DNA from: an uncultured bacterium
GTDB taxonomy: Bacteria > Patescibacteriota > Microgenomatia > Levybacterales > UBA12049
NCBI GenBank assembly: GCA_963826535.1
Contig: CAWGXL010000011.1
Span: 448,809-512,808, forward strand
Direction of reading: 5' to 3'
Length of the DNA stretch: 64,000 nt
In this document: positions 1 through 64,000 of the stretch, piece after piece
Layout of the letters: each line of letters opens with the position of its first letter
Position numbering within the stretch: position 1 is the first letter of the stretch
The notes under the pieces: generated by a model
Database searches by the model: none
What the model saw: only the letters and a program-made list of their open reading frames with translations
Told to the model about the DNA's origin: nothing
Translations under genes and position numbers: made by a program

Positions 1-1
1 C

Positions 2-601
2 TTTTCTGCTTTGTTAAATGCCTGCACTGACTGTTTCGGCTGCGTTGGTTTAACTCATAAAAAATATTGTATTTTTAACAAACAATATACTAAGGAAGAA
101 TATTTAAAAAAAGTTGAAGAGCTGAAAAAAGAAGATCCGGAAAAACAACTCGCGCAAATGTTTGAGATAAAAAAGCAGATACCTCATCCTTCAAGTCAGC
201 AAGTAAATGCAGAAAATTGTCCTTATGGAAATTATATTTATGATTCAAAAAATAGCTACTGGTGTTTTAATAGTTATTATATTGAAAATTGCGGCTATAA
301 TATTTTTAGCGGGTATGCAAAAAATTGTTGGGATGTCTTTTGTTTTGGAGATTCCAAAGCAACTTCTGAGCTTTGTTATGAGCATTTCTATACGTCCTGG
401 TGCTATAACTGCGCCTTTCTTAGTTATTCATTTACTTGTACTAACTGCCATTATGGTACTCAGCTTAAAAATTGTACTGATTGTTTCGGCTGTGTGGGGC
501 TTACCAATAAAAAATACTGCATATTAAATAATCAGCTAACAAAAGACCAGTATCAAAAAGCTGTAAATGTTATTAAAAATGAGCTTGGGTGGAAAAATTA
601 G
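2..601 (+). CDS. Cys-rich CxxC-repeat protein, paralog family member (5' end cut by window edge)
   Basis: Frame is open from the window start. Repeat architecture and conserved C-terminus (TNKKYCILNNQLTK..ELGWKN) match the paralogs at 632, 2265, 3198 and 21960(-). Confidence 0.6.
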   Translation, partial: FSALLNACTDCFGCVGLTHKKYCIFNKQYTKEEYLKKVEELKKEDPEKQLAQMFEIKKQIPHPSSQQVNAENCPYGNYIYDSKNSYWCFNSYYIENCGYNIFSGYAKNCWDVFCFGDSKATSELCYEHFYTSWCYNCAFLSYSFTCTNCHYGTQLKNCTDCFGCVGLTNKKYCILNNQLTKDQYQKAVNVIKNELGWKN

Positions 602-631
602 CGAATAAACTTACTGCTATAATACTAATCA

Positions 632-1543
632 ATGAAATTTCTTGAAAAATATGAACTCCTGAAAAAATCTATTCCGGTTCCGGCAGTAATCAGGGATAAA
701 ACAAGCATTAATTGTGAATTAGTGGATTACTGCAGTGGTTGCAAGAATTGTTTTTATTCTTTTTATATTTATAAATCTGAAGACTGTATATATACAACTT
801 GGGGTTGGGGTAATAAGCTCGTAGATTGTACTGTGCTTACGAAAGGATCTGAAAAATGTTATCAATGTGTTGATAGCAATAATTGTAATAATTGCATTTA
901 TCTCCTGGATTGCAATAATTGTACTGACTGCAATTTTTCAGCATACTTGAATTCATGCAGTGATTGTATTGGTTGTGTTGCATTGACTCATAAAAAATAT
1001 TGCATCTTTAATAAGCAGTACACAAAAGAAGAATATTTAATGCAGGCTGAACGATTAAAGAAAGAAAAGCCTGAAAAAGCATTGGAACAAATGTTGAAGT
1101 TAAAAAAGACGATTCCCCATCCTGCGAGTCAACAATTTAATAGCGTGAATTGCCCTTATGGAAATTATATTTATAATTCAAAGAATTGCTTTTGGTGTTT
1201 TAATACTTATGATAGTGAAAGTATCGGATATAGTAATTTAGACGGCGGAATAAGGAAGTGTTTTGATACTTTTTGGTGCGGCGGCCCCAGAGATAGATTG
1301 ACCGAAAATTGTTATCAACTTGTAGGCTCAGGTCTTTACTATAATTGTTATAACTGCGCATTTTTAACCGATAGTGAAGGTTGTACGAATTGTTATTACG
1401 GTAGAGATCTGAAAAACTGCTCTGACTGCTTTGGTTGTGTCAGTCTGACCAACAAAAAATACTCCATCTTGAATAACCAATTGAGTAAAGAACAATACGA
1501 AAAAGCCATTAAAGATATTAGAAAAGAGCTTGGGTGGAAATAA
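632..1543 (+). CDS. Cys-rich CxxC/CxxCxxC-repeat protein, paralog 2
   Basis: 303 aa. Conserved N-terminus MKFLEKYELLKKSIPVPAV, internal THKKYCIFNKQYTKEEY linker and C-terminal KELGWK. Two duplicated halves of Cys repeats. No signal peptide. Confidence 0.65.
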   Translation: MKFLEKYELLKKSIPVPAVIRDKTSINCELVDYCSGCKNCFYSFYIYKSEDCIYTTWGWGNKLVDCTVLTKGSEKCYQCVDSNNCNNCIYLLDCNNCTDCNFSAYLNSCSDCIGCVALTHKKYCIFNKQYTKEEYLMQAERLKKEKPEKALEQMLKLKKTIPHPASQQFNSVNCPYGNYIYNSKNCFWCFNTYDSESIGYSNLDGGIRKCFDTFWCGGPRDRLTENCYQLVGSGLYYNCYNCAFLTDSEGCTNCYYGRDLKNCSDCFGCVSLTNKKYSILNNQLSKEQYEKAIKDIRKELGWK

Positions 1544-1580
1544 ATTGACTTTTTATACATCATGATGTATAAATATATAT

Positions 1581-1841
1581 ATGATACGAACACAGGTTTA
1601 TATCACATCCAAACAACATGCGCTGCTTAAGAAAAAAGCACATGCAGAGAATGTCACGCTTTCTGAGGCATTGAGAAAGGTTATTGATAAAGATTTATTG
1701 AAAGCAGAAAAGGTTCACAGGCAACAGCCGCACAAAAATTGGTTTCGCTCTGTGGTAAAAGAGGTTGAACAATTAGGCGGAGAAGGACCATCTGATTTGG
1801 CAAGTAATGTTGATGAATATTTATACGGGGGCAAAAAATGA
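1581..1841 (+). CDS. type II antitoxin, ribbon-helix-helix (VapB-like)
   Basis: 86 aa. 4-bp ATGA overlap with the downstream PIN gene. N-terminal beta-strand/helix pattern typical of RHH antitoxins. Confidence 0.5.
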   Translation: MIRTQVYITSKQHALLKKKAHAENVTLSEALRKVIDKDLLKAEKVHRQQPHKNWFRSVVKEVEQLGGEGPSDLASNVDEYLYGGKK

Positions 1842-2260
1842 GGGTATTTGGGGATTCGAATTATTTAATTGCTCTTTTTAACATCAAGGATGGTCTGCAT
1901 GAAAAAGCGTTGACAATAAGCGATAAGCTTACTAATGAAAATACTACCCTAGTTGTCTCCAGTTTTATATTTTTAGAGACTGTCACGGTTTTATCACAGA
2001 AAGTAAATAGAGAAGTAGCGAGGCGTGTAGGCAATGAATTATTGCTGAGAGGTCAAGTTGAGATACTGCATGTTACAGAAGTATTACAAGATAAAAGCTG
2101 GGAGATATTTCAAGAGATAAATAGAAAAAATGTAAGCTTTGTAGATTGTAGTATATTGGCAATTATGGAGCAAGAAGATATACCTTTACTTTTGACATTT
2201 GACAGGGAAGATTTTAAACCTTTACAAAAGGCTTATAAATTTGAGATTTATAGTAAATAA
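1838..2260 (+). CDS. vapC: PIN-domain toxin (VapC-like)
   Basis: 140 aa. N-terminal FGDSNYLIAL acidic motif and C-terminal LTFDREDF, typical PIN residues. Translationally coupled to the upstream antitoxin. Confidence 0.6.
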   Translation: MRVFGDSNYLIALFNIKDGLHEKALTISDKLTNENTTLVVSSFIFLETVTVLSQKVNREVARRVGNELLLRGQVEILHVTEVLQDKSWEIFQEINRKNVSFVDCSILAIMEQEDIPLLLTFDREDFKPLQKAYKFEIYSK

Positions 2261-2264
2261 GACC

Positions 2265-3173
2265 ATGACATTTCTTGAGAAATACGAACTATTGAAAAAA
2301 TCGGTTCCTGTTCCGGCTGTGTTTGCGCCATATAGTATAAACTCTGAATATGCAGATAATAATATGAGAGGTAAGAATTGTTATTACTGCTTTGATGGGT
2401 ATTATTATGAAAATTGTATGTATACTGGCATTGGCGCGTACAACAAATGGATTGTAGATTGTATACAGATGGAATTATCTGAAAAATGTTATGAGACTAT
2501 AGATAGCACCAGATGTTATGGTTCTTCCTATTTGATAGAGTGCAATAGTTGTAATGATTGTCATTTTTCCGCCTTTTTAAACTCTTGTGCTGACTGTTTC
2601 GGTTGCGTGGGTTTAACTCACAAAAAATACTGTGTTTTTAATAAGCAATACAGCAAAGAAGAATATTTTAAAAAGGTTGAAGAATTAAAAAAAGAAAAGC
2701 CGGAAAAGATACTGGCCCAAATGCTTGAACTAAAACAAACCGTTCCGCATCCAGCAAGTCAGCAGTCAAATAATGAGAATTGCCCGTATGGTAATAATAT
2801 ACATGATTCAAAAAATTGTTTTTGGGCTTTCAATATATATTATTTTGACAATTGCGGCTATGTTTTTAACGGATCGTACGCAAGGAATTGTTGGGACTCA
2901 TATCTATTTGGGGGGAACCCCGGGATAAAAACTGTCTCAGAATTATGTTATCAGCAGGTATATACGGAAACTTGTTACAACTGCGCTTTTTTAATCTACT
3001 GTGAAAATTGCACAAATTGTCATTACAGCTCATATCTCAGAAGCTGCACTGATTGTTTCGGTTGTGTTGGCCTGACAAAGAAAAAATACTGCATCTTGAA
3101 TAACCAACTGACCAAAGATCAATATGAAAAAGCTTTGAAAGAGATCAAAAGGGAGTTGGGGTGGAAGTTTTAG
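2265..3173 (+). CDS. Cys-rich CxxC-repeat protein, paralog 3
   Basis: Start moved to the conserved MTFLEKYELLKK. The upstream extension of the track ORF overlaps vapC. Ends KRELGWKF. Confidence 0.65.
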   Translation: MTFLEKYELLKKSVPVPAVFAPYSINSEYADNNMRGKNCYYCFDGYYYENCMYTGIGAYNKWIVDCIQMELSEKCYETIDSTRCYGSSYLIECNSCNDCHFSAFLNSCADCFGCVGLTHKKYCVFNKQYSKEEYFKKVEELKKEKPEKILAQMLELKQTVPHPASQQSNNENCPYGNNIHDSKNCFWAFNIYYFDNCGYVFNGSYARNCWDSYLFGGNPGIKTVSELCYQQVYTETCYNCAFLIYCENCTNCHYSSYLRSCTDCFGCVGLTKKKYCILNNQLTKDQYEKALKEIKRELGWKF

Positions 3174-3197
3174 TAATGAGTCGCAAATATCAATGCT

Positions 3198-4115
3198 ATG
3201 ATATTTCTTGAGAAATACGAACTCCTGAAAAAATCTGTTCCTGTGCCGGCTGTGTGGAATGGCTCATATACGGTTGATTGTGAATATGTAGATTATGTCT
3301 ATCAAAGCAAAAATTGCTACCACTGCTTTGATTCAGCAGCGCTGGAAGATAGTATGTATGCAACGATGTCGCGGGGAAATAAACTGATAGATTGCACCGC
3401 TGTATTTGAATCTGAAAAATGTTATCAAAGTATTGATAGCACCAGATGTCAGAATTGTACAAATCTGTTGGATTGCAACAATAGTACCGATTGTCACTTC
3501 TCAGCCTTTTTAAACAATTGCACTGATTGCTTCGGTTGCTTAGCTCTGAATAATAAGAAGTATTGCATTTTTAACAAACAATACACAAAAGAAGAATATT
3601 TTAAAACGGTTAAGGAACTAAAGAAAGAGAAGCCGGAAAATTTATTAGCCCAATTGTTTGAACTAAAACAAAAGTTTCCCCATTCCGCAAGTCAGCAATT
3701 TAATACACAAAATTGTCCATATGGTAATTATATATATGATTCAAAGAATTGCTATTGGGCTTTTAACATGTATTCTTGTGAGAATTCTGGATATATCTAT
3801 AATGGTTATTATGCGAATAACAGTTGGGATGTTTATCTATCCGGTAGGATGGGGAATCAAAAGGGACATCCACTTGGCGAGCGATTGTACGAACTTATAG
3901 CTACAGGGCCATCTTGTTACGACTGCGCATTTCTTGCCAATTGCACTTATTGTACAAATTGTTACTATAGTGCATATCTTAGAAACTGCGCTGATTGTTT
4001 CGGGAGTGTTGGCCTGACGAATAAAAAATACTGCATCCTGAATAACCAACTGACCAAAGAACAATATTTAAAAGCCTTAAAAGAGATCAAAAAAGAACTT
4101 GGGTGGAGAGTTTAA
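3198..4115 (+). CDS. Cys-rich CxxC-repeat protein, paralog 4
   Basis: 305 aa. MIFLEKYELLKKSVPVPAV ... KELGWRV. Same two-half architecture. Confidence 0.65.
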   Translation: MIFLEKYELLKKSVPVPAVWNGSYTVDCEYVDYVYQSKNCYHCFDSAALEDSMYATMSRGNKLIDCTAVFESEKCYQSIDSTRCQNCTNLLDCNNSTDCHFSAFLNNCTDCFGCLALNNKKYCIFNKQYTKEEYFKTVKELKKEKPENLLAQLFELKQKFPHSASQQFNTQNCPYGNYIYDSKNCYWAFNMYSCENSGYIYNGYYANNSWDVYLSGRMGNQKGHPLGERLYELIATGPSCYDCAFLANCTYCTNCYYSAYLRNCADCFGSVGLTNKKYCILNNQLTKEQYLKALKEIKKELGWRV

Positions 4116-4184
4116 AATTGATTGTGTGGCATTTTATTTTACCCGTGTTATAATTATCTATAAATTAGTGCGCAGATTATCTTT

Positions 4185-4835
4185 ATGAAACTAATAGTGG
4201 GACTCGGCAATCCGGGGGAGAAGTATAAGAATACCCGGCATAATCTGGGTTTTAAGACTGTAAATCGATTCATGCAGGATTTTGAGACTGTGCAAAAGAC
4301 TGAATGGACGAAGAGCGTGAAGTTGAAAAGCAATATTGTGGATCTTGACTGGCAGCCGAAGACAGGACCTATGGAACATGTAATCCTTGCAAAACCATCG
4401 ACGTATATGAATAATTCCGGTATGGCGGTTCAACTTATTTCGGCATACTATAAAATTAATCCCGGGGATATTTGGATTGTGTATGATGAGTTGGATCTGC
4501 CAATTGGCTCAATGCGAATCCGTTTAGGCGGAGCGGCTGCAGGACATCGCGGAGTGGAGTCAATTATTGAAAGTTTAGGGACTGACCGTTTTTGGAGGTT
4601 CCGGATGGGAATTGGAACTGAGCATCCTCATTCGGGACGAAGAGCACGGGAAGACGGGAAAGTGCATAAGAATAGTAAACAATTTTTAGGTGATGTTAAT
4701 GATTATGTCCTTAGTCCATTTGGTCAAGAGAATAATAATAAAGCCCGAGAGCTTATCAAGCATGCATCAGATGCCATTTCCGAAGCTTTGGAAAAGGGGC
4801 TCGAGAAGGCGATGAACCGGTATAATACGAAGTGA
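4185..4835 (+). CDS. pth: peptidyl-tRNA hydrolase with C-terminal extension
   Basis: GLGNPG..Y..TRHNLGF N-terminal signature of Pth. TGA stop. About 40 extra C-terminal residues. Confidence 0.85.
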   Translation: MKLIVGLGNPGEKYKNTRHNLGFKTVNRFMQDFETVQKTEWTKSVKLKSNIVDLDWQPKTGPMEHVILAKPSTYMNNSGMAVQLISAYYKINPGDIWIVYDELDLPIGSMRIRLGGAAAGHRGVESIIESLGTDRFWRFRMGIGTEHPHSGRRAREDGKVHKNSKQFLGDVNDYVLSPFGQENNNKARELIKHASDAISEALEKGLEKAMNRYNTK

Positions 4836-4837
4836 AG

Positions 4838-4922
4838 AATAATTTTCAATTTTTAATTTTCAATTATCAATCAAATCTAAATTTTCAATTTATAAATGTT
4901 TAAAACATTGAAAATTGAGTAA
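4838..4922. repeat. AT-rich palindromic spacer element (TTGAAAATT/AATTTTCAA units), family copy
   Basis: Strong similarity to 53322-53422 (shared aatttttaattttcaat..caaat..taatgtttaaa..acatt) and to 53792-53829. Confidence 0.55.
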
Positions 4923-5258
4923 TTGAAAATTTTAAATTGTAAATTGAAATTTTTTATGCAGTCTGTGAAGCAGGTCCTCAAGAAATTTGATCCAATTAAG
5001 GATAAGTATGTTTCGCGTGAGTTTCAAACGTTTGGGTTGTATTTGTCGGAGCAATTAGATGATTATAAGCATAGAAGTCTTTATATAAAACTCTCAAAGA
5101 CGGTGCATAGGTCTATTTTGGAGAAGGCATTGTCATTCGTAGCAGATAGTAAAGCTGATAGTAAAGGAGCGTTATTTATGTGGAAGTTGAAAGAGCTACG
5201 GAAAAATTCAAAATCCAAAATTATCACTAGGATCCCTGTGGGGACAAATCACAAATAA
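4923..5258 (+). CDS. hypothetical protein (111 aa) bracketed by AT-rich palindromic elements
   Basis: ORF only. Both flanks are copies of the spacer element family. Confidence 0.35.
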   Translation: MKILNCKLKFFMQSVKQVLKKFDPIKDKYVSREFQTFGLYLSEQLDDYKHRSLYIKLSKTVHRSILEKALSFVADSKADSKGALFMWKLKELRKNSKSKIITRIPVGTNHK

Positions 5259-5359
5259 ATTCAAATATCAAAATTCTAAATTCAAAAAGTTTTGGATTTA
5301 ATTATTTGAATTTTGATATTATTTGGAATTTGGTGCTTTGAATTTGTAATTTAATTTCT
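5259..5359. repeat. AT-rich palindromic element, IVS-type copy
   Basis: Shares ttttgatatt..ttggaatttggtgctttgaatttg with the 23S IVS (24040-24100) and with 37110-37160. Confidence 0.6.
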
Positions 5360-5629
5360 ATGAAACAAGCGCATGTTTTTATATCCGGGTCGGTGCAAGG
5401 GGTTGGATATCGTTTTTTTGTTAAGAGTTGGGCTAAAACATATGGAATTGCCGGGTGGGTCGGTAATATACCTGACGGCCGGGTGGAAGGAGTTTTTCAG
5501 GGAGAGAGGCAGGCTATTGGTGAACTTATTACAAAGTGCCGAGAGGGTTCGTTTCTGGCGGAAGTTAAGGATATAGAGGTGAAATGGGAAGAAACTGAGG
5601 AGGAGTTTGGGGATTTTCAGGTTAGGTAG
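5360..5629 (+). CDS. acyP: acylphosphatase
   Basis: 89 aa. VQGVGYRFF and GWVGN..DGRVE signatures. Confidence 0.8.
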   Translation: MKQAHVFISGSVQGVGYRFFVKSWAKTYGIAGWVGNIPDGRVEGVFQGERQAIGELITKCREGSFLAEVKDIEVKWEETEEEFGDFQVR

Positions 5630-5656
5630 TTAATGTTTAAGCTGTGCAGCAAAATT

Positions 5657-6124
5657 TTATTCTCTTCCCTGAGCAGTCAATCTTTTCTCTTCGTTTATAT
5701 CAGATAGGTCTTTTTCTATTTGAACTAATACTTCTTCCTTAAAAACTCTCGTATTTATAACAGATGCTCCATCTGATTTACGGATTACTCTATAAATATC
5801 TTTTTCAGTATAGTGATGAATTAAATCTACACAATTATTAAATATATCTAAATATTGACCCCCGCTTTCTCCAAGCCTTCGATTTCTCATTGTTTCATTT
5901 AAAGCAGCTTTTGCTGCAATAAATTCAATATGCGTTTTGCCTGGATTGAAATCATTACCATATAAACGAAGGTTGAAGTCTACATATTCTTGTCTTGCTC
6001 TATCACCGATAGCCATGCTACTAATTGAATATGCTTTTTCTCCTATGAGAAATTTTTCAAGCCTCTGACGAGGTGTCTGCGATTGTTCAGATTCTTTTGT
6101 CGGTCTGGGCCGTTCTACTGGCAT
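5657..6124 (-). CDS. hypothetical protein
   Basis: 155-aa ORF with no recognisable motifs. Confidence 0.4.
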   Translation of the reverse strand: MPVERPRPTKESEQSQTPRQRLEKFLIGEKAYSISSMAIGDRARQEYVDFNLRLYGNDFNPGKTHIEFIAAKAALNETMRNRRLGESGGQYLDIFNNCVDLIHHYTEKDIYRVIRKSDGASVINTRVFKEEVLVQIEKDLSDINEEKRLTAQGRE

Positions 6125-6200
6125 AGGAAAAGGATTATAGCAGTTGAGGTATAAATCTTCAAGCCTAGCTATTATTTTTTCACCTTTAGCAAAAATAATT

Positions 6201-6226
6201 TGTCATTCCCCTGGACAGGGGAATCT
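6201..6226. repeat. REP-like hairpin variant TTGTCATTCCCCTG-GA-CAGGGGAATC
   Basis: Perfect 9-bp stem. Shares the GTCATTCCC arm with the 6288-6314 hairpin and lies in inverted orientation about 60 bp from it. Confidence 0.5.
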
Positions 6227-6287
6227 AGAAGATATAAATAAATATTCCTTAATAGAGGATAAATGGAAAAAATTTATTTTACCTGCT

Positions 6288-6314
6288 GGATTCCCGCGTT
6301 CGCGGGAATGACAA
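6288..6314. repeat. hairpin repeat GGATTCCCGCG-TTC-GCGGGAATGACAA (family copy 1)
   Basis: Near-identical copies at 22201-22227 and 45966-45992. Confidence 0.6.
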
Positions 6315-6328
6315 TTGTGTAATATGAG

Positions 6329-7162
6329 CTACTTTTTTAGTTCTTGTTCGATGAGTGTTTGGAATTGGGGGAAGGGTTGGGCGCCGGTTAGTCTCCAGCC
6401 GTTGACGAAGAAGGCGGGGGTTCCGTCTACGCCAACTTTGTTGGCTTCGGCAATATCATCATCGACCTTTTGTTTGTATTTAGCGGAGTCTAAACACGAG
6501 CGAAATTGTTCAGTGTTTAAGCCAAGTTCTCCGGCATAATCGGTGAAGGTGATAGCGGCATCGGCGGCTGCTAATGGCGACCAGGTATCCTGATTTTTAA
6601 ACAACAGGTCATGGTAATCCCAGAATTTGTCCTGCTCATTAGCGCACTCTGATGCCTCGGCAGCTTTCTGAGCATTAGGGTGGATTGATATGAGGGGGTA
6701 GTGCCGATAGGCAAATTTAATTTTGTCTGTTTTGATGTAAGTGTCAAAAAGCTGAGGGTAGGTGTTGTCTATATACTGTTTGCAGAATGGACATTGGAAG
6801 TCGCTGAATTCAACGACAGTTACTTTGGCGTTATCATTACCGAGAGTAGGTAAATGACCAATAGCGACGTCAACTTTTGGTTGAAGGGTGGGAATAAGTG
6901 GCGCGGTGTCATTGGCTGCAATATTGTTTAGCTGTCCGGTTTGAGTATTATTGCTGTTTTGAGTTTTTAACGTGTCCTGGAGATAGAAGACTCTATGGGT
7001 TAATATGCCTAGAAAAAAGGCGAAGATGACTAATGCAATAACCAGGTAGAGGTTGACGGATTTGAAGGAGAGGCGAGGAATTTTGATTTGTAAATATTCA
7101 TTTTGCTGGGTTTTTGGTTTTTCTAATTCTTTAGTAGTCGTGTCGGGTAGACTTTTTTTCAT
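6329..7162 (-). CDS. DsbA-family thiol:disulfide oxidoreductase, membrane anchored
   Basis: FQCPFC thioredoxin-fold active site. N-terminal TM helix (LYLVIALVIFAFFLGIL). Confidence 0.75.
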   Translation of the reverse strand: MKKSLPDTTTKELEKPKTQQNEYLQIKIPRLSFKSVNLYLVIALVIFAFFLGILTHRVFYLQDTLKTQNSNNTQTGQLNNIAANDTAPLIPTLQPKVDVAIGHLPTLGNDNAKVTVVEFSDFQCPFCKQYIDNTYPQLFDTYIKTDKIKFAYRHYPLISIHPNAQKAAEASECANEQDKFWDYHDLLFKNQDTWSPLAAADAAITFTDYAGELGLNTEQFRSCLDSAKYKQKVDDDIAEANKVGVDGTPAFFVNGWRLTGAQPFPQFQTLIEQELKK

Positions 7163-7286
7163 TTAATTATATTCTAGTTGTTAATGCCTGAATTGTCAAT
7201 TAAAATTGTAGAGAGAATGTTAGCCCATCTTGAAATTTTGTAGTAATTAATTGTTAAGATAGTGGTTGGGAAAAAGAGCAATGTTG

Positions 7287-7619
7287 TTATTTATTTTTAT
7301 CGGGGAAAATCTGAGTAGAATTGCGATCTTTCTTTCCTATCTCACTAAGTCTATCTCTTAGTTTATTGAGTCGATGCTCATCATTTAGCACTTCCATTAA
7401 GGCTTCTGGCGTCAAAACTTTTTTGCCTGAGACCTGCAGAGCAGCCTCGAGAAATTGAGCCGCTTTATGTGGTACAACGGCAGCATACTCTCTTTTATGA
7501 TGACTAATATGGATAATTTCATCTCCAACTGCGGCACGAGCCAGTGCATCGCCTAAATTATTCCGGAATTCTACTGTAGTATAGCTTTTCGGCGCCTTTT
7601 TAAGTCGTTCTGATGACAT
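7287..7619 (-). CDS. Phd/YefM-like antitoxin-domain protein (no adjacent toxin)
   Basis: N-terminus TVEFRNNLGDALARAAVGDEIIHISHHKREYAAVVP resembles Phd/YefM. No partner ORF on either side. Confidence 0.4.
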   Translation of the reverse strand: MSSERLKKAPKSYTTVEFRNNLGDALARAAVGDEIIHISHHKREYAAVVPHKAAQFLEAALQVSGKKVLTPEALMEVLNDEHRLNKLRDRLSEIGKKDRNSTQIFPDKNK

Positions 7620-7820
7620 AACTAAGATTAGTATTGTATATTATGGGCTGGGGTATGTCAATTTTTTTTGGATTTGATTATAAAAAAGTCTGAATAGCTA
7701 AGGCGTAAAGTTTTGAGACGAGTTGGGTTTTGCCGAAATTCCATCTTATAATACTTGTCAAGGGATATTTTGAGGGTTATTTGGTGATATATTTAATCCC
7801 TGTAGTATAATAGCGATATT

Positions 7821-8312
7821 ATGTCGGCAGAGATACCTGTACCAGGTCAAGGGGCGAAGGAACAAAGAGGGGTATTACTTACTCCCCGGCAAATGCTTGA
7901 AGAGCTTTTTCAGGAAGGCAGCGGTAGAGCTACGAAAGTAAAAGCCGTATTTGCTCATGCATGGTATCATAAATTACATGCTATTAAAGATACTATGGAT
8001 CTGAGGAAATCCGTCCTAGAACAAAAAGGACAATACGTGCCAGAGGATATAATTGCTGGTCTTAATCACGCAGCGGCTGCAGTGGAAGCCTTTGGGAAGA
8101 AGGTGAATAGGTGGTGGAGTCCAGAAGCAGGACCGCAGAAAGAAACATATTTTGAAGGGAGAGGAATAGCAAGGCGGATTTTTGAACAATATCTTGATAT
8201 TGTTGAAGCTGGTGAGGACAGAGTAATAGCTGAGCGAGGATTAGCTTTAGGTATTAAGTACGGCTATGATTGGCATGTGCGTCCCTCTTTAGAAAGACTT
8301 GTGGCTGCCTAG
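7821..8312 (+). CDS. hypothetical protein
   Basis: 163-aa ORF. Confidence 0.4.
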   Translation: MSAEIPVPGQGAKEQRGVLLTPRQMLEELFQEGSGRATKVKAVFAHAWYHKLHAIKDTMDLRKSVLEQKGQYVPEDIIAGLNHAAAAVEAFGKKVNRWWSPEAGPQKETYFEGRGIARRIFEQYLDIVEAGEDRVIAERGLALGIKYGYDWHVRPSLERLVAA

Positions 8313-8383
8313 ATGGTTATGTCTGAGATAAAAGATATACTTAAAATAAATAGCAAAAAGACAAAATAGTTCGTGATGGTATT

Positions 8384-8755
8384 TTATTTTAATGCTGGGA
8401 TGAGTTGGGTTTTGCCGAAGAATTTTAGGCGCAGGAGTTTTTTGTCTTGGGTTAGGAAAAAGTCGCAGTCGGCATTGGCGGCGCTATGGAGTTGGATGTT
8501 ATCTTCTAAGTCTGCAGTTGGGCCGGTTAGAGCCTTTTCCAAAATTTCCAGCGTAAAATCTGTAATTTGAAATTTTTGCATCTGTGTGAATATATTTTTA
8601 TTTGGCAACTTTATCTTAAATACATAACAATAAATATGAAATGAAAGGGATGAGGTGTAAACAATATGATTTAAAAGGTGATTAAGAATTTGTTTTTCAG
8701 GCCTTCTATGAATTGAATCAATTAAGTAATTAGTGTCGAGAAAGACTTTTGCCAT
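8384..8755 (-). CDS. vapC: PIN-domain toxin (VapC-like)
   Basis: MAKVFLDTNYLID N-terminus and C-terminal LTQDKK. Overlaps the upstream antitoxin gene. Confidence 0.55.
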   Translation of the reverse strand: MAKVFLDTNYLIDSIHRRPEKQILNHLLNHIVYTSSLSFHIYCYVFKIKLPNKNIFTQMQKFQITDFTLEILEKALTGPTADLEDNIQLHSAANADCDFFLTQDKKLLRLKFFGKTQLIPALK

Positions 8756-9005
8756 ATTTATCCATTAAATGCTTTCTATATATTTTCTCTCTTTGCTTAT
8801 AGGAAGTTTTTGGTAGATTAAGCTCTTCAGCTATTCTCTTGAGAGTTTTTACACTTTCCTCAGTAAATGGCTTAACTGCCTTTTTCGGTGTAACTTCACC
8901 AATAATCTTTGAGCGGTGAATCAACGTTACTGATCCGCCACTTCTAAGGGTTTTAACCAGTTGTGAAGATTTCGTACGTAAATCGGTAGTTGTAATGTAT
9001 TGCAT
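8730..9005 (-). CDS. Phd/YefM-like antitoxin of PIN toxin
   Basis: 91 aa. N-terminus ITTTDLRTKSSQLVKTLRSGGSVTLIHRSKIIGEV. Overlaps the PIN gene. Confidence 0.5.
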   Translation of the reverse strand: MQYITTTDLRTKSSQLVKTLRSGGSVTLIHRSKIIGEVTPKKAVKPFTEESVKTLKRIAEELNLPKTSYKQREKIYRKHLMDKYGKSLSRH

Positions 9006-9107
9006 ATATTTAAATATATATTAAAGTGTACATTTCGTCAAGACGGATTATTTTTTTCCTTGACAGGGGGAGAGCTGTCTTGTAAGATTAATAAACCCTT
9101 TTTATTT

Positions 9108-9434
9108 ATGTCAGATGTCATTTTTACAGATCTGAATTTTAAGAAAGATGTTCTTGGAAATAGTCTTCCGGTAGTCCTGGATTTTTGGGCTCCGTGGTGT
9201 ATGCCATGCCGGATGGTTTCGCCTATTATAGAGCAATTAGCAAGTGAGTATACGGGGAAGGTGATTGTGGGGAAGATGAATGTTGATGAGAACACTGAGA
9301 CTGCATCGCAATTTGGCATTATGAGTATTCCGACAGTAATGGTTTTTAAAAACGGTAAGCCGGTTAAGAGTCTGATCGGGGCACAGAGGAAAGACAATTA
9401 TAAGAAGATGATTGAAGAAGCGCTCGCTGCGTAG
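9108..9434 (+). CDS. trxA: thioredoxin
   Basis: WAPWCMPCR active site. Start taken at MSDVIFTD. The upstream extension of the track ORF was rejected. Confidence 0.85.
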   Translation: MSDVIFTDLNFKKDVLGNSLPVVLDFWAPWCMPCRMVSPIIEQLASEYTGKVIVGKMNVDENTETASQFGIMSIPTVMVFKNGKPVKSLIGAQRKDNYKKMIEEALAA

Positions 9435-9439
9435 CAGCG

Positions 9440-9630
9440 AGTAAATCCGAAGCACGAAATCCGAAATACGAAACAATATCAAATGACCAAAATACAAAAC
9501 GTTTTGGACATTTGGTATTTGAAGATTAGCCCCGCAAGGGGATCAAGAAATTTGTTTCGAATTTCTCCCGCAATCGTAGATACGGGATCCCGCTATTTTC
9601 ATAGTCGGGAGATATTCGAATTTCGGATTT
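9440..9630. repeat. AT-rich palindromic element copy in the trxA-trxB spacer
   Basis: cgaagcac..atatcaaa and caaaacgttttgg palindrome core shared with the 23S IVS start (23955-23975) and with 37095-37117. Confidence 0.45.
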
Positions 9631-9637
9631 TTTATTT

Positions 9638-10564
9638 ATGGATACTTTATATGACGTTATTATTATTGGTTCCGGGCCTGCAGGTCTGACTGCTGCTTTA
9701 TATACTACGCGCGCAAGTTTGAAGACTCTTATTATTGCCGGAGAAAAGTGGGGGGGGCAACTGATGCTTACTACTCAGGTGGAAAATTATCCGGGGTTTC
9801 CTGATGGAATAGAAGGACCGGAACTTATGATGCAGATGCGGAAACAAGCGGAGAAATTCGGGGCAGAATTTGTTGAGGAGAGTTTCGCGTCAGGAGATTT
9901 CCGCAAGGCTCCATTTGTGGTTAAAACATATGAGAAAATATTTCAGTCGAAATCTGTAATTATAGCAACCGGCGCGGATACAAAGTGGCTTGGTGTTACG
10001 GGTGAGATGGAGAAGATCGGGCGCGGTGTTTCTTCGTGCGCACCGTGTGACGGACCATTTTTTCGTGATAAGGATATAGTTGTAGCAGGAGGAGGGGATA
10101 GCGCAATGGAGGAGGCTATCGTACTGACACGCTTTGCTAAAAGCGTCACACTTATTCATAGGAGGGAAAGTTTCCGGGCGTCTCCAATTATGATTGAAAG
10201 AGCTCAGAAAAATCCTAAAATTAAAATTATTTTAAATAAGCGAATTGTCGAGATTTTGGGGAAAGACCGGGTTACAGGTATTAAGCTTACCGATGCTAAG
10301 ACAAATGAGATAACGGAGATGAATATTGAAGGGGTTTTTGTGGCAATTGGTCACATGCCAAATAGTAAGGTTTTTCAGGGCATTGACAGAGACGCGCTAG
10401 GGTATATTGTTGTGCACGCGCATACGAAGACGAATATTGACGGCGTTTTTGTGGCGGGGGATGTTCATGATAGCGCATACCGTCAAGCAATTACTGCTGC
10501 GGGGTTTGGTTGCGCTGCTGCACTTGAGGCGCAGTGGTGGCTGGAAAAAAAAGATTTGGCATAG
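9638..10564 (+). CDS. trxB: thioredoxin-disulfide reductase
   Basis: IIGSGPAG FAD motif, CAPCDG redox-active disulfide, GGGDSAMEEA NADPH motif. Confidence 0.85.
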   Translation: MDTLYDVIIIGSGPAGLTAALYTTRASLKTLIIAGEKWGGQLMLTTQVENYPGFPDGIEGPELMMQMRKQAEKFGAEFVEESFASGDFRKAPFVVKTYEKIFQSKSVIIATGADTKWLGVTGEMEKIGRGVSSCAPCDGPFFRDKDIVVAGGGDSAMEEAIVLTRFAKSVTLIHRRESFRASPIMIERAQKNPKIKIILNKRIVEILGKDRVTGIKLTDAKTNEITEMNIEGVFVAIGHMPNSKVFQGIDRDALGYIVVHAHTKTNIDGVFVAGDVHDSAYRQAITAAGFGCAAALEAQWWLEKKDLA

Positions 10565-10584
10565 CAACTCCTGCGAAATAAAAT

Positions 10585-12612
10585 ATGGAGAGCTCCTTAA
10601 AACAACATAATGTAGAACAAGCTAAGCCTGGATTCGATATCAAGCCGGTCATCGAGCAAAAGCCGTTTGAAAGTCCGCCAGTGCGAAGGTTTTTTGCAAA
10701 ATGGTGCGAGATTAACGATTCAATTCAGCCACAAATTGTCAGCCGCGATGATTGGGAACAAAGAGGTGAGAAGGGGATATTGGAAAAAAGGCCGGACAAC
10801 AAGAAAACTCTATTCATCCCCAAAGATTTACAATTGTGGGAAATGATCGGAGTTTTAGAGGTGGTAGAAAATGATACTTTTATCGATAAACCAGAACGAC
10901 AGGGGGAAGCAAAAGAAAAGATTTTACAATTAGGAAAAACATTTAGAAATGCTGGGGTGTACATTGCTCAGCGATTAGACTGCGTAAATGAAGGAAAATC
11001 TATAGCTTCTAATCTTGCTGAGGATTTTTACCAGTATGGTCAATCTCTTGAGACGGGTAAAAAATCTGAGGAACATGCTACTGTTGAGGATATTGCCAAA
11101 CTTACTTTAACCCCCGAAGAAACAGAAGCAGTTGATCATTTTCTTGCAGGAGACAGCCTGTATGAATCACGACAGGCAAGGGCCGAGAAGTTATCTATTA
11201 CGGATCCCTTAAAAAGAGATGAATTTTATGAAGCAGAACGTCGAAGAACCCTCGGCAAATTTTTCAAAGCTACAGAGAAAGCTTTTGAATTAAAAGGTAA
11301 ATCTGAAAGAGGAGAGTTACAGAAGTCCAAAGCTGACGTGAAGCCGTGGCAGAGGCGCACTCCTGTCCACAGTGCATTTGTTGCCAAAAGTGAAAAAGGA
11401 TTGACCCAACAGATTGAAACTCCAAAAAGAGAATTGGAAGATAGTTTTTTTCGTCGAGGCTTGGAAAAAGTTAAAAATGAGATGACACAGCCAGGGTGGG
11501 GGCAGTTTATAAATTTCGTCCTTGAAAGACATGGGTTTGATTATCGTGTTGGGGAGAAAAAAATTATTGATTCTTTAGGCATAAAACAGCTTAGAACAGA
11601 ACTTGAAATCCTCAGACAATCAGGAGATGTTAGCAAAATAAGCGCAAAAGAGCGAAAAATCGCAGATAAAATTCAAGCAGAAATCAACAGCTTACCGCGT
11701 CATGATGCAAATAATCCCTCAGAAATACTGGCGAATCAATACATTAATTGTTTGGGTGCTTCTATCCTCGGAGGAGCGCTAATGCGGGAGGCTGGGTTAA
11801 ATTATCTCCTAGGCGATTTGCCGCGGCATTCGATCTTGTTATTAGTTACAAGCGATGGGCATGTAGAGTGGAGGGATATGCAAAAACCTTCACACAACGA
11901 AATTTTAACAGATAAGATGATCGGCAGTAGAAGAAAAGATGGTTCTACGCTTACGGTTTCTGATATTGTGGAATTTAGTAAAAAGCCTCAACCCGAGGGA
12001 TTGATGCTCGATTTTGACAATAGAAAATATCGAAGGAAACTTCCATGGGTCAAAAAAGGAGAAAGACAATACGTAACCATGTTTGCACCTGAATACGGTC
12101 AAAAAATTCAATTATTAAATAATACAGGCATAGCCCTTTCAAAGCTTGGTTTAATGGAGGAGGCAATTGAGGCATATCGTGAGGCAATTGCACTTGATCC
12201 GAAATACCCGCATCTTTATTCCAACCTTGGCATTGACCTTAAACATCTAGGTAGAAATGAGGAGGCAATTGAGGCATATCGTGAGGCAATTGCACTTGAT
12301 CCAAAAGATGCCAAATCCTACAACCGCATCGGAGATGCCCTTTCCGAGCTTGGGGATAACGAAAAAGAAACAGAAACCTATCGCCAACGTCTTAAAGAGG
12401 AGGCAATTGAGGCATATCGTGAGGCAATTGCACTTGATCCGAATTACTCCCATCCTCACTTTAACCTCGGCAGCACCTTTTATGAACTCAATCGCGATTC
12501 AGAATCGATTGAGGAATACCAGAAATTTATTCGCTTAGCAGACAAAAATAAAGATTATTGGTTAATAAACGAAGCTGAAGAAGCAATTACTGAATTAAAA
12601 AACGAAGCGTGA
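10585..12612 (+). CDS. TPR-repeat protein (unknown N-terminal domain plus C-terminal TPRs)
   Basis: EEAIEAYREAIALDP(K/N)Y repeated. Three identical 47-nt repeat units lie at 12162-12448. Confidence 0.6.
   Translation: MESSLKQHNVEQAKPGFDIKPVIEQKPFESPPVRRFFAKWCEINDSIQPQIVSRDDWEQRGEKGILEKRPDNKKTLFIPKDLQLWEMIGVLEVVENDTFIDKPERQGEAKEKILQLGKTFRNAGVYIAQRLDCVNEGKSIASNLAEDFYQYGQSLETGKKSEEHATVEDIAKLTLTPEETEAVDHFLAGDSLYESRQARAEKLSITDPLKRDEFYEAERRRTLGKFFKATEKAFELKGKSERGELQKSKADVKPWQRRTPVHSAFVAKSEKGLTQQIETPKRELEDSFFRRGLEKVKNEMTQPGWGQFINFVLERHGFDYRVGEKKIIDSLGIKQLRTELEILRQSGDVSKISAKERKIADKIQAEINSLPRHDANNPSEILANQYINCLGASILGGALMREAGLNYLLGDLPRHSILLLVTSDGHVEWRDMQKPSHNEILTDKMIGSRRKDGSTLTVSDIVEFSKKPQPEGLMLDFDNRKYRRKLPWVKKGERQYVTMFAPEYGQKIQLLNNTGIALSKLGLMEEAIEAYREAIALDPKYPHLYSNLGIDLKHLGRNEEAIEAYREAIALDPKDAKSYNRIGDALSELGDNEKETETYRQRLKEEAIEAYREAIALDPNYSHPHFNLGSTFYELNRDSESIEEYQKFIRLADKNKDYWLINEAEEAITELKNEA
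12162..12448 (+). repeat. three copies of an identical 47-nt unit (gaggaggcaattgaggcatatcgtgaggcaattgcacttgatcc) inside the TPR gene
   Basis: Copies at about 12162, 12258 and 12402, read directly from the sequence. Confidence 0.8.
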
Positions 12613-12803
12613 ACGTAATCGCATTTAGCGCGGTGGTTTGAAATTCTAAAGATATCTCTACAAGACTAAATTTACTATCCTCAATGTTAACTTAGATGTC
12701 ATTTTATATGTAAATTTGTAATGTGGCTCCTTGACAATTTATCTTGTGGTATTTACAATGCAAGACGAATCGATCTTATTGCCCCTCTGAGAATTCCTCA
12801 CTA

Positions 12804-14183
12804 ATGAACGTTGCTGAATTTTTATTGGAAAAAATAAAAACAAAAAAAATAATTGTTGGTATTGTTGGTTTAGGGTATGTTGGATCATACCTAGCAGCTC
12901 TCATTGTCAAAAAAGGTATAGAAACAATCGGATTTGATATCAGCCAAAAACGGGTTGATACTCTCAAGCTTCAAGGCAAGAAATTACTCAGGGCAACAAC
13001 AGATATGTCACTTTTGAGAGATTGTGATGTTATCCTTATTTGTGTACAAACGCCAGTTGATGAAAATAAGTTACCTGATCTTCGTTTCCTGATAGCAGCG
13101 ACGGAACAAACGGCTGCGTTTTTGCGGAAAGGTCAATTGGTTATTGTTGAAAGTTCGATTGCAACGGGAACAACAAGAAACGTAGTATTTCCATTATTAG
13201 AAAAGGTAGGTTTGGTTCATGGTTCAGACTATTTCCTGGCGTTTTCTCCTGAACGGGTTGATCCGGGGAATAAAAATTTTACGCTTGATCAAATACCAAA
13301 AGTGGTTTCCGGGTTGGATGGGTTGTCACTCCAATTAACTGTCGTTTTTTATGAACAAATTATGAAGCAGGTTGTACCTGTTACTTCGCTTGAGACTGCC
13401 GAGATGGTAAAGCTTGTTGAGAATACATTTCGTCTGGTAAATATTAGTTTGGTTAATGAACTTTCAGTTTATGCAAAAAGTTGGAATGTTGATATGTGGG
13501 AAGTTATAAAAGCCGCAGCGACCAAGCCATTTGGATTTATGCCGCATTACCCAAGTCCGGGTGTTGGCGGGCATTGTATTCCAATTGACCCTTTTTATCT
13601 TTTTGAGGACGCGAAAAAACGCGGGGTGTACTTGAGTTTAATTGATACAGCGGGAAAAATTAATGATGCACAACCTAAAAAAGTAGTACAAAGGGCAATC
13701 GAAATACTTAAAGGACAAAAAGTTTTTGATAAAAAACTTTCTGAAACCGGTGCCCGAATTTTGCGGATGTTTAGAATGAGGCCGGTATTGAATCTTGCAC
13801 AGCAGACTTTTCCCTTGGCGGGGCAAAAGGGAGGGAAGAGCTTAGCTGTACGCAAAAAGGGTAAGCATAATATCTTGTTAGTTGGTCTTTCTTATAAGCC
13901 GGATGTTGATGATGTACGAGAATCACCTGCCTTACATATCTGGAGAATGCTGGAAAAGTCGGGTTGTAGTGTAGCGTATCATGACCCTCACGTTCCATTG
14001 TATAAAGGTACAGCATCACAGTCATTAACTCCTGATGTACTTGATCAACAGGACCTGATTATTATTGTGACTAACCATAGTATGGTGGACTATGCAAAAT
14101 TAGCAAGTCAAGGCATACCGGTGCTTGATACACGGAATGCTTATTCTAATGGGTCAAAACAGCCCCATATTTACAGCTTATGA
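12804..14183 (+). CDS. nucleotide-sugar dehydrogenase (UDP-glucose/UDP-ManNAc dehydrogenase family)
   Basis: GIVGLGYVGS Rossmann motif and GGHCIPIDP catalytic Cys motif. Start moved to MNVAEF. Confidence 0.75.
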   Translation: MNVAEFLLEKIKTKKIIVGIVGLGYVGSYLAALIVKKGIETIGFDISQKRVDTLKLQGKKLLRATTDMSLLRDCDVILICVQTPVDENKLPDLRFLIAATEQTAAFLRKGQLVIVESSIATGTTRNVVFPLLEKVGLVHGSDYFLAFSPERVDPGNKNFTLDQIPKVVSGLDGLSLQLTVVFYEQIMKQVVPVTSLETAEMVKLVENTFRLVNISLVNELSVYAKSWNVDMWEVIKAAATKPFGFMPHYPSPGVGGHCIPIDPFYLFEDAKKRGVYLSLIDTAGKINDAQPKKVVQRAIEILKGQKVFDKKLSETGARILRMFRMRPVLNLAQQTFPLAGQKGGKSLAVRKKGKHNILLVGLSYKPDVDDVRESPALHIWRMLEKSGCSVAYHDPHVPLYKGTASQSLTPDVLDQQDLIIIVTNHSMVDYAKLASQGIPVLDTRNAYSNGSKQPHIYSL

Positions 14184-15118
14184 AATATACTTTAGTTACA
14201 GGCGGGGCAGGATTTATCGGAACCAATCTCTGCATAAAACTTCAAGAAATGGGTAAACAGGTTATTGCGGTTGATAATTTTATTACTTCTACAGGGCAGA
14301 ATTTGGCATCCATTAGTAATCCAAATTTTATTTTTGTAAAACATGATATTACTAAACCATTTCCTTCAAGAATCAAGAATCAAGAATTAAGAATTAAGGA
14401 GATATATCATTTGGCTTGTCCAACAGGTGTGCCCAACGTTACAAGACATTCTGAAGAAATGATCAGGACGTGTTCTGTAGGGACGATCAATGTTATGGAA
14501 CTTGCTAAGGAAAAAGGTGCAAAGGTGTTATTTACCAGTTCAAGTGAAGCTTATGGTGATCCCGAGGTGTTTCCGCAAGATGAAAGATACACCGGCAATG
14601 TCCATCCGACAGGCGTCCGGAGTCCGTATGAAGAAGGAAAACGTTTCTCAGAAAGTATTGTCATCATGTATGTTCGTAAATACAAAGCTGATGCAAAAAT
14701 CGTGCGTATTTTTAACACTTATGGTCCACATATGTCTTTAAAAGACAGCCGGGTTATTCCAAATTTTATCAAGCAAATATTAAACCACACACCACTTACA
14801 GTCCAGGGGGACGGAACACAGAAAAGAACTTTTTGTTATGTCGATGATCTGGTTGAAGGATTAATGATCGTTATGGATAAAGGCACAAGCGGTGAAGCGT
14901 ATAATCTCGGCAGTGACCAGGAAATTCAAATTAAAGATCTAGCAGTACTGATTCTTAAGCTAGCAGACGCCAAAAATACAACAGAGTTTGTCAAACGGCC
15001 AAAACACGATCATCAAGGGCGTCGTCCATCGCTGGAAAAAGCATCAAAGATTGGATGGAAAGAAAAAATAAACCTTGAGGATGGGTTGAGGAGGGCACTA
15101 GCATGGTATGGATTATAG
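14180..15118 (+). CDS. NAD-dependent epimerase/dehydratase, UDP-glucuronate decarboxylase (UXS)-like
   Basis: VTGGAGFIGTNL and S..YEEGKR catalytic region. 4-bp overlap with the upstream gene. Contains a heptamer tract at 14367-14398. Confidence 0.7.
   Translation: MKYTLVTGGAGFIGTNLCIKLQEMGKQVIAVDNFITSTGQNLASISNPNFIFVKHDITKPFPSRIKNQELRIKEIYHLACPTGVPNVTRHSEEMIRTCSVGTINVMELAKEKGAKVLFTSSSEAYGDPEVFPQDERYTGNVHPTGVRSPYEEGKRFSESIVIMYVRKYKADAKIVRIFNTYGPHMSLKDSRVIPNFIKQILNHTPLTVQGDGTQKRTFCYVDDLVEGLMIVMDKGTSGEAYNLGSDQEIQIKDLAVLILKLADAKNTTEFVKRPKHDHQGRRPSLEKASKIGWKEKINLEDGLRRALAWYGL
14367..14398 (+). repeat. (CAAGAAT)3(TAAGAAT) heptanucleotide tract inside a CDS
   Basis: Encodes ..SRIKNQELRIKE.. within the epimerase/dehydratase gene. 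Confidence 0.7.
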
Positions 15119-16338
15119 GGTTATTAACACTCACGGGATATAATTTTTCTTTTTGGGTTATTGTTGGTTTGATCAGAGTAGTTTATGAAAGAGTATTTCC
15201 TTCGGCCACACCGGTCGCAAGACCGATAAAAAATGCAATAACTATCAATGATATTGCAGCTATAATTCCAGCACACAATGAAGAACTTTCAATAACACGC
15301 ACCATAACTGCGCTTTTGAAGATTTTGCCTCCGCACCGCATTTATGTTGCAAGCGATTTTTCAACGGACAGGACCCTTGAGATTGTTCGTAAACTTGGAG
15401 TTAGATCAGTTGATCTCCGGCCAAACCGCGGAAAAGCAAAGTCGCTAGTATCTATTATGTATGAATACAGGATGCTAGACGCATATAAAGCAATTATTAT
15501 TAATGATGCCGACTCTGAAATAGATATAAATTATGTCAAATTGGCATTGCCTTATTTTAATGATGAAAAAGTTGCATGTATTGCGCCTCATGGTGTGACA
15601 AGGTGGAGGAAATACGGATTTTGGGAAGAGTTTTTTGTGGCATATAGAATACGGCTGTGGAGAATTGTTCAGCTTGGAATGCGGTATGGGCAAACCTGGA
15701 AGTTTACAAACGTCAGTTATATAGTTCCCGGTAGCCTATCGTTTTATAGAACTAGTGTATTGAGGCAACTTGAAATAGATGCACCCGGATTGGTAATTGA
15801 AGATTTCAATATGACATTTGAATTGCATAAGAAAAAGCTTGGGAAAATAGCATACAACCCGAAGATCATTGGAATCCATCAAGACCCGTATAACCTGAGA
15901 GATTACATTAAGCAAATTCAACGCTGGAATGTCGGATTTTGGCAGACTGTCAAGAGGCATGGCATTTGGCCAAGTCTTTTTTGGTTATCTACCGGGTCAT
16001 TTATTATTGAATTTCTACTGTATACATTGTTTATGGTACTTGTTCCAACAATTTTTGTTCTGTATGTTCTTTCATCATTTCAGCCATTGGATATCCCAAT
16101 TGTCTCATCAAATCTTACATTTACTGATTTTCTCATAGGTATTTTTGCAGTAGATTATATCACCACAATAATTGTTGCGATTGTCGAGAAGAAACCAATT
16201 CTTCTTATGTACGGGCTTGGTTTTATTTTTCTTCGAATTCTTGATTCTATAGTTTATCTTGGATCAATTCCAGTTGCATTTCTCACAAAATCAGACGGCA
16301 CCTGGAGTAGTCCTGTCAGAAAAGAAGCTGTAGCATGA
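15103..16338 (+). CDS. family 2 glycosyltransferase, polytopic membrane (processive synthase-like)
   Basis: IIPAHNEE and DAD..E motifs. QRWNVGFW (QxxRW-like). Multiple C-terminal TM helices. Confidence 0.6.
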   Translation: MVWIIGLLTLTGYNFSFWVIVGLIRVVYERVFPSATPVARPIKNAITINDIAAIIPAHNEELSITRTITALLKILPPHRIYVASDFSTDRTLEIVRKLGVRSVDLRPNRGKAKSLVSIMYEYRMLDAYKAIIINDADSEIDINYVKLALPYFNDEKVACIAPHGVTRWRKYGFWEEFFVAYRIRLWRIVQLGMRYGQTWKFTNVSYIVPGSLSFYRTSVLRQLEIDAPGLVIEDFNMTFELHKKKLGKIAYNPKIIGIHQDPYNLRDYIKQIQRWNVGFWQTVKRHGIWPSLFWLSTGSFIIEFLLYTLFMVLVPTIFVLYVLSSFQPLDIPIVSSNLTFTDFLIGIFAVDYITTIIVAIVEKKPILLMYGLGFIFLRILDSIVYLGSIPVAFLTKSDGTWSSPVRKEAVA

Positions 16339-16411
16339 GGTAACACACTAAAAGGAAACTGGGAAAGGTACTAATAGTTGTTGAACATAAGGATTGACTG
16401 TGTAAGGTGAA

Positions 16412-17539
16412 TTATTTTGCTTTGCGTATTTTATTCCAAATTTCAGGGTCTTCGCCACCTAGGCGCCAGAAATGAACACCTGCAATGCCAAGATCTCTGG
16501 TAAGTTCTAGTTTTTCAAGAATACTGAATTGGTCTTCATACCAGACAAGCCGTCTTTCAGGACCATTATAATACACAAAATGTGGTGTCTCGGATTTTTT
16601 GTCCCACAAGGGGACTACCTTCCCCGAAGGGTCGTCCCATAGAGGGTCAATTTTGAATTGCCGCGTTATTGCCATAACTTCTTCATATTGAAGGTCATTA
16701 TTTATACCTTGATAGGAATCATCTTGTTTTTGGTGCCATTCTATTCCCATAAGTCCTGCTCCAAGAAATGCTTTTTCTCTTGGGACTTTTCCTGAGGTTA
16801 ATGCATAGCGCATTACACGTTCAATCCATTCTATCGAGCCGGCAGGTCCCGGGTCTGAGAAAAAACCGTGTTCAAGGTAGGTCATAAAATGCAGTTGATC
16901 TGCCCAGCGCCCAATACGCTCTAAATCCTGCGCATGTGAACCGTTGTCTTCTTCCGGCTTAAATTCGCCTGTTTTGGGATGGATTGCAACGGCAAGTATT
17001 TTCTCCTTTTTATGAAGGACAACAGAGAGTTCTTCGATAAAAAGGCTGAAATTTTCTCTTTGATTGCGTTTAAGAGCTTCGTAATCAATAAGAACTCCAT
17101 CGAATTTTTTTTTCTCAGCTAATGCCATTAATGCTTTGATATGCTTATTTCTTGCTTGTTCTGTTAAGATAACGCGTTCAACGCGTTGCGAGTCCCAATT
17201 CTCTTCAGACGTATCATCATCTGCGAGGTTTGCCACGAGCATCAGGGTTTTGACATTATGCTTCTTGGCAAAATTGATCGCGGAAACGTCTTCATTTGCA
17301 TATTTATACTTTTCAATATTTCCCGATTCATCCAGGTGGTACCAAAAAAAGGAGACTAAATCAATGCGCTCAACATTTTTTTTAAATGATTCCATTGCCC
17401 GTTGCTGATCCCAGTAAGGGATGGAGGCAATAACAGTTAAATTGTCTGAGACGACATTTTTTTGCATAAGACCTTCAATAAAAACAAACACGAGCAAAAG
17501 CAATATAAGAATTGTAAGGCTAATAATATCCCTTTTCAT
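16412..17539 (-). CDS. GH18-like glycoside hydrolase (chitinase fold) with N-terminal anchor
   Basis: FDGVLIDYE matches the DxxDxDxE GH18 catalytic motif. N-terminal hydrophobic helix. Confidence 0.55.
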   Translation of the reverse strand: MKRDIISLTILILLLLVFVFIEGLMQKNVVSDNLTVIASIPYWDQQRAMESFKKNVERIDLVSFFWYHLDESGNIEKYKYANEDVSAINFAKKHNVKTLMLVANLADDDTSEENWDSQRVERVILTEQARNKHIKALMALAEKKKFDGVLIDYEALKRNQRENFSLFIEELSVVLHKKEKILAVAIHPKTGEFKPEEDNGSHAQDLERIGRWADQLHFMTYLEHGFFSDPGPAGSIEWIERVMRYALTSGKVPREKAFLGAGLMGIEWHQKQDDSYQGINNDLQYEEVMAITRQFKIDPLWDDPSGKVVPLWDKKSETPHFVYYNGPERRLVWYEDQFSILEKLELTRDLGIAGVHFWRLGGEDPEIWNKIRKAK

Positions 17540-17711
17540 ACTTAGCAGATATTATACCTAATTTTTTGCGTCTTTTTTTGATCATATCACTTATTCCGTG
17601 ATTTTTTAAAATCCGATGGCCGCTGGATTTCCCTCAAACGCCATAACGTGAAAAGTGTAAAAACGTCTATCTATTGATTGTCTCTTTAATCAATGATAGA
17701 CTACGCCAGGA

Positions 17712-18635
17712 ATGCCAACTCAACAAGATAAACCAAACGATTTAATAATTACCCCTGAAAAACTTTGGCCAAAAGAGCTTCTTTACTGGCGACGAATGAG
17801 TTCGAAGCATATTTCAGATTATAAAAATAACACTCCAAAAGAGAAGCGGTTGCTTCTGTATGTATGGGGCACGATAGAATCCCATGGCCCGGTGAACGCA
17901 GTTGCCAATGATACTTTTCTAGCGGCAATAGCAGCAGATAAAGTGGCGAAAATACTTTACGAGCAACATGGCATTCAGCCGATCATTGTTGATACGTTCA
18001 AAGATGTCGGCACTCCGTCGGCAACATGGGAATTCCCCGGAGCTCTTGGCTATGAGAGTTTGCTTAAACAGTTATGGGAGCAAACCCTTGCAAGGACTGT
18101 GGAGAAAGAAGGATTTAAAAGGCATTTTATTGTGAATGGGGACGGGGGAAATTGGCTGAATGTTTGGTCGAGACTCAAATGGGAATCAGGTTATATTCGT
18201 AAACTTATTCATGAGAATAAAATCATTTTGGACGGCTCGAATTGGGATCAGGAGGAGGGCGAGCCGTACGTACATGCCGGAGTGTATGACCATGCATTAA
18301 TCGTATGGGCTTGCAATTACGCGCCTGAGTTTGAGCGCCTTTCAGCGCTTCGTCATGGTTTTCGAGCAGCAACAATGGATGAAATACAGCAAGCCAATAT
18401 AGATGGGGTAGATATGGCGCACTTGGAAGACGAGCCTTACCGCACTAGTGATTGGAGTCAATACCCGGGGCAGGACAAATATTTGTCTGTTACTGAATTT
18501 ACACTGAAGAAATACAAAGAGGTTCTCTATAATCCCGACGGCACGGCGAGAACTAAAGGTGGAGTACAAGCTGATTATGAAGCGAAAATAGATAATTTGA
18601 TGGAGAGAATTCTTGCTGTCATGAAAGCGAAATAG
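17712..18635 (+). CDS. creatininase-family amidohydrolase-like protein
   Basis: GTIESHGP and NGDGGN resemble the creatininase-family E.HGPH and NGHGGN motifs. Weak. Confidence 0.35.
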   Translation: MPTQQDKPNDLIITPEKLWPKELLYWRRMSSKHISDYKNNTPKEKRLLLYVWGTIESHGPVNAVANDTFLAAIAADKVAKILYEQHGIQPIIVDTFKDVGTPSATWEFPGALGYESLLKQLWEQTLARTVEKEGFKRHFIVNGDGGNWLNVWSRLKWESGYIRKLIHENKIILDGSNWDQEEGEPYVHAGVYDHALIVWACNYAPEFERLSALRHGFRAATMDEIQQANIDGVDMAHLEDEPYRTSDWSQYPGQDKYLSVTEFTLKKYKEVLYNPDGTARTKGGVQADYEAKIDNLMERILAVMKAK

Positions 18636-18692
18636 GCCTCCAAGCACATCCGCTTGTTGTTTTTCGCATATTTTTTGCTATAATCCTGTATT

Positions 18693-19376
18693 ATGACTGA
18701 GCGATCAAGAAGAGTTGGAGGCGTTGAAGTATTAAATGGAGACCGGGTAGAAGGCAAAGATGTAACACGAGCAGGATTACGAGTGTTACAACGGCGTACT
18801 ATTTTGTCCCCTGACGTAGCCTTTGGCAAGGGAGTTTATGATGATACCGTAAAAAATCCTAATGGCTCAATAGGACATAGATTTTTGACTATTTACCCTG
18901 ATGGCGCGGTTATGGTTCTGCCCGTAGTAAGAAGACCAAGAGCTAGTAGGACAATTCTTTATCTTGGTAAAAATTTGATGCTGTATGGAATTGGGGCGGC
19001 AGAGGAAGCAGGGGAAATTGAAGCCCTGGGCAGCCGTATCGGCAAGCATAGGACAGCCGAAGAGGCTGCAACAACTATTGTTGAGGGCAAGGGATTGAGG
19101 ATCAAAGAACTAGTAAAGGTTGGAAAAACCAATGAAACTTCAAGCAGACAGTATAATTGGACCGATAAGTTCGCGGCACTGGTTGAATCTAAAATTAATG
19201 CAAAACAAGTGGAAAAAGAAAACCTGTTAGCGGTTTCATTAACTGAGGCATTATGGATGATAAGAAATGGTATTATAACAAACGACGCAACCATTTCGGC
19301 TATTCATTTAACTCGAGAATACCTTAGAATGACTTCCTCTTCTCAAGGCATTGTCAGACCTACAACAGGGAAGTAG
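18693..19376 (+). CDS. hypothetical protein
   Basis: 227-aa ORF. Confidence 0.4.
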   Translation: MTERSRRVGGVEVLNGDRVEGKDVTRAGLRVLQRRTILSPDVAFGKGVYDDTVKNPNGSIGHRFLTIYPDGAVMVLPVVRRPRASRTILYLGKNLMLYGIGAAEEAGEIEALGSRIGKHRTAEEAATTIVEGKGLRIKELVKVGKTNETSSRQYNWTDKFAALVESKINAKQVEKENLLAVSLTEALWMIRNGIITNDATISAIHLTREYLRMTSSSQGIVRPTTGK

Positions 19377-19401
19377 TGGCTAGGGTCGAAAGAACTAGAT
19401 T

Positions 19402-20217
19402 TTATTTTCCACTTATAATACTTTGTCTCTTTGCTAAATCCTCATTCATGATCAAATCAATTATCGACAAATTCTGTAGAAATCCGGTTTTGGGGAATTG
19501 TTGGGTATAGGGCTGGCATTTCCAGTCCTGAAGTATGGTTTTAATGCCGGCTTTATGGAAGGCGTCCTCGTCCATATAAGCGCTGTGACTTGTCCCGCCA
19601 TAGATGTATTCATCGGCACCCGCGTATTTACAAAGCGCGATACACCAGTCATTCGTATGATTTTTCTCGGGCGGAGGGACACTAGACTCAGATGCCAGAA
19701 AAATAGTTTTTAGCCGGAATGGATGATCTTTTTTAAGTAATTCACTTATTCCTTCTTTAGTGAGTGCGTCTTTGGGGAGCGGTTCTTGAGTTATAAGTCT
19801 TGCTAGTCCCCATATTACAGTTGTTAATGTCAAATCCGAAATATTATCATAGCGTTTCGTAAGAATCACTTCTATCTCAGGAAAAAATCGAGAAAAATTC
19901 TGTGATTTTCTGTAGCCAACTTCAATGCTTTTCAAATGATCTTTTGCCCAGTTTTGCGAATAATCAATCACTGTTTTATTAATTGGAAGTAATCTTTCAT
20001 GGGAGGGGACAGCGAGGAATAATTCTCCCTGAACTTGCTTTATAATTGTATGCGCCTGATATGATTTTCCCCGTTTAGTTGTGCCATCGGGAAGAGGATA
20101 TGCATGTTTTTTGACGAATTGTACGTAATCAGAGACCTCAAATATATCCGAGTCGACTACGCGATTAAGATAGTGAAGTCTTGGAAAATATTGTGGTTGA
20201 TAGCCGCAGAGCCTCAT
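19402..20217 (-). CDS. WbqC-like family protein (polysaccharide biosynthesis associated)
   Basis: N-terminus LCGYQPQYFPRLHYLNRV resembles the WbqC-family MQP.Y.P..GYF start. Confidence 0.45.
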   Translation of the reverse strand: MRLCGYQPQYFPRLHYLNRVVDSDIFEVSDYVQFVKKHAYPLPDGTTKRGKSYQAHTIIKQVQGELFLAVPSHERLLPINKTVIDYSQNWAKDHLKSIEVGYRKSQNFSRFFPEIEVILTKRYDNISDLTLTTVIWGLARLITQEPLPKDALTKEGISELLKKDHPFRLKTIFLASESSVPPPEKNHTNDWCIALCKYAGADEYIYGGTSHSAYMDEDAFHKAGIKTILQDWKCQPYTQQFPKTGFLQNLSIIDLIMNEDLAKRQSIISGK

Positions 20218-20220
20218 AAA

Positions 20221-20952
20221 TTAGACAATCATCCGGTAAGTGAAAAATGCTTCCGCCGCAGAAGCGCCTGATTCAATACCCCGGTAATGAGCAAGATTTT
20301 TCATGGATTGTGTTGACCGCGGATGAGCGCCATTCCTTATCTGTGAACGGTATAGTTTTAGGGCAGTTAGCTTGGTTTTTAAATCCTCATCCTTAAGACT
20401 CAAGTAAAAATTCAAATTAGGGGCATTAGTATTCCACCAATTTGCGGTGGGTACCGATTCATAACCTAAAACAACTTTTTGAAAAGGCTTGGTATCAACA
20501 GGCGCGGGCCGGGTTGCAGCGAGCACTGCTTCAGTGCAGACGCGATGATCCTGATTGTAGTCAGGATAGATTGGGGTTGTCACTATAGTTGGCTTAATTG
20601 TGTTAAGAGAAATTTTTATTCCGTTTTCAATTTCATTCATCATATCTTTTTGGGGTATTTTATCGAGCTTCAGGTGAAAATCATCGCCAAAGAAAGCTAT
20701 TCTATAGTCATCGAATTTCAAGTATTTTGCCACATTTTCAATTTCTTTTACGCGTTCGTGTCCTGTTGAGATACCTGTTTTGCTATTATCCAATGTCACC
20801 CCAACTGTCAGAAAAAGCACGTAGACTTTGCCGCCTTCATCTTTGACTCTTTTAATTAAACCACCGCATCCGAGCACCTCATCATCGGGGTGAGGGGAGA
20901 TGATTAATAATGTTTGTTTTTTAAAGTTTAACATAGTGGATAAAGCTAACAT
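20221..20952 (-). CDS. PIG-L/LmbE-family N-acetylglucosaminyl deacetylase
   Basis: IISPHPDDEVLGCGG signature. Confidence 0.75.
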   Translation of the reverse strand: MLALSTMLNFKKQTLLIISPHPDDEVLGCGGLIKRVKDEGGKVYVLFLTVGVTLDNSKTGISTGHERVKEIENVAKYLKFDDYRIAFFGDDFHLKLDKIPQKDMMNEIENGIKISLNTIKPTIVTTPIYPDYNQDHRVCTEAVLAATRPAPVDTKPFQKVVLGYESVPTANWWNTNAPNLNFYLSLKDEDLKTKLTALKLYRSQIRNGAHPRSTQSMKNLAHYRGIESGASAAEAFFTYRMIV

Positions 20953-21048
20953 ATTATAAGTTATATTTCTTATATTGCAATAGTTGATGTAGTGATATCA
21001 GTCGGGCATAGTAGGCAAATGCATGAATTAAGTTCGAAGAAGCCAATA

Positions 21049-21960
21049 CTAAATCTTCCAACCAAGTTCTTTTTTAATTTCATTTACGGTTATTATATAT
21101 TGCTCTTTCGTTAACTGATTATTTAAAATACAATATTTTTTATTGTTCAATCCTACACACCCGAAGCAGTCAGAGCAGTTTTTGATATTTGTTCCATAGT
21201 AACAATTTGTACAAAACTCACTATATTGTAAAAATGCACAATCGTATAAAGAAGGTCCTGAATGCACAAGTTCATAACACCTTTCACCAAGAACTCCCGT
21301 AAGGTATCCTTTTTTGCCGGAGTTAGCGATATCCCAACAATTCTTTGTGGCAGTACCAACATACATATATCCTGAATTTTCACAATATTGACTGTTAAAT
21401 GACCAATAACAATTCTTTGAATTATATATATAGTTTCCGTAAGCACTGTTCTCGCTATTGATTTGTTGACTGGCAGGATGCGGTGTCTGTAGTTTAATCT
21501 CAAACAATTGCTCCAGAATCTTTTCCGGCATCTCTTTTTTCAGTTCCCGGACTCTTTTAATGTAATCTTCTTTTGTATATTGAATATTCAAAATGCAGTA
21601 TTTTTTATGAGTTAAAGCAACACAACCAAAGCAATCAGTACAATTGTTTAGAAAGGCTGAGAAGTGACAAGCAGTACAACTATTACAATCCATTAAATAC
21701 GAGCAACTGTTACATTTGTTTGAGTCTATAGATTGATAACACTTTTCAGATTCTATTACCAAAATACAATCTACCAGTTTATTTCCCCAACCGATAGTAC
21801 TATACATACTATCTTCTAATGCAACTGAGTCGAAGCAGTAGTAGCAATTCTTGCTTCTGATAGTATTATCTACATATTCGCAATCTATAGTATAAGGAGA
21901 AAAAACTGCAGGTACAGGAATAGATTTTTTCAAGAGCTCATATTTTTCAAGAAAGGTCAT
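21049..21960 (-). CDS. Cys-rich CxxC-repeat protein, paralog 5 (dispersed copy)
   Basis: MTFLEKYELLKKSIPVPAV ... KELGWKI. Start moved to the conserved M. Confidence 0.65.
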   Translation of the reverse strand: MTFLEKYELLKKSIPVPAVFSPYTIDCEYVDNTIRSKNCYYCFDSVALEDSMYSTIGWGNKLVDCILVIESEKCYQSIDSNKCNSCSYLMDCNSCTACHFSAFLNNCTDCFGCVALTHKKYCILNIQYTKEDYIKRVRELKKEMPEKILEQLFEIKLQTPHPASQQINSENSAYGNYIYNSKNCYWSFNSQYCENSGYMYVGTATKNCWDIANSGKKGYLTGVLGERCYELVHSGPSLYDCAFLQYSEFCTNCYYGTNIKNCSDCFGCVGLNNKKYCILNNQLTKEQYIITVNEIKKELGWKI

Positions 21961-22200
21961 CTTTTTTATTTCGTTTAATCTACGCACAGTTTAACATAGG
22001 CGTTTATGTAGTCAAGATTCAGTTGTACATTATACATGAATTGGGTCTATTGACAGGTTTGAGGAGCGTATGATAATATAATTCCACGATTAAACAAAAG
22101 AGTCGTCTATGATAATGTTTGCAACTAACCTTTTAATTTCTAGTTATTCCGCAGATATTTAACGTCTTCTTTTGGTTTAATTTCATCTCATAAAATATAG

Positions 22201-22227
22201 ATTCCCGCCTTCGTGGGAATGACAATT
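22201..22227. repeat. hairpin repeat ATTCCCGCC-TTC-GTGGGAATGACAA (family copy 2)
   Basis: Matches 6288-6314 and 45966-45992. Confidence 0.55.
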
Positions 22228-22267
22228 GGAAGAAGAACTTTTAAAATCGGATATTCGCCCTTTACTG

Positions 22268-22307
22268 AGAACGTTAAACGTTTCTTTCGAGGAACGTCAA
22301 ACGTTTC
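22268..22307 (+). promoter_or_regulatory. two tandem near-palindromic 16-bp sites GAACGTTAAACGTTTC / GAACGTCAAACGTTTC upstream of tRNA-Ala/23S
   Basis: Direct repeat of palindromic AACGTT/AAACGTTT cores spaced 24 bp apart, immediately 5' of the tRNA. Confidence 0.3.
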
Positions 22308-22311
22308 ATTC

Positions 22312-22384
22312 GGGCCGGTAGCTTAGCTGGTAGAGCGTCGCGTTTGCATCGCGAAGGTCGAGAGTTCGAATCTCTTCCGGTCCA
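22312..22384 (+). tRNA. tRNA-Ala(TGC)
   Basis: Hand-folded cloverleaf. Acceptor GGGCCGG/CCGGTCC with G3:U70. Anticodon loop TTTGCAT. TTCGAAT T-loop. No encoded CCA. Confidence 0.85.
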
Positions 22385-22386
22385 CT

Positions 22387-22418
22387 AGCTTAGCTATTAG
22401 CTGTCAGCTATCAGCTTT
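22387..22418. repeat. ATTAGCT(N)TCAGC motif copy (tagctattagctgtcagctatcagc)
   Basis: Same motif at 27175-27200 and 42063-42097. Confidence 0.45.
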
Positions 22419-23191
22419 TGGATTTATGATTTTTTTGTCTGAAAGCAGAAAGCTAAGAGCTTAAAGCAAATTTTGCTTCGCAGTTTGAAGCAAGCCCCCT
22501 AGTTAGAGGGGGTTTTCTTCAAGCGTTGTGAGGCATGTCTTTTTACCCAAGGGTATGAGACAGGGTTTTTTGATTCTTGACTCCGATTTAAACGGAGTTG
22601 ACAGAACGAAAGGACTTAAAGCTTATCAATTGAGGTTCTTTGACAAGTGAAGAGAAGATCCCGCGTTTTGCTATCTGGCAAAATACGGGATTGTGGAAAT
22701 GTAAATATTTATTAATGCCAACAATGGATGCCTAGGAGATTCTGGCCGAGGAAGGACGCAGACGGCGGCGATACTCGTCGGGGAGGTGCCATCAACCTCT
22801 GATCCGGCGGTTTCCGAATGGAGCAATCCCTCCATCGCAAGATGGAGACCCTAGCGTAAAAATGGTTCGCAAGAATCATATAGCATTAGGGTGGGAACGG
22901 CGTGAACTGAAACATCTTAGTAACGCCAGGAAAAGACATCATATGAGATTCCCTTAGTAGCGGCGAGCGAAAGGGGAACAGCCTAAACTCCGATTTATCG
23001 GAGGGTTGCAGGGCAGACGATATTTGAGTGTTGCGAATAGCAGAAAGATCCGGAATGATCTTCCAAAGAAAGTGAAAGGCCTGTATGCGAAATTCAAAAC
23101 ACCGATAGTTTGTTCCTAAGTACCATGGAGCACGATTTAAACTCTGTGGGAATCCGGGTCGACCACGATCCAAGGCTAAATACCAGAATCT

Positions 23192-23230
<39 letters not shown>

Positions 23231-23544
23231 CACCCCGGAAGGGGGATGAAATAGAACTGAAATTGTTGGCTAACAAGCAGACAGAGGCCTTCGGCGAAAG
23301 CTCAGGCTAATGTCGTGCCTATTGAAGAATGAGCCGGTGAGTTTTTGATTGCTGCATGTTTAACCAATTTTACATTGGGAAGACGAAGTGAAAGCGAGCC
23401 CTAATTGGGCTACCAAAGTAGCAGTCATTAAACCCGAAACCGGGTGAGCTAACCTTGAGCAGGGTGAATCCCGACTAAAGTCGGGAGGAGGCCCGAACTC
23501 GTGAATGTAGCAATATTCTGAGATGACTTGAGGTTAGGGGCAAT

Positions 23545-23576
<32 letters not shown>

Positions 23577-23810
23577 CCCGAAATATATTAAGGTATAGCG
23601 CTTGGTAATTACAGCAGGGGGTAGAGCACTGAATGGTTCGCGGCGGCGCAAGCTGTCGTAACCAATCAAACTCCGAATACCTGTCTTGTGTATCCAAGTA
23701 GTCAGTCTTGTCGGGCTAAGCTGATGAGATTAAAGGGAAACAACCCAGACTCTCGATTAAGGCCTCGAAATAAAGGCTAAGTTTTAAAGGAAGTCAAATT
23801 CCAGAGACAT

Positions 23811-23841
<31 letters not shown>

Positions 23842-23924
23842 TAAAGATAGCGTAACAGCTCACTGGCGGATGGGATTTGGCGCCGAAAATGTAACGAGGA
23901 TTAAGCCTTTTGCCGAAATCGGAG

Positions 23925-24112
23925 ACTCTTGTCCGGAGGACAAGGAATATCAAAATACGAAGCACAGGATTAAATTCAAAATCCAAAATTACAAATTCCA
24001 AATAATATCAAAATTCAAATAATAAAATTCAAAACATTTAGAATTTTGATATTTGGATTTATTTAGGATTTGGTGCTTTGATATTTGAATTTCTCGTCCT
24101 TTGGATGAGTTT
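23925..24112 (+). other. intervening sequence (IVS) hairpin in the 23S helix-45 region, ORF-less
   Basis: An AT-rich inverted repeat of about 150 nt replaces the helix between GCCGAAATC.. and ..GGTAGGGGAGCG (E. coli helix 45 position). Sequence-related to intergenic elements at 5259-5359 and 37060-37168. Confidence 0.6.
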
Positions 24113-24860
24113 GGTAGGGGAGCGTCTTAAGTGCAGTGAAGTCGAATCGTAAGGTTTGGTGGAGCGGTTAGAAGTGAGAATGCCGGCATGAGTAGCGTAA
24201 TCCGCCTGAGAACGGCGGACACCGAAAGCACAAGGTTTCCTCCGCAATGTAAGTCAGCGGAGGGTAAGTCGGACCTAAGGGTATTCCTCGTTAAAGGGGA
24301 TTAGCCCGATGGACAAGTCGTTAATATTCGACTACAGGATGTGTGTATTATAAGGGGGTGTCGAAGGTGGAAGAATTGAGCGGGCCGCAAGGCTGCCGTC
24401 TAAGCAGTAAGATAGGGATAATTGGCAAATCTGTTATTCTGGTTAATTAAGCTGCGAATGAAAGCTGCGTGTAAAAACGGAGCGATTTGATCTCTTTCAG
24501 CTTCCAAGAAACGCCTCATTATCCAAATCGTAAGATTTGGAAAACACATGTTTTTCCGTACCGCAAACCGACACAGGTGTGCAGGTCGAGAAGACTAAGG
24601 TGATCGGAAGATGGATGATTCAGGAACTCGGCAAAAAAGCTAGGCGTAACCTATGGGAGATGCCTTGCCCCGCTATGCGGGGCTGCAACAAAAGTTTACT
24701 TAGCGACTGTTTATCTAAAACACAGGTCCCTGCAAAGCCGAAAGGCAACGTATAGGGGCTGACACCTGCCCAGTGCCGGTAAGTCAATGATGCTGAGTGA
24801 TGTCGCCGCAAGGCGACTGAGCTTGGTATCAAAGCTCCGGTGAACGGCAGCAGTAACTAT

Positions 24861-25575
24861 GAATACAGTTTGTAGTTGTAAAAGTCGACTAAATGCTGGA
24901 ATACCCGGTTGTATATGTTGATACTTTGGTCTATTATAAATAGAATATGCCAGGTAACAATTCAACATTGAGCGTCAATGAGACGCACCGGACAATCAGC
25001 AGGAAAGACTTGAGCCGAGAAGAACTAGGATTTTTCCTAGCAGGATTTGTTGAAGGAGAAGGGAGTTTTAATGTTTCATTACGACGAAAATCAGACTATC
25101 AAGTAGGATGGCAAGTCGTTATGAGCTTTAATGTTTCTCAAAAAGATCCGACTTTGCTTTTTCAATTAAAAGAGCAATTAGGATGCGGGATAATTAAAGT
25201 ACGAAAGATTGATAAACTCTATTCATTTGATGTAACAAATCCTAAGGATATAATCCAAAGAGTTATTCCATATTTTCAAAAATATCCAGTTCTTTCTGTT
25301 TCTAAACAAAGAAACTTTTTTTTATTTTGTGCAATAGCATATTTAATGGAGAAAGGTGAACATAGAAATTTGATAGGACTTCGGAAAATCCTTGAACTTC
25401 GGGAGATAATTAACGAAGGAAAAGGACGAAAACGAAAATATGAAATAGCAGATGTTTTTCTTGCTTAAGAATCCTCAGAGACTATACGTCGACCCCCGAT
25501 TAAATCGGGGATGATATAGTCCGACCTCATGGGCGACCATGAGACTCTGTAATCAATCAGAGCTTGTAACAATGT
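24861..25575 (+). mobile_element. group I intron at 23S GTAACTAT site (E. coli about 1917) encoding a homing endonuclease
   Basis: Exon sequence stops after gtaactat (24860) and conserved exon text resumes later. Contains the LAGLIDADG ORF. Confidence 0.7.
24947..25468 (+). CDS. LAGLIDADG homing endonuclease (single-motif type)
   Basis: LAGFVEGEGSF motif. 173 aa. Located within the 23S intron. Confidence 0.8.
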   Translation: MPGNNSTLSVNETHRTISRKDLSREELGFFLAGFVEGEGSFNVSLRRKSDYQVGWQVVMSFNVSQKDPTLLFQLKEQLGCGIIKVRKIDKLYSFDVTNPKDIIQRVIPYFQKYPVLSVSKQRNFFLFCAIAYLMEKGEHRNLIGLRKILELREIINEGKGRKRKYEIADVFLA

Positions 25576-25590
25576 GAACTGTTCTAAGGT
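25576..25590 (+). other. putative 15-nt 23S micro-exon AACTGTTCTAAGGTA between two introns
   Basis: Matches E. coli 23S AACGGTCCTAAGGTA (13/15). Flanked by intron-like sequence on both sides. Confidence 0.4.
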
Positions 25591-25842
25591 AACCAACTTC
25601 GTTGCCCTAGGAGTCAGTGTTTTAGTAATCCAACTATTTGCTGGAAAGACTCAGAATCCGACAATACCTGCAGAGGTAATAATTTGTTCGGTGGAGTTGA
25701 TCAGCAGGGAAGATCCCGATTAAATCGGGAAACCCTCAGAGACTATACGTTGGACCCCGATAAAATCGGGGAAGATATAGTCCGAACTCTATAGCGATAT
25801 AGAGAAATATAGATTACAAGGGTCTATAGATTAACATATTGA
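25591..25842 (+). mobile_element. second ORF-less group I intron (about position 1931), 3' region homologous to the first intron
   Basis: A 57-nt block CCTCAGAGACTATACGT..CCCGAT(T/A)AAATCGGGGA.GATATAGTCCGA.CTC occurs at 25472-25528 and 25733-25790. Exon resumes at GCGAAGTTCCTTGTCGGG. Confidence 0.45.
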
Positions 25843-26314
25843 GCGAAGTTCCTTGTCGGGCAAGTTCCGACCCGCACGAAAGGTAGAACGACTGAGTAAC
25901 TGTCTTAATCATCTATCCGGCGAAATTGAGATGGCTGTGAAGACGCGGCCTAGGTATACATGGACAAAAAGACCCCGGGAGCTTTACTGTAGCTTGGCAT
26001 TTGCAAGCTCGTTTTAATTGTTTAGAATAGGAGGGAGACTTCGGTCAACAGTGAAATACCTCTCTTTGAAATGAGCGAGCATCACTTCTAGCCGCATAAA
26101 AATACGGCAGAGGGACATTGTCTGGTGGGCAGTTTTACTGGGGAGGTAGACTCCTACAACGCAACGGAGTCGTGCAATGGTTGGCTAATCTTGAATGGAA
26201 ATCAAGATGATAGCATAAAGGCAAAAGCCAGCTTGACTGCGAGACCCACAAGTCGAGCAGGTACGAAAGTAGGCCTTAGTGATCCTCCGATGCTTGGTGG
26301 CAAGCACGGAGCTT

Positions 26315-26347
<33 letters not shown>

Positions 26348-26390
26348 GATCGCATCCAAGCGTCCACAGCGACGATGCGGTTTGGCACCT

Positions 26391-26728
26391 TAAGTAACAT
26401 TGGGGCGCCTATAGAGCAATCTGTAAGTCTGGTTATTCAATAACGCATTTAGAGAGTGCGGTGAATAAAAATACTAGTCAAAATCGGTGAATACCATTGA
26501 TATGAACAATTAATGGTTAATACCGAGGTTCTGTAAAGCAGAATGATCTTTATGATACTGCTGGCAGCACCGTATCGACTTTTATGTTCAGTTAATATGG
26601 GCATAAAGAGAAGGGGCTTTTGTTCCCGATTTAACGGGGCAAAAAATTATAGTCCTTCTAAAACACTAGCTCCTTTAGCAATAGAGGATGAAGGTATAGT
26701 CAACGCGTTTGGTAACAAACGAATAGAG
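26391..26728 (+). mobile_element. ORF-less intron at 23S position about 2449 (between GGCACCT and CGATGTCGGCTCATCACATCC)
   Basis: A 338-nt non-rRNA insertion between two perfectly conserved exon blocks. Confidence 0.55.
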
Positions 26729-26789
26729 CGATGTCGGCTCATCACATCCTGGGGGTGGAGAAGCTCCCAAGGGTCCGGCTGTTCGCCGG

Positions 26790-26820
<31 letters not shown>

Positions 26821-26967
26821 GCGTAAGCCAGTTCGGTCTCTATCCTGTATACACGTTTGAGATTTGAGGAGATTTGATCCTAGTACGAGAGGACTGGATT
26901 GAGGGAATCCCTGGTGTGCCAGTTGTTCCGATATTATCGGGCATCGCTGGGTAGCTAGATTCCCATC

Positions 26968-27000
<33 letters not shown>

Positions 27001-27174
27001 GTCTCCAAGATTAGATCTCGATCCCCGATTTATCGGGGGAAAGACCCTGGGAGACTACCAGGTTGATAGGCGGGCGGTGGAAGCTTCGTAAGGAGTTAAG
27101 CTTACCCGTACTAATGGTCGAGGAGTATTTTTTTTCCTATTCTCTTCACTTTTCAAGGAACTTGAATTAGCTTT

Positions 27175-27200
27175 CAGCTGTCAGCAATTAGATATATTGA
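27175..27200. repeat. ATTAGCTTTCAGCTGTCAGC motif copy between 23S and 5S
   Basis: See 22387-22418 and 42063-42097. Confidence 0.45.
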
Positions 27201-27213
27201 AAAGAGAAATTTT

Positions 27214-27331
27214 CTGGTGATTTGAGCGATGTGGCACCACCTCTTCCCATTCCGAACAGAGAAGTGAAACGCATCAGCGCCTACGATACTAAGCACGATA
27301 GGTTGCATGGGAAAATGGGTCATCGCCAGGA
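27214..27331 (+). rRNA. rrf: 5S rRNA
   Basis: TCTGGTGA..CCCATTCCGAACAGAGAAGTGAAAC..CATCGCCAGGA conserved 5S blocks. Confidence 0.8.
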
Positions 27332-27412
27332 GATTTCTCTTTTTAATTAAAACCCTGTACTGTGGATACCAGATTAAAAGCCTAGTAGTTATGAGATTTG
27401 GTAACGATGGCT

Positions 27413-30400
27413 TTAGGCATTAGTTTTTGTTTCAAAATATCTATCAATAGTTTCCAGCATTGCTTCGTATCCTGATGGTTTGAGTATTTCAATAAAATTA
27501 TCATGGTTAAGAAATTTAATATTTACACCCGGGTCTAAAATTTTGTATTTTTGTTTGAATTTATCGTATGGTAAACGCTGTCCATTTTCATAAGCTGCTT
27601 CTTGAAAACTTCTAAATGCTTCTTCCATATTGCCTCCATTGGCCAGTATCCAATTTTCAACGCCTACGCCGCCGAATCCTCCATGCTCTTGCTTTTTATA
27701 GGCATGACCCTCTTTGAGTATTTGTTTTGCGAGAATAATATTAGCCACAGTTTGTTCATAAGCTTCTTGTCCACTATGTGTTTTTATAGAAGTTAGTTTG
27801 TCGCGAATGGCATCATGTGTACCGTAGGAACTTATATCAGATTTATTTGCAAAACCAATATCTATATCTAAAGGCTTATCCAGGCGTAAGCCACCAATTT
27901 CTGTTACACCTTGATTTCTAAGTTGATAGTAGCCGGCTTCTTGTGCGCTAGAATTATCTTTTTCGAAAACCATAGTTGCTTTTATGGCTTCGGCTAACTG
28001 TTGGGCACGCGGGAAATCTAAGGCATCCAGATTAAGGCTAAAATCAAAATCAAAATCTCCAGGCATATTCGTATGACGCCCAGTTGAGCCGGTATCTAAT
28101 AAGTCAGCTCCTAATATACTTGTGTCAAATTCTGTACGCAAGGATACGCCAAGTCCACTTAATGCTTTTTGGATTTGCTTTCTAACAATTTGTGTTGCAA
28201 GACTTACACGTTCACTATCTTCACCTAATCCGGCAACTATTTCTGAAATTTTTGAATAAGATACTTGATCCGGAGTTGTAGGGTGGATTTCTAATTTATT
28301 GCCTTCGTACTTATCTATTCCTGCAAAAACCTTACGAAAATCATCAAACATTTTCGGAGTAAAAAGAACTTTTCCCTTAGTGTCAGTTACTGGTATGTAA
28401 AAGCCGTTTTGCGCGATTTCAAAGAACACTTTTTCCATTTCCTTGGGCTGCGAAGCTAGCGAGTCTAAGGTTATCATGAAATCTATTTCACTGGTAGGAA
28501 AGCCCGTTCGTATTCCATAATGACGATCTCCACGTACACCGGTTTGGAAAAGTTCCAATTTTCCAGCTTCCCCCTTGATCTGACCTTCACGGTTAGTCAA
28601 TTGGTATTGTCCGCGATCTTTAAGCGCAAACAGCAATTGGCCATATCCTCCAGCAAGAGACATTTCTATTGCTCCGGAAAAACCGTTTTCTGTATCTTCT
28701 GGCTTGACCAGGCTGATGTCAGTATCGAATGGAGTAGAATCTGAGTTCGAACTTGCTCCTAAAAATTCTTTTGCCACAGAGCCGTTTTGAAGAATATTTG
28801 AAATATATCTCACGTCAACCCCCTTGAGAAAATCGCCGGATTTTAACTCAAGCGTAAATTCCTCATTCCCTTCGCTGGTTTTGTGCTGGGCTTCTTCAAT
28901 CATTGCCCTGTTTCTTTGATCGGCAGAAGATTTGGCCGTACGCATTTTTTCAAGCAATTGTTCAAGACTTGTTATGCCTGCCGGTTGTAGATACATCTCG
29001 GAAATTCTCTCAAGAACTGTTTGATTTTCGCCAACCTTTAAACTTTTACGCACACTGTTTATCCTTTCCTGTATATTGGAAAGCCCGGCGCTTTTAAAAG
29101 CGTCGTCCGCAGTTTCCAATGCTGATCTAGCATGTAAAGTTTCTAGTTTGCCCACAAAATAGCCGAGCTGTTCTTGTTGACGGGGATCTAGGCTTGATAA
29201 TCCTTCTTTCTCATACTGTTCCATCACTTGGCTGCCGCCTTGCAGTGTTTTTGCATATTCTTTTAAAGACCTGTTACCCGACTTGATGTGTACATCTAGT
29301 AAGTCCTGATAAATAGTACTATAACGCCTCCTGGTGCTCGACTGTTTTAATATAGGGCTTACCCTATCGGCATTGGTGTCAATTTGGGAACCTAATTTTT
29401 CCGGAGCATATAGCGTTTCAAAAACTCCAAAAATTTTACCAACAGTCGGAATATTATTTTTAATAAAAATTGATTCAATTTTTTGATAATTTTCGACCGG
29501 GTTATCAGACTCAACCAACTGAGCTATCAATGAGTCTTTAAGCCTCTGTATTTCCTGAGAGGGAGAATCGCCAATTTTTTGAAAAATTTCCAGGTATGTA
29601 GAAACTTTTTCCGGAGACATTGATGAGATTGGGATTATGGCGTCAAGGTTGCGCCACATAAAATCTTGAGATTTGGGAGAATCCTTAAATCTTTCAAAGA
29701 TGGGTAAAAGATTGTGTTCGGAAATACTTTTAAGAGCTATAAAATCTTCTATCGGATTCCGATGCATACCTATCATATCTAATTGCTGATGAATTTCAAA
29801 GATTCTTGGATTGTCACGAAGTTCTTCGAATTTAGAGGTATCTACAAGAACTAACTCATATTTAGTTACATATTTCCCAGTTAGTGGGTCATATTCGTCA
29901 CTGCTTTCGTATGTATATTTAGGCACGTATTCGAAATGGTTTATCATTTTTTCTATTGCGGGACGAAGCGTGGGATCGCTGTTGACCAGTGCGGCTGCTG
30001 TGTTGATATTATTGGGTTTTTCCCTAAGTCCGTTTTTCACAAAAGCAAGTGTTTCCGGATTATCAAACATCTCCCGAAACTTAGGGTCATCGCTAATTTT
30101 GACCAGATCAGCGGCATTATGCATTGAAAAATTTATCCCAAACTCATTCTTTACATGACCTAGTGTTTCAACTGTCTTAGGTTCGAAAAGTTTGCTGCAA
30201 AGTTCTTGGTTTCTAAGCGTGCTAAGTAAGTTACTTAATTGGTTATTGTCGTGGTCATCGTTTGGATTATAACTATAGCCATAAATTTCCTTTAATTTTT
30301 TAAGGGTCGATGCGGAATCGGGAATTTTCGTTAATTCGGCTAATGCTGGCCCATTCCAAATACCTGCATTAACTTCAAATATACCAAGCTGTTTTGCAAG

Positions 30401-32065
30401 TGCGACTCCGGTTTCCGATTCAACAGCTGACCGAAATGATTCATTGTGATAATTTGATATAAGTTGATTATTAGTTGGGTAATCATTAAAAAAATCATTG
30501 AATTTAAATTTATACCCTGCTTTTTCACAATCGCTTGCGAACTTTTTAAAATCCGGTTCTGCCACAACTTCAAAAAGCTCTTTATAGGCGGCCGCTTGTT
30601 CAGGTTTACCAAGATATTTATCCAGTTCCCAACCGTGAGCAATAACTCCCAAATCTGATATATTCGCGAGCGCAGGACCGGCTTCCTGAACTTTACCTGT
30701 TATTTGTTGAAATACTTGCATGTGTTCTGGGCTCAAAGTGTCTTCCGCTCCGAAAATCTTACCGGCGCCGCGCGCCAGCTCATAGAGGTCTGGATTGGTC
30801 TTAATAGATTCAGCAGCTGCGCGAATATTCTTAGCAGTCTGTTCTCTGTTTTCTTCGCCCCATCGAGAATATATGCCTAAGGATGTTTCAGTAAATCCGT
30901 CTTTAAGTAAAGCTGCTACTTCATTTTCAATTCCGGCATCTTTAAATGTATTCAGTTTATGAATCCAATCTCTTTCGTCAATATCTTTAGTTGTCTGTAT
31001 AAGTGCAGATAGAATCCCTAATGCGGTATTATCAGATGCGAGACGGGCCCAACTTTCTAGATAATCAGAGTTTACAGGCTTACCTAATAAAAGGGAAATT
31101 TTCCCAATTCCTATTTCAGCATCAGGAGTAAGAATATGTTCTGCTGCTTCGTTTGTCGCAAGTTTTGATAGTCTAGGTAGAGAATCATAATCTTTAATAA
31201 AGTCACGCGTGATATTTGTTCCTCCAAAGGATTTAAGTTTTTCTAATAGTGGTAAAATATCGGGATTCTGAGAAATCTCCTTTAATTTATCATGGTTAAC
31301 TAACCGCCAGCCTTTATAAATCTCCAATTTATAACCGTGATGCTGCAAGGCTTCAAATAACCTGACCGGGTCATTGGGCGATTTAACTATTTCATCAAGG
31401 TCTTTTGCAAGCCATTTGGACTCACTCGCGTTAAATGAATAAGGATTTTCTTTTGTCGCCCACACGTTCGTTTGTTCATCCCCTGGTTTATGTTCATAAA
31501 CTTCAACCTTATATCCCTGATCTCTTAACTTTTGAGCCACCTTTTCTATTTTTTTAATCTTTGCTTTATCTATTTTTAAATGTTGAGAATCTGTTTCTAC
31601 AGCATTTTCTTCAAGATAGTGAGCAAGTGCTAAAACTTGCTCAGGATTTTCTATTCCCTGCATTTTTAAACGTATCAGGCGGGCTTTTTCTTTCACAGCT
31701 TCAAATCCTGTGCGTTGGTGCTCGGCCATATATTGGTCAAGTGATTGTGGCCGCGGGGTTTCTTGCCGTGTTGATTCAACTCTGTTTATTGCAGGCGTCA
31801 ATTCTTGAGACCTATTTGGGTTTTCGGGGTTTGAAGTTACCGAAGCTCCATTTACTTTTTGGCTTTCTAAATCTATTGGTTCATCAAGTATTAGCATAAG
31901 GCCTTCACGGCCACGTTCAGAAACACTCCTGTCAAGAGTACCAAGTGTATTCATTAGTCCTGTTTTTTCTTGCTCACTTGGTTCCATATGCCTTGCTGGT
32001 GGTTTAGGCGTAGGCTTGTCTGGAGATTTTATATTTTGGTTGTCTTCCGATGTACTTTCTGCCAT
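27413..32065 (-). CDS. giant (1550 aa) soluble helical protein with C-terminal Pol-beta-superfamily nucleotidyltransferase-like domain
   Basis: No signal peptide or TM. C-terminal GSTGRHTNMPGDFDFDF (G-S-x9-D-x-D) followed about 45 aa later by LDIDIGF (third acidic beta-strand). Motif encoded at about 28048-28110. Confidence 0.6.
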   Translation of the reverse strand: MAESTSEDNQNIKSPDKPTPKPPARHMEPSEQEKTGLMNTLGTLDRSVSERGREGLMLILDEPIDLESQKVNGASVTSNPENPNRSQELTPAINRVESTRQETPRPQSLDQYMAEHQRTGFEAVKEKARLIRLKMQGIENPEQVLALAHYLEENAVETDSQHLKIDKAKIKKIEKVAQKLRDQGYKVEVYEHKPGDEQTNVWATKENPYSFNASESKWLAKDLDEIVKSPNDPVRLFEALQHHGYKLEIYKGWRLVNHDKLKEISQNPDILPLLEKLKSFGGTNITRDFIKDYDSLPRLSKLATNEAAEHILTPDAEIGIGKISLLLGKPVNSDYLESWARLASDNTALGILSALIQTTKDIDERDWIHKLNTFKDAGIENEVAALLKDGFTETSLGIYSRWGEENREQTAKNIRAAAESIKTNPDLYELARGAGKIFGAEDTLSPEHMQVFQQITGKVQEAGPALANISDLGVIAHGWELDKYLGKPEQAAAYKELFEVVAEPDFKKFASDCEKAGYKFKFNDFFNDYPTNNQLISNYHNESFRSAVESETGVALAKQLGIFEVNAGIWNGPALAELTKIPDSASTLKKLKEIYGYSYNPNDDHDNNQLSNLLSTLRNQELCSKLFEPKTVETLGHVKNEFGINFSMHNAADLVKISDDPKFREMFDNPETLAFVKNGLREKPNNINTAAALVNSDPTLRPAIEKMINHFEYVPKYTYESSDEYDPLTGKYVTKYELVLVDTSKFEELRDNPRIFEIHQQLDMIGMHRNPIEDFIALKSISEHNLLPIFERFKDSPKSQDFMWRNLDAIIPISSMSPEKVSTYLEIFQKIGDSPSQEIQRLKDSLIAQLVESDNPVENYQKIESIFIKNNIPTVGKIFGVFETLYAPEKLGSQIDTNADRVSPILKQSSTRRRYSTIYQDLLDVHIKSGNRSLKEYAKTLQGGSQVMEQYEKEGLSSLDPRQQEQLGYFVGKLETLHARSALETADDAFKSAGLSNIQERINSVRKSLKVGENQTVLERISEMYLQPAGITSLEQLLEKMRTAKSSADQRNRAMIEEAQHKTSEGNEEFTLELKSGDFLKGVDVRYISNILQNGSVAKEFLGASSNSDSTPFDTDISLVKPEDTENGFSGAIEMSLAGGYGQLLFALKDRGQYQLTNREGQIKGEAGKLELFQTGVRGDRHYGIRTGFPTSEIDFMITLDSLASQPKEMEKVFFEIAQNGFYIPVTDTKGKVLFTPKMFDDFRKVFAGIDKYEGNKLEIHPTTPDQVSYSKISEIVAGLGEDSERVSLATQIVRKQIQKALSGLGVSLRTEFDTSILGADLLDTGSTGRHTNMPGDFDFDFSLNLDALDFPRAQQLAEAIKATMVFEKDNSSAQEAGYYQLRNQGVTEIGGLRLDKPLDIDIGFANKSDISSYGTHDAIRDKLTSIKTHSGQEAYEQTVANIILAKQILKEGHAYKKQEHGGFGGVGVENWILANGGNMEEAFRSFQEAAYENGQRLPYDKFKQKYKILDPGVNIKFLNHDNFIEILKPSGYEAMLETIDRYFETKTNA

Positions 32066-32371
32066 ATTATTCTTGTATCAGACATACGCTTCTATCTCAT
32101 TATGGGTCATAAAAAGGGAATATTCAAGTTCAGAAGGTGGTTTTATAGTTTGGAGCAAAAGGTCATAGCGCTGTTGTACAAGAGTTTAGGATTTGATAAA
32201 GAATAAATTATTTAAAATTAATCAGCATAAAAGCCTTTTATTTTAATAACTTTAGCTGAGTTGATTTGTCTATTGACATAGCCTAATTTCATATGTAGAA
32301 TCTCGTGAGTAAGTTTTTCATTATTTTTTTAGTTATCATTTTAATTTAAAGTAAGCTATTTTTATAATTTT

Positions 32372-33394
32372 ATGTCAGCCGAAGCATTACAAATAAGACC
32401 GGATATATCAAAACAATTACTAAGAAGGCGGGAAGGCGAGGTTATTCAAGGTGAATATAAAGGCCCATCAATTGCTGTTATGAATGGGGGGCTATTATGG
32501 TTTCCACTTTTTGTAAATGCACCAGATAAGGAAGCCGGTGTAAGTAAGAGTGTGGAGATGCCTAGAACGGTTGATGAATGGAAAATAGACCACACCATTA
32601 ACTTGCGTTATGATTTTACGAGGGAAAAGTTTAGGCTTATGTTGGGGATAATCGGAGGTAGTGCTCAGAATATGGACCACAATGTTATTGCTGAAGCTAT
32701 AGGAAAGGATGCGCCTCTATCAGCATTGTATTATGCAATGGGAAATGAAGAAGAAAGACGGGGTAATAAAGACAATGAAATTACGAGGACAACAGCACTT
32801 TTTATTGTCCAGAAAAAGCAGATCCTCAAACCGCATAGCGATGGTAGGGTGGATATTAGGGTAAAAATTATAGATAAAGGTACCACAAGTTTAACTTTGG
32901 AACATGAAGGTACTCAAAATGGTGAAGCAGTTAGTAATGGTGGAAGTGTTATTTCTTTTCAAAGATTTCCTTATGTAGCAAAACCAAAGAAAGACCGACA
33001 AGCCGAGGATTATAGCAAATATGTAGCATGTGGTGGACCAGTCACGGCTAGTAAAGAAGAGGTTGAAGCTTTTGCAAATGATATTTCGGGAGATGTCAAT
33101 CAGGCACACAGAGATGAAATATATGCAGCAAAAACAGTCTTTGGTGAGCCTATTGTTCATGGCTTAATCACTCTTGGCAAAGTTCTTGTTTTATTAGCAG
33201 ATGATGCTAGAAAAATGGGAGAAAAAGGAACGCTTAAGGGTTATGAAGTTAATTTTAGAAATGCGGCGTTCTTTGATGAGACAATAGTTACAAAAAAGGT
33301 AAAGAGGCCGGTAAATGGCAGCTATGCATACGATTTCGTTTCGACTAAAGTAAGTGGTGAGCCAATTATGGTAGGAACTGCTACTTTTGCTTAG
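32372..33394 (+). CDS. protein with unknown N-terminal region and C-terminal MaoC-like hot-dog domain
   Basis: C-terminal FGEPIVHGLITLGKV...YEVNFRNAAFFDETI resembles MaoC dehydratase hot-dog fold motifs. Confidence 0.45.
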   Translation: MSAEALQIRPDISKQLLRRREGEVIQGEYKGPSIAVMNGGLLWFPLFVNAPDKEAGVSKSVEMPRTVDEWKIDHTINLRYDFTREKFRLMLGIIGGSAQNMDHNVIAEAIGKDAPLSALYYAMGNEEERRGNKDNEITRTTALFIVQKKQILKPHSDGRVDIRVKIIDKGTTSLTLEHEGTQNGEAVSNGGSVISFQRFPYVAKPKKDRQAEDYSKYVACGGPVTASKEEVEAFANDISGDVNQAHRDEIYAAKTVFGEPIVHGLITLGKVLVLLADDARKMGEKGTLKGYEVNFRNAAFFDETIVTKKVKRPVNGSYAYDFVSTKVSGEPIMVGTATFA

Positions 33395-33437
33395 TAGGGT
33401 CTTTGCATTTGCGATGTGCTTGCTGACCGGAATGTTT

Positions 33438-34368
33438 CCGTAAATATCCGACACTTTAGTTTAGCTGGTAAGCGGCGGTTTCATTCCTAAACTAATATGC
33501 GGTCTATGATAATGATATCTTTGAAGAAATGCTTCAATAAGGCTTTTTGCTTCTAAAAGTTCTGATTTTCTATACTTGTTCCACCCCAGGCATTCTTTTC
33601 TTACTGTTTTGTTAAAGCTTTCAATGAAAGATTGTTCATTTTTCTTGTAAGGTCTTGAAATACGAAATCTATCTGTGTAAGTATAGACTTTTTCTGCAAA
33701 TTTGTCTTTAAACTCCGGCCCGCCATCTGCCTGTATTAAATCGCTATGCCCATTGAAGCGTCTTCTCATACAGGTATCCAGGAAAATAACACCATCATTA
33801 CTGGTTAGGGATGGGCGAAGGACAACATCTGCTTCTCTGGAAAAGATATCAACTGCTGTAAAGGCAAAGAGTTCTCCAAAGTCAATTGTATCCATTTGAA
33901 TTACTTCCCGAGGTTTTACCGCTTTTGGTACCGGCCCACGTTTTATGTTATTGCCTCGTCTCTTCCGAAGAACGTACTTCTCTTTTAATATCTCATAAAT
34001 CTTAGGAATTGAGATAGAAACGGCGTGTTCTTTTTTGAGAAAGTATTGTATTTTATCTCCGCAACAATCCATCTCACGCTCTCTAATCTGCCAGACCCAC
34101 CTTTTTAGAATTGCATTCACTTGCCGTTTAGGACGGTCTCCTTTCTTAGCCACAAGATAGTAGTCTAGGAATCCCATAAGCCCTTGTGGATTATTGAGAA
34201 TACCACAGATCCATAAATGAACAGTTTCCCGATGAATGCCAAGCTGCTTGGCAATATGAGTCTTTGGCATCCCTTGTTCAAACAATTCCCAGGCGAGAGA
34301 AACTTTCGTTATTTGTTGCATATTCATAGTATATCTTTTCTCTGCCGCTTACTGTCGGATTTCTACGG
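33438..34368 (-). mobile_element. IS481-like insertion sequence (single-ORF HTH + DDE/rve transposase) with imperfect terminal inverted repeats
   Basis: Left end ccgtaaatatccgacac...ggtaagcgg versus right end reverse complement ccgtagaaatccgacagtaagcgg. Boundaries approximate. Confidence 0.5.
33461..34327 (-). CDS. DDE transposase/integrase (rve core) with N-terminal HTH
   Basis: HIAKQLGIHRETVHLWI helix-turn-helix. Core QMDTIDF...ADGGPEF...ESFNKTVRKE (D, D, E spacing typical of the retroviral-integrase superfamily). Confidence 0.7.
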   Translation of the reverse strand: MNMQQITKVSLAWELFEQGMPKTHIAKQLGIHRETVHLWICGILNNPQGLMGFLDYYLVAKKGDRPKRQVNAILKRWVWQIREREMDCCGDKIQYFLKKEHAVSISIPKIYEILKEKYVLRKRRGNNIKRGPVPKAVKPREVIQMDTIDFGELFAFTAVDIFSREADVVLRPSLTSNDGVIFLDTCMRRRFNGHSDLIQADGGPEFKDKFAEKVYTYTDRFRISRPYKKNEQSFIESFNKTVRKECLGWNKYRKSELLEAKSLIEAFLQRYHYHRPHISLGMKPPLTS

Positions 34369-34448
34369 AGAATAATCCGCTGACTTGCAGGGGGAGGGGG
34401 AGGGTGGTATACTTAGTTTATCTTTCTAAGAAAGGCTTATGATGAGCA

Positions 34449-35537
34449 ATGAAAATAAAACTTCAAGTAAATAAACCTGCGGGCGCGATGGCGCGACTTC
34501 TAGCATCGCATAAAGATTCGTTTATTTCACTAAAAAAAGGAGAGTCAGTTAAAGGGAAAATTACTAAGTTGACAGCATCTGAGATATTGGTTGATGTTGG
34601 CGCGAAGACAGAGGCGGTCGTCCTTGAGAAGGATAAGGCTATTTTGCATACGCTTCTTTCGGTATTTAAGAGTGGAGAAACAGTGGAAGTGCTTGTTCTA
34701 ACTCCCGAATCGGAAACGGGGCAGCCAATTGTTTCTTTGAGGCGGTATTTGGGTAATATTGCCTGGAAGAAGCTAGAGAAACTCATTGAAAGCCGCGAGC
34801 CGATCGAGGTTACGGTGAGTGATATAGGCAAAGCCGGCTACATTGTATCAACATCTTTTGGTATTTCAGGATTTTTGCCTCAATCGCATGTATCTTTTAC
34901 AGGAAGCCAAGCTATATCTTTTGGAGATACTCTTTCTGTGACAGTGCTTGAATTGAATCGGGAAGAGCGCAAAATCATTTTTTCACAGAAACCGTCTTTT
35001 ACAGACGAAGATTTTACGCAACTTATTGCAAAGTTTAAACCAGAACAGAAGGTTAAGGTTCACGTTACTAATGTTGCCTCTTTTGGTATGTTTGTTTCTT
35101 TACCGGTTGACGGCAGCACCATTCCCCTTGAGGGGTTTATACATATATCAGAGGCTTCTTGGGAAAGACAAGCGGAGTTAGGTAATTTGTTTACTACCGG
35201 ACAGCAGATTGAGGCGGTTATTCTCAAATTTGATAAGGATGCTAAGAAAGTGCAATTGTCTATTAAACGACTAACTAAAGATCCATTTGACTCGGTAATG
35301 GCAAAATATCCTATTGATAAGAAGATTACCGGTACTGTGGCAAAGGTCGATGAAGGAGGAATTGGCGTCGATATAGGTGAAGGAGTTGAGGGATTTATAA
35401 GACGTGAGAAGATTCCTCCGACAGTTACTTATGCTGTTGGACAGAAGCTTACTGTTTTGGTATCAGAGTACGATAAAAAGCGAAAAAGAATTTTTGTTGC
35501 GCCAGTTCTTCTTGAGAAACCGATTGGATATAGGTAG
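34449..35537 (+). CDS. rpsA: 30S ribosomal protein S1, short 4-domain form
   Basis: Four S1 (OB-fold) repeats, e.g. GESVKGKITKLTASEILVDVG, KVKVHVTNVASFGMFVSL, KITGTVAKVDEGGIGVDIGEGVEGFI. Confidence 0.7.
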   Translation: MKIKLQVNKPAGAMARLLASHKDSFISLKKGESVKGKITKLTASEILVDVGAKTEAVVLEKDKAILHTLLSVFKSGETVEVLVLTPESETGQPIVSLRRYLGNIAWKKLEKLIESREPIEVTVSDIGKAGYIVSTSFGISGFLPQSHVSFTGSQAISFGDTLSVTVLELNREERKIIFSQKPSFTDEDFTQLIAKFKPEQKVKVHVTNVASFGMFVSLPVDGSTIPLEGFIHISEASWERQAELGNLFTTGQQIEAVILKFDKDAKKVQLSIKRLTKDPFDSVMAKYPIDKKITGTVAKVDEGGIGVDIGEGVEGFIRREKIPPTVTYAVGQKLTVLVSEYDKKRKRIFVAPVLLEKPIGYR

Positions 35538-35658
35538 TATGTATCATGTAGTACGTATTATGTATACACAATTTCTCACGCATACTACATAATACATTCT
35601 ACTTACTACAGTTTCTGTTCAGCTTCATTTTTTTTCTGCCTAAGCGTATAATAAGATT

Positions 35659-37074
35659 ATGCCAAAGAATAAAACCGTAATAAATTTTGTATGCCAGGAG
35701 TGCGGTTATGATAGTCCTTCCTGGCTTGGTAAATGTCCAGAATGCGGAAGTTGGAACTCTCTCAAGGAGTTCAAAGTTCAAAGTTCAAAGTTCAAAGTTG
35801 ACCAAGGAGGTATTAGTAAGGGGCAGTCGGCAAAACCTCAAAGATTAAGAGAAATTGTGTATGAAGAAAAGCTGAGGATTCAAACTGAATATTCTGAGTT
35901 GAATACTGTTTTAGGTGGAGGAATTGTGAGGGGTTCTGTTACTCTTATGGCAGGCGACCCCGGAGTAGGTAAGTCGACACTTTTGCTTCAGTTGTGTTTG
36001 TCGCTCGCCAAGCAGGGGAAGAAAGTGCTTTATGTGTCGGGCGAGGAATCTGAGGAACAAATTAAGATGCGGGCTGAGCGGATTATGGCCAACAGCAAAG
36101 GCCGAATGGAGAAAAGAAATAATAAGTTGGATGAAAATTTGTATTTGGTATCGCTAACAGATTCGGATGCAATAGTGGAAGTAATTATTAAGGCAAAGCC
36201 TGATTTAGTGATTATTGATTCGATACAGACGATTGAGTCACAAAATGTATCAGGATTGTCTGGTTCGGTTGCACAAGTTCGCTATGGAGCATTGCAGTTT
36301 GTGCGCTGTGCAAAGCAGAATTCTATACCAATTATAATTGTAGGGCACGTAACGAAGGAAGGGATGGTTGCCGGGCCGATGATTTTGTCACACATGGTAG
36401 ATACGGTACTTTTCCTTGAAGGAGAAAGATTTACTGAGACAAGAATTTTGAGGTCGCTTAAAAACCGATTTGGTCCGGTTGACGAAGTTGGGATATTTCT
36501 TATGACCGATTCCGGAATGAATGAGGCAACTAATCCGGAGCAACTTTTTCTAAATTCCAATACCGCGTCAAATGCGGCTACGCCAGGAAGCGTTCTTGTT
36601 GTGACTTTAGAGGGGTCGAGAGCTTTTCTGGTTGAGATACAGGCACTTGTTGTCAGGTCAGGACTGCCAATGCCCCGTAGGGTGGTTTCAGGATGTGATC
36701 CTCGACGGGTTGAGCTCTTATTGGCGGTGCTGCAAAAGCATTTACGACTTCCATTGGACACACTGGATGTTTTTGTTAATATTGCCGGGGGATTAAGACT
36801 TTCTGATCCGGGCGCGGATTTAGGTGTATGTTTGGCCGTATTTTCAAGTTTTTCAAATGTTTCACTTAATGGGGTTGTTGGAATTGCGGAGGTTGGATTA
36901 CTAGGGGAATTGAGGGTGATTCCCGGACTTGAAAAGAGAATTCGCGAAGCGGGAAAACTGGGATTAAAAAAAATAATATCGGCAAAAACACATAAGACAC
37001 TGAGAGAAGTAATAGAATCATTAAACAAACCAGAGATTAAAAATTCAAAATTCAAAGCATCAAATTCCAAATAA
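35659..37074 (+). CDS. radA: DNA repair protein RadA/Sms
   Basis: N-terminal C4 zinc finger CQECG..CPECGSW, Walker A GDPGVGKSTLLLQ, KNRFG motif, C-terminal Lon-like domain. Contains an (AGTTCAA)4 tract. Confidence 0.85.
   Translation: MPKNKTVINFVCQECGYDSPSWLGKCPECGSWNSLKEFKVQSSKFKVDQGGISKGQSAKPQRLREIVYEEKLRIQTEYSELNTVLGGGIVRGSVTLMAGDPGVGKSTLLLQLCLSLAKQGKKVLYVSGEESEEQIKMRAERIMANSKGRMEKRNNKLDENLYLVSLTDSDAIVEVIIKAKPDLVIIDSIQTIESQNVSGLSGSVAQVRYGALQFVRCAKQNSIPIIIVGHVTKEGMVAGPMILSHMVDTVLFLEGERFTETRILRSLKNRFGPVDEVGIFLMTDSGMNEATNPEQLFLNSNTASNAATPGSVLVVTLEGSRAFLVEIQALVVRSGLPMPRRVVSGCDPRRVELLLAVLQKHLRLPLDTLDVFVNIAGGLRLSDPGADLGVCLAVFSSFSNVSLNGVVGIAEVGLLGELRVIPGLEKRIREAGKLGLKKIISAKTHKTLREVIESLNKPEIKNSKFKASNSK
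35768..35795 (+). repeat. (AGTTCAA)x4 heptanucleotide tandem repeat inside radA, encoding FKVQSSKFKV
   Basis: Read directly from the sequence. Same AGTTCAAAG unit as in the intergenic spacers at 44385, 48350 and 53340. Confidence 0.8.
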
Positions 37075-37168
37075 TATCAAAATACAAATAATAAAATCCA
37101 AAACGTGTTTTGATATTTGAAATTTGATATTTGAATTTATTTGGAATTTGTAATTTTGGATTTTAGAT
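37060..37168. repeat. AT-rich palindromic element, IVS-type copy (radA-yacL spacer)
   Basis: ccaaataatatcaaaatacaaataataaaatccaaaac / gttttgatatttgaaatttgatatttgaatttatttgg inverted repeat. Near-identical left arm in the 23S IVS. Confidence 0.6.
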
Positions 37169-37177
37169 TTGACTAAT

Positions 37178-37969
37178 ATGGATAAAAAAGAACAAAGAGA
37201 TATACAAGATTTAGTTAAAGATAAGCCAGAAGAGAAGAAAACTCCTGTTTTTTCTTCAAAAATGATAGGGGATATTGCGGAGGAGGTTTCCAGGACGCTA
37301 ATTAGCAGGCTTCCTGCTATGATGCGCCGGCCAAAAAGAAAGGCAAAAAATAAAAAGATAAAAAAAATAGAATATGCAATTTTACTTGATACCTCGGCAA
37401 TTGTTGATGGGCGGATTTTCGATGTAATTTCTACCGGTCTTCTTAATGGAAATATCGTTATATTATCAAGTATTCTTATGGAGCTTAAACATCTGGCTGA
37501 TTCTCAAGATACGGTCAAGCGGGAGCGGGGAAGAAGGGGACTTGAATTACTTGAAAATTTACGAAAGGAAAAACAGATTAATATTATTACTTTAGTTGCT
37601 GATGACGAGGCGAAAATGGAAAATATAGAGGTTGACGAGCGGCTTATACGTCTTGCGAAAATATATAAGGGAAAGATAGTAACCTGTGATTATAGCCTTG
37701 AGAAAAAAGCAGTGGTTGAGAATATTAGGGCGATTAATATTAATGCTTTGGCAAATTATTTGAAAGTTATCGCAGTTCCCGGCGAAGCGCTATATATCCA
37801 AGTATCTCATCAGGGCAAAGAAGCTACGCAGGGTGTGGGATATATGGATGACGGGACAATGATTGTAGTTGATAAAGGTGTTGATTTGATTGGAAAAAAA
37901 GTTAATGTGGTTGTTTCGCGGGTAATACAGACGGCTACGGGACGAATTTTATTTGCGAAGAAGATTTGA
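37178..37969 (+). CDS. yacL: PIN- and TRAM-domain protein (YacL-like)
   Basis: N-terminal PIN (ILLDTSAIVDGRI..) and C-terminal TRAM-like beta domain. Conserved position immediately after radA. Confidence 0.6.
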   Translation: MDKKEQRDIQDLVKDKPEEKKTPVFSSKMIGDIAEEVSRTLISRLPAMMRRPKRKAKNKKIKKIEYAILLDTSAIVDGRIFDVISTGLLNGNIVILSSILMELKHLADSQDTVKRERGRRGLELLENLRKEKQINIITLVADDEAKMENIEVDERLIRLAKIYKGKIVTCDYSLEKKAVVENIRAININALANYLKVIAVPGEALYIQVSHQGKEATQGVGYMDDGTMIVVDKGVDLIGKKVNVVVSRVIQTATGRILFAKKI

Positions 37970-38048
37970 AATATCGCGAATTTGATTTGAGTTAGCTAAA
38001 TTTAGTCCACCCCTGTCTCAGCTGATTAAATCGGCTTCGCAGGCCAGC

Positions 38049-38063
38049 TCTCCCGCTTAGCGG
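38049..38063. repeat. short hairpin TCCCGCTTAGCGGGA
   Basis: Related hairpin GTCCCGCTCAGCGGGAA at 39634-39650. The two flank the GT2 gene 38784-39590. Confidence 0.35.
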
Positions 38064-38783
38064 GATCCGCTCCTCTTCTATGAAGAGGTAAGAGTACCTG
38101 CCCTATACTCCTACCTCATCATAAATGACGAGCAGTCCTGCTGAGTTTGATGCAAAATCTTCGTGAAAAGTCTTGATCTGTCAAATAGAAAATTTAATTT
38201 CAGCCTCAGCTTTTTTCTTGACAATACCTACTTGCTTGTTGTATTTTACTTATAAGCACTTAGTTTTATTCCTGCCTGAAGAACTAATTGCTGTTTACCT
38301 TAAGAGCATTGCTTCTCGTACTAGAACTTATCATTTGAGTAACGAAAGCGATGCTCTTTTTTGGATTCGAATGTATCCGAATTACAATACTCCGAATTCA
38401 TCCGAATAAAGATTCTTCTTGCAATTTTAAAGAACAGCGATTGGGATTTGTAATCCAAGTTCCTGTAATTTCTTAAATTGTTGTCTGCCTGTTTGAATTA
38501 ATGCTTCCCTTTTGCCTGAGTCAGTCTGTGGGTTACGATCAAGTCCGAGTGGTTGGATCCTTTTTTTATTTAAGTTCCGATTGAATCCGGTTAAGCCTAA
38601 TAGAGAGATGAACAGTTTCATAGATTATCTGAATAATAACACATCTTTTTTAATATGTCAACCTATAATAAGTAATACAAATAATATCATATGTCCTAGA
38701 GTATATAATAAGTTGATTGGATTGTAAATTCAAGGTAATTTTTAAAACTTAAATTATGTGGATAACTTTGGGATATGAATAAG

Positions 38784-39590
38784 CTATTCATAGCGCGGTT
38801 CAAAGAGGGATTTTAAAGCGGGTAGGGAGGAAGGGAGGGAGGGGCGGTAGTCATAAGACGAACGGGATTTGACTAATAACTTCAGTAAAGAGAATGTATG
38901 CCTGATTTTGCCCGACTTGCGGGTATAACGACGGATGCCGACTCTGTGTCTGTATAATGATTGACTCAGGTTGGCAATTTTTCCATACTGGAGAAGTTTG
39001 ATAAAAACCTCGGTAAATACTAATGGATATTTATTCGTTGTGAAGTGAAGGATGTCTTTGGGGACTAACATACGGTTGATCATGACTGTTTCGGGCTTGA
39101 GTGAGCGGGAAGGGAGTATTGACTGATAAATCGCTTCGTGTTCTTGCGGGAGACTGCTTTTTTCCAGTGGTTTGTTGTTTTCATCCATTGTGACATATTG
39201 GGAGCCAATAGCAACAGTTTTGGCATTATCACACAGATAATTTACCTGCCTTTTAAGTTTTTGGAGGGATATTGTGTCATTCGGATTCATTAAGGCTAGG
39301 AACTGACCTTGAGCCAGCCGGAGAGCCCTATTTAAACACACGGCCGGGCCATAATGCTTTTTATTCTGTAGGATTTGAATCCTTCGACTCCGCTCAGGAC
39401 AAGTTTTATTGATGTTTTTTTGGAATTCTTTGAGGATTTTGAGGGAGTTGTCTTTGGAGTTATCATTGATAGCAATAATTTCCAAATTGGAATAGCTTTG
39501 ACTAGCCAGGGTTTCCAGGCACTGCGGGAGAAACTTTCCCGCATTGTATACAGGCATGATAATTGAAACTAATGATTGTTTTAATTTCAT
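38784..39590 (-). CDS. family 2 glycosyltransferase
   Basis: VSIIMPVYNAGKFLPQCLETLASQSY...IIAINDNSKD (GT-A N-terminal signature). Confidence 0.7.
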   Translation of the reverse strand: MKLKQSLVSIIMPVYNAGKFLPQCLETLASQSYSNLEIIAINDNSKDNSLKILKEFQKNINKTCPERSRRIQILQNKKHYGPAVCLNRALRLAQGQFLALMNPNDTISLQKLKRQVNYLCDNAKTVAIGSQYVTMDENNKPLEKSSLPQEHEAIYQSILPSRSLKPETVMINRMLVPKDILHFTTNKYPLVFTEVFIKLLQYGKIANLSQSLYRHRVGIRRYTRKSGKIRHTFSLLKLLVKSRSSYDYRPSLPSSLPALKSLFEPRYE

Positions 39591-39854
39591 ATAAGAAGTT
39601 TATTGAGGCCCCTAACTATGCATATCTCATGCCGTCCCGCTCAGCGGGAAGCCCATGAGGGGCTCAAGTTCGGGACAGGCCACAAGTAGTTTTCATAATT
39701 GTGGCAGGCAGAATTATAAAATTGTAAATGTAATAAAAAAAAGTAGCAGGCTCTAATTATTACTAAGTTAGAGCTAGACGTTAGGCAGATAGAATATGTA
39801 AAAGCAGAAGATAGAAGTAAAAATAGCATAAGTGGGAGGGATTGTCAAATGTTA

Positions 39855-40247
39855 TCAGACCAATTTAGGAATAGGAAGATTTATACTGCTACTTCCGGTG
39901 AACAAAAATGTGAGTACTTGAACAATAAAAAACGCCAGAATTGCAATAAGCAGACCGACTATAGATGCGATAATTCCCGCTCTTGCCTGTTCGACTTTGG
40001 CTTTGTCTCCGTTGGATGTAATCCATTTAATACCGCCCCAAGTTAAAAAGATGAGTGATACTAAGATTGCTATAATTATTAAAAGCTGAATGAGATTGCC
40101 GAGGATTTTGGTATTGTCGAAATTTATACCGCAAAGGCTTTCAAATCCGGGGGGACAGGGCCCTGCCTGGGCAAAAGCTGCAAAAAAGACAGGCACGAAG
40201 AAAAGGTTTAATATGAAGGCTGATAAGGCTGCAAAGGAAATTTTCAC
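39855..40247 (-). CDS. small secreted membrane protein: signal peptide plus two TM helices (VirB2/TrbC-pilin-like topology)
   Basis: MKISFAALSAFILNLFFVPVFFAAFAQA signal, then two hydrophobic helices separated by the charged loop WITSNGDKAKVEQARAG. Confidence 0.4.
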   Translation of the reverse strand: MKISFAALSAFILNLFFVPVFFAAFAQAGPCPPGFESLCGINFDNTKILGNLIQLLIIIAILVSLIFLTWGGIKWITSNGDKAKVEQARAGIIASIVGLLIAILAFFIVQVLTFLFTGSSSINLPIPKLV

Positions 40248-40499
40248 TCTACAATTATCTTAATAGGGTAGGAAAGGCGTGTCAAGTAGAATATATAGAA
40301 CAGTTTCAGGCTATTGACAAATTGGTAGGAGTGTGGTGTAATGGCGGTAGCTTTAGAAACACAAGCTACGATTAGCTAACTAGTTGTAGCAAGCTTCAGT
40401 AAGTAATTTATTTTCCTACAGCGATACATGCATTCTGACATTTAATAATTAAACATTTCACCAATTCACATGTAATTTCAGTAAGAAGGAAGTATATAT

Positions 40500-42062
40500 A
40501 TGGTTTATAAAAAAACAACAACTCCCAGTCGTTCGGCGGGACAAGCAAAAGCAGTTACGGTTGACGATTTTGTGGGGAAAAAGCCATCTGTAACATCAAA
40601 AGTTCAAACTATCCCTACCAATGATTCGCCAGCCCCAATCAAATCGGGGCCAGCTCCGATTCAATCCGAGCCAGCCGGTGGAGCCAGGCGACGGATTCAT
40701 ATTTCAGATTCTACCTCCACTTCAAACCCAACGACAGTTTCAAAGCCTAACATTACCGCTATTACCCCGGTTCCAAATTCTGCTTCGACGCTAAGTGGGA
40801 ATAACGATACTTCTGTGTCCGCGTCAAACGCGACTGGGGCAAACCCAACGACCGGTTCTCCACTACACCAAGGCTCTGCAGGGCAAGGTGTGGCTGGGGC
40901 TACGCTCAACGGGACTAACGGATATCAGCCTATGGCTCAAACAGCTGCTGCGGCAACACCTACAGACATGGTAAAGGGATTTTTGGATATTCAGATTGAA
41001 GGTCATGGTTTTTTACGGCCTAAATTTGTTCCGTCAGCGCGAGATATTTATATCTCACAATCACAAATTAGAAGGTTCATGCTCAGGCCAGGTGATGAAG
41101 TTGAGGGAGTGGCAAGACCTCCGAAAGATACGGAGCGATACTACGGTCTATTAAAGGTTGAGAAGGTGAATGAAATTGTTGCCGATGATTCATTACGACG
41201 GCCGTATTTTGATGATTTGACACCGATTTACCCAAACAAGCAAGTTATTCTGTCCACTGGTAAAGATATAGTGTCAACGCGTATGATAGACCTCATAGCG
41301 CCGATCGGGTTTGGACAAAGAGGGATGATCGTTTCTCCACCAAAAGCAGGGAAGACGACTATACTTAAAGATATCGCAGCCGGTATATCAAAGAATTTTC
41401 CGAAAGCGCATTTAATGGCAGCACTTATAGGTGAGAGGCCGGAAGAGGTAACAGATATTTCTATGTCTGTACGGGGAGAAGTTGTGGCGTCTAATTTTGA
41501 TGAACCGCCGGAAAATCAAACGAGAATTGCAGAGATAACATTGGACCGGGCAAAACGGTTGGTAGAACTTGGAAAGGATGTTATTATTCTTCTTGATTCG
41601 ATTACTCGTTTGGCTAGGGCGTATAATCTTTCGGTTGATCCATCGGGAAGAACTCTTTCCGGAGGATTTGATCCCGCAGCTTTATACCCGGCAAAGCGAT
41701 TTTTCGGAGCAGCACGAAATTGCCAGGAGGGCGGTTCTCTGACAATTATCGGGACAGCCTTGGTTGAGACAGGCTCACGCATGGATGATCTTATTTATGA
41801 GGAATTTAAGGGGACCGGGAATATGGAATTGCATTTGGTACGGGCACTCGCTGAGAGGCGTATTTATCCGGCTATTAATATTGAAAGATCGGGTACACGC
41901 GGGGAAGAGCGGATTTTGTCGGAGGGCGCGTATAAAAAGATTGTGACAATGAGGCGTATGATGGATATGCTTGGACAGGATGAGAGGACAAGTATTTTGG
42001 TCGAGAGGCTTTCAAAAACCGAGACTAATGAGGAGTTTCTGGAAACTTTGGGGAAAGGGTAG
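40500..42062 (+). CDS. rho: transcription termination factor Rho with about 160-aa low-complexity N-terminal extension
   Basis: RNA-binding OB region, Walker A PPKAGKTTILKDIA, and the Rho ATPase C-terminal domain. Confidence 0.85.
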   Translation: MVYKKTTTPSRSAGQAKAVTVDDFVGKKPSVTSKVQTIPTNDSPAPIKSGPAPIQSEPAGGARRRIHISDSTSTSNPTTVSKPNITAITPVPNSASTLSGNNDTSVSASNATGANPTTGSPLHQGSAGQGVAGATLNGTNGYQPMAQTAAAATPTDMVKGFLDIQIEGHGFLRPKFVPSARDIYISQSQIRRFMLRPGDEVEGVARPPKDTERYYGLLKVEKVNEIVADDSLRRPYFDDLTPIYPNKQVILSTGKDIVSTRMIDLIAPIGFGQRGMIVSPPKAGKTTILKDIAAGISKNFPKAHLMAALIGERPEEVTDISMSVRGEVVASNFDEPPENQTRIAEITLDRAKRLVELGKDVIILLDSITRLARAYNLSVDPSGRTLSGGFDPAALYPAKRFFGAARNCQEGGSLTIIGTALVETGSRMDDLIYEEFKGTGNMELHLVRALAERRIYPAINIERSGTRGEERILSEGAYKKIVTMRRMMDMLGQDERTSILVERLSKTETNEEFLETLGKG

Positions 42063-42097
42063 ATTAGCTTTCAGCTTTTTGCTATTAGCTATCAGAT
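42063..42097. repeat. ATTAGCTTTCAGC...ATTAGCTATCAGA motif copy downstream of rho
   Basis: See 22387-22418 and 27175-27200. Confidence 0.45.
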
Positions 42098-42298
42098 TTC
42101 AACTGCTTAATTTCTGCTTCGCGATTACCCACTTAATTTGACTTTTGATGCTGAATTTGTTAATTTAGAGGCTGGAGAAAGATGAGAAAAGATATTAGAG
42201 CTTTTATTTCTTTTTTTGTTTATTATAGTTGCCGGAAAATAATGCGTTTTTCCGTGCGTTTTGAAAAGAATAAGAATTACTTAGTTAAATTTTTTATA

Positions 42299-43270
42299 AT
42301 GAAACGGGGCCGATACAATCGGCCTTTTTTGCATTTGGCTACTATGGGGGTGTTGGCAGTTGGTATTCTTATCGCACCATATCTTACGGATACTTATCCA
42401 ATATTTGCGGCTAAATCACCGGTATTTGCACAGCAGTCAGACGAGGTGAGTCAATCAACTATAGAGGTTGGACAGGAGGTTTTTGAAACTGAACGATCTC
42501 AAAAGCCCCGTGATAAAATTATTACATATAGCGTTGAGAAAGGCGATACTATCGTAACCATAGCGAAAAAGTTTGACATCTCAGCTGATACTATTAAATG
42601 GGAAAATGATATTGATGGTATAGAAATTTTGAGTATAGGGCAGGAGCTTAAGATTTTGCCGGTTACCGGTGTGGCTCATAAGGTTGCGCCTCAAGAGACA
42701 ATTTATTCAATTTCCGAAAAGTATAAAACTAATGCGCAGGGGATTGCTGATTTCCCATTTAATACTTTTGCAGATCCTGAGACTTTTGCTATGGTGGCAG
42801 GCCAGATAGTTATAGTTCCGGGTGGGGTTCCTCCATCAGATCAGCCACAGTATATAAAGAAACAACCGGTGTATGTGGCGAGCGGGCCAATGCCTGTGAG
42901 CACAGGCGGTTGGTATTTCCCGGTAACAGGGGGGGTTTCGCAATATCCTGCTTGGTATCATATGGCTGTAGATGTGTCGGGTCCGATTGGCACGCCGGTT
43001 TATGCAGCTCATAGCGGGACTGTAGAGCAGGTAATCGGAGGTTGGGATGGAGGATTTGGAAATAATGTCTGGATTAATAATGGAGATGGTATTAAGACAC
43101 ATTATGCACATTTAAGCGGCTCTAATGTTTCGGCCGGTCAGAGTGTGGTTGGCGGCCAGACAGTTATCGGGTGGAGGGGAAATAGCGGGCGTTCAACAGG
43201 ACCGCATACACATTTTGAGATTCAAGTTAATGGAGTATTAGTTAATCCTCTGAACTACGTGCATCCGTAA
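42299..43270 (+). CDS. LysM-domain M23-family metallopeptidase
   Basis: LysM repeats (YSVEKGDTIVTIAKKF, HKVAPQETIYSISEKY). M23 HxxxD/HxH motifs (HMAVDVSG, THYAHL, HTHFEI). Start moved to MKRGRYNRP with a TM anchor. Confidence 0.75.
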   Translation: MKRGRYNRPFLHLATMGVLAVGILIAPYLTDTYPIFAAKSPVFAQQSDEVSQSTIEVGQEVFETERSQKPRDKIITYSVEKGDTIVTIAKKFDISADTIKWENDIDGIEILSIGQELKILPVTGVAHKVAPQETIYSISEKYKTNAQGIADFPFNTFADPETFAMVAGQIVIVPGGVPPSDQPQYIKKQPVYVASGPMPVSTGGWYFPVTGGVSQYPAWYHMAVDVSGPIGTPVYAAHSGTVEQVIGGWDGGFGNNVWINNGDGIKTHYAHLSGSNVSAGQSVVGGQTVIGWRGNSGRSTGPHTHFEIQVNGVLVNPLNYVHP

Positions 43271-43344
43271 AAAAATTGATTTTTTAATTTAGTAATTTAT
43301 GCTAATATATAATTGATTGTTAAATTGTATTTATAGATCATAAT

Positions 43345-43875
43345 ATGAGTGATTCTAAAAGAAGAGTAGGGAATAACGAAGTAACACCGGCATCAAAAGA
43401 AACGGGGGCTGGGTTTGATTCAAAAAGGGCGGTTGGTCTAGAGACCGGTTTGTTCAAAAGCTTTAAAAACGCAGGCAATAAAAATATGAATCGATTCGTA
43501 GCTGCGTTTACACTGGGTACGGTGTTGACTTTTGGCTTGTATGGTGATTCAAATAACGAGCAAGATAAGCAGGGGTTGGCGCAATCCGGATCAGGCATGA
43601 GTCTTGAACAGAAAGGTGGTAATGTAAAAGAAAATCTGAGGAGGTTTGGACTAAAAGGCGTGGATGACAATATGGCATCTTCACTTGTAAAGCAGGGAAT
43701 TATCGATGAAGATGAGGCGGCAAAATATGCTAGGGAAAATGATGGAAAAGCTAATGGTAATGTAAAAGAAAGTCTTAGGAAATTTGGACTACAAGGCGTG
43801 GATGATAACACGGTTAACTCTCTAGTAAAGCAAGGTATTCTTGATGAAGAAGCGACGACAAAATATGCTGAATAG
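43345..43875 (+). CDS. secreted protein with two about 45-aa internal repeats (probable true start 43486, MNRFVAAF signal peptide)
   Basis: Repeats GNVKE(N/S)LR(R/K)FGL(K/Q)GVDDN..SLVKQGI(I/L)DE..KYA. Signal peptide at the internal Met. Confidence 0.45.
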   Translation: MSDSKRRVGNNEVTPASKETGAGFDSKRAVGLETGLFKSFKNAGNKNMNRFVAAFTLGTVLTFGLYGDSNNEQDKQGLAQSGSGMSLEQKGGNVKENLRRFGLKGVDDNMASSLVKQGIIDEDEAAKYARENDGKANGNVKESLRKFGLQGVDDNTVNSLVKQGILDEEATTKYAE

Positions 43876-43916
43876 CCGATAAATAATAATGGGAGGTGAG
43901 TAAAATTTGATCGACT

Positions 43917-44201
43917 ATGGAAACTAATTTTCAGAAAATTCAAAAATTAATATCTAGTTCTGATTTGACTGCAGAAGAGCAGGATAAATTTCTTGAACTT
44001 CTATTGAGGACTACAGATGAAGAGCTTAAGCCGCTAGCGGAACTTTTTGCTGAGGATTCCAATTGGATAAGAAAAATCTGTGATAATTATAAAGCAAAAC
44101 AGGCTGTTTTTGCAGCTAAAGATAATGCTGCATGGGAAGAAGTGTTGAAAGGGGAAGATAATTTATTTCAGGAATTGATGAAAGATGAAATAGCCCAATA
44201 G
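43917..44201 (+). CDS. hypothetical acidic helical protein
   Basis: 94-aa ORF. Confidence 0.35.
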   Translation: METNFQKIQKLISSSDLTAEEQDKFLELLLRTTDEELKPLAELFAEDSNWIRKICDNYKAKQAVFAAKDNAAWEEVLKGEDNLFQELMKDEIAQ

Positions 44202-44296
44202 TTATCTAATAATAATTTTGTATCCATTTGCTCCAGTGAGTCAATCCCTTTCCCTTTTTTCATAATATGAAGTGTAGTATAATTTGGAAACTTGGC

Positions 44297-44367
44297 GGGC
44301 CTATGGTATAACGGTAGCACACTGCATTCGCATTGCAGAGATCCGAGTTCGATTCTCGGTAGGTCCA
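44297..44367 (+). tRNA. tRNA-Ala(CGC)
   Basis: Hand-folded. Acceptor GGGCCTA/TAGGTCC (G3:U70). Anticodon stem CTGCA/TGCAG with loop TTCGCAT. T-loop TTCGATT. No CCA. Confidence 0.75.
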
Positions 44368-44473
44368 CAAAGTAAGTTAAAAGTTTAAAGTGCAAAGTTC
44401 AAAATTATAGATTAAAAGTTTAAAAAATTAAATTTAACTTTGTATTTTGAACTTTGAATTTTTAAGTTAGCTT
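44368..44473. repeat. AT-rich palindromic spacer (caaagttcaaaat...attttgaactttg) between two tRNA-Ala genes
   Basis: Inverted repeat of AGTTCAAA units. Same unit family as the spacers at 48340-48417 and 53322-53422. Confidence 0.5.
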
Positions 44474-44544
44474 GGGCCCGTGGTATACCGGTAACATGCT
44501 TCCATGGCATGGAAGAGTAAGGGGTTCGATTCCCCTCGGGTCCA
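44474..44544 (+). tRNA. tRNA-Ala(GGC)
   Basis: Hand-folded. Acceptor GGGCCCG/CGGGTCC (G3:U70). Anticodon stem CTTCC/GGAAG with loop ATGGCAT. T-loop TTCGATT. No CCA. Confidence 0.75.
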
Positions 44545-44857
44545 CTCATTAACTATTAGCATATTTGTTATTGTTTGTTATGCTTAGGTGGTGTTTGGAT
44601 AGGGTGTAGTTTGGTGTTTACTCTTCTTTTAAATCGTGGTATAATACTTCTAGTTTTATTCCGGGTATTCTAAGGTAACGCATTACGGGTATTCCGCGGG
44701 TGGGCGGATAAATTTTTAACCTCAAGGTCACTTAGGATTATAAACGGAAACCCGCCTAATCTTGCCGTTCGCCTTAGTAGATTTCTACTGCGGCTCACGG
44801 AGCGATTTATCGGCGGGCAGGCCCGCTAAAGGCGGGCAAGAAGGTAGGTGGACTTAA

Positions 44858-45154
44858 GTGGCAGAACTTCAAGATATAACTCTTAATTGTAAAGACTGCG
44901 GGCAAAGTTTTGTTTGGACAGTTGACGAACAAGAGTTTTACAGACAAAAGAATTTTAGCGCTCCTTTAAGATGCAAGAATTGTCGTGCACAGGCTCGAGC
45001 CCGATTTAATGGCGGGGGAAACGCAGGAGGCGCAAGGCAATCTTTTCCAATAACTTGCGCTAATTGCGGTGCACAAGATACTGTACCTTTCCAACCAAGA
45101 GGCGATAGGCCGGTTCTTTGTAGAAATTGTTTTAGGAAGGGAGATAATAAATAA
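44858..45154 (+). CDS. tandem zinc-ribbon protein (2x CxxC-x15-CxxC), Gly/Arg-rich linker
   Basis: CKDCG..x15..CKNC and CANCG..x15..CRNC. 98 aa. Preceded by an about 260-nt GC-rich structured leader. Confidence 0.55.
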   Translation: MAELQDITLNCKDCGQSFVWTVDEQEFYRQKNFSAPLRCKNCRAQARARFNGGGNAGGARQSFPITCANCGAQDTVPFQPRGDRPVLCRNCFRKGDNK

Positions 45155-45286
45155 ATCTCAAATCGCAAAGCTCAAATCTCAAAACTACAAATCAAAACTT
45201 AAAACGACTGAATATTGTGAGTATCTTGTGCGTGAGAGTTGAGATATTGATTAAGTCTGAGTAGGTATGTTAATTACTTTGGACAT

Positions 45287-45784
45287 TTATCGTGGAGCTT
45301 TAGGACTTGAGGAGTCTCTTTCAACAATTATATCCCGAATATTAAACAGATCCTTTGTGACAAATGAGCTAGCTTGTGAATAGCTACGTTGAGTTCTTTC
45401 CTTCAATGTTTTTCTATAATCTAGGGTTATGCTGGATAATTTTTGCAATTCGGCGTCATAGCCTAGTAAGGCAACACTTCGGTGATTAATCTCTCTAGAA
45501 ATCTGTCTTGCTTCAAACTCCTCCATAGACATTTGAGGATTTATTTGTCGTCTTTCTGTAGTAGGTTGATGGCTTAATAATTCTTTTAGAGCCAGTAGTC
45601 TTGATTCTGCATCCAGAAAATGAGCCCAATCGTTTATAGCAATCAGCTTAGTTGAGCCAATAGTTGCATCATCTGCAAACTCTATTAATTTACTTCTAAA
45701 TCTTTCTCTAACTGACTCTGTTGGTTTTAGGTCTTCTTTCATATAACAGTCAAAATTATAACAAATTATATCGTTGTTAGTCAA
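45287..45784 (-). CDS. hypothetical protein
   Basis: 165-aa ORF. Confidence 0.4.
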   Translation of the reverse strand: MTNNDIICYNFDCYMKEDLKPTESVRERFRSKLIEFADDATIGSTKLIAINDWAHFLDAESRLLALKELLSHQPTTERRQINPQMSMEEFEARQISREINHRSVALLGYDAELQKLSSITLDYRKTLKERTQRSYSQASSFVTKDLFNIRDIIVERDSSSPKAPR

Positions 45785-45965
45785 ACTAGTCTCTTGCCCA
45801 GTCTTAACTAATCAAATAAAGAGGGCAAGAGAAGACTCTGTTTTATTCATTTAAATATAATAAAGAAGTTTAATTTTATATTTATATATCTTTTGCTATA
45901 GTTGCCTATTCATTTATGTTTATTTGTTCGTTTTTTAACGATAAGGAAATTTGTTTATACCTACT

Positions 45966-45992
45966 GGATTCCCGCCTCCGCGGGAATGACAA
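45966..45992. repeat. hairpin repeat GGATTCCCGCC-TCC-GCGGGAATGACAA (family copy 3)
   Basis: Matches 6288-6314 and 22201-22227. Lies just 3' of the stop of the minus-strand gene 46011-48257. Confidence 0.55.
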
Positions 45993-46010
45993 ATGCGTAA
46001 GTAATATTAG

Positions 46011-48257
46011 CTACGGGGTTTGGGTTGGGCTGATTTTTTCTGTTGGGGTAAGTTCTGATTTACCAGGAGTCGGGGTGGGGCTGCCTTTTGGGGTGGGGGA
46101 AATGGTGGGGCCGGGGATTTTGACTTTGGGGTCTCTTTCCGGTAGTTGGGTTCCTGGTTCGTTAATCCTTAGTGGCTCAGTTTCGGTAGTTGAGCCCTCT
46201 ATAGCGGCACTGGATGTGGCATTTTGCGGAGCCGAATCTTGACTGGCTTGTTGGTTGACTTTGTTTTGCAGGGCTTGGATCTCTTCTGTTATTTTTTTAG
46301 TATTCTCTTTATTGTCTACCACTAGTGTTTTGACTATTTGATAAGCTGCTAGCGCTTCAGTATTGTTGCCTTTCATTTCGAGAGCGTGACCAAGATTGTA
46401 ATAGGCGTTCGCGTAATCGTTTTTCAAACTAATAGAGGTTTGAAATTGGCGAATGGCTTCATCAAACATGCCAAGTTGATAATAAATTCCTCCCAGGTCG
46501 AGATATGCCTGTGGATTTTTGGGGTCGAGAGCAATGGCTTGCTGGGTGGTTAGAATCGCAAATCTATCAGCGTTTTCACCGAAGCCTATTAGATTTCTGT
46601 AAATACTAGAGAGATTGCTCCAGTTAAATGAAGATTGGGGTGCGATTATTGCCGCATTTCTACCGGCTGTTATTGATTGTTGAATCAGGGTAAGAATATT
46701 TTGTTGGTCCTGAGCACTTGGGCTGGCCTCACGCGTCTGTAGAGCAAGTGAGTTGGCTAGGGCAATATTGGTTTGAGAAATACCTCTATAGTACAGGTCA
46801 CGATATGGAAATACATTAATAGAAGCTGACTGTAAATTGTATGTTTCCAGCCCGTTGTTTTGGGAATAGGCTACCAGAGATCTTTGATAAAGAAGGTCTG
46901 AGATAAAGTATCTTATGGAAAAGTATAGAGGTAATCCGATTAAAACAAGTAAGAGGATGGAGAAGAATAGCGGGAGTAATCTATTGTATTTGCGAGATGC
47001 TGCATGCTCGGCATTTTCTCCATCGGTACGCGCAGCAAGTAGCCCCCGCTTTAAAGCCACAAAGTAGAGCTCTACTTCGGTAAACTTGTTTGGATTATTG
47101 TGCGCGTGGATGACTGCGGATATTCCAAGTAAGACAAAAAATACTATTTGAAGAGTGAATGAGAACGGGAGAAGAAAGGCCGAGATAATAGCAAGAATGA
47201 GGGGTAAAAAGAAGACGCGTTCTTTGATTATTTTGTATACCAGGAAGATGAACGCCAGAAAGCCTGCGATACCGGTTGTGGCGAGTAATTCTAAAACGAA
47301 AGTTGAGGAGCGGAAGAAAGTGAAAGACCAGAGATTTTGATCAAGGTTGAACGCGTCGGGTTTGAATCTTGTGAAATCTGTTACATAGGTTCCAAGACCG
47401 CTGCCGAATAAGAATCCCCAGAATACGCGGCCGGTATCTTGGGAGATTGAAGCAAATGCAGTTTGAAAGCCTGTCTCCAGGGGGAGAATGAGGGGTTTCT
47501 GAGAAGTTGCCAGTTGATAAGCGGTTATTGCCAGACCGGAGACTATTATAATGAAGGCGATAGAGAAGCCGGCTGTGATGGCTGATTTATTGTTATTGGG
47601 AGTTTTTTGTCCTGCCTGCCGGTCAGGCAGGTCTGCTGCGAATAGAGATTGAGACTTCCTTTTTGAATTTAATGCTGTAAATATGGCATGGACGAAGTAG
47701 CCTGTAATCGGGAGAATGAGAACTAAATAGATTGCCTGATCGAGCAGCGAACCAAAGGTATTGAAATACTGGACTTGGGTATATGGGAAGGGAAGAGGGT
47801 AGATTTTAAGGTAAGAAAGAATTGCGAGCAGAGATGCCAAAACCGTGCCGAGTACGAGGCTTGAGAGGATGAAAAGAAGCTGAGAGGCGCTTTTCACGGT
47901 ATTGGTTATTACAAAATAGAGGAGTGCTGCGAAGAGAAAGGGAAGGAAGGCATTTAGGGAATCGGCCTTATTTACAGCAAATATAGATGAGGCTAATATC
48001 AATATAGCGAGAAGAGCTACGGGTAAATCGAAGGGTGTGGAACGAAATCTGATCTTGCCTTCAATAAGTGTTTTTAAACCAAAAAGAATAACAGATATGC
48101 TTACGACTGCGGTCAGGAGCATTTGTTTGGGCAGGATGAAGGCGTCTGTTGTTGTAGCCAGAAATAATATGGGAAGGAAAAGGAGAAAAATCGCTACCAA
48201 AGCCAAGGTAAAATTTTCGAGATAATAAATAATTTGTTTTTTAGTTTTTTCGGGCAT
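46011..48257 (-). CDS. polytopic membrane protein (O-antigen-ligase/Wzy_C-like core) with C-terminal TPR repeats and Pro/Thr-rich tail
   Basis: More than 10 TM helices. C-terminal TPR-like AYLDLGGIYYQLGMFDEAIRQFQTSISL...AYYNLGHALEMKGNNTEALAAYQ. Terminal PTP(K/G)(S/T)P tail. Confidence 0.5.
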   Translation of the reverse strand: MPEKTKKQIIYYLENFTLALVAIFLLFLPILFLATTTDAFILPKQMLLTAVVSISVILFGLKTLIEGKIRFRSTPFDLPVALLAILILASSIFAVNKADSLNAFLPFLFAALLYFVITNTVKSASQLLFILSSLVLGTVLASLLAILSYLKIYPLPFPYTQVQYFNTFGSLLDQAIYLVLILPITGYFVHAIFTALNSKRKSQSLFAADLPDRQAGQKTPNNNKSAITAGFSIAFIIIVSGLAITAYQLATSQKPLILPLETGFQTAFASISQDTGRVFWGFLFGSGLGTYVTDFTRFKPDAFNLDQNLWSFTFFRSSTFVLELLATTGIAGFLAFIFLVYKIIKERVFFLPLILAIISAFLLPFSFTLQIVFFVLLGISAVIHAHNNPNKFTEVELYFVALKRGLLAARTDGENAEHAASRKYNRLLPLFFSILLLVLIGLPLYFSIRYFISDLLYQRSLVAYSQNNGLETYNLQSASINVFPYRDLYYRGISQTNIALANSLALQTREASPSAQDQQNILTLIQQSITAGRNAAIIAPQSSFNWSNLSSIYRNLIGFGENADRFAILTTQQAIALDPKNPQAYLDLGGIYYQLGMFDEAIRQFQTSISLKNDYANAYYNLGHALEMKGNNTEALAAYQIVKTLVVDNKENTKKITEEIQALQNKVNQQASQDSAPQNATSSAAIEGSTTETEPLRINEPGTQLPERDPKVKIPGPTISPTPKGSPTPTPGKSELTPTEKISPTQTP

Positions 48258-48417
48258 GGATATCTAATAACTTTAACAATTTTTTCTATATATTGTCAAG
48301 TTAGAAAAATCTTGAGCCTAAGGGGCGGGAGGTAGCAAATTAGTTCAAAGATCAAAGTTAAAAGTTGCAGATAAGAGATCAAAGTTTGTTTTTGCCTTTT
48401 AAAGTTGCGATACTTGA
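48258..48417. repeat. AT-rich spacer with AGTTCAAAG units downstream of the four-helix-bundle gene
   Basis: agttcaaagatcaaagttaaaagttgc...agatcaaagtttg. Confidence 0.4.
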
Positions 48418-48750
48418 TCAGACTATCTTTGCAAGCTCTTCTCTTTCTTTTAATAAAGTATTAATTTCTGTGATAAGTTCTCTATCCAAATCTCTTGCTA
48501 ATGCCAACCAGAATTTTGTCTCATTGGCACTCTTAAGAGCATGATTGAGATAGTTTATAAAGTCTTTTTTACTTGACGCTGCCTGTGCTTCTATGATATT
48601 TGCGCCAATTGAAGTTACTGCTCTGAGTAATTGATCAGATATTACCCGAGCAGATCTTTTTTGAGGAAACTTATCCATCAATTTAAGTACTTGACGAGAG
48701 TGTTGAAAAGCTCTGTGTATAAGTTGTTTTCTAAATTCGTGATTATTCAT
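48418..48750 (-). CDS. four-helix-bundle protein (23S rRNA IVS protein / DGR Avd family)
   Basis: 110 aa. SIGANIIEAQAASSKKDFINYLNHALKSANETKFWLALARDL matches the family signature GANIAEG..R.S.KDF..FL.IA.GS..E..Y.L.LA.DL. Confidence 0.7.
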   Translation of the reverse strand: MNNHEFRKQLIHRAFQHSRQVLKLMDKFPQKRSARVISDQLLRAVTSIGANIIEAQAASSKKDFINYLNHALKSANETKFWLALARDLDRELITEINTLLKEREELAKIV

Positions 48751-48800
48751 AATTTTACGCTTTTAACTTTAACTTTGCATTTTGCACTTTGGATTTTGAA
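48751..48800. repeat. AT-rich spacer (ttttaactttaactttgcattttgcactttggattttgaac) between giant gene 1 and the 4HB gene
   Basis: Same TTTGAA/CAAAG unit family. Confidence 0.4.
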
Positions 48801-51800
48801 CTATGGTGATCCAGTCAGCGGGCCAAACCTCACGGCGGAGTCTTCGTTGTAGAGGGTGCGAATTTGGGTCGCATTGAGGGCGTAGTTGTAGATGCGGATG
48901 TCGTCGATGAGGCCATCAAAAAACTGCTGGTCAACTTCGGTTGAACCAAGACGAAGCTCAGTTGTATCCGTGGTTAAAACTGATCCCGTAGAAACGGTCT
49001 TGACTAAATTTCCATTTAAGTAGAGATAGATAGAGTCTGCTGCATCGTCATAAACTCCCACTAAATGTTCCCACACATTTGTACCAGAAAGAGGATACCC
49101 CTGATCATATTGCGAATTAGCGATCCCCATTGCAAATTCGTTTTCATTATTAATTAGTAGAAAATACAACTGCCCTTTGCGAACAATCTCCCGGAATTGG
49201 CTATCTAGCACATCCCGTTTCACCCAAGCTGAAATAGTCAATTGTGAAGTAATTTGTAATGAGGAAGAATTCGGCATTGATACATAGTCATTCGTCCCGT
49301 CAAATCCTAGGCTACTGTTGAATTTTCCAGAAGTACCATCATGCCACATCTCTGTACTTGTGCCTGAGTTGCAGGTGCCTGCAGTGTCGTTGTCACCGCT
49401 TGTGTCGCCAGGAGTGATGGTGCCGTTGTTGCCTTTGCCTGAGCTATCATAGGCTGTGGTGCCTGTACATTCGTCGAGTTTCCAGTGGCCGATTGGTTTG
49501 CCGCGGTTGTAGATCCAGGCGACTTGGGATTGGGTGGGCGCGTAGTTATACATGCGAACATCGTCTATAGTAGTATCTGGTTCTATTTCCTCGATTAAGA
49601 AAGATTGGCCGGAATTAGCAAACCCGCTTCCGGCATTATATGAGCCCGATCCGGCCAGTAGGCCATCCTTATATACTTGACAGGTGCCATTATCCAAAAT
49701 AAAAACGACATGATGCCATGCATTATTAAGTATGTTTGTAGCATAATCAGTGCACGGATCTTGGTTAGTTCCGGCTGATGTATCAACCCGTATGTATAAG
49801 TCTTTGTTCTGGCTGCCCGCATTGTTGTGTATAGCCCATCCGGTGGTAGCGAAATCCGATTTGTACATAAGTCCATCGAAGTCACCGTTTGCCGTGCCTT
49901 TAACCCAAAATGAAACTGCCATCGTTGTATTTAGATTGATACTTGGGCTGTTGCTAACAGTAATTCCCGCATCACTTTTAAGAAGGAGTCCCTGCCCAAT
50001 TTTGCCGGAAGTCCATGATGCCCCGATTCCCAGGGTGCCGGTGTTGGCGTTGCCGGTGATATCGTTGGCGGTGGTGCCGGTGCGCTCGTCGAGAGTCCAG
50101 TGGCCGACGGGGGCGGGGTTGAGGCCGGCGGCGCAGTTGGTTTCGGTGTTGCCGGGGGGGCAATAGGCGCGGGCGGCGGAGTTGGAGGCTGTGATGCCAT
50201 CGGGATTGGTGGAGAGGGTGCCAAAGACGACGGCTTTGCCTTGGTTGTATTCTACTTTGACTTCGTCGGGGTTGAGGCCGTAGTTGTAGATTTTGACTTC
50301 GTCAATTGAACCTGTCCATGGCAGCCCGCTGCTGTAGGGAAATCCTATAAAGAAATTATTGCTCATGCCTTGAGTAGCACCGCTTGGGGTTGAACCAACT
50401 AAACTGCCATTTTTATATGCGAATAGATTGCCGTTGCTGTGGACCCAAGCAATATGGGTCCACTCGTCTGCTGAATATGTAATTCCGATTCTATCTTGGT
50501 TGCCGTCCCAGTTATACACCCAAATCCTGTCTAAGCCGCCGATAACTCCCCGATATATTCCTGCAAAGCCACCATCATCTCCTATTGCACCTTTTCCTTC
50601 AAAAGCTCCAGAGATAGTAGGAGATGAACCGGTTGGCTTGATCCATATTGAAATCGCAGCTTCAGACGCTGTCATAAGGGATGACATAGTGTTATTGGTT
50701 GCGACGTAGTCATTAGTCCCGTCAAATAGTAGTGCTTTACCGAGTTTGCCTTCATTGGTCCACCCTGAGGTGACTGTAGCAGGGGAGGCCATGCTGGTGA
50801 GGGTGCCATTGCCGGTGGAGCCAAGTGAGCCGGAGTTTTTGGTGGTAGTACCGTAGCCGTCGTCGAATTTGTAGTGGGCAAGAGCTGATCCGACAGGAGA
50901 GCCGACGGCGGGGTGGCCGGCGTTCATGTCTTGGATGATTTGTTTGGGGGTGCGGGCGTAGTTGTAGATGCGCACGTCGTCGATGAGACCGGGAAAGAAC
51001 TCATCGGAACCACGATCGCCTATGCGAACCGGTATATTATTGGTCGTTGATGTCCATGTGCCGCTCGTCGTCGACTTAAATACACCGTCTATGTAGATCG
51101 AGATAGAAGTGGGTGTGTTAACAGCATTCACCAGATGCCATTTGCCGTCATCTATACACTGCTGGGCGGCATTGAGAGAATCAATATCCGACGTTCCCCG
51201 TATTGTCATCCGCGGCATACACTGCCACACTCCCAAATCCCATCCATCGACCCCAGATAAATACTTGCCAATAATAGGCCGAAAACCGGCATTTGAGGTT
51301 TTTACCCAAACAGAAAGAGTGAAGTCTGAAGTGAAATCAAAATTTGATTCATTAGCCACGCTCACATAATCATTCACCCCGTCAAACTGTAATCCCTGTC
51401 CGAGTTTGCCGGCTGCCCAGGAGGGGCCGCCGGTGAGAGTGCCGTTGTTGGCGTTGCTACTGATATCGTTGGCGGTTATTCCTGTGCGTTCGTCGAGAGT
51501 CCAGTGGCCGACGGGGCCGGGGGCCCAGTCAGCGAGGGCGGCGACTTCGGAGGGGGAGAGGGCGCGATTGTAGAGGCGGACGTCGTCGAGAATACCATCG
51601 AGATAACGTGATGGGGCTCCAAGACAATGACCGAATTCGACACTTGATCCGGTTGGCCTTTCAAATGTGTTTGAGTTGGTTGCTTCTAATACTCCGTTGA
51701 CGTACATTCTTGCCGCAGAGCCGTCATATGTGCTTGTAATGTGATACCAGGTATTGGTGGAAACAGTGCTTACGGAGTTAACCCCATTCGCGTTACCTCC

Positions 51801-53321
51801 ATCGTTGGGTACTAAACTGACGGTATTATTGCTGTTGAGGACTAATCCACCACAGGAGCTTGATGTGGTGAAAATGCCTTTGATCGTTGATACCACGTCA
51901 AACTTTACCCAGGTGGACATGGTGAAGGTTGAGGGTATTGTGACTGAGGCACTGACATTATCATCTGTCCCGTCAAACGTGACAGCATTACTAAACTTGC
52001 CGGTGATATTAGCAGCACCATTGTTCCAGGCGGCGTCTTTTGCATTTCCGGAACTGTCGCAGCTGTCATTCACACCTCCGGAACAGGTATTCGCAGCAGT
52101 TTCATCCATTTTCCAGTATCCGGCGAGGCCTTCGTGTAGAGTGCCGGAGGGGTCTTGGCCTATTAGGGTAGCGCTTTGGTTGTAGATAGCTTTTATGTCG
52201 CTGTTGGTGAGGGCGTAGTTGTAGATGCGGACGTCGTCGAGGGGGCCGGGAAAGAAATCACCAGCATTACGAGTGCCTATCGTTACCGGTTCGTTATTGG
52301 TTGTTGACGTCCATGTACCACTCGTCGTCACATTCAATACTCCGTCTATATAGGTTGAGACAGAAGTGGGCGTATTAACTGTAGTCACTAGATGCCAGTT
52401 GCCGTCATCTATCCGCACTGTGGCTTCATTATTAGTATCAATATTTGACGTTCCCCGCAACAAAATCCGTGGCTTGCCGAGGAACACTCCCAAAGACCAT
52501 CCAGTATTAGCGCCAACTTCCTTACTGATAATAGGGCTGTAGCCGGCAAATGTGGTTTTTACCCAAACAGAAAGAGTGAAGTCTGAAGTAAAATCGAAGT
52601 TGGATTCGTTGGCAACACTCACATGATCATTCACCCCGTCAAAGTTGAGTGCTTTGTCGAATTTGCCTTGATTATTCCAGCCGGATGAAATTGTGGCCGG
52701 GGAGGCCATCCCGGTAAGGGTACCATTATTAGCGGAGCTTGTTGTGCCGGAGTTTTTGGCGGTTGTACCGTTGCCGTCGTCGAATTTCCACCAGCCAACT
52801 GGGGCTTTGCCTTTTTCTTCAGTTCCCACCAAAGGGCTTCCGCCTGAGGGAGCGAGAGAAGTGAAAGATGAGACATTCTGGCTGGCTGATTTGGCATCGG
52901 GGTTGCCATAGTAGATAAATCCTGTATTGGCACCATTGTAAATCACCGGGAAGACGACGTCATAGGTGGTTGAGGCATTATTGCAGGTGCCTGTAAGTTG
53001 GTAGTCTAATGCTTTTCCGTTGATATCGGTAAAACGGGTGTCGTCACAGTCGGACTGCATTTTGCCAGCTGAGATAAAGGTGGCAGTATCTACCGTTACC
53101 GTTATCCGTCTATCGCTTGTGATACTTGCATTGTGGGTGAAGCTTATTTTCTGTCTGTAACCATAGCTCGCGTCAAACCAGCCGGCCGCGACTTGAGAGG
53201 GGCGGAAGATGATGAGGATGGCGGGGACGAGGATGAGGAAGGCGAGTAAGACGGCCAGGGAGCGGCGGTAGAGAGTTTTTTTGGGAAAGAAGTTTTTAAT
53301 TTTCATGACAATATGTTTCAT
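48801..53321 (-). CDS. giant (1506 aa) secreted/anchored protein: N-terminal DUF2341-like domain followed by about 7 LamG/concanavalin-A-like lectin domains
   Basis: N-terminal TM or signal anchor. GWFDASYGYRQKISF (DUF2341-like). Repeated LxFDGxNDxVxV...FT.S.W(V/I)K....WH.V......YIDG.....DDVRIYN blocks. Near-identical internal duplication of about 70 aa. Confidence 0.7.
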   Translation of the reverse strand: MKHIVMKIKNFFPKKTLYRRSLAVLLAFLILVPAILIIFRPSQVAAGWFDASYGYRQKISFTHNASITSDRRITVTVDTATFISAGKMQSDCDDTRFTDINGKALDYQLTGTCNNASTTYDVVFPVIYNGANTGFIYYGNPDAKSASQNVSSFTSLAPSGGSPLVGTEEKGKAPVGWWKFDDGNGTTAKNSGTTSSANNGTLTGMASPATISSGWNNQGKFDKALNFDGVNDHVSVANESNFDFTSDFTLSVWVKTTFAGYSPIISKEVGANTGWSLGVFLGKPRILLRGTSNIDTNNEATVRIDDGNWHLVTTVNTPTSVSTYIDGVLNVTTSGTWTSTTNNEPVTIGTRNAGDFFPGPLDDVRIYNYALTNSDIKAIYNQSATLIGQDPSGTLHEGLAGYWKMDETAANTCSGGVNDSCDSSGNAKDAAWNNGAANITGKFSNAVTFDGTDDNVSASVTIPSTFTMSTWVKFDVVSTIKGIFTTSSSCGGLVLNSNNTVSLVPNDGGNANGVNSVSTVSTNTWYHITSTYDGSAARMYVNGVLEATNSNTFERPTGSSVEFGHCLGAPSRYLDGILDDVRLYNRALSPSEVAALADWAPGPVGHWTLDERTGITANDISSNANNGTLTGGPSWAAGKLGQGLQFDGVNDYVSVANESNFDFTSDFTLSVWVKTSNAGFRPIIGKYLSGVDGWDLGVWQCMPRMTIRGTSDIDSLNAAQQCIDDGKWHLVNAVNTPTSISIYIDGVFKSTTSGTWTSTTNNIPVRIGDRGSDEFFPGLIDDVRIYNYARTPKQIIQDMNAGHPAVGSPVGSALAHYKFDDGYGTTTKNSGSLGSTGNGTLTSMASPATVTSGWTNEGKLGKALLFDGTNDYVATNNTMSSLMTASEAAISIWIKPTGSSPTISGAFEGKGAIGDDGGFAGIYRGVIGGLDRIWVYNWDGNQDRIGITYSADEWTHIAWVHSNGNLFAYKNGSLVGSTPSGATQGMSNNFFIGFPYSSGLPWTGSIDEVKIYNYGLNPDEVKVEYNQGKAVVFGTLSTNPDGITASNSAARAYCPPGNTETNCAAGLNPAPVGHWTLDERTGTTANDITGNANTGTLGIGASWTSGKIGQGLLLKSDAGITVSNSPSINLNTTMAVSFWVKGTANGDFDGLMYKSDFATTGWAIHNNAGSQNKDLYIRVDTSAGTNQDPCTDYATNILNNAWHHVVFILDNGTCQVYKDGLLAGSGSYNAGSGFANSGQSFLIEEIEPDTTIDDVRMYNYAPTQSQVAWIYNRGKPIGHWKLDECTGTTAYDSSGKGNNGTITPGDTSGDNDTAGTCNSGTSTEMWHDGTSGKFNSSLGFDGTNDYVSMPNSSSLQITSQLTISAWVKRDVLDSQFREIVRKGQLYFLLINNENEFAMGIANSQYDQGYPLSGTNVWEHLVGVYDDAADSIYLYLNGNLVKTVSTGSVLTTDTTELRLGSTEVDQQFFDGLIDDIRIYNYALNATQIRTLYNEDSAVRFGPLTGSP

Positions 53322-53422
53322 ATTAGTTCAAAGTTCAAAGTATAAAATAATTTTCAATTCGAAATTTTTAATTTTCAATCAAATATTAATGTTTAAATAT
53401 TAAAATTTAAAAACATTTATAA
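53322..53422. repeat. AT-rich palindromic spacer element between giant gene 1 and 4HB gene 2
   Basis: Homologous to 4838-4922. Contains agttcaaagttcaaag. Confidence 0.55.
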
Positions 53423-53791
53423 TTATAATGTATTACTTGCAATTTTAGAAAAAATTAAGGTAAGTTCGTGTGCTTCCTGCCACAATATTCTATATTCTTC
53501 TTTTCCTTCATCTGTTGCTTTTGCTAAAATTCGGAGCCAGTATTTTGTTTCTTTTGATTCTTTTTTACAGATAAAAATTTTATTTTTAAAATCTTTTTTG
53601 CTACTTGCACCATTGGCCTCACAGTAATTTGCTCCCATACTGGTACCTGATCGCACTAGTTGGCCAATAATGGGTCTGGTAACGTCATTTTTAGGCGCTT
53701 TTTTGCAAAGCTCTATAATCTTTTCACTAAACAATGCTGTTCTTTCTTCTAAATCATACTTTCCGCTTTGTTTATTTGTAATTTTATTCAT
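53423..53791 (-). CDS. four-helix-bundle protein (23S rRNA IVS protein / Avd family), second copy
   Basis: 122 aa. SGTSMGANYCEANGASSKKDFKNKIFICKKESKETKYWLRILAKA carries the same signature. Confidence 0.65.
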   Translation of the reverse strand: MNKITNKQSGKYDLEERTALFSEKIIELCKKAPKNDVTRPIIGQLVRSGTSMGANYCEANGASSKKDFKNKIFICKKESKETKYWLRILAKATDEGKEEYRILWQEAHELTLIFSKIASNTL

Positions 53792-53829
53792 TGTGATTTA
53801 ATTGAAAATTTCAAATTGAAAATTGTAAA
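53792..53829. repeat. AT-rich spacer (ttgaaaatttcaaattgaaaattgtaaatt) between giant gene 2 stop and the 4HB gene 2 start
   Basis: Similar to 4896-4922. Confidence 0.45.
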
Positions 53830-56800
53830 TTAATTTATGATCCACCAGTTTACTTTCACGTCATTGGGTTGGAGTTCTTGGAGTTTGATGGAAAAGGTGT
53901 TGTTGTCTTTGGGTCGCGCGCCGATGCCGATGGGTTGGTCAGGTGTGGCGAAGATGAGGGATTTTGTAGTTAGCAGGCTGGTATTGACGTCTATACTGAT
54001 TTCTCCTGCCGGGATGATAATAGAGCCGGCAGCTGTTGATAATGTTGCAGATGGACTGGAAGTAGTATCTGCTGCGATATTGAGTTTGTCGGTATTTATC
54101 TTTTTGACAGTTATTTCACCTTTGGTGGTAATGTTGCCGTTTTCGGTGATTTTTATTTTTCCGTCCAGGATGTCCAAGCCGTAGAGGCCGTGGGATTGGA
54201 GCTTGAGGGAGCCTGCGGAGGTGTTGATCGCAGCAAATCCGTCATCATTAAGACCGTTTATTGAGAGGAGGCCGTTGGTTATATTCCCGGTAACAGAGAG
54301 ATCGGAGAGGGTGGTTCTTCCGAGAACGTTGAGATCGCCTGAGATGGTGGCGAGATTTACATCAAGGTTTTCAAGGCTGAGCTGTAACCCGGCTGATTGA
54401 CTGGCATTTATTGTAGAGAGAATGGGTGATTTCAATAAATCATTTAAGAATGCTGCGTCTGATGCGATTTGTTTGGTCATGTTTTCAAGTAAGCTGATTT
54501 TGTTATCAAGAGTAGAAAGCTGATCCCACTTGGCTAAAGCTTCGCGGGACAAGGTTGAGAGTTGGGCTTCAACTGATGCGAAGCGAGCAGTGTCGCTGGC
54601 GGTTAAGACTGCTTGGGCGGAGGAGGAAGATGTATTTTGATTTAGCAAGTCAGCGATATCGATACCATTTATACTGAGTTTACGGGCATCAATCTTGCCT
54701 GCGGTTAGGTTGGCGATGTCAGCGTCGGAGAAGATGCCGACTCTTTTGATTTCGCCGGTTGGATCGGCGATCTTGAATTTGCCATCGGAAGATGCAGGAT
54801 CGGGGGTGATTGCGATATCGCCTGTTTCTGAAATGGATATGCCTGGGTCGTGCCAGGTTCGACTGACAAAAATTTGAATACTACCAATACTACTCGAGTC
54901 AGAACTTGCATAATTTCCTAATGCCCGGCCAATAACTTCTCCGGCTTGGCTAGCTTTGACTGCGATGCCCGGCACATTTGATGCAGTAAGTAAATCTCCA
55001 TACTTGATTGGTCCATTGGCAGCGGAGACCCTAGCAGGAACTTGTCCTAATAAGCCAACTATTACTTTGTCAGGCCCTTCTTCGCCTCCCTTTACAGCAG
55101 GAGCATCGGAGATGATGCCTAGTATTCTTGGATATGAAGTTGTGCTGCATGGTATAACTCCATGATCACTTTGACAAACCAAAGTTCCACTTGGGAATAG
55201 ATTTCTCTTATCTTCTTCTGTGTAATTTATAGGCAGAATGCTTTCATCAATTGCAAAATACTCGGCATAATCGGCTCCGCCTGTTTGATATGTAACTCCT
55301 GTAGCTCCGTTGCCTATAATTTGTCCTCTTCTGTTTGAGTCTCCGCGCATGAAATTGATGAATGCGTCATTGGCATTTGGATTGGTGGCCGAATTGGCTG
55401 CGCCCATTCTTATGATAAGACCTGTATGACCTGCGGTGTTATTGGCACCTGTATTTTCAATCATGGCTGAAGCTGTTGAGACTAGATTGTTTGATACATG
55501 CAGTTTCCATAATGGTGTTGTTGTACCGATGCCGACGAGGCCGGTGCTGTCAATTCTCATTCTTTCCGAGCCTGCGGTCGAGAGAGCAATGTTGCCGCCG
55601 GTGTAGGCGTCGAAGTTGTATTTGTAGACTCTGGCGTCAGTAATATCTGTAATCCAGAAATAGCCATTGTAATAGGTCATACCAACGGGAGCGTCGCTTC
55701 CGCCGGCGGCAGTGTCAAAGGAGGTGCCTGTATACGTGCCTGTTGTGCTGTATTTGTAGACTTCGTCGTCAGTTGCATCTGTAATCCAGAAATAGCCATT
55801 GTAATAGGTTATGCCATTGGGATTGGTATTACTGCTGGGGGCAGTGTCAAAGGAAAAGTTTGCATAGGTGCCATCGGTGTTATATTTGTAGACTTCTTCG
55901 TCAGCAGCATCAACAATCCAGAAATAGCCATTATAATAGGTTATGCCCCTGGGAGTGTCGTTTCCGCTGGCGGCTGTGTCAAAGGAAGTTCCTGTATACG
56001 TGCCTGTTGTGTTGTGTTTGTAGACTTCGGCGTCAGAAGCATCAGTAATCCAGAAATAGCCGTTGTAATAGGTCATGGCTCTGGGATCCCCATTCCCGCT
56101 GGCTGCGGTGTCAAAGGAGAAGTTGGCATAGCTGCCGTCGGTATTGTATTTATAGACCAGTGCGTCAGAAGTATCAGTAATCCAGAAATAGCCGTTGTAA
56201 TTGGTTATGCCTGTGGGGTTACCATTTCCGCTGGCTGCCGTGTCAAAGGAGCTGTTGGTGTAACCTGAGGAGCCGTTTCCGGAACTCAAAGCAAGAGTGT
56301 AGGCGCTTCCGGTTGCAGTGCCAAAACCATAGAATCCTTGTCCGGTTGTTCCAAGGACGAGGTTGTTGGCCTCGATATTTCCATCGGCTCTAATGTCGCC
56401 GCGTACAGCTAAAGCAGCTGCAGGGGAGGCGCTACCTCCGATACCGATGTTGCCGGCGGTAGTCATGGTCATACGATCAACCCATGAACTCCCATTCCAA
56501 CCGGCAAACCGAAGCGAGTTGTCCGTGCTGTTCATGTAAATAGAATGCGATTCTTCTCTGGTGTCGGGATCAGAAAAAGTCAATCCTAAACTGCCTGCAA
56601 CTGTGCTTTGATGTTCAAGACTTATTGAGCCTACAACGTTCAATGTTTCTTGCGGATTAGTCGTGCCGATGCCGACGTTGCCGTTTTGTTTGATTACAAA
56701 GCGATTCAGGCCGGAGGAGGAGGCAGTGAAGAGGTCGCCTACGCCTTTGTTGTCAACGACCATTGCCGCGAAGGAGGATTGGGCGGAGATGGAGGCAGCG

Positions 56801-59800
56801 GGTTCAGTGCCGAGATTGCTTCTTACATCAAAGGTAGCCTGCGCTGAGTTAGCAGTGCTGCCGCCAAGGAGTAAGCGCAGGTTTTGGGTTGGTGACCAGC
56901 TATTATATGTTCCACTTGTAGGGACATTACCGATACGAAGGGTATTATCTGTTCCACTGGTTGTCGCAGCACCCAAACCCCATGCACCTGAGTTGTTCCA
57001 ATTTCCAACATAATTTGCGAAGGGAGTTCCTGATGAGTAATCGCTGGAGAAGATAGATTTGGGAAAGTTTGTATCTCCATTATTGCCCACTTGTAATGCG
57101 GCTAATGGACTGGTTGTTCCTATTCCCACATTACCGCTGTTGGCAATAACAAATTTGCTGGCTCCGGATTTGGAGGCGGTGAAGAGGTCGCCTGTACCAG
57201 TGTTATCGACTAGCAAACTTGCAAAGTGGGAGTTGGCTGATATTGATGCTGCAGGAGTAGTGGCGTTGTTGCCACGGATGTCAAGGGTGGCGAGGGCGGC
57301 GGAGGTGGTGCCGATGATGACTCTGCCGTTAGTATCAATCTTCATTCTTTCAGAGCCTGATGTTGAGAGGGCGATGGAGCCGCCAGTGTAGGCATCAAAG
57401 TTGTATTTGTAGACTTCGTCGTCAATATTTTCAGAAATCCAGAAATATCCGTTGTAATAGGTTATGCCATTAGGATCATTGTTCCCGCTGACAGCTGTGT
57501 CAAAGGAGGTGCCAGTATAGACGCCGTCGGTGCTGTATTTGTAGACTTCGTCGGCACCACCATCAACAGTCCAGAAATATCCGTTGTAATAGGTTATGCC
57601 ATGGATTTGGGTGTTCCCGCTGGCAGCTGTGTCAAAGGAGGTGCCTGTATAGATACCGTCGGTGCTGTATTTGTAGACTTCGCTGTCAGTAAAATCAGTA
57701 ATCCAGAAATAGCCATTGGCATAGGTTATGCCAGTAGGATCACCGTTCCCGCTGGCGGCGGTGTCAAAGGAGGTGCCTGTATAGATACCGTCGGTGCTGT
57801 ATTTGTAGACTTCGTCGTCAACATTATCCGCAATCCAGAAATAGCCATTGTAATAGGTTATGCCAAATGGATCACCGTTCCCGCTGGCGGCTGTGTCAAA
57901 AGATTTGTTTGCATAGGTGCCATCGGTGTTGAATTTGTAGACTTCGTCGGCACCAACATCAACAGTCCAGAAATAGCCGTTGTAATAGGTTATGTCCAAG
58001 AGACCACTATTCCCGCTGGCGGCTGTGTCAAAGGAGCTGCCAGTGTAGCCTGAGGCACCATTTCCAGAACTCAGAGAAAGGGTGTGGGCGTTTCCGGTTG
58101 CAGTGCCAAAGCCGTAGAATCCTTGGCCGGTTGTCCCAAGAGCTAGGGCGTTGCTTTGTATATTCCCATCCGCTCTAATGTCACCACGTACGGCTAATGC
58201 CGCGGCAGGGGAGGCATTCCCACCGATACCGACGTAGCCTACACCGCTGGGGTTGAGGAGGGTGTTGCCTGTGGTGTTGTAGGTTGAAGAGTTGCCGAGA
58301 GTAAGAGTTCCTCTGTTTGTGGTTGCGAGTGTACCATTTCCTGTGAGATAGGCTGCGTTATTGCCTGAATTGGCTGAGATTGAAGCAGTTGGTGTTCCGC
58401 CTGCGACGTTGAGGAAGCCGAACTTGGCACTGGTTGTGGCAGTTGCTCCAAGTAAGAGATCATCGGTAAGGTTGGAAGGAGCGAGAGCGCCTGAGATTCT
58501 TTGCCAGTAGCCAACTACTCCGGAGGTGGCACAGTCTTGTCCGCTGATACAGAGAGTTCCACTTGCATCTGGTAGAGTCCAGGTCTGAGTACTTGTTGCG
58601 GCAGAGGCTAAAGTACTTAAGACATTTGTGGTTCCGGCAAGTTGGAGATTGCCGTTGTTAAGAATTGTGAATTTGGTTTTTCCGGATTTGGAGGCTGTGA
58701 AGAGATCGCCGACACCTGAATTGTCAACAATTAAAGAGGCGAAGGAGGATTGTGCGGAGATGGAGGCGGCGGGGGTGGTGGCGGAGGTGCCGCGGACGTC
58801 GAGGGTGGAGAAGAGTGAGTTTGTGCCTGTTCCTATGCCAATCCGTTGATTGGTTGAATCAGCATTAAAAAAGGTCGTACTAGCGGCATCCAGGATACGG
58901 AACGATTGCGTAGTGTTATTGGCGACACTGAAGAGAGCCTCGGTGTCACTGATCGAAAAGGCTATGTTGTTGTTGTCTTCATTAATAACTCTGAACAAAT
59001 CCTCATCGCCGGCGCCCCAGATGGCTACTCCGTCGTCGGTTAGTTTTATGCCTCCGGAGTCATCTGATCCTCCATATTGGAGTATAAGACCGTTTCCGCT
59101 ATTTCCATAATTCTGCAAATTAGTTAGAGTTCCTCCTCCTAGGCTGCCTGTAACCGTAGGTGATGAACCGACAAATATTTTAGTATTGCCATTGGCAATG
59201 TCTGTAACTGGTGAGAAGAGGGCTAATTTTCCGCTTTGTTCCACAGTGAATCTGGGCAGGCCGCTTGAGGAAGCTGTGAAGAGGTCGCCGAGGCCTTTGT
59301 TGTCGACGACTAAGGCGGCGAAGGAGGATTGACCGGAGAGTGAGGCAACAGGAGTGGTGCCGGAGTTGCCGCGGACATCGAAGGTGGCGAGGGCTAATGG
59401 GGCATTGATGCCTACACTGCTGCCTTCTCCTGTCAAATCAAAGTTTATATTACCTCTGTTGAATGTACGCAGGGTGAGGTCGTTGCTTTCAAAGATTTCG
59501 CCTGCTTCAAGGGTGAGGGGGCCGTAGGATTTTATGAAGCTGGCGGTTTGGTTGGTGAATTGGAGGTCGTAGGCGATTGAGACGTCGCCTGCGGCGGTGA
59601 ATTGGTGGGGGGCAGCTGAGGTGATTTGGGTTTTATCTACTTTGAAGACGGTGGAACCGTTATCTGTGATATTTAAGAGGGTGGCCAAAGTGGTGGTAGA
59701 TCCTGCAATTTGGAGTAGGGCGTCAGGTGTGTTGGTGTTGATGCCTATATTGCCGTTTTGTTTGATGACGAAGCGGTTGAGGCCTGAGGAGGAGGCTGTG

Positions 59801-62800
59801 AAGATGTCACCGAGGCCGCGGTTGTCGACAACCATGGCGGCGAAGTTGGAGTTGGCTGAGATTGAGGTGGCAGGAGTTGTGGCTAAATTGCCGCGGACAT
59901 CGAGGGTGGCGAGAATTGTATCTGTTCCAATACCTAAGTTCCCACTTTGATCCAATGTCATAAGAGGATTGGTGTTACGGATTTCACCTGCTGTTGTATA
60001 ATCCCATGAAAATTTATCACCGTCATTCATTCCTGCCATCCAGGCATTTGCGCCTGTATTTGCATTTCTATATGTTATGTATTTTTCACCAGTGTCTCCT
60101 CCGGTGTTTGCGCCTATGGTGATGGTTGTGTCTACAGTTCCACCACCGTCACCAAGAAATGAAGCAACATTCTCAATAGCAGTTCCTGTAGTCCTTACGT
60201 CCAATCTGGCTAATGGGTTCGTCGTGCCGATGCCGACGTTGCCTGCACCATTGGGGTTGAGGAGGATGTTACCAGTGGTGTTGTGGGTTGAGGAGTTTCC
60301 TAGAGTAAGTGTCCCTCTGTTAGTGGTTGCGAGTGAGCCATCGCCTGTAATGTAGACTGCGTTGTTGCCGGAATTGGCAGAAATGGAGGCTGTTGGGGTA
60401 CCGCCTGCGACGTTGAGGAAGCCGAATTTGGCTGAGGTTGTGGCTGTTGATCCGAGTAGAAGATCATCGGTTATATTGGTGGGAGCGAGAGCGCCTGAGT
60501 TTCTTTGCCAGAAGCCAACTACTCCGGAGGACGCACAGCTTTGTCCGCTGATACAGAGAGTTCCTGTTGCATCGGGTAGAGTCCAGGTTTGAGCGCTTGT
60601 TGCGGCAGAGGCTAGGGTACTTAGGAAGTTTGTGGTTCCGGCAAGTTGGAGATTGCCATTGTTTAGAATGGTAAACTTGGTGGCTCCACTCTTGGAAGCT
60701 GTGAAGAGGTCGCCTGAACCATTGTTGTTTACTAACATAGTGGCGAAATTGGTGGAGCCTGAGAGAGAGGAGATGGGAGTGGTGGCGGAGTTGCCTCTGA
60801 TGTCGAGGGTGGCGAGGGGGGAGGTGGTGCCGATGCCGACGTTGCCAATACTTGAGATACGCATGCGTTCAGCAAAGGCAACTCCTGCCTGAACGGTGTA
60901 AAATCCAAGATAGCCATTATTGTTTCCACTAGTGCTGTTTTCTTTAGCGCCCCGAATACCTCCAAAGACACCAGGATCATTACTAGCACGATTACCACCC
61001 AAAGAAACCATGGCTCCAACATCTGTTCCATGGGCGTCTGTTGTGAATGCTGTGATATTGCCGAGGTTGGTAGTTGAAGCAACAACTGACGTGCCGGAAA
61101 AGGCATTTGGTGCATAAACCTGCAACTTGGTATCCGGAGATGTCGTGCCAATGCCCACATTGCCGTTTTGTTTGATGACAAATCTGTTGAGGCCGGAGGA
61201 GGAAGCTGTGAAGAGATCGCCGAGGCCTTTGTTGTCGACTACTAAGGCGGCGAAGGAGGATTGGGCGGAGATGGAGGCGGCGGGGGTGGTGCCGGAGTTG
61301 CCGCGGACGTCCAGGGTGGCGAGGGGGGAGGTGGTGTTGATGCCGACGTTGCCGGAAGTGTCAATCCGCATGCGTTCACTACTCGAAGATGTCTTGAAGA
61401 CTAAGCTCGCGTTCGAGGCAGCTAATGAAATCTCTCCAGCCCCTGAGTAACCCAATCTTCCGTTGATACTACTACTATCAACATAAGTCGGTCCCCAGCG
61501 AATCAGAGAATCGTCTGAACCAGTAGTGGAAAAAACGTCTAGAACACTAGTTGAGAATTGACTTAATGTGGCTGGAGTAGAGCCGTTATAGAGATAGGTT
61601 TTGCCGTTGTACACTTCCAGCCCGGAGTTAGTGACTGCGCCATTCCCTTTTACCGTTAATGGTGAAGTAGGACTTGTGACACCGATGCCTACATTGCCGG
61701 TGCCGTTGGGGTTGAGGAGGATGTTGCCGGTGGTGTTGTAGTTTGAAGAGTTGCCGATGGTGAGCGTGCCTCGGTTGGTTGTTGCGAGTGTGCCATCGGC
61801 TGTTAAGTATGCACCTACACCATTTAGGCCTGAGGAGACTGAGGCGATTGGAGTTCCTCCTGCCATATTGAGAACGGCGAATTTGGCAGAAGTTGTAGCA
61901 GTTCCACCAATCAGGAGATCTTTGGTGCTGTTGTTGGGGTAAAGCGCTCCAGCTGTGGAATCCCACCAATTGGTTCCTGCACCTAGAGCACAGCTTTGCC
62001 AAGTGGGGGCAGAAGCACCTGAGACAAGACAGAGGTTTTGTGAGGCTGTGGTGGCTTGGGCTAAGACACCTGTGGTTTGGGTGCCGTAGAGCACAGCATT
62101 TTGCCCTGTGAAGCCCGGAAGAGTAATTCCTTGGCCTGATCTGCCAAGGGTGAGAGTGGTGGCATTAGTTGTACCGATACCAAGAGTACCGGCTGTCAAA
62201 GTATCAATGTTCTGTGCAGCTGCGATTCTAAGATCGCCTCCATTTGTGATGACAAACTTGGTTATTCCTCCTGCAGAAGCAGTTAAAATATCTTGATTTT
62301 CAATTTGGTCAAATATTGCCAGGGATTTGCCTGTTGTCCCAAAGCTCAAAGGTCGGGATACATGCAACTGGCTGATAGGACTACCTTCTCCAACACCAAG
62401 TTGTCCGTTTGAGAGAATAGTCATTCGGTTATTAAACCCGCTTGTTCCCCGTGTATAGAATTCCAGTTGAGCATAGGCGTTGGATTGATCAATATTTTTG
62501 GAAGCTATGCCTGAGGTAATAGCGCCGGAGCCGTGGAAAGAAAGTTCTGTAAAGTTATTTGTGGTTGAATCGCTATTTCTAATACCCAGATGCGAGAAAG
62601 AAGAGAAGGCGGCAGTTGATGGGTTGGCGCGGTTAATATCCAGAGCATATTGAGCTGCTCTGTTAATTCCAACACCTCCGGTATTATTGAGAGGGGAGAG
62701 TGTGATATTGCCTGTTGTATCACCTCCCAGAGTTAAGGTCTGGTTGGCGGTAGATTGGATAGTTGGTGTTCCGTAGAGTTTGAGTGCTCCTGAGATGGAG

Positions 62801-64000
62801 GCTGTACCATTGACGTCGAGAAGGGCAGTTGGGGTGGTGGTGCCAATGCCGATATTGCCGCTGCTATTAATCCTCATTCTTTCTGAGCCTGCGGTTGAGA
62901 ATGCGATGGTGCCGCCTGTGTAGGCGTCGAAGTTATATTTGTAGACTTCGTCGTCAGCATCATCAGAAATCCAGAAAAAGCCATTGTAGAAGGTTATGCC
63001 ATCCGGATCGCCGTTGCCGCTCGCAGTTGTATCAAAGGATGTTCCAGTATACGTTCCGTCGGTGTTGAATTTGTAGACTTCGTCATCACCATCATCAGGA
63101 ATCCAGAAATAGCCATTGTAGTAGGTTATGCCTTCCGGATCGTCGCTTCCGATGGCGTTGGTGTCAAAGGAAGTGCCGGTATAAGTGCCGTCGGTGTTGT
63201 ATTTGTAGACTTCGTCATCACCATCATCAGCTATCCAGAAATAGCCATTATAATACGTTATGCTTTCCGGATCGGCATTACCGCTGCCAGCTGTGTCAAA
63301 GGAAGTGCCGGTATAAGTGCCGTCGGTGTTGTATTTGTAGACTGCATCGTCAGTCTCATCAGGAATCCAGAAATAGCCATTGTAGTAGGTTATGCCTTTT
63401 GGGTTGTCGTTTCCGCTGGCGACTGTATCAAAGGAGCTGTTGGTATAAGTGCCGTCGGTGTTGTATTTGTAGACTTCGCCATCTATGTCATCCGTAATCC
63501 AGAAATAGCCGTTGTAATAGATTATGCCCTCGGAATTATCATTTCCGCTAGCGGATAGGTCAAATGAGGTGCCAGTGTAACCGGAGGTACCGTTTCCGGA
63601 ACTCAAAGCAAGGGTGTGGCCGGTGCCTCCGGTTCCAGTGCCAAAGCCGTAGAATCCTTGGCCGGTTGTCCCGAGGGCGAGGTTGCTAGTTTGGATATTT
63701 CCATCCGCTCTAATGTCACCGCGTACGGCTAATGCTGCGGCGGGGGAGGCGTTGCCTCCGATACCAACCCAACCTACACCGCTAGGATTTATGAGTATGT
63801 CTCCTGTTGTGTTGAAGGCGGAGGAGTTTCCAATTGTTAGTGTTCCCCTGTTTGCTGTGGCGAGTGTTCCATTGCCTGTGAGGTAGGCTGCATTGTTTCC
63901 TGAATTGGCTGAGATGCTCGCAGTTGGAGTACCGCCTGCGACATTGAGGAAGCCGAATTTGGCAGAGGTTGTGGCTGTACCGCCAACTAAGAGGTCAAGT
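53830..64000 (-). CDS. giant repeat protein (more than 3389 aa; N-terminus lies beyond the window): three beta-propeller-like modules of YYNGYFWI..D.DDEVYKYNTDGTYTGTSFDT blades, G/S/T/N-rich fibre repeats, tail-fibre-like C-terminus
   Basis: The reading frame is open from 63606 to the window edge with no stop, and the track start at 63606 is an internal TTG. Three clusters of 5-6 blade repeats of about 40 aa. Repeated ATLDVRGNSGTTPAASISAQSSFAALVVDNKGLGDLFTASSSGLNRFVIKQNGN units. Long near-identical intragenic DNA repeats. Confidence 0.7.
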   Translation of the reverse strand, partial: LDLLVGGTATTSAKFGFLNVAGGTPTASISANSGNNAAYLTGNGTLATANRGTLTIGNSSAFNTTGDILINPSGVGWVGIGGNASPAAALAVRGDIRADGNIQTSNLALGTTGQGFYGFGTGTGGTGHTLALSSGNGTSGYTGTSFDLSASGNDNSEGIIYYNGYFWITDDIDGEVYKYNTDGTYTNSSFDTVASGNDNPKGITYYNGYFWIPDETDDAVYKYNTDGTYTGTSFDTAGSGNADPESITYYNGYFWIADDGDDEVYKYNTDGTYTGTSFDTNAIGSDDPEGITYYNGYFWIPDDGDDEVYKFNTDGTYTGTSFDTTASGNGDPDGITFYNGFFWISDDADDEVYKYNFDAYTGGTIAFSTAGSERMRINSSGNIGIGTTTPTALLDVNGTASISGALKLYGTPTIQSTANQTLTLGGDTTGNITLSPLNNTGGVGINRAAQYALDINRANPSTAAFSSFSHLGIRNSDSTTNNFTELSFHGSGAITSGIASKNIDQSNAYAQLEFYTRGTSGFNNRMTILSNGQLGVGEGSPISQLHVSRPLSFGTTGKSLAIFDQIENQDILTASAGGITKFVITNGGDLRIAAAQNIDTLTAGTLGIGTTNATTLTLGRSGQGITLPGFTGQNAVLYGTQTTGVLAQATTASQNLCLVSGASAPTWQSCALGAGTNWWDSTAGALYPNNSTKDLLIGGTATTSAKFAVLNMAGGTPIASVSSGLNGVGAYLTADGTLATTNRGTLTIGNSSNYNTTGNILLNPNGTGNVGIGVTSPTSPLTVKGNGAVTNSGLEVYNGKTYLYNGSTPATLSQFSTSVLDVFSTTGSDDSLIRWGPTYVDSSSINGRLGYSGAGEISLAASNASLVFKTSSSSERMRIDTSGNVGINTTSPLATLDVRGNSGTTPAASISAQSSFAALVVDNKGLGDLFTASSSGLNRFVIKQNGNVGIGTTSPDTKLQVYAPNAFSGTSVVASTTNLGNITAFTTDAHGTDVGAMVSLGGNRASNDPGVFGGIRGAKENSTSGNNNGYLGFYTVQAGVAFAERMRISSIGNVGIGTTSPLATLDIRGNSATTPISSLSGSTNFATMLVNNNGSGDLFTASKSGATKFTILNNGNLQLAGTTNFLSTLASAATSAQTWTLPDATGTLCISGQSCASSGVVGFWQRNSGALAPTNITDDLLLGSTATTSAKFGFLNVAGGTPTASISANSGNNAVYITGDGSLATTNRGTLTLGNSSTHNTTGNILLNPNGAGNVGIGTTNPLARLDVRTTGTAIENVASFLGDGGGTVDTTITIGANTGGDTGEKYITYRNANTGANAWMAGMNDGDKFSWDYTTAGEIRNTNPLMTLDQSGNLGIGTDTILATLDVRGNLATTPATSISANSNFAAMVVDNRGLGDIFTASSSGLNRFVIKQNGNIGINTNTPDALLQIAGSTTTLATLLNITDNGSTVFKVDKTQITSAAPHQFTAAGDVSIAYDLQFTNQTASFIKSYGPLTLEAGEIFESNDLTLRTFNRGNINFDLTGEGSSVGINAPLALATFDVRGNSGTTPVASLSGQSSFAALVVDNKGLGDLFTASSSGLPRFTVEQSGKLALFSPVTDIANGNTKIFVGSSPTVTGSLGGGTLTNLQNYGNSGNGLILQYGGSDDSGGIKLTDDGVAIWGAGDEDLFRVINEDNNNIAFSISDTEALFSVANNTTQSFRILDAASTTFFNADSTNQRIGIGTGTNSLFSTLDVRGTSATTPAASISAQSSFASLIVDNSGVGDLFTASKSGKTKFTILNNGNLQLAGTTNVLSTLASAATSTQTWTLPDASGTLCISGQDCATSGVVGYWQRISGALAPSNLTDDLLLGATATTSAKFGFLNVAGGTPTASISANSGNNAAYLTGNGTLATTNRGTLTLGNSSTYNTTGNTLLNPSGVGYVGIGGNASPAAALAVRGDIRADGNIQSNALALGTTGQGFYGFGTATGNAHTLSLSSGNGASGYTGSSFDTAASGNSGLLDITYYNGYFWTVDVGADEVYKFNTDGTYANKSFDTAASGNGDPFGITYYNGYFWIADNVDDEVYKYSTDGIYTGTSFDTAASGNGDPTGITYANGYFWITDFTDSEVYKYSTDGIYTGTSFDTAASGNTQIHGITYYNGYFWTVDGGADEVYKYSTDGVYTGTSFDTAVSGNNDPNGITYYNGYFWISENIDDEVYKYNFDAYTGGSIALSTSGSERMKIDTNGRVIIGTTSAALATLDIRGNNATTPAASISANSHFASLLVDNTGTGDLFTASKSGASKFVIANSGNVGIGTTSPLAALQVGNNGDTNFPKSIFSSDYSSGTPFANYVGNWNNSGAWGLGAATTSGTDNTLRIGNVPTSGTYNSWSPTQNLRLLLGGSTANSAQATFDVRSNLGTEPAASISAQSSFAAMVVDNKGVGDLFTASSSGLNRFVIKQNGNVGIGTTNPQETLNVVGSISLEHQSTVAGSLGLTFSDPDTREESHSIYMNSTDNSLRFAGWNGSSWVDRMTMTTAGNIGIGGSASPAAALAVRGDIRADGNIEANNLVLGTTGQGFYGFGTATGSAYTLALSSGNGSSGYTNSSFDTAASGNGNPTGITNYNGYFWITDTSDALVYKYNTDGSYANFSFDTAASGNGDPRAMTYYNGYFWITDASDAEVYKHNTTGTYTGTSFDTAASGNDTPRGITYYNGYFWIVDAADEEVYKYNTDGTYANFSFDTAPSSNTNPNGITYYNGYFWITDATDDEVYKYSTTGTYTGTSFDTAAGGSDAPVGMTYYNGYFWITDITDARVYKYNFDAYTGGNIALSTAGSERMRIDSTGLVGIGTTTPLWKLHVSNNLVSTASAMIENTGANNTAGHTGLIIRMGAANSATNPNANDAFINFMRGDSNRRGQIIGNGATGVTYQTGGADYAEYFAIDESILPINYTEEDKRNLFPSGTLVCQSDHGVIPCSTTSYPRILGIISDAPAVKGGEEGPDKVIVGLLGQVPARVSAANGPIKYGDLLTASNVPGIAVKASQAGEVIGRALGNYASSDSSSIGSIQIFVSRTWHDPGISISETGDIAITPDPASSDGKFKIADPTGEIKRVGIFSDADIANLTAGKIDARKLSINGIDIADLLNQNTSSSSAQAVLTASDTARFASVEAQLSTLSREALAKWDQLSTLDNKISLLENMTKQIASDAAFLNDLLKSPILSTINASQSAGLQLSLENLDVNLATISGDLNVLGRTTLSDLSVTGNITNGLLSINGLNDDGFAAINTSAGSLKLQSHGLYGLDILDGKIKITENGNITTKGEITVKKINTDKLNIAADTTSSPSATLSTAAGSIIIPAGEISIDVNTSLLTTKSLIFATPDQPIGIGARPKDNNTFSIKLQELQPNDVKVNWWIIN

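Follow-up and report, generated by a model that had tools for sequence, protein, structure and literature searches.

A chromosomal protein family of Patescibacteria with a conserved module predicted to combine a helical domain, an ADP-ribosyltransferase-like domain and a Pol-beta nucleotidyltransferase

The window analyzed here, a stretch of 64,000 nucleotides from an uncultured bacterium of the Patescibacteriota, contains a giant open reading frame on the reverse strand (27413..32065) that starts with ATG and encodes 1550 amino acids plus a stop codon. The gene adjoins the 23S–5S rRNA genes; the 5S rRNA gene (27213–27331, forward strand) is convergent with it and lies 81 bp from its stop codon (80 bp in the preliminary description). 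The other neighbors are, as had been described, a MaoC hot-dog gene (32372–33394) and an IS481-like rve transposase gene (33461–34327). The protein is acidic in all parts (pI of 5.2, 4.7, and 5.3 in the N-terminal region, ADP-ribosyltransferase [ART]-like domain, and nucleotidyltransferase [NTase], respectively) and, consistent with the earlier account, soluble and free of a secretion signal: the highest Kyte-Doolittle 19-residue mean is 0.96, no hydrophobic or transmembrane segment is present, and the N-terminus is not signal-like. A check for internal repeats, which that account had proposed for the N-terminal 1200 residues, found none. Searches with Pfam, NCBIfam, PADLOC, PHROGs, and PDB sequences did not recognize the protein.

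Relatives are nevertheless numerous. An exhaustive HMMER search recovered ∼1100 cluster representatives (1101 with E ≤ 1e-3, of which 697 pass E ≤ 1e-30). Almost without exception they are proteins of 1200–3000 amino acids that share the same C-terminal module of ∼730–740 amino acids preceded by a variable N-terminus; in some genomes the module stands alone (∼790 amino acids). Hosts include many lineages of Patescibacteria (CPR), with source labels that include Zambryski-, Taylor-, Uhr-, Vogel-, Levy-, Magasanik-, and Davies- as well as Saccharibacteria and Peribacteria, plus low-GC gut "Bacilli" MAGs. The order of helical, ART-like, and NTase domains is constant across the family, and 139 members are 35–69% identical to the query over the module. 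No neighboring gene is conserved in 81 family loci, close homologs sit in different gene contexts without the rRNA adjacency, and no copies were found in the phage, plasmid, and viral (IMG/VR) collections searched. These patterns contradict the accessory context that the flanking genes had suggested, and the effector or signaling enzyme of an episymbiont that had been proposed with it is speculative. The open reading frame is a real chromosomal gene of a large, unnamed, and unannotated Patescibacteria/CPR family, and its product is putatively cytoplasmic.

Conservation is concentrated toward the C-terminus. Residues 1–120 (31706..32065; all parts of the gene are given on the reverse strand) are hydrophilic, rich in Pro, Glu, Ser, and Lys, and, judged by sequence and alignment A1, poorly conserved even among the closest homologs. 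Residues 121–810 (29636..31705) form a variable region that is kept in the closest relatives (55–61% identity, a figure for the whole protein); of 196 family members, just 30 have detectable sequence similarity to it, and no Pfam domain was found in it or in longer relatives. The remainder, residues 811–1550, is modeled with high confidence by AF2 (model m059eab0587c9; pLDDT 92.9, pTM 0.92), and the model predicts a helical domain, a divergent ART-like domain, and a two-lobed Pol-beta NTase. The preliminary description had envisaged a scaffold tethering a single NTase, but the ART-fold domain directly upstream is equally conserved and is itself preceded by the conserved helical domain. That domain (residues 811–1062; 28880..29635) is all-helical in the model (helices 8–252). 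When residue conservation was scored in the 139 members and, independently, in 71 members derived from genomes, N870, P873, K877, and D921 were invariant in both; the first three lie in the loop NNIPTVGK (N870–K877; 29435..29458) between two helices. The protein had been called largely alpha-helical, which holds for this domain, whereas residues 1066–1262 and 1300–1410 are alpha/beta in the models of the module.

The NTase (residues 1270–1550; 27416..28258) had been proposed from sequence motifs, and the predicted structure and conservation now support it. In its AF2 model, a catalytic alpha/beta lobe and a helical lobe lie between a long helix at the N-terminus and, at the C-terminus, a small beta element and a closing helix. 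The best Foldseek matches in the PDB are 1r89 and 1f5a (E = 1.5e-5, probability 1.00), followed by Cid1, GLD-2, CutA, CdnC, OAS, and cGAS. When TM-scores are normalized by target, CD-NTases score higher (0.50–0.55) than CCA-adding enzymes and poly(A) polymerases (PAPs; 0.38–0.40). The model places the fold in the archaeal-CCA/poly(A) polymerase/TUTase/OAS-cGAS-CD-NTase structural type. Among the kin suggested earlier, CD-NTases (CdnC, CdnD, and CdnE) do match; minimal, ANT-type, and GlnE-like NTases are not among the best 50 matches. All three motifs quoted previously are present, with first residues 1326 (GSTGRHTNMPGDFDFDF), 1399 (LDIDIGF), and 1461 (HGGFGGVGVENWIL). The segment GSTGRHTNMPGDFDFD (28043..28090) contains the G-S loop (G1326, S1327, R1330, and T1332) and, on strand beta2, the first pair of catalytic carboxylates, D1339 and D1341. 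The motif LDIDIGF (27851..27871) supplies the third catalytic carboxylate, D1402, on a beta strand 61 residues after D1341; the earlier spacing of ∼45 took the last residue of the first motif as its starting point. D1402 is invariant, and D1400 is conserved at 0.91–0.95. In the helical lobe, K1447 and Y1456 are nine residues apart (27698..27727), and HGGFGGVGVENW (27650..27685) is an invariant glycine-rich loop with E1470. G1326–S1327, D1339, D1341, D1402, K1447, and Y1456 are invariant in the 139 members and the independent 71. Because the glycine, serine, and three aspartates are invariant and fall on the expected strands of the model, the motif is judged to be no chance match. The domain is very probably a real and active NTase. 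K1447 and Y1456 are candidate triphosphate ligands, presumably parallel to residues of class I CCA/PAP enzymes.

Residues 1066–1262 (28280..28870) probably have an ART fold. For this region (AF2 model mf9ab4bc1ae1f, pLDDT 90.9), the best 50 Foldseek matches in the PDB are all ART folds, with Tpt1/KptA and DarT at the top and pertussis/LT-type toxins, ExoA/cholix, and tankyrase/PARP among the others; E-values are weak (8e-3 at best) and TM-scores low. In BFVD the lowest E-value is 1.9e-4, and every match that has a name is PARP-like or Tpt1/KptA. Sequence profiles gave no match to the domain, nor did Pfam in 61 members. The preliminary description had overlooked this region. Across the 139 and 71 sequences, K1081, D1109, D1116, E1171, and R1186 are invariant, giving the signature K...D-x-T-P-x-D-x-D...E...H-x3-R. 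K1081 (28823..28825) is on strand beta1 (model strand 14–18), where it is predicted to occupy the position of a His or Arg in known ARTs; a local hhalign alignment sets LKGV (K1081) against YHGT of Escherichia coli KptA but is not significant (probability 0.4%). The invariant D/T/P/D/D cluster DSTPFDTD (D1109–D1116; 28718..28741) leads into strand beta2. E1171 (28553..28555), on strand beta5 (LELFQ), is the candidate catalytic glutamate from strand order. In the strand HYGIR (28508..28522), H1182 and R1186 show little or no variation. Neither the canonical H-Y-E and R-S-E triads nor the R-H-R-R residues of Tpt1 are present.

We suggest that the best overall explanation, with a probability of about 45%, is a three-domain enzyme module of Patescibacteria for which an RNA end is the favored candidate substrate. 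The NTase would bind NTP-Mg2+ through S1327, D1339, D1341, D1402, K1447, and Y1456 and transfer an NMP onto an acceptor hydroxyl. The ART-like domain would bind NAD+ or another nucleotide and act on the substrate of the NTase, and the variable N-terminal region would bring in a substrate or partner. With an RNA terminus as substrate, the role could be to heal and extend or to tag and extend: the ART-like domain may handle a terminal phosphate in the manner of Tpt1/KptA, and the NTase may extend the RNA 3' end. RNA ends are preferred because enzymes working on nucleic-acid ends are the nearest solved neighbors of both domains, but on this analogy the substrate itself is a tentative assignment, with the odds somewhat against it. 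An enzyme that grips RNA would not normally be so acidic in every domain, and protein or nucleotide acceptors are therefore still candidates. A nucleotide acceptor is also conceivable because CD-NTases fit as well as CCA enzymes and PAPs by target-normalized TM-score.

Protein acceptors would make the module a dual protein-modifying enzyme with two reactions: AMPylation or NMPylation of a protein at the NTase and ADP-ribosylation of one at the ART-like domain. The variable N-terminal region would pick the target, which could be a basic protein of the same cell (ribosomal or nucleoid) or one from a partner cell. We consider this unlikely, though less so than the other alternatives. The overall acidity would suit basic targets, the N-terminus varies fast relative to the conserved catalytic module, and both ARTs and Pol-beta NTases are established protein-modifying domains that co-occur in polyvalent proteins (PMC5512222). 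However, the closest solved structures of both domains have nucleic acids or nucleotides as substrates, and protein NTases of the GlnE, DrrA, and MNT types are not among the best 50 matches. Nor does the protein have a secretion signal, a conserved partner or immunity gene in the 81 loci, or a delivery system linked to its gene. Nucleotide acceptors point instead to a signal synthase for stress or defense, with the NTase making a cyclic or linear oligonucleotide like CD-NTases and OAS and the ART-like domain supplying or consuming an NAD+-derived moiety. Structural matching to CdnC, CdnD, CdnE, OAS, and cGAS is significant and gives the best target-normalized TM-scores, and small-molecule acceptors would be compatible with an acidic surface. 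But CCA and PAP rank first by E-value, PADLOC and Pfam SMODS matches were not found, and the 81 loci have no effector, sensor, or other conserved neighbor. No copies were found in the phage, plasmid, and viral collections searched. Defense genes usually turn over fast; in our judgment, the strong and even conservation of the module across Patescibacteria lineages is unlike them. This reading is improbable.

Two further possibilities are far less probable. The preliminary description suggested an NTase of the ANT or minimal kind acting on an antibiotic or metabolite, and the G-S...D-x-D...D motif is indeed common to the whole superfamily. Yet ANT, LinA, KNTase, and MNT structures are missing from the best 50 matches, Pfam NTP_transf_2 was not matched, and a 1550-residue protein with a conserved three-domain architecture is unlike resistance enzymes. 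Equally doubtful is the idea that both folds have lost catalysis and serve as binding modules in a structural or assembly factor. Some class-I-like NTases are indeed inactive and function in RNA or ribosome binding (Utp22; PMC3794860). NF90–NF45 and MiD51 are also among the structural matches of the NTase, and a role in ribosome biogenesis might account for the position beside the 23S–5S genes. That adjacency is not conserved among homologs, however, and whereas pseudoenzymes usually lose catalytic residues, all of them are strictly invariant here in >200 diverse sequences.

The CCA-adding enzyme of Archaeoglobus fulgidus (1r89), joint-top match of residues ∼1270–1550 over ∼300 aligned columns, has catalytic carboxylates E59, D61, and D110 and, like the NTase, a G-S loop, two carboxylates two residues apart on the next strand (E59 and D61; D1339 and D1341), and a third later (PMC3925840). 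The second lobe is helical in both and bears basic and aromatic residues. Identity is just 13–16%, however, no Pfam or PDB sequence match was found for the NTase, and the body and tail tRNA-binding domains are missing from the giant protein, whose NTase is acidic and fused behind helical and ART-like domains. According to a preprint, canonical class II CCA-adding enzymes are carried by the 16 Patescibacteria genomes that it sampled (10.64898/2026.05.29.728689). PAP (1f5a and 2o1p), Cid1, GLD-2, CutA, and TUT4 share the two-lobed catalytic-plus-central-domain fold and catalytic triad arrangement; unlike eukaryotic-type PAPs and TUTases, the giant protein is bacterial and lacks an RNA-binding domain and PAP_central or PAP_assoc Pfam matches. 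CD-NTases, OAS, and cGAS (CdnC 6u7b, CdnD 6p82, CdnE 6wt9, and OAS3) also share the two-lobed fold, but with E-values weaker than those of CCA and PAP, and the giant gene has no adjacent CBASS-type effector or regulator.

For the ART-like domain, the closest structures are Tpt1/KptA (7yw4, 9ldg, and 8tg3), an RNA 2'-phosphotransferase, and the ssDNA ADP-ribosyltransferase DarT (8baq and 7omv), at E of 8e-3 to 0.1. Both represent the ART fold in minimal form and have nucleic-acid termini or bases as their targets. The domain differs in lacking the N-terminal RNA lobe of Tpt1 and any detectable sequence similarity, and has K, D-x-T-P-x-D-x-D, E, and H...R in place of a canonical triad. Its pairing with a Pol-beta NTase is unmatched in the family libraries and literature searched. 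The polyvalent proteins of phages and conjugative elements are likewise giant and multidomain, and ART and Pol-beta NTase domains can occur together in them (Iyer et al. 2017; PMC5512222). The NTases there are of the minimal kind (NTox45- or MNT-like), the proteins belong to mobile elements, and their domain order varies (PMC5512222), whereas the Patescibacteria family, which had no copies in the phage, plasmid, and viral collections searched, is chromosomal and keeps a fixed three-domain module.

The ORF at 27413..32065 (-) of the window starts with ATG and encodes a 1550-aa protein (the giant protein), in which all three motifs quoted in the preliminary description are present: GSTGRHTNMPGDFDFDF starting at residue 1326, LDIDIGF at residue 1399, and HGGFGGVGVENWIL at residue 1461. 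The protein is net acidic overall with a hydrophilic N-terminus, and it has no signal peptide, no hydrophobic segment (top 19-residue Kyte-Doolittle mean of 0.96), and no internal repeats found by self-BLAST. The preliminary description was also correct in its account of the surroundings. On one side are 23S and 5S rRNA genes (22701-27134 and 27213-27331, both +), the latter ending 81 bp short of the giant ORF's stop codon, and on the other are a MaoC hot-dog gene (32372-33394) and an rve-type transposase (33461-34327, -) with IS481 as its top NCBIfam match, under the model cut-off. The match covers the full length of the IS481 model at 91 bits versus a cut-off of 224, with IS3 a close second, and the transposase is a divergent IS481/IS3-like element. 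A promoter and terminator scan yielded no signal exceeding shuffled background. In two homologue loci, 55-aa ORFs precede the giant gene by 4 nt (L001, 9829-9996; L004, 1040-1207 and 1212-1379), and the translation of the one in L001 is abundant in charged residues; the region upstream of the window gene (32066-32371) has no counterpart.

The 23S rRNA gene spans 4434 nt versus 2925 nt for its model and holds a group I intron (Rfam, 72 bits), a LAGLIDADG homing-endonuclease ORF, and a further 105-aa ORF, in segments 24947-25468, 25581-25804, and 26543-26860. Only a tRNA-Ala(TGC) gene (22312-22385) precedes the 23S-5S pair and there is no 16S rRNA gene within the 64 kb, so the pair appears to be unlinked from the 16S gene. 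Two more tRNA-Ala genes, with CGC and GGC anticodons, are located ∼100 bp apart (44297-44368 and 44474-44545), and the window therefore has three tRNA-Ala isoacceptors. Two further giant ORFs (48801-53321 and 53830-63606, both -) lie in a stretch with a GC content of 0.49-0.52 versus about 0.39 elsewhere; one encodes 1506 aa with six Laminin_G_3 (concanavalin-like) domains and the other, with a TTG start, encodes 3258 aa with no Pfam match.

Searches with the whole giant protein against Pfam, NCBIfam, PADLOC, PHROGs, and, with phmmer, PDB sequences returned only sub-threshold noise, and a family-alignment profile searched against PDB sequences returned coiled-coil noise alone, in its N-terminal columns. 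An exact-sequence look-up found no record of the protein, and in the literature we found no description of either the family or a module joining an ADP-ribosyltransferase (ART) to a class-I-like nucleotidyltransferase (NTase). Nevertheless, the family is large. A word-indexed search identified four homologues with 55-61% identity, of which two carry the labels Candidatus Zambryskibacteria and Taylorbacteria, and alignment showed that conservation is concentrated in the final ∼740 residues. When a profile of this conserved part was run exhaustively against 1.84 billion cluster representatives, 1101 proteins were found at E<=1e-3 (697 at E<=1e-30), nearly all of which are 1200-3000 aa in length with a complete ∼730-residue module at the C-terminus. 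A second search found 432 proteins, for which every source-supplied name is "hypothetical protein" and almost none has a Pfam domain; among the labels in this set are Uhr-, Vogel-, Levy-, and Magasanikbacteria and "Parcubacteria/Patescibacteria group". Three peptide patterns were also used to scan GTDB species genomes, and the 277 stretches confirmed in this way add Davies-, Komeili-, and Jacksonbacteria, Saccharibacteria, and Peribacteria. For approximately 30 of these stretches the source is a gut MAG with the label Bacilli, Tenericutes, or Clostridia (labels as supplied), and these loci have 26-29% GC and UvrA, pyruvate-phosphate dikinase, and LysM-amidase as neighbours. The family thus probably extends beyond Patescibacteria. 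The gut-MAG members (L049, L051/L076, L053, L057, L058, L068, and ∼25 other loci) come from rabbit, Hadza, mouse, goat, and deer and are sometimes tandem pairs. Several other family loci are labelled "Gammaproteobacteria", again as supplied.

The conserved part has a fixed architecture. An AlphaFold2 model of residues 811-1550, built on a 74-sequence alignment, has a mean pLDDT of 92.9 and a pTM of 0.92, and comprises an all-helical domain (811-1062), an alpha/beta domain (about 1072-1250), and, after a linker and long helix, a catalytic alpha/beta lobe with a helical lobe and small beta element (1270-1550). Throughout 81 family loci these three domains are complete and in unchanged order. The module sometimes stands alone (∼790 aa, as in L010), is sometimes tandem-duplicated (as in L049), and is split in four loci (L020, L044, L055, and L080). 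Each split yields two adjacent ORFs, with the break between the helical/ART and NTase parts or inside the helical domain, and could be a frameshift, an assembly error, or a real split. Nearly all members end with the module; one 2844-aa member (L069, 52-8586) continues for ∼390 residues beyond the NTase. The helical domain has invariant residues of its own (N870, P873, K877, and D921). Across residues 1-810, detectable sequence similarity extends to just 30 of 196 members of the family, and there is no Pfam domain; in four much longer relatives N-terminal matches are of low complexity only, with no Pfam domains.

The last domain of the module identifies the giant protein as a member of the Pol-beta NTase superfamily, as all three defining features tested are present. 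The first is an hG[GS] loop with [DE]h[DE]h about 10-13 residues beyond it, in the next beta strand; in the giant protein, 11 residues separate G1326-S1327 from D1339-F-D1341-F, which lies on model strand 529-536 (residues 1339-1346). The second is that a later strand of this sheet carries the third catalytic carboxylate, here D1402 of LDIDIGF (model strand 583-597). The third is a catalytic alpha/beta fold that matches solved members (Foldseek probability 1.00). Top Foldseek matches in the PDB are exclusively Pol-beta-type NTases, including all 14 at E<=1e-3. The best is the Archaeoglobus fulgidus class I CCA-adding enzyme (1r89, E 1.5e-5, probability 1.00), alongside mammalian and yeast poly(A) polymerase (PAP; 1f5a and 2o1p), followed by Cid1, GLD-2, CutA, and TUT4 and then by CdnC/CdnD/CdnE, OAS, cGAS, NF45/NF90, and MiD51. 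Approximately 300 columns align per match, over a two-lobed catalytic-plus-helical fold that is common to the whole matched group. Ordering by E-value puts CCA-adding enzymes and PAP ahead, whereas the target-normalised TM-score puts the smaller CD-NTases ahead (0.50-0.55 versus 0.38-0.40), and these scores therefore do not fix the subgroup within two-lobed NTases.

Conservation was scored in 139 family members (35-69% identical to the giant protein) and in 71 independent, genome-derived members. G1326, S1327, R1330, D1339, D1341, D1402, K1447, Y1456, and E1470 are 100% conserved. In class I CCA enzymes and PAP, the triphosphate is bound by a Lys and a Tyr with a nine-residue spacing, a pattern that K1447 and Y1456 fit as candidate triphosphate ligands. 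The first two catalytic carboxylates of AfCCA, E59 and D61, are two residues apart (PMC3925840), the same spacing as D1339 and D1341. The NTase fold and catalytic triad proposed from the motif are thus confirmed, by Foldseek on the model and by residues invariant in 139 plus 71 sequences; neither a fold other than that of NTases nor variable acidic residues, which the preliminary description had itself named as grounds for withdrawing the proposal, was observed.

That description, right about the NTase, missed a second catalytic-looking domain. Modelled alone, residues 1066-1262 have a pLDDT of 90.9, and their best 50 PDB matches are all ADP-ribosyltransferase-fold proteins, with weak E-values. 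The top match is the Tpt1/KptA RNA 2'-phosphotransferase (7yw4, E 8e-3, probability 0.99; also 9ldg and 8tg3), and others are DarT (8baq, 7omv), pertussis, LT, and PltA toxins, exotoxin A, cholix, Scabin, and tankyrase/PARP4. Among viral models the best E-value is 1.9e-4 and informatively named matches are PARP-like or Tpt1/KptA; one is a segment of a nidovirus polyprotein that is reported to embed a KptA domain (PMC9503650). The ART-like domain is conserved as strongly as the NTase, with K1081 (first core strand), E1100, D1109-x-T-P-x-D1114-x-D1116 (entering the second strand), E1171 (fifth strand), and H1182 and R1186 (sixth strand) all invariant. Judged by strand order rather than superposition, K1081 would stand where known ARTs have His or Arg, and E1171 where they have the catalytic glutamate. 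The ART triad, H-Y-[EDQ] or R-S-E on beta1/beta2/beta5, is absent, E1171 being the only canonical residue. Pfam found no ART family in 61 ART-domain sequences, and an alignment profile of the domain found no relevant match among PDB sequences. With hhalign, the profile aligned to E. coli KptA at a non-significant probability of 0.4%, the sole local alignment pairing LKGV with YHGT. At best, the domain may be a new ART clade with a putative co-substrate.

Close homologues occupy unrelated neighbourhoods, clustering of 702 ORFs from the 81 loci revealed no neighbour family in more than five, and there is no match in phage and plasmid collections (tblastn) or IMG/VR (scan). The argument that the gene sits in an accessory island is therefore unsupported, and its adjacency to rRNA genes and an IS element in the window is uninformative as to function.

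The family thus has a fixed helical-ART-NTase module, cytoplasmic features, stand-alone chromosomal inheritance across many lineages, and two enzyme-like domains with invariant putative catalytic residues. In a far-reaching reading, to which we give a probability of roughly 0.3, it forms a class of bifunctional enzymes not recognised before, with a housekeeping role characteristic of Patescibacteria and shared by certain other bacteria with reduced genomes. A single rigid module would couple two transfer reactions, one ART-like and dependent on NAD+, the other of the class-I-like NTase kind and dependent on NTPs, to carry out an undescribed hybrid or sequential modification, e.g. an ADP-ribose- or phosphate-linked step and then nucleotide addition, on RNA ends or basic protein. 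As to the mechanism itself, we infer that the NTase is active and uses NTP-Mg2+ to place an NMP on a hydroxyl acceptor, that the ART-like domain binds NAD+ or a related nucleotide, and that both act on one substrate recruited by the variable N-terminal region. RNA termini are the favoured candidate substrate because, for each of the two domains, the closest proteins of solved structure act at the ends of nucleic acids: terminal phosphates are removed or ADP-ribosylated by Tpt1/KptA, and 3' ends are extended by CCA/PAP/TUTases. A heal-then-extend scheme would be chemically coherent.

Counting against RNA ends, every domain is acidic (pI 4.7-5.3) and the giant protein has no recognisable RNA-binding domain. 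A preprint describing canonical class II CCA enzymes in sampled Patescibacteria genomes (10.64898/2026.05.29.728689) also counts against them and, together with the missing tRNA-binding domains, weakens the case for the giant protein as the CCA-adding enzyme of the lineage. Modification of proteins by NMPylation combined with ADP-ribosylation is conceivable but doubtful. Synthesis of a CD-NTase- or OAS-like signal is unlikely; such enzymes are among the structural matches, and the gene lacks a recurring neighbour. A small-molecule NTase is very improbable. Equally so is an inactive scaffold like Utp22, NF45, or MiD51: two of these are structural matches, but invariant catalytic residues contradict a loss of activity.

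Genomes of Patescibacteria are ∼1 Mb in size, yet many lineages retain this gene, which is 4-9 kb long and has a product that goes unrecognised by every annotation resource. The conserved core can now be described, with confidence, as a module of three domains in which two active sites are probable, one from each of the two main nucleotide-transfer superfamilies, Pol-beta NTases and ARTs. What was a "hypothetical giant protein" thereby becomes an enzyme that can be tested, with residues and co-substrates (NTPs and NAD+) specified. If both domains share one substrate, the module would be a new coupling of ADP-ribosyl and nucleotidyl chemistry, and if that substrate is RNA, it would bear on RNA maintenance in reduced-genome organisms. 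About 1100 sequence clusters unrecognised by the family libraries searched would gain a family definition, and the family, for which a function is proposed here, is a large one and a characteristic feature of a major uncultivated radiation.

Comparisons with known systems set the family apart. Class I (archaeal) CCA-adding enzymes have a four-domain head-neck-body-tail organization, whereas the giant protein ends ∼150 residues past the catalytic lobe, with a helical lobe and small beta element only. As the tRNA-binding body and tail are absent, and as there is no Pfam or NCBIfam model match and no similarity to PDB sequences, it does not belong to that family. CBASS CD-NTase/SMODS proteins, for which an adjacent effector and often Cap genes are expected, were rejected given no Pfam or PADLOC match and no conserved neighbour in 81 loci. 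The comparison to minimal NTases and ANT-type enzymes (NTP_transf_2), which are small with one lobe or built like KNTase, in the preliminary description likewise did not hold, with no Pfam match and no such structure among the top 50, and the R-x4-6-H motif of a HEPN partner is not among the conserved residues of the family. Tpt1/KptA is excluded by the lack of a PTS_2-RNA match in 61 members and of the Tpt1 R-H-R-R residues; it has an N-terminal winged-helix RNA lobe, whereas a 250-aa helical domain precedes the ART-like domain here. Relative to polymorphic toxins and secreted effectors the pattern is inverted, with a variable N-terminus and conserved C-terminus, no signal peptide, and no conserved neighbour that could serve as the adjacent immunity gene of such systems, and the giant protein does not fit the polyvalent proteins. 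Set against these named families by profile, structure, and context tests, the family and its architecture are classified as new, and its folds as known.

Follow-up and report, generated by a model that had tools for sequence, protein, structure and literature searches.

The window analysed here, a 64,000-nucleotide stretch of DNA from an uncultured bacterium, carries on its minus strand, between positions 48258 and 64000, two very large genes, each followed by a small gene of the four-helix-bundle (4HB) type. In the direction of transcription, and with coordinates and order as in the original prediction, a giant ORF (53830..64000, at least 3389 aa, its N-terminus past the window edge) is followed after 38 nt by the 4HB-2 ORF (53423-53791, 122 aa), after 101 nt by a giant LamG gene (48801..53321, 1506 aa) and after 50 nt by the 4HB-1 ORF (48418-48750, 110 aa), these spacers being taken from the gene coordinates. 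The frame of the giant ORF runs for 3389 codons without a stop from 53830 to the window edge and is still open to 63999, although the ORF listing puts its start at a TTG at 63606. It contains a 132-nt (44-aa) repeat in three arrays and gave no match to Pfam, and the LamG gene product comprises six Laminin_G_3 stretches (E 2e-141) and an N-terminal membrane anchor. No terminator-like site was found between these four genes. On the same strand, 3' of 4HB-1 and its right flank, lies a TPR gene (46011..48257), which served as the anchor of our synteny comparison and has its own promoter-like site at 48270-48299 (TTGACA-18-TAAAGT), also present in the relative L094. Neither end of the third large gene of the window (27413-32065, 1550 aa) bears a hairpin, and no 4HB gene accompanies it.

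Both small ORFs had been assigned to the PF05635/TIGR02436 family, and HMM searches confirmed this, with scores above the curated cut-offs. 4HB-1 matched PF05635 with E 2.3e-22 and 79.7 bits (cut-off 33.8) and TIGR02436 with E 1.6e-25 and 89.4 bits (cut-off 24), and 4HB-2 matched them with E 1.5e-15 (57.7 bits) and E 4.7e-21 (75.1 bits), respectively. They are the only PF05635-type ORFs in the window (six-frame phmmer). The family is large, with more than 3000 clusters retrieved from one query, and we know of no function for it outside diversity-generating retroelements (DGRs). The motif RxxxSxxxNxxE, given as conserved for XCC0516 homologues (PMC3936711), is present as RAVTSIGANIIE in 4HB-1 and as RSGTSMGANYCE in 4HB-2. 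Similarity to the solved members 2RLD (E 1.7e-14, or 7.8e-26 with a profile) and 2GSC (4e-4), PDB entries of five chains each, is compatible with a four-helix-bundle fold. The 4HB-1 ORF ends at a premature TGA; beyond it the family reading frame continues with SSIATLKGKNKL and reaches the canonical stop at 48379-48381. The two proteins share 36% identity and the repeat units that flank their genes are unrelated, which, judged from sequence, places them in different subfamilies.

The spacers around the 4HB genes had been described as palindromic elements of the same unit type as the 23S rRNA intervening sequence (IVS). They are not palindromes in themselves; the spacer 5' of each 4HB ORF is an inverted repeat of the spacer 3' of the same ORF. 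The likeness to the IVS holds as far as the arms of tandem 7-nt repeats and the overall build are concerned, and, as in the classical 23S IVS, the hairpin is made by both flanks together. Each 4HB ORF is thus the loop of a long hairpin with arms of tandem 7-nt repeats, and we refer to ORF and arms together as a cassette. Cassette 2 (53342..53838, minus strand) consists of a left arm at 53792-53838 with units CAATTTT, the 4HB-2 ORF and a right arm at 53342-53422, and starts at or beside the TAA stop of the giant gene. Its arms are 92% complementary at 53349-53373/53800-53824 and 72% complementary over 72 nt, and its minimum-energy fold closes on these two arms. Cassette 1, of the type that we call type 1 (48341..48803, minus strand), has its left arm at 48751-48803 (TAGTTCAAAATCCAAAGTGCAAAATGCAAAGTTAAAGTTAAAAG...) and its right arm at 48341-48387 (...CAACTTTTAACTTTGATCTTTGAACTA), and its first three bases are the TAG stop codon of the LamG gene. 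Beside cassette 2, immediately 5' of the LamG start codon, lies a relic of a type-1 right arm (53322..53346, minus strand; TTTGAACTTTGAACTA, ending in AACTA), which aligns with type-1 right ends, 16 nt of it (53324-53339) matching exactly. The predicted stems of 25-50 bp would in principle be long enough for RNase III.

Furthermore, the same architecture was observed in a sample of 80 4HB genes from 80 species-level genomes (CPR, Bacteroidota, Clostridia, Gammaproteobacteria and other groups), for which 1003 ORFs of the same loci served as controls. The inverted-repeat score of the flanks had a median of 39 for the 4HB genes against 18 for the control ORFs (Mann-Whitney 1e-38), and 81% of the 80 genes exceeded the control 95th percentile. 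Cassette 1 scored 26, slightly below that percentile of 27, which counts against the hairpin model. The dominant period was 7 nt in 128 of 160 4HB flanks (80%) as against 501 of 2006 control flanks (2e-50), as exemplified by the arms (AATTGAC)x4/(AATTGTC)x4 in Oscillospiraceae and Bacteroidales. PF05635 members in many phyla share the heptamer-armed hairpin build of the 23S IVS. Type-1 arms, with ends TAGTT...AACTA, are kept together with their gene across CPR lineages and phyla; the arms are 73-76% identical, whereas third codon positions reach 45% and four-fold sites 33%, and the protein is under purifying selection (dN 0.22, dS saturated). Within type 1, a gene's own arms paired no better than swapped arms, covariation being confined to comparisons between subfamilies, and this also counts against the model.

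Hairpins with cassette-type arms and no ORF were found in the window as well as in other loci. As predicted, the 23S IVS of the window is without an ORF: the approximately 167 extra nucleotides at helix 45 form a long hairpin, of which the part made of 7-nt units spans 23945..24100 on the plus strand (dG -64.9 kcal/mol, z -6.8). It has two further copies in the window, both at the ends of protein genes. One (37040..37175, plus strand) lies at the 3' end of radA, its left arm coding for the last RadA residues, and shows 81% column identity to the helix-45 copy over about 130 nt; the other (5204..5332, minus strand), at the end of a small ORF, matches that copy over 44 nt at 95% and over 29 nt at 97% identity. 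Other ORF-less structures resemble the arms of the 4HB cassettes, namely a hairpin with type-1 arms between two tRNA genes (44365..44472, plus strand; dG -22.8 kcal/mol, z -3.6), a hairpin with arms resembling cassette 2 (4838..4946, plus strand) and a four-heptamer run of GTTCAAA/AGTTCAA, the type-1 left-arm sequence, which lies in frame within radA past the zinc ribbon (35767..35800, plus strand). The earlier view that the 4HB flanks have no demonstrable homology to the IVS-type element has to be given up, as type-1 arms are kept across CPR phyla and recur in the copy between the tRNA genes.

The genes that adjoin the cassettes are diverse. Both neighbours were on the same strand for 67 of 77 cassettes, compared with 557 of 938 controls, with median gaps of 55 and 63 nt, and they represented 143 and 139 Pfam families on the two sides, including LepA/HemN, SHMT, DnaK, AlaRS, RpoB and GatA/B. 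No 23S rRNA was found in the fetched 4HB loci; all 80 sampled relatives, like both window cassettes, lie between protein-coding genes. With about 140 families on each side, housekeeping genes included, the supposed specificity for the 3' ends of giant genes and for 23S helix 45 is absent. What survives of the positional link is a statistical bias in CPR, where 8 of 36 cassettes lie next to a gene of at least 1000 aa against 2.1 expected (about 4-fold; P ~1e-4, or 0.003 without the window), while most cassettes are beside ordinary genes. Two further giant-adjacent cassettes come from another genome. The association with giant genes is one of biased position, with no dedicated partnership behind it.

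Orthologous junctions without a 4HB gene were found in relatives, at the LamG-TPR junction of L094 and at the giant-TPR junctions of L096 and L093. L094 reads GGATCACCA-TAA-ACCC where the window reads GGATCACCA-TA[GTTCAAAATCC...CTTTGAAC]TA-ATTTGC, and this comparison fits an insertion with TA duplication at the TAA stop codon, a model based on one filled/empty pair in which the flanking proteins are only 65% identical and the terminal TA of cassette 1 is indistinguishable from part of the inverted repeat. We found no transposase, integrase or reverse transcriptase (RT) that might mobilise the cassettes. Where one genome has more than one ORF-bearing copy, these have diverged (36% identity in the window, 80% in another genome), and synonymous sites between type-1 copies are saturated, so that recent transposition of the ORF-bearing form is at most a possibility. 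The 4HB genes of the window are IVS-type cassettes in operons. Of the two readings offered in the original prediction, cargo of a mobile hairpin element is the better supported, the ORF being the loop of the hairpin, with the qualifications that mobility is something we infer and that the target is specific neither to giant genes nor to helix 45.

The other of those readings, that each 4HB protein serves the giant or LamG surface protein encoded upstream as a dedicated accessory factor (for instance as chaperone, secretion factor or regulator), we regard as very unlikely. Two pairs in tandem in the window, type-1 4HB genes directly 3' of LamG-type or giant genes in L016, L017, L018, L020, L022 and L099, and the CPR excess beside large genes would all be expected of it. 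However, 78% of the CPR cassettes and essentially all of those outside CPR lie next to ordinary genes, often housekeeping ones, a giant gene is downstream of a cassette as often as upstream, and the third large gene of the window does without a 4HB gene. The kin of the family, S23p and Avd, are nucleic-acid-associated proteins and not secretion factors, and the vacant giant-TPR and LamG-TPR junctions of the relatives leave the claim unsupported. That the pairs are remnants or parts of a DGR, with the 4HB protein as Avd and the giants as diversified targets, is extremely improbable, even though DGRs are common in CPR and have surface proteins as their targets. PF05635 and Avd belong to a homologous four-helix-bundle family (PMC10053308), but the Avd model NF033474 gave 4HB-1 18.9 bits against a cut-off of 80 and did not match 4HB-2, and a profile of the 4HB proteins found 2RLD and 2GSC in the PDB and not Avd. 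None of the three large genes has, anywhere in the 64-kb window beyond the gene itself, a repeat partner for its 3' end, and a crude scan of the window's six-frame translation detected no YxDD ORF with the DGR-type SQ motif. With no RT-like motif and no TR/VR pair in the window, and with the genes set in a hairpin cassette and not in a retroelement, the earlier decision not to claim a DGR is upheld.

We find it just as hard to credit that the complementarity of the flanks reflects only AT-rich, low-complexity intergenic DNA and that the giant genes are adjacent by coincidence. Intergenic DNA here is indeed AT-rich with many similar short repeats, and the score of cassette 1 would not by itself set it apart, but controls from the same loci score far lower, the feature recurs in genomes that differ widely in composition and belong to different phyla, arms and gene stay together from genome to genome and the 7-nt period is specific to 4HB flanks; the reading is contradicted by these control scores, cross-phylum flanks and period statistics. 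More weight, though still well short of an even chance, may be given to the view that the cassettes are old, immobile, domesticated RNA-processing modules, in which the hairpin punctuates operon transcripts by providing a 3'-end duplex to the upstream message and a 5' end to the downstream one, and processing is tuned by the 4HB protein through binding to the heptamer stem. Arms as conserved as second codon positions where synonymous sites are saturated, purifying selection on the protein, divergent copies within a genome and the strong preference for same-strand arrays are all in its favour, and a possible gain for very long messages would suit the giant-gene bias. Against it stand the sporadic presence at orthologous junctions, the ORF-less copies scattered among rRNA, tRNA spacers and even the inside of a coding region, the relic arm beside cassette 2 and the near-identical ORF-less copies (95-97% over 29-44 nt) within 64 kb, which together indicate turnover. 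Domesticated modules and mobile cassettes are mutually compatible.

Taken as a whole, we consider it probable that the 4HB genes are loops of IVS-type cassettes which are read through, cut by RNase III and spread by insertion, and that the giant genes are their neighbours and not their clients. In a cassette, tandem 7-nt repeats form the left arm and their complements the right arm, and between the two lies a PF05635 ORF whose start and stop are both at the stem base. Having no recognisable promoter or terminator and lying at gene ends inside same-strand arrays, a cassette would be transcribed by read-through from the upstream gene, here the giant and the LamG gene. The arms would then pair in the transcript into a stem of 25-50 bp, which, by analogy with the 23S IVS, RNase III would cut, freeing the 4HB message and separating the flanking ones. 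Cassettes and their ORF-less derivatives may spread, or may formerly have spread, as small non-autonomous insertions. In the window the entry point of cassette 1 was probably the TA of the LamG TAA stop codon, and since the two cassettes are of different subfamilies they would represent two separate insertions, both into a hypervariable surface-protein region upstream of the conserved TPR gene. The cassette model leaves the roughly 4-fold CPR excess beside giant genes unexplained except through the insertion tolerance of variable regions.

Among known systems, the 23S IVS with an S23p ORF, as in Coxiella burnetii and Leptospira, comes closest, with a PF05635 ORF inside terminal inverted repeats that form a long stem. 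The Coxiella IVS has a terminal stem of 28 bp, within which RNase III cuts, and tandem heptamers 5' of the start codon of S23p (PMC4990558). The cassettes likewise have tandem heptamers directly 5' of the start codon, are AT-rich and are sporadically distributed, and at helix 45 itself the window contains a hairpin of this unit type that has no ORF. They differ in lying between protein-coding genes and not in helix 45 or 25, and in carrying an ORF under purifying selection, in contrast to the reported decay of the ORF in Coxiella. Excision by RNase III has been demonstrated for rRNA copies only, and cleavage in the mRNA context would follow by analogy. The Correia/NEMIS elements of Neisseria and other MITEs such as ERIC are short, have terminal inverted repeats, lie at gene ends and are co-transcribed with their neighbours; their hairpins are cut by RNase III, they duplicate a TA target and their copies are dispersed. 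The cassettes resemble them in their inverted repeats and their place at gene ends, in the one empty/filled pair that fits a TA duplication and in the three ORF-less copies of IVS type within the 64 kb of the window. Unlike MITEs, which to our knowledge carry no ORF, they hold a conserved gene for a protein of 110-125 aa in the loop, and their arms are tandem 7-nt arrays and not unique inverted repeats; we know of no partner transposase for them. Finally, 23S_rRNA_IVP genes have been described in cas operons, for example between cmr3 and cmr2, and their position was taken to reflect a functional tie to Cas nucleases (Zhang and Ye, NAR 2014, PMC3936711). These belong to the identical family and are likewise wedged between same-strand operon genes. 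Our own data suggest that a PF05635 cassette can be hosted by any operon.

The origin and purpose of the 23S IVS and its S23p ORF have been a standing question since the early 1990s. In the light of our results, the rRNA IVS becomes a particular instance of a general cassette, as the heptamer-armed hairpin occurs in many phyla, the sampled members lie in ordinary operons and ORF-less hairpins with the same arms are scattered nearby. The results also raise the hypotheses that RNase III cuts operon transcripts at the arms and that the 4HB protein binds the 7-nt repeats, and caution that the neighbours of PF05635 genes, the giants here and Cas proteins earlier, should not be taken for functional partners. 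More speculatively, and with the balance of likelihood against it, PF05635 genes and heptamer arms may constitute one widespread, self-contained element class of which the 23S IVS was the first-noticed landing site, with a pentameric 4HB protein that would recognise, in RNA or in DNA, the 7-nt repeat stem of the cassette encoding it and either promote the spread of that cassette or gate its RNase III processing; this would amount to protein-controlled punctuation of operon transcripts, with the ends of giant surface genes as favoured sites in CPR. As regards CPR biology, our findings indicate a hypervariable surface-protein region that accumulates such cassettes.

The gene order and coordinates of the original prediction hold, with all genes on the minus strand: the giant ORF (53830 to the window edge; 3389 codons without a stop and open at the edge) is followed after 38 nt by 4HB-2 (53423-53791; 122 aa), after 101 nt by the LamG gene (48801-53321; 1506 aa), after 50 nt by 4HB-1 (48418-48750; 110 aa) and after 160 nt by a TPR gene (46011-48257). 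No terminator-like site was found between the first four of these genes in the window, while the TPR gene has a promoter-like site of its own, which is kept in the related locus L094. The LamG protein consists of an N-terminal membrane anchor and six Laminin_G_3 domains. No Pfam family matches the giant ORF, in which a 44-aa repeat (132 nt; motif like YYNGYFWI...VYKYNTDGTY) forms three arrays of about five copies each (55615-56251, 57402-58048 and 62925-63549). As proposed, both small ORFs belong to PF05635/TIGR02436, scoring above the curated cut-offs (4HB-1, E 2.3e-22 and 1.6e-25; 4HB-2, E 1.5e-15 and 4.7e-21, respectively); they carry the family motif RxxxSxxxNxxE, have 2RLD and 2GSC as nearest solved relatives, and are the only 4HB ORFs in the whole window. 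PADLOC and PHROGs returned no matches, and a defence or phage origin was rejected on that account. Judged by how its homologues are named, the window belongs to CPR/Patescibacteria, close to Levybacteria. In 4HB-1 a premature TGA lies 13 codons ahead of the canonical stop of the family (48379-48420), so that the gene ends KIV-stop-SSIATLKGKNKL-stop where the family reads KILGSSISTLKGKNKL-stop. The codons past the TGA are conserved and still in frame, which suggests that the TGA arose by nonsense mutation not long ago, is an error of sequencing or is read through.

The spacers around the 4HB genes had been taken for independent palindromes, which proved wrong: the upstream flank of each gene is the inverted repeat of its downstream flank. 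Cassette 1 (48341-48803) reads TAGTTCAAAATCCAAAGTGCAAAATGCAAAGTTAAAGTTAAAAG...ORF...CAACTTTTAACTTTGATCTTTGAACTA, and in cassette 2 (53342-53838) the arms at 53800-53824 and 53349-53373 are 92% complementary, inside a 72-nt stretch with 72% complementarity. When folded at minimum energy, both regions are closed by the arms and have the ORF as the loop; the arms are built of units of roughly 7 nt. The inverted-repeat core of cassette 2 is clear and its ends are ambiguous; clear boundaries or a target duplication were sought there and not obtained. The 23S IVS of Coxiella has a 28-bp terminal stem, within which RNase III cuts, and the start codon of S23p is preceded by a tandem run of three GACAGAT heptamers, the copy number of which differs between strains (PMC4990558). 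The window cassettes are alike in design, with terminal stem and heptamers, and this common design marks them as IVS-type elements outside rRNA, sharing the build of rRNA IVSs but not the rRNA location that defines them. Their nearest functional analogues are rRNA IVSs and MITEs cut by RNase III, such as Correia elements. In the literature covered, which included few subscription papers, PF05635 genes bracketed by a hairpin were not described from outside rRNA, so novelty is not proven.

The same architecture recurs widely. One genome per species was scanned, giving 80 loci from CPR, Bacteroidota, Oscillospiraceae/Ruminococcus, Omnitrophota, Ignavibacteria, Actinomycetota, MAGs labelled Gammaproteobacteria and others; the fetched loci contain no 23S rRNA. 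When 150 nt upstream of a gene were locally aligned with the reverse complement of 150 nt downstream, the median score was 39 for the 80 4HB genes against 18 for 1003 control ORFs of the same loci (Mann-Whitney, 1e-38), and 81% of the 4HB genes exceeded the control 95th percentile (5% of controls by definition). The best period was 7 nt in 128 of 160 4HB flanks and in 501 of 2006 control flanks, with a mean lag-7 autocorrelation of 0.447 against 0.316 (2e-50). The design is constant and the arm unit varies by subfamily: type 1 (the subfamily of cassette 1) has AAAGTTN, cassette 2 has CAATTTT, and locus L097 has CGAAATC. Gut Clostridia and Bacteroidales have AATTGAC, one and the same unit, (AATTGAC)n / (AATTGTC)n, forming the arms in a gut Clostridia locus (L072) and in a Bacteroidales genome (L090).

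Proteins of the 4HB-1 subfamily share 64-82% identity and are under purifying selection (dN about 0.22, dS saturated). Their arms align as nucleotides across Levy-, Davies-, Roizman- and Woykebacteria, Moraniibacteriota, Parcubacteria and a Micrarchaeia-binned contig, with ends TAGTT...AACTA and the canonical stop inside AAACTTTGA, the start of the right arm. Mean pairwise identity is 73-76% in the arms, a figure that low-complexity alignment may inflate, compared with 74% at second codon positions, 45% at third positions and 33% at four-fold degenerate sites. Duplex energies of own arms equalled those of swapped arms within type 1; as these arms are all alike, the result speaks neither for nor against covariation. 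AAAGTTN-armed, type-1-like cassettes are also present in contigs that binning assigned to a Micrarchaeia archaeon or to Gammaproteobacteria (L018, JAVZXS010000014.1; L024; L025; L028), the one in L018 adjoining LamG and giant genes; these are either misbinned CPR DNA or a sign that the cassette has spread over large taxonomic distances.

Hairpins of the same families are found with and without an ORF, in and outside rRNA. The helix-45 insert of the 23S rRNA gene (22701-27134; 4434 nt) is, as had been claimed, an IVS with no ORF: its about 167 extra nt fold as a hairpin (dG -64.9 kcal/mol, z -6.8). Copies of this hairpin type lie at the 3' end of radA (37040-37175; 81% column identity) and at 5204-5332; the left arms of the two (37030-37075 and 5204-5260) overlap ORF 3' ends, whereby the element gives radA (IKNSKFKASNSK-stop) and a small ORF their last residues and stop codon. 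A hairpin with type-1 arms and no ORF stands between two tRNA genes (44365-44472), one with cassette-2-like arms and no ORF at 4838-4946, and a relic type-1 right end directly ahead of the LamG start codon (53322-53346). Just past the zinc ribbon of radA there is an in-frame tandem run (35767-35800) of four heptamers with exactly the sequence of the type-1 left arm, which adds roughly FKVQSSKFKV. ORF-less type-1 hairpins were found in other loci also, and the helix-45 hairpin and the left arm of cassette 1 have the 13-mer TTCAAAATCCAAA in common. The earlier caveat, that the 4HB flanks lack demonstrable homology to the IVS-type element, is thereby largely lifted. The 23S rRNA gene holds two further inserts. 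The one at E. coli positions 1917-1932, of about 980 nt, is a group I intron (25581-25804) that carries a LAGLIDADG ORF (24947-25468); the other, of 338 nt (26391-26728; E. coli 2500/2501), overlaps with a 105-aa ORF without Pfam match. Upstream of the 23S rRNA gene (1-22700) there is a single tRNA gene (22312-22384) and no 16S rRNA gene, so the rRNA genes of this genome appear unlinked.

Presence of the cassette at orthologous junctions is sporadic. Relatives keep the TPR gene and the block that follows it (LysM/M23 peptidase, Rho, pilin). The segment upstream of TPR is hypervariable when 46011-53321 of the window is compared with L094-L103: a giant gene, a LamG gene, PA14-domain proteins or toxin-antitoxin pairs may be found there. 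A LamG homologue precedes TPR directly, with no cassette, in L094 (TPR 65% identity), as does a homologue of the giant protein in L096 (60%; C-terminus NWWI[IV]N-stop in common) and L093 (46%); toxin-antitoxin genes lie upstream in L095 (65%), PA14-domain proteins in L100 (60%) and a type-2-like cassette on the opposite strand in L097 (57%). A type-1 cassette stands upstream of more distant TPR homologues in L022 and L017. Among further TPR orthologues, a search for a closer filled/empty pair gave only empty or rearranged junctions. The L094 junction reads GGATCACCA-TAA-ACCC and that of the window GGATCACCA-TA[GTTCAAAATCC...CTTTGAAC]TA-ATTTGC. In this single comparison of diverged genomes, the sequences agree with an element inserted into the TAA stop, at its TA, with TA duplication; the element would then supply a new TAG stop.

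The original prediction had offered the 4HB proteins either as cargo of a mobile hairpin element or as dedicated accessory factors of the giant surface proteins. The latter reading is not supported. Both neighbours are on the same strand for 67 of 77 cassettes, compared with 557 of 938 controls, and the median gaps of 55 and 63 nt mean that the arms nearly fill the junction. The neighbours span 143 Pfam families upstream and 139 downstream, including LepA/HemN, SHMT, DnaK, AlaRS, RpoB, GatA/B, MacB/FtsX and MreB, with LamG the commonest (5/83); earlier work found members of the 4HB family wedged into cas operons (PMC3936711). LepA_C occurs upstream in 4 loci and HemN_C downstream in 5 (L072, L073 and L077 being Oscillospiraceae/Ruminococcus), and these counts suggest lepA and a hemN-like gene as the two neighbours of the Clostridia cassettes. 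An association with giant genes in CPR is nevertheless real, if partial: a gene of at least 1000 aa adjoins 8 of 36 CPR cassettes, against 2.1 expected from the junction make-up of the same loci (P about 1e-4), or 6 against 1.9 when the window is left out (P 0.003), and non-CPR loci show no such excess. About half of these CPR cassettes have the giant gene on their upstream side, the others on their downstream side. Another genome has two type-1 copies with large neighbours, of 1129 aa and at least 2723 aa, and LamG-type genes lie ahead of type-1 cassettes in L016, L017, L018 and L020. We attribute this bias, provisionally, to cassettes gathering in hypervariable surface-protein regions that tolerate insertion; an advantage to very long transcripts is possible too. 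A third large gene of the window (27413-32065; 1550 aa, no Pfam match), whose end is 81 nt from the opposite-strand 5S rRNA gene, has neither a 4HB cassette nor a heptamer hairpin at either end.

The mobile-hairpin reading, once modified, is supported for the most part. Three observations speak against ORF-bearing elements being active movers: copies that share a genome have diverged (36% and 80% identity), a transposase, integrase or RT was looked for in vain, and dS is saturated, synonymous sites being so in most pairs that no dS-based age can be given to the copies. A DGR had not been claimed, rightly, and is rejected for the window, where the Avd model scores far below its cut-off and neither TR/VR-like repeats nor an RT motif was detected. 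The hairpin element presumably spreads by insertion at TA. Read-through from the upstream gene would cover the cassette, the arms would pair within the transcript, and RNase III may cut the stem, by analogy with rRNA IVSs; such a cut would separate the flanking messages and free that of the 4HB gene, which has its start codon right against the stem. Given the kinship with Avd and a period of the arms that stays at 7 nt, our favoured guess is that the 4HB protein binds the repeat stem.
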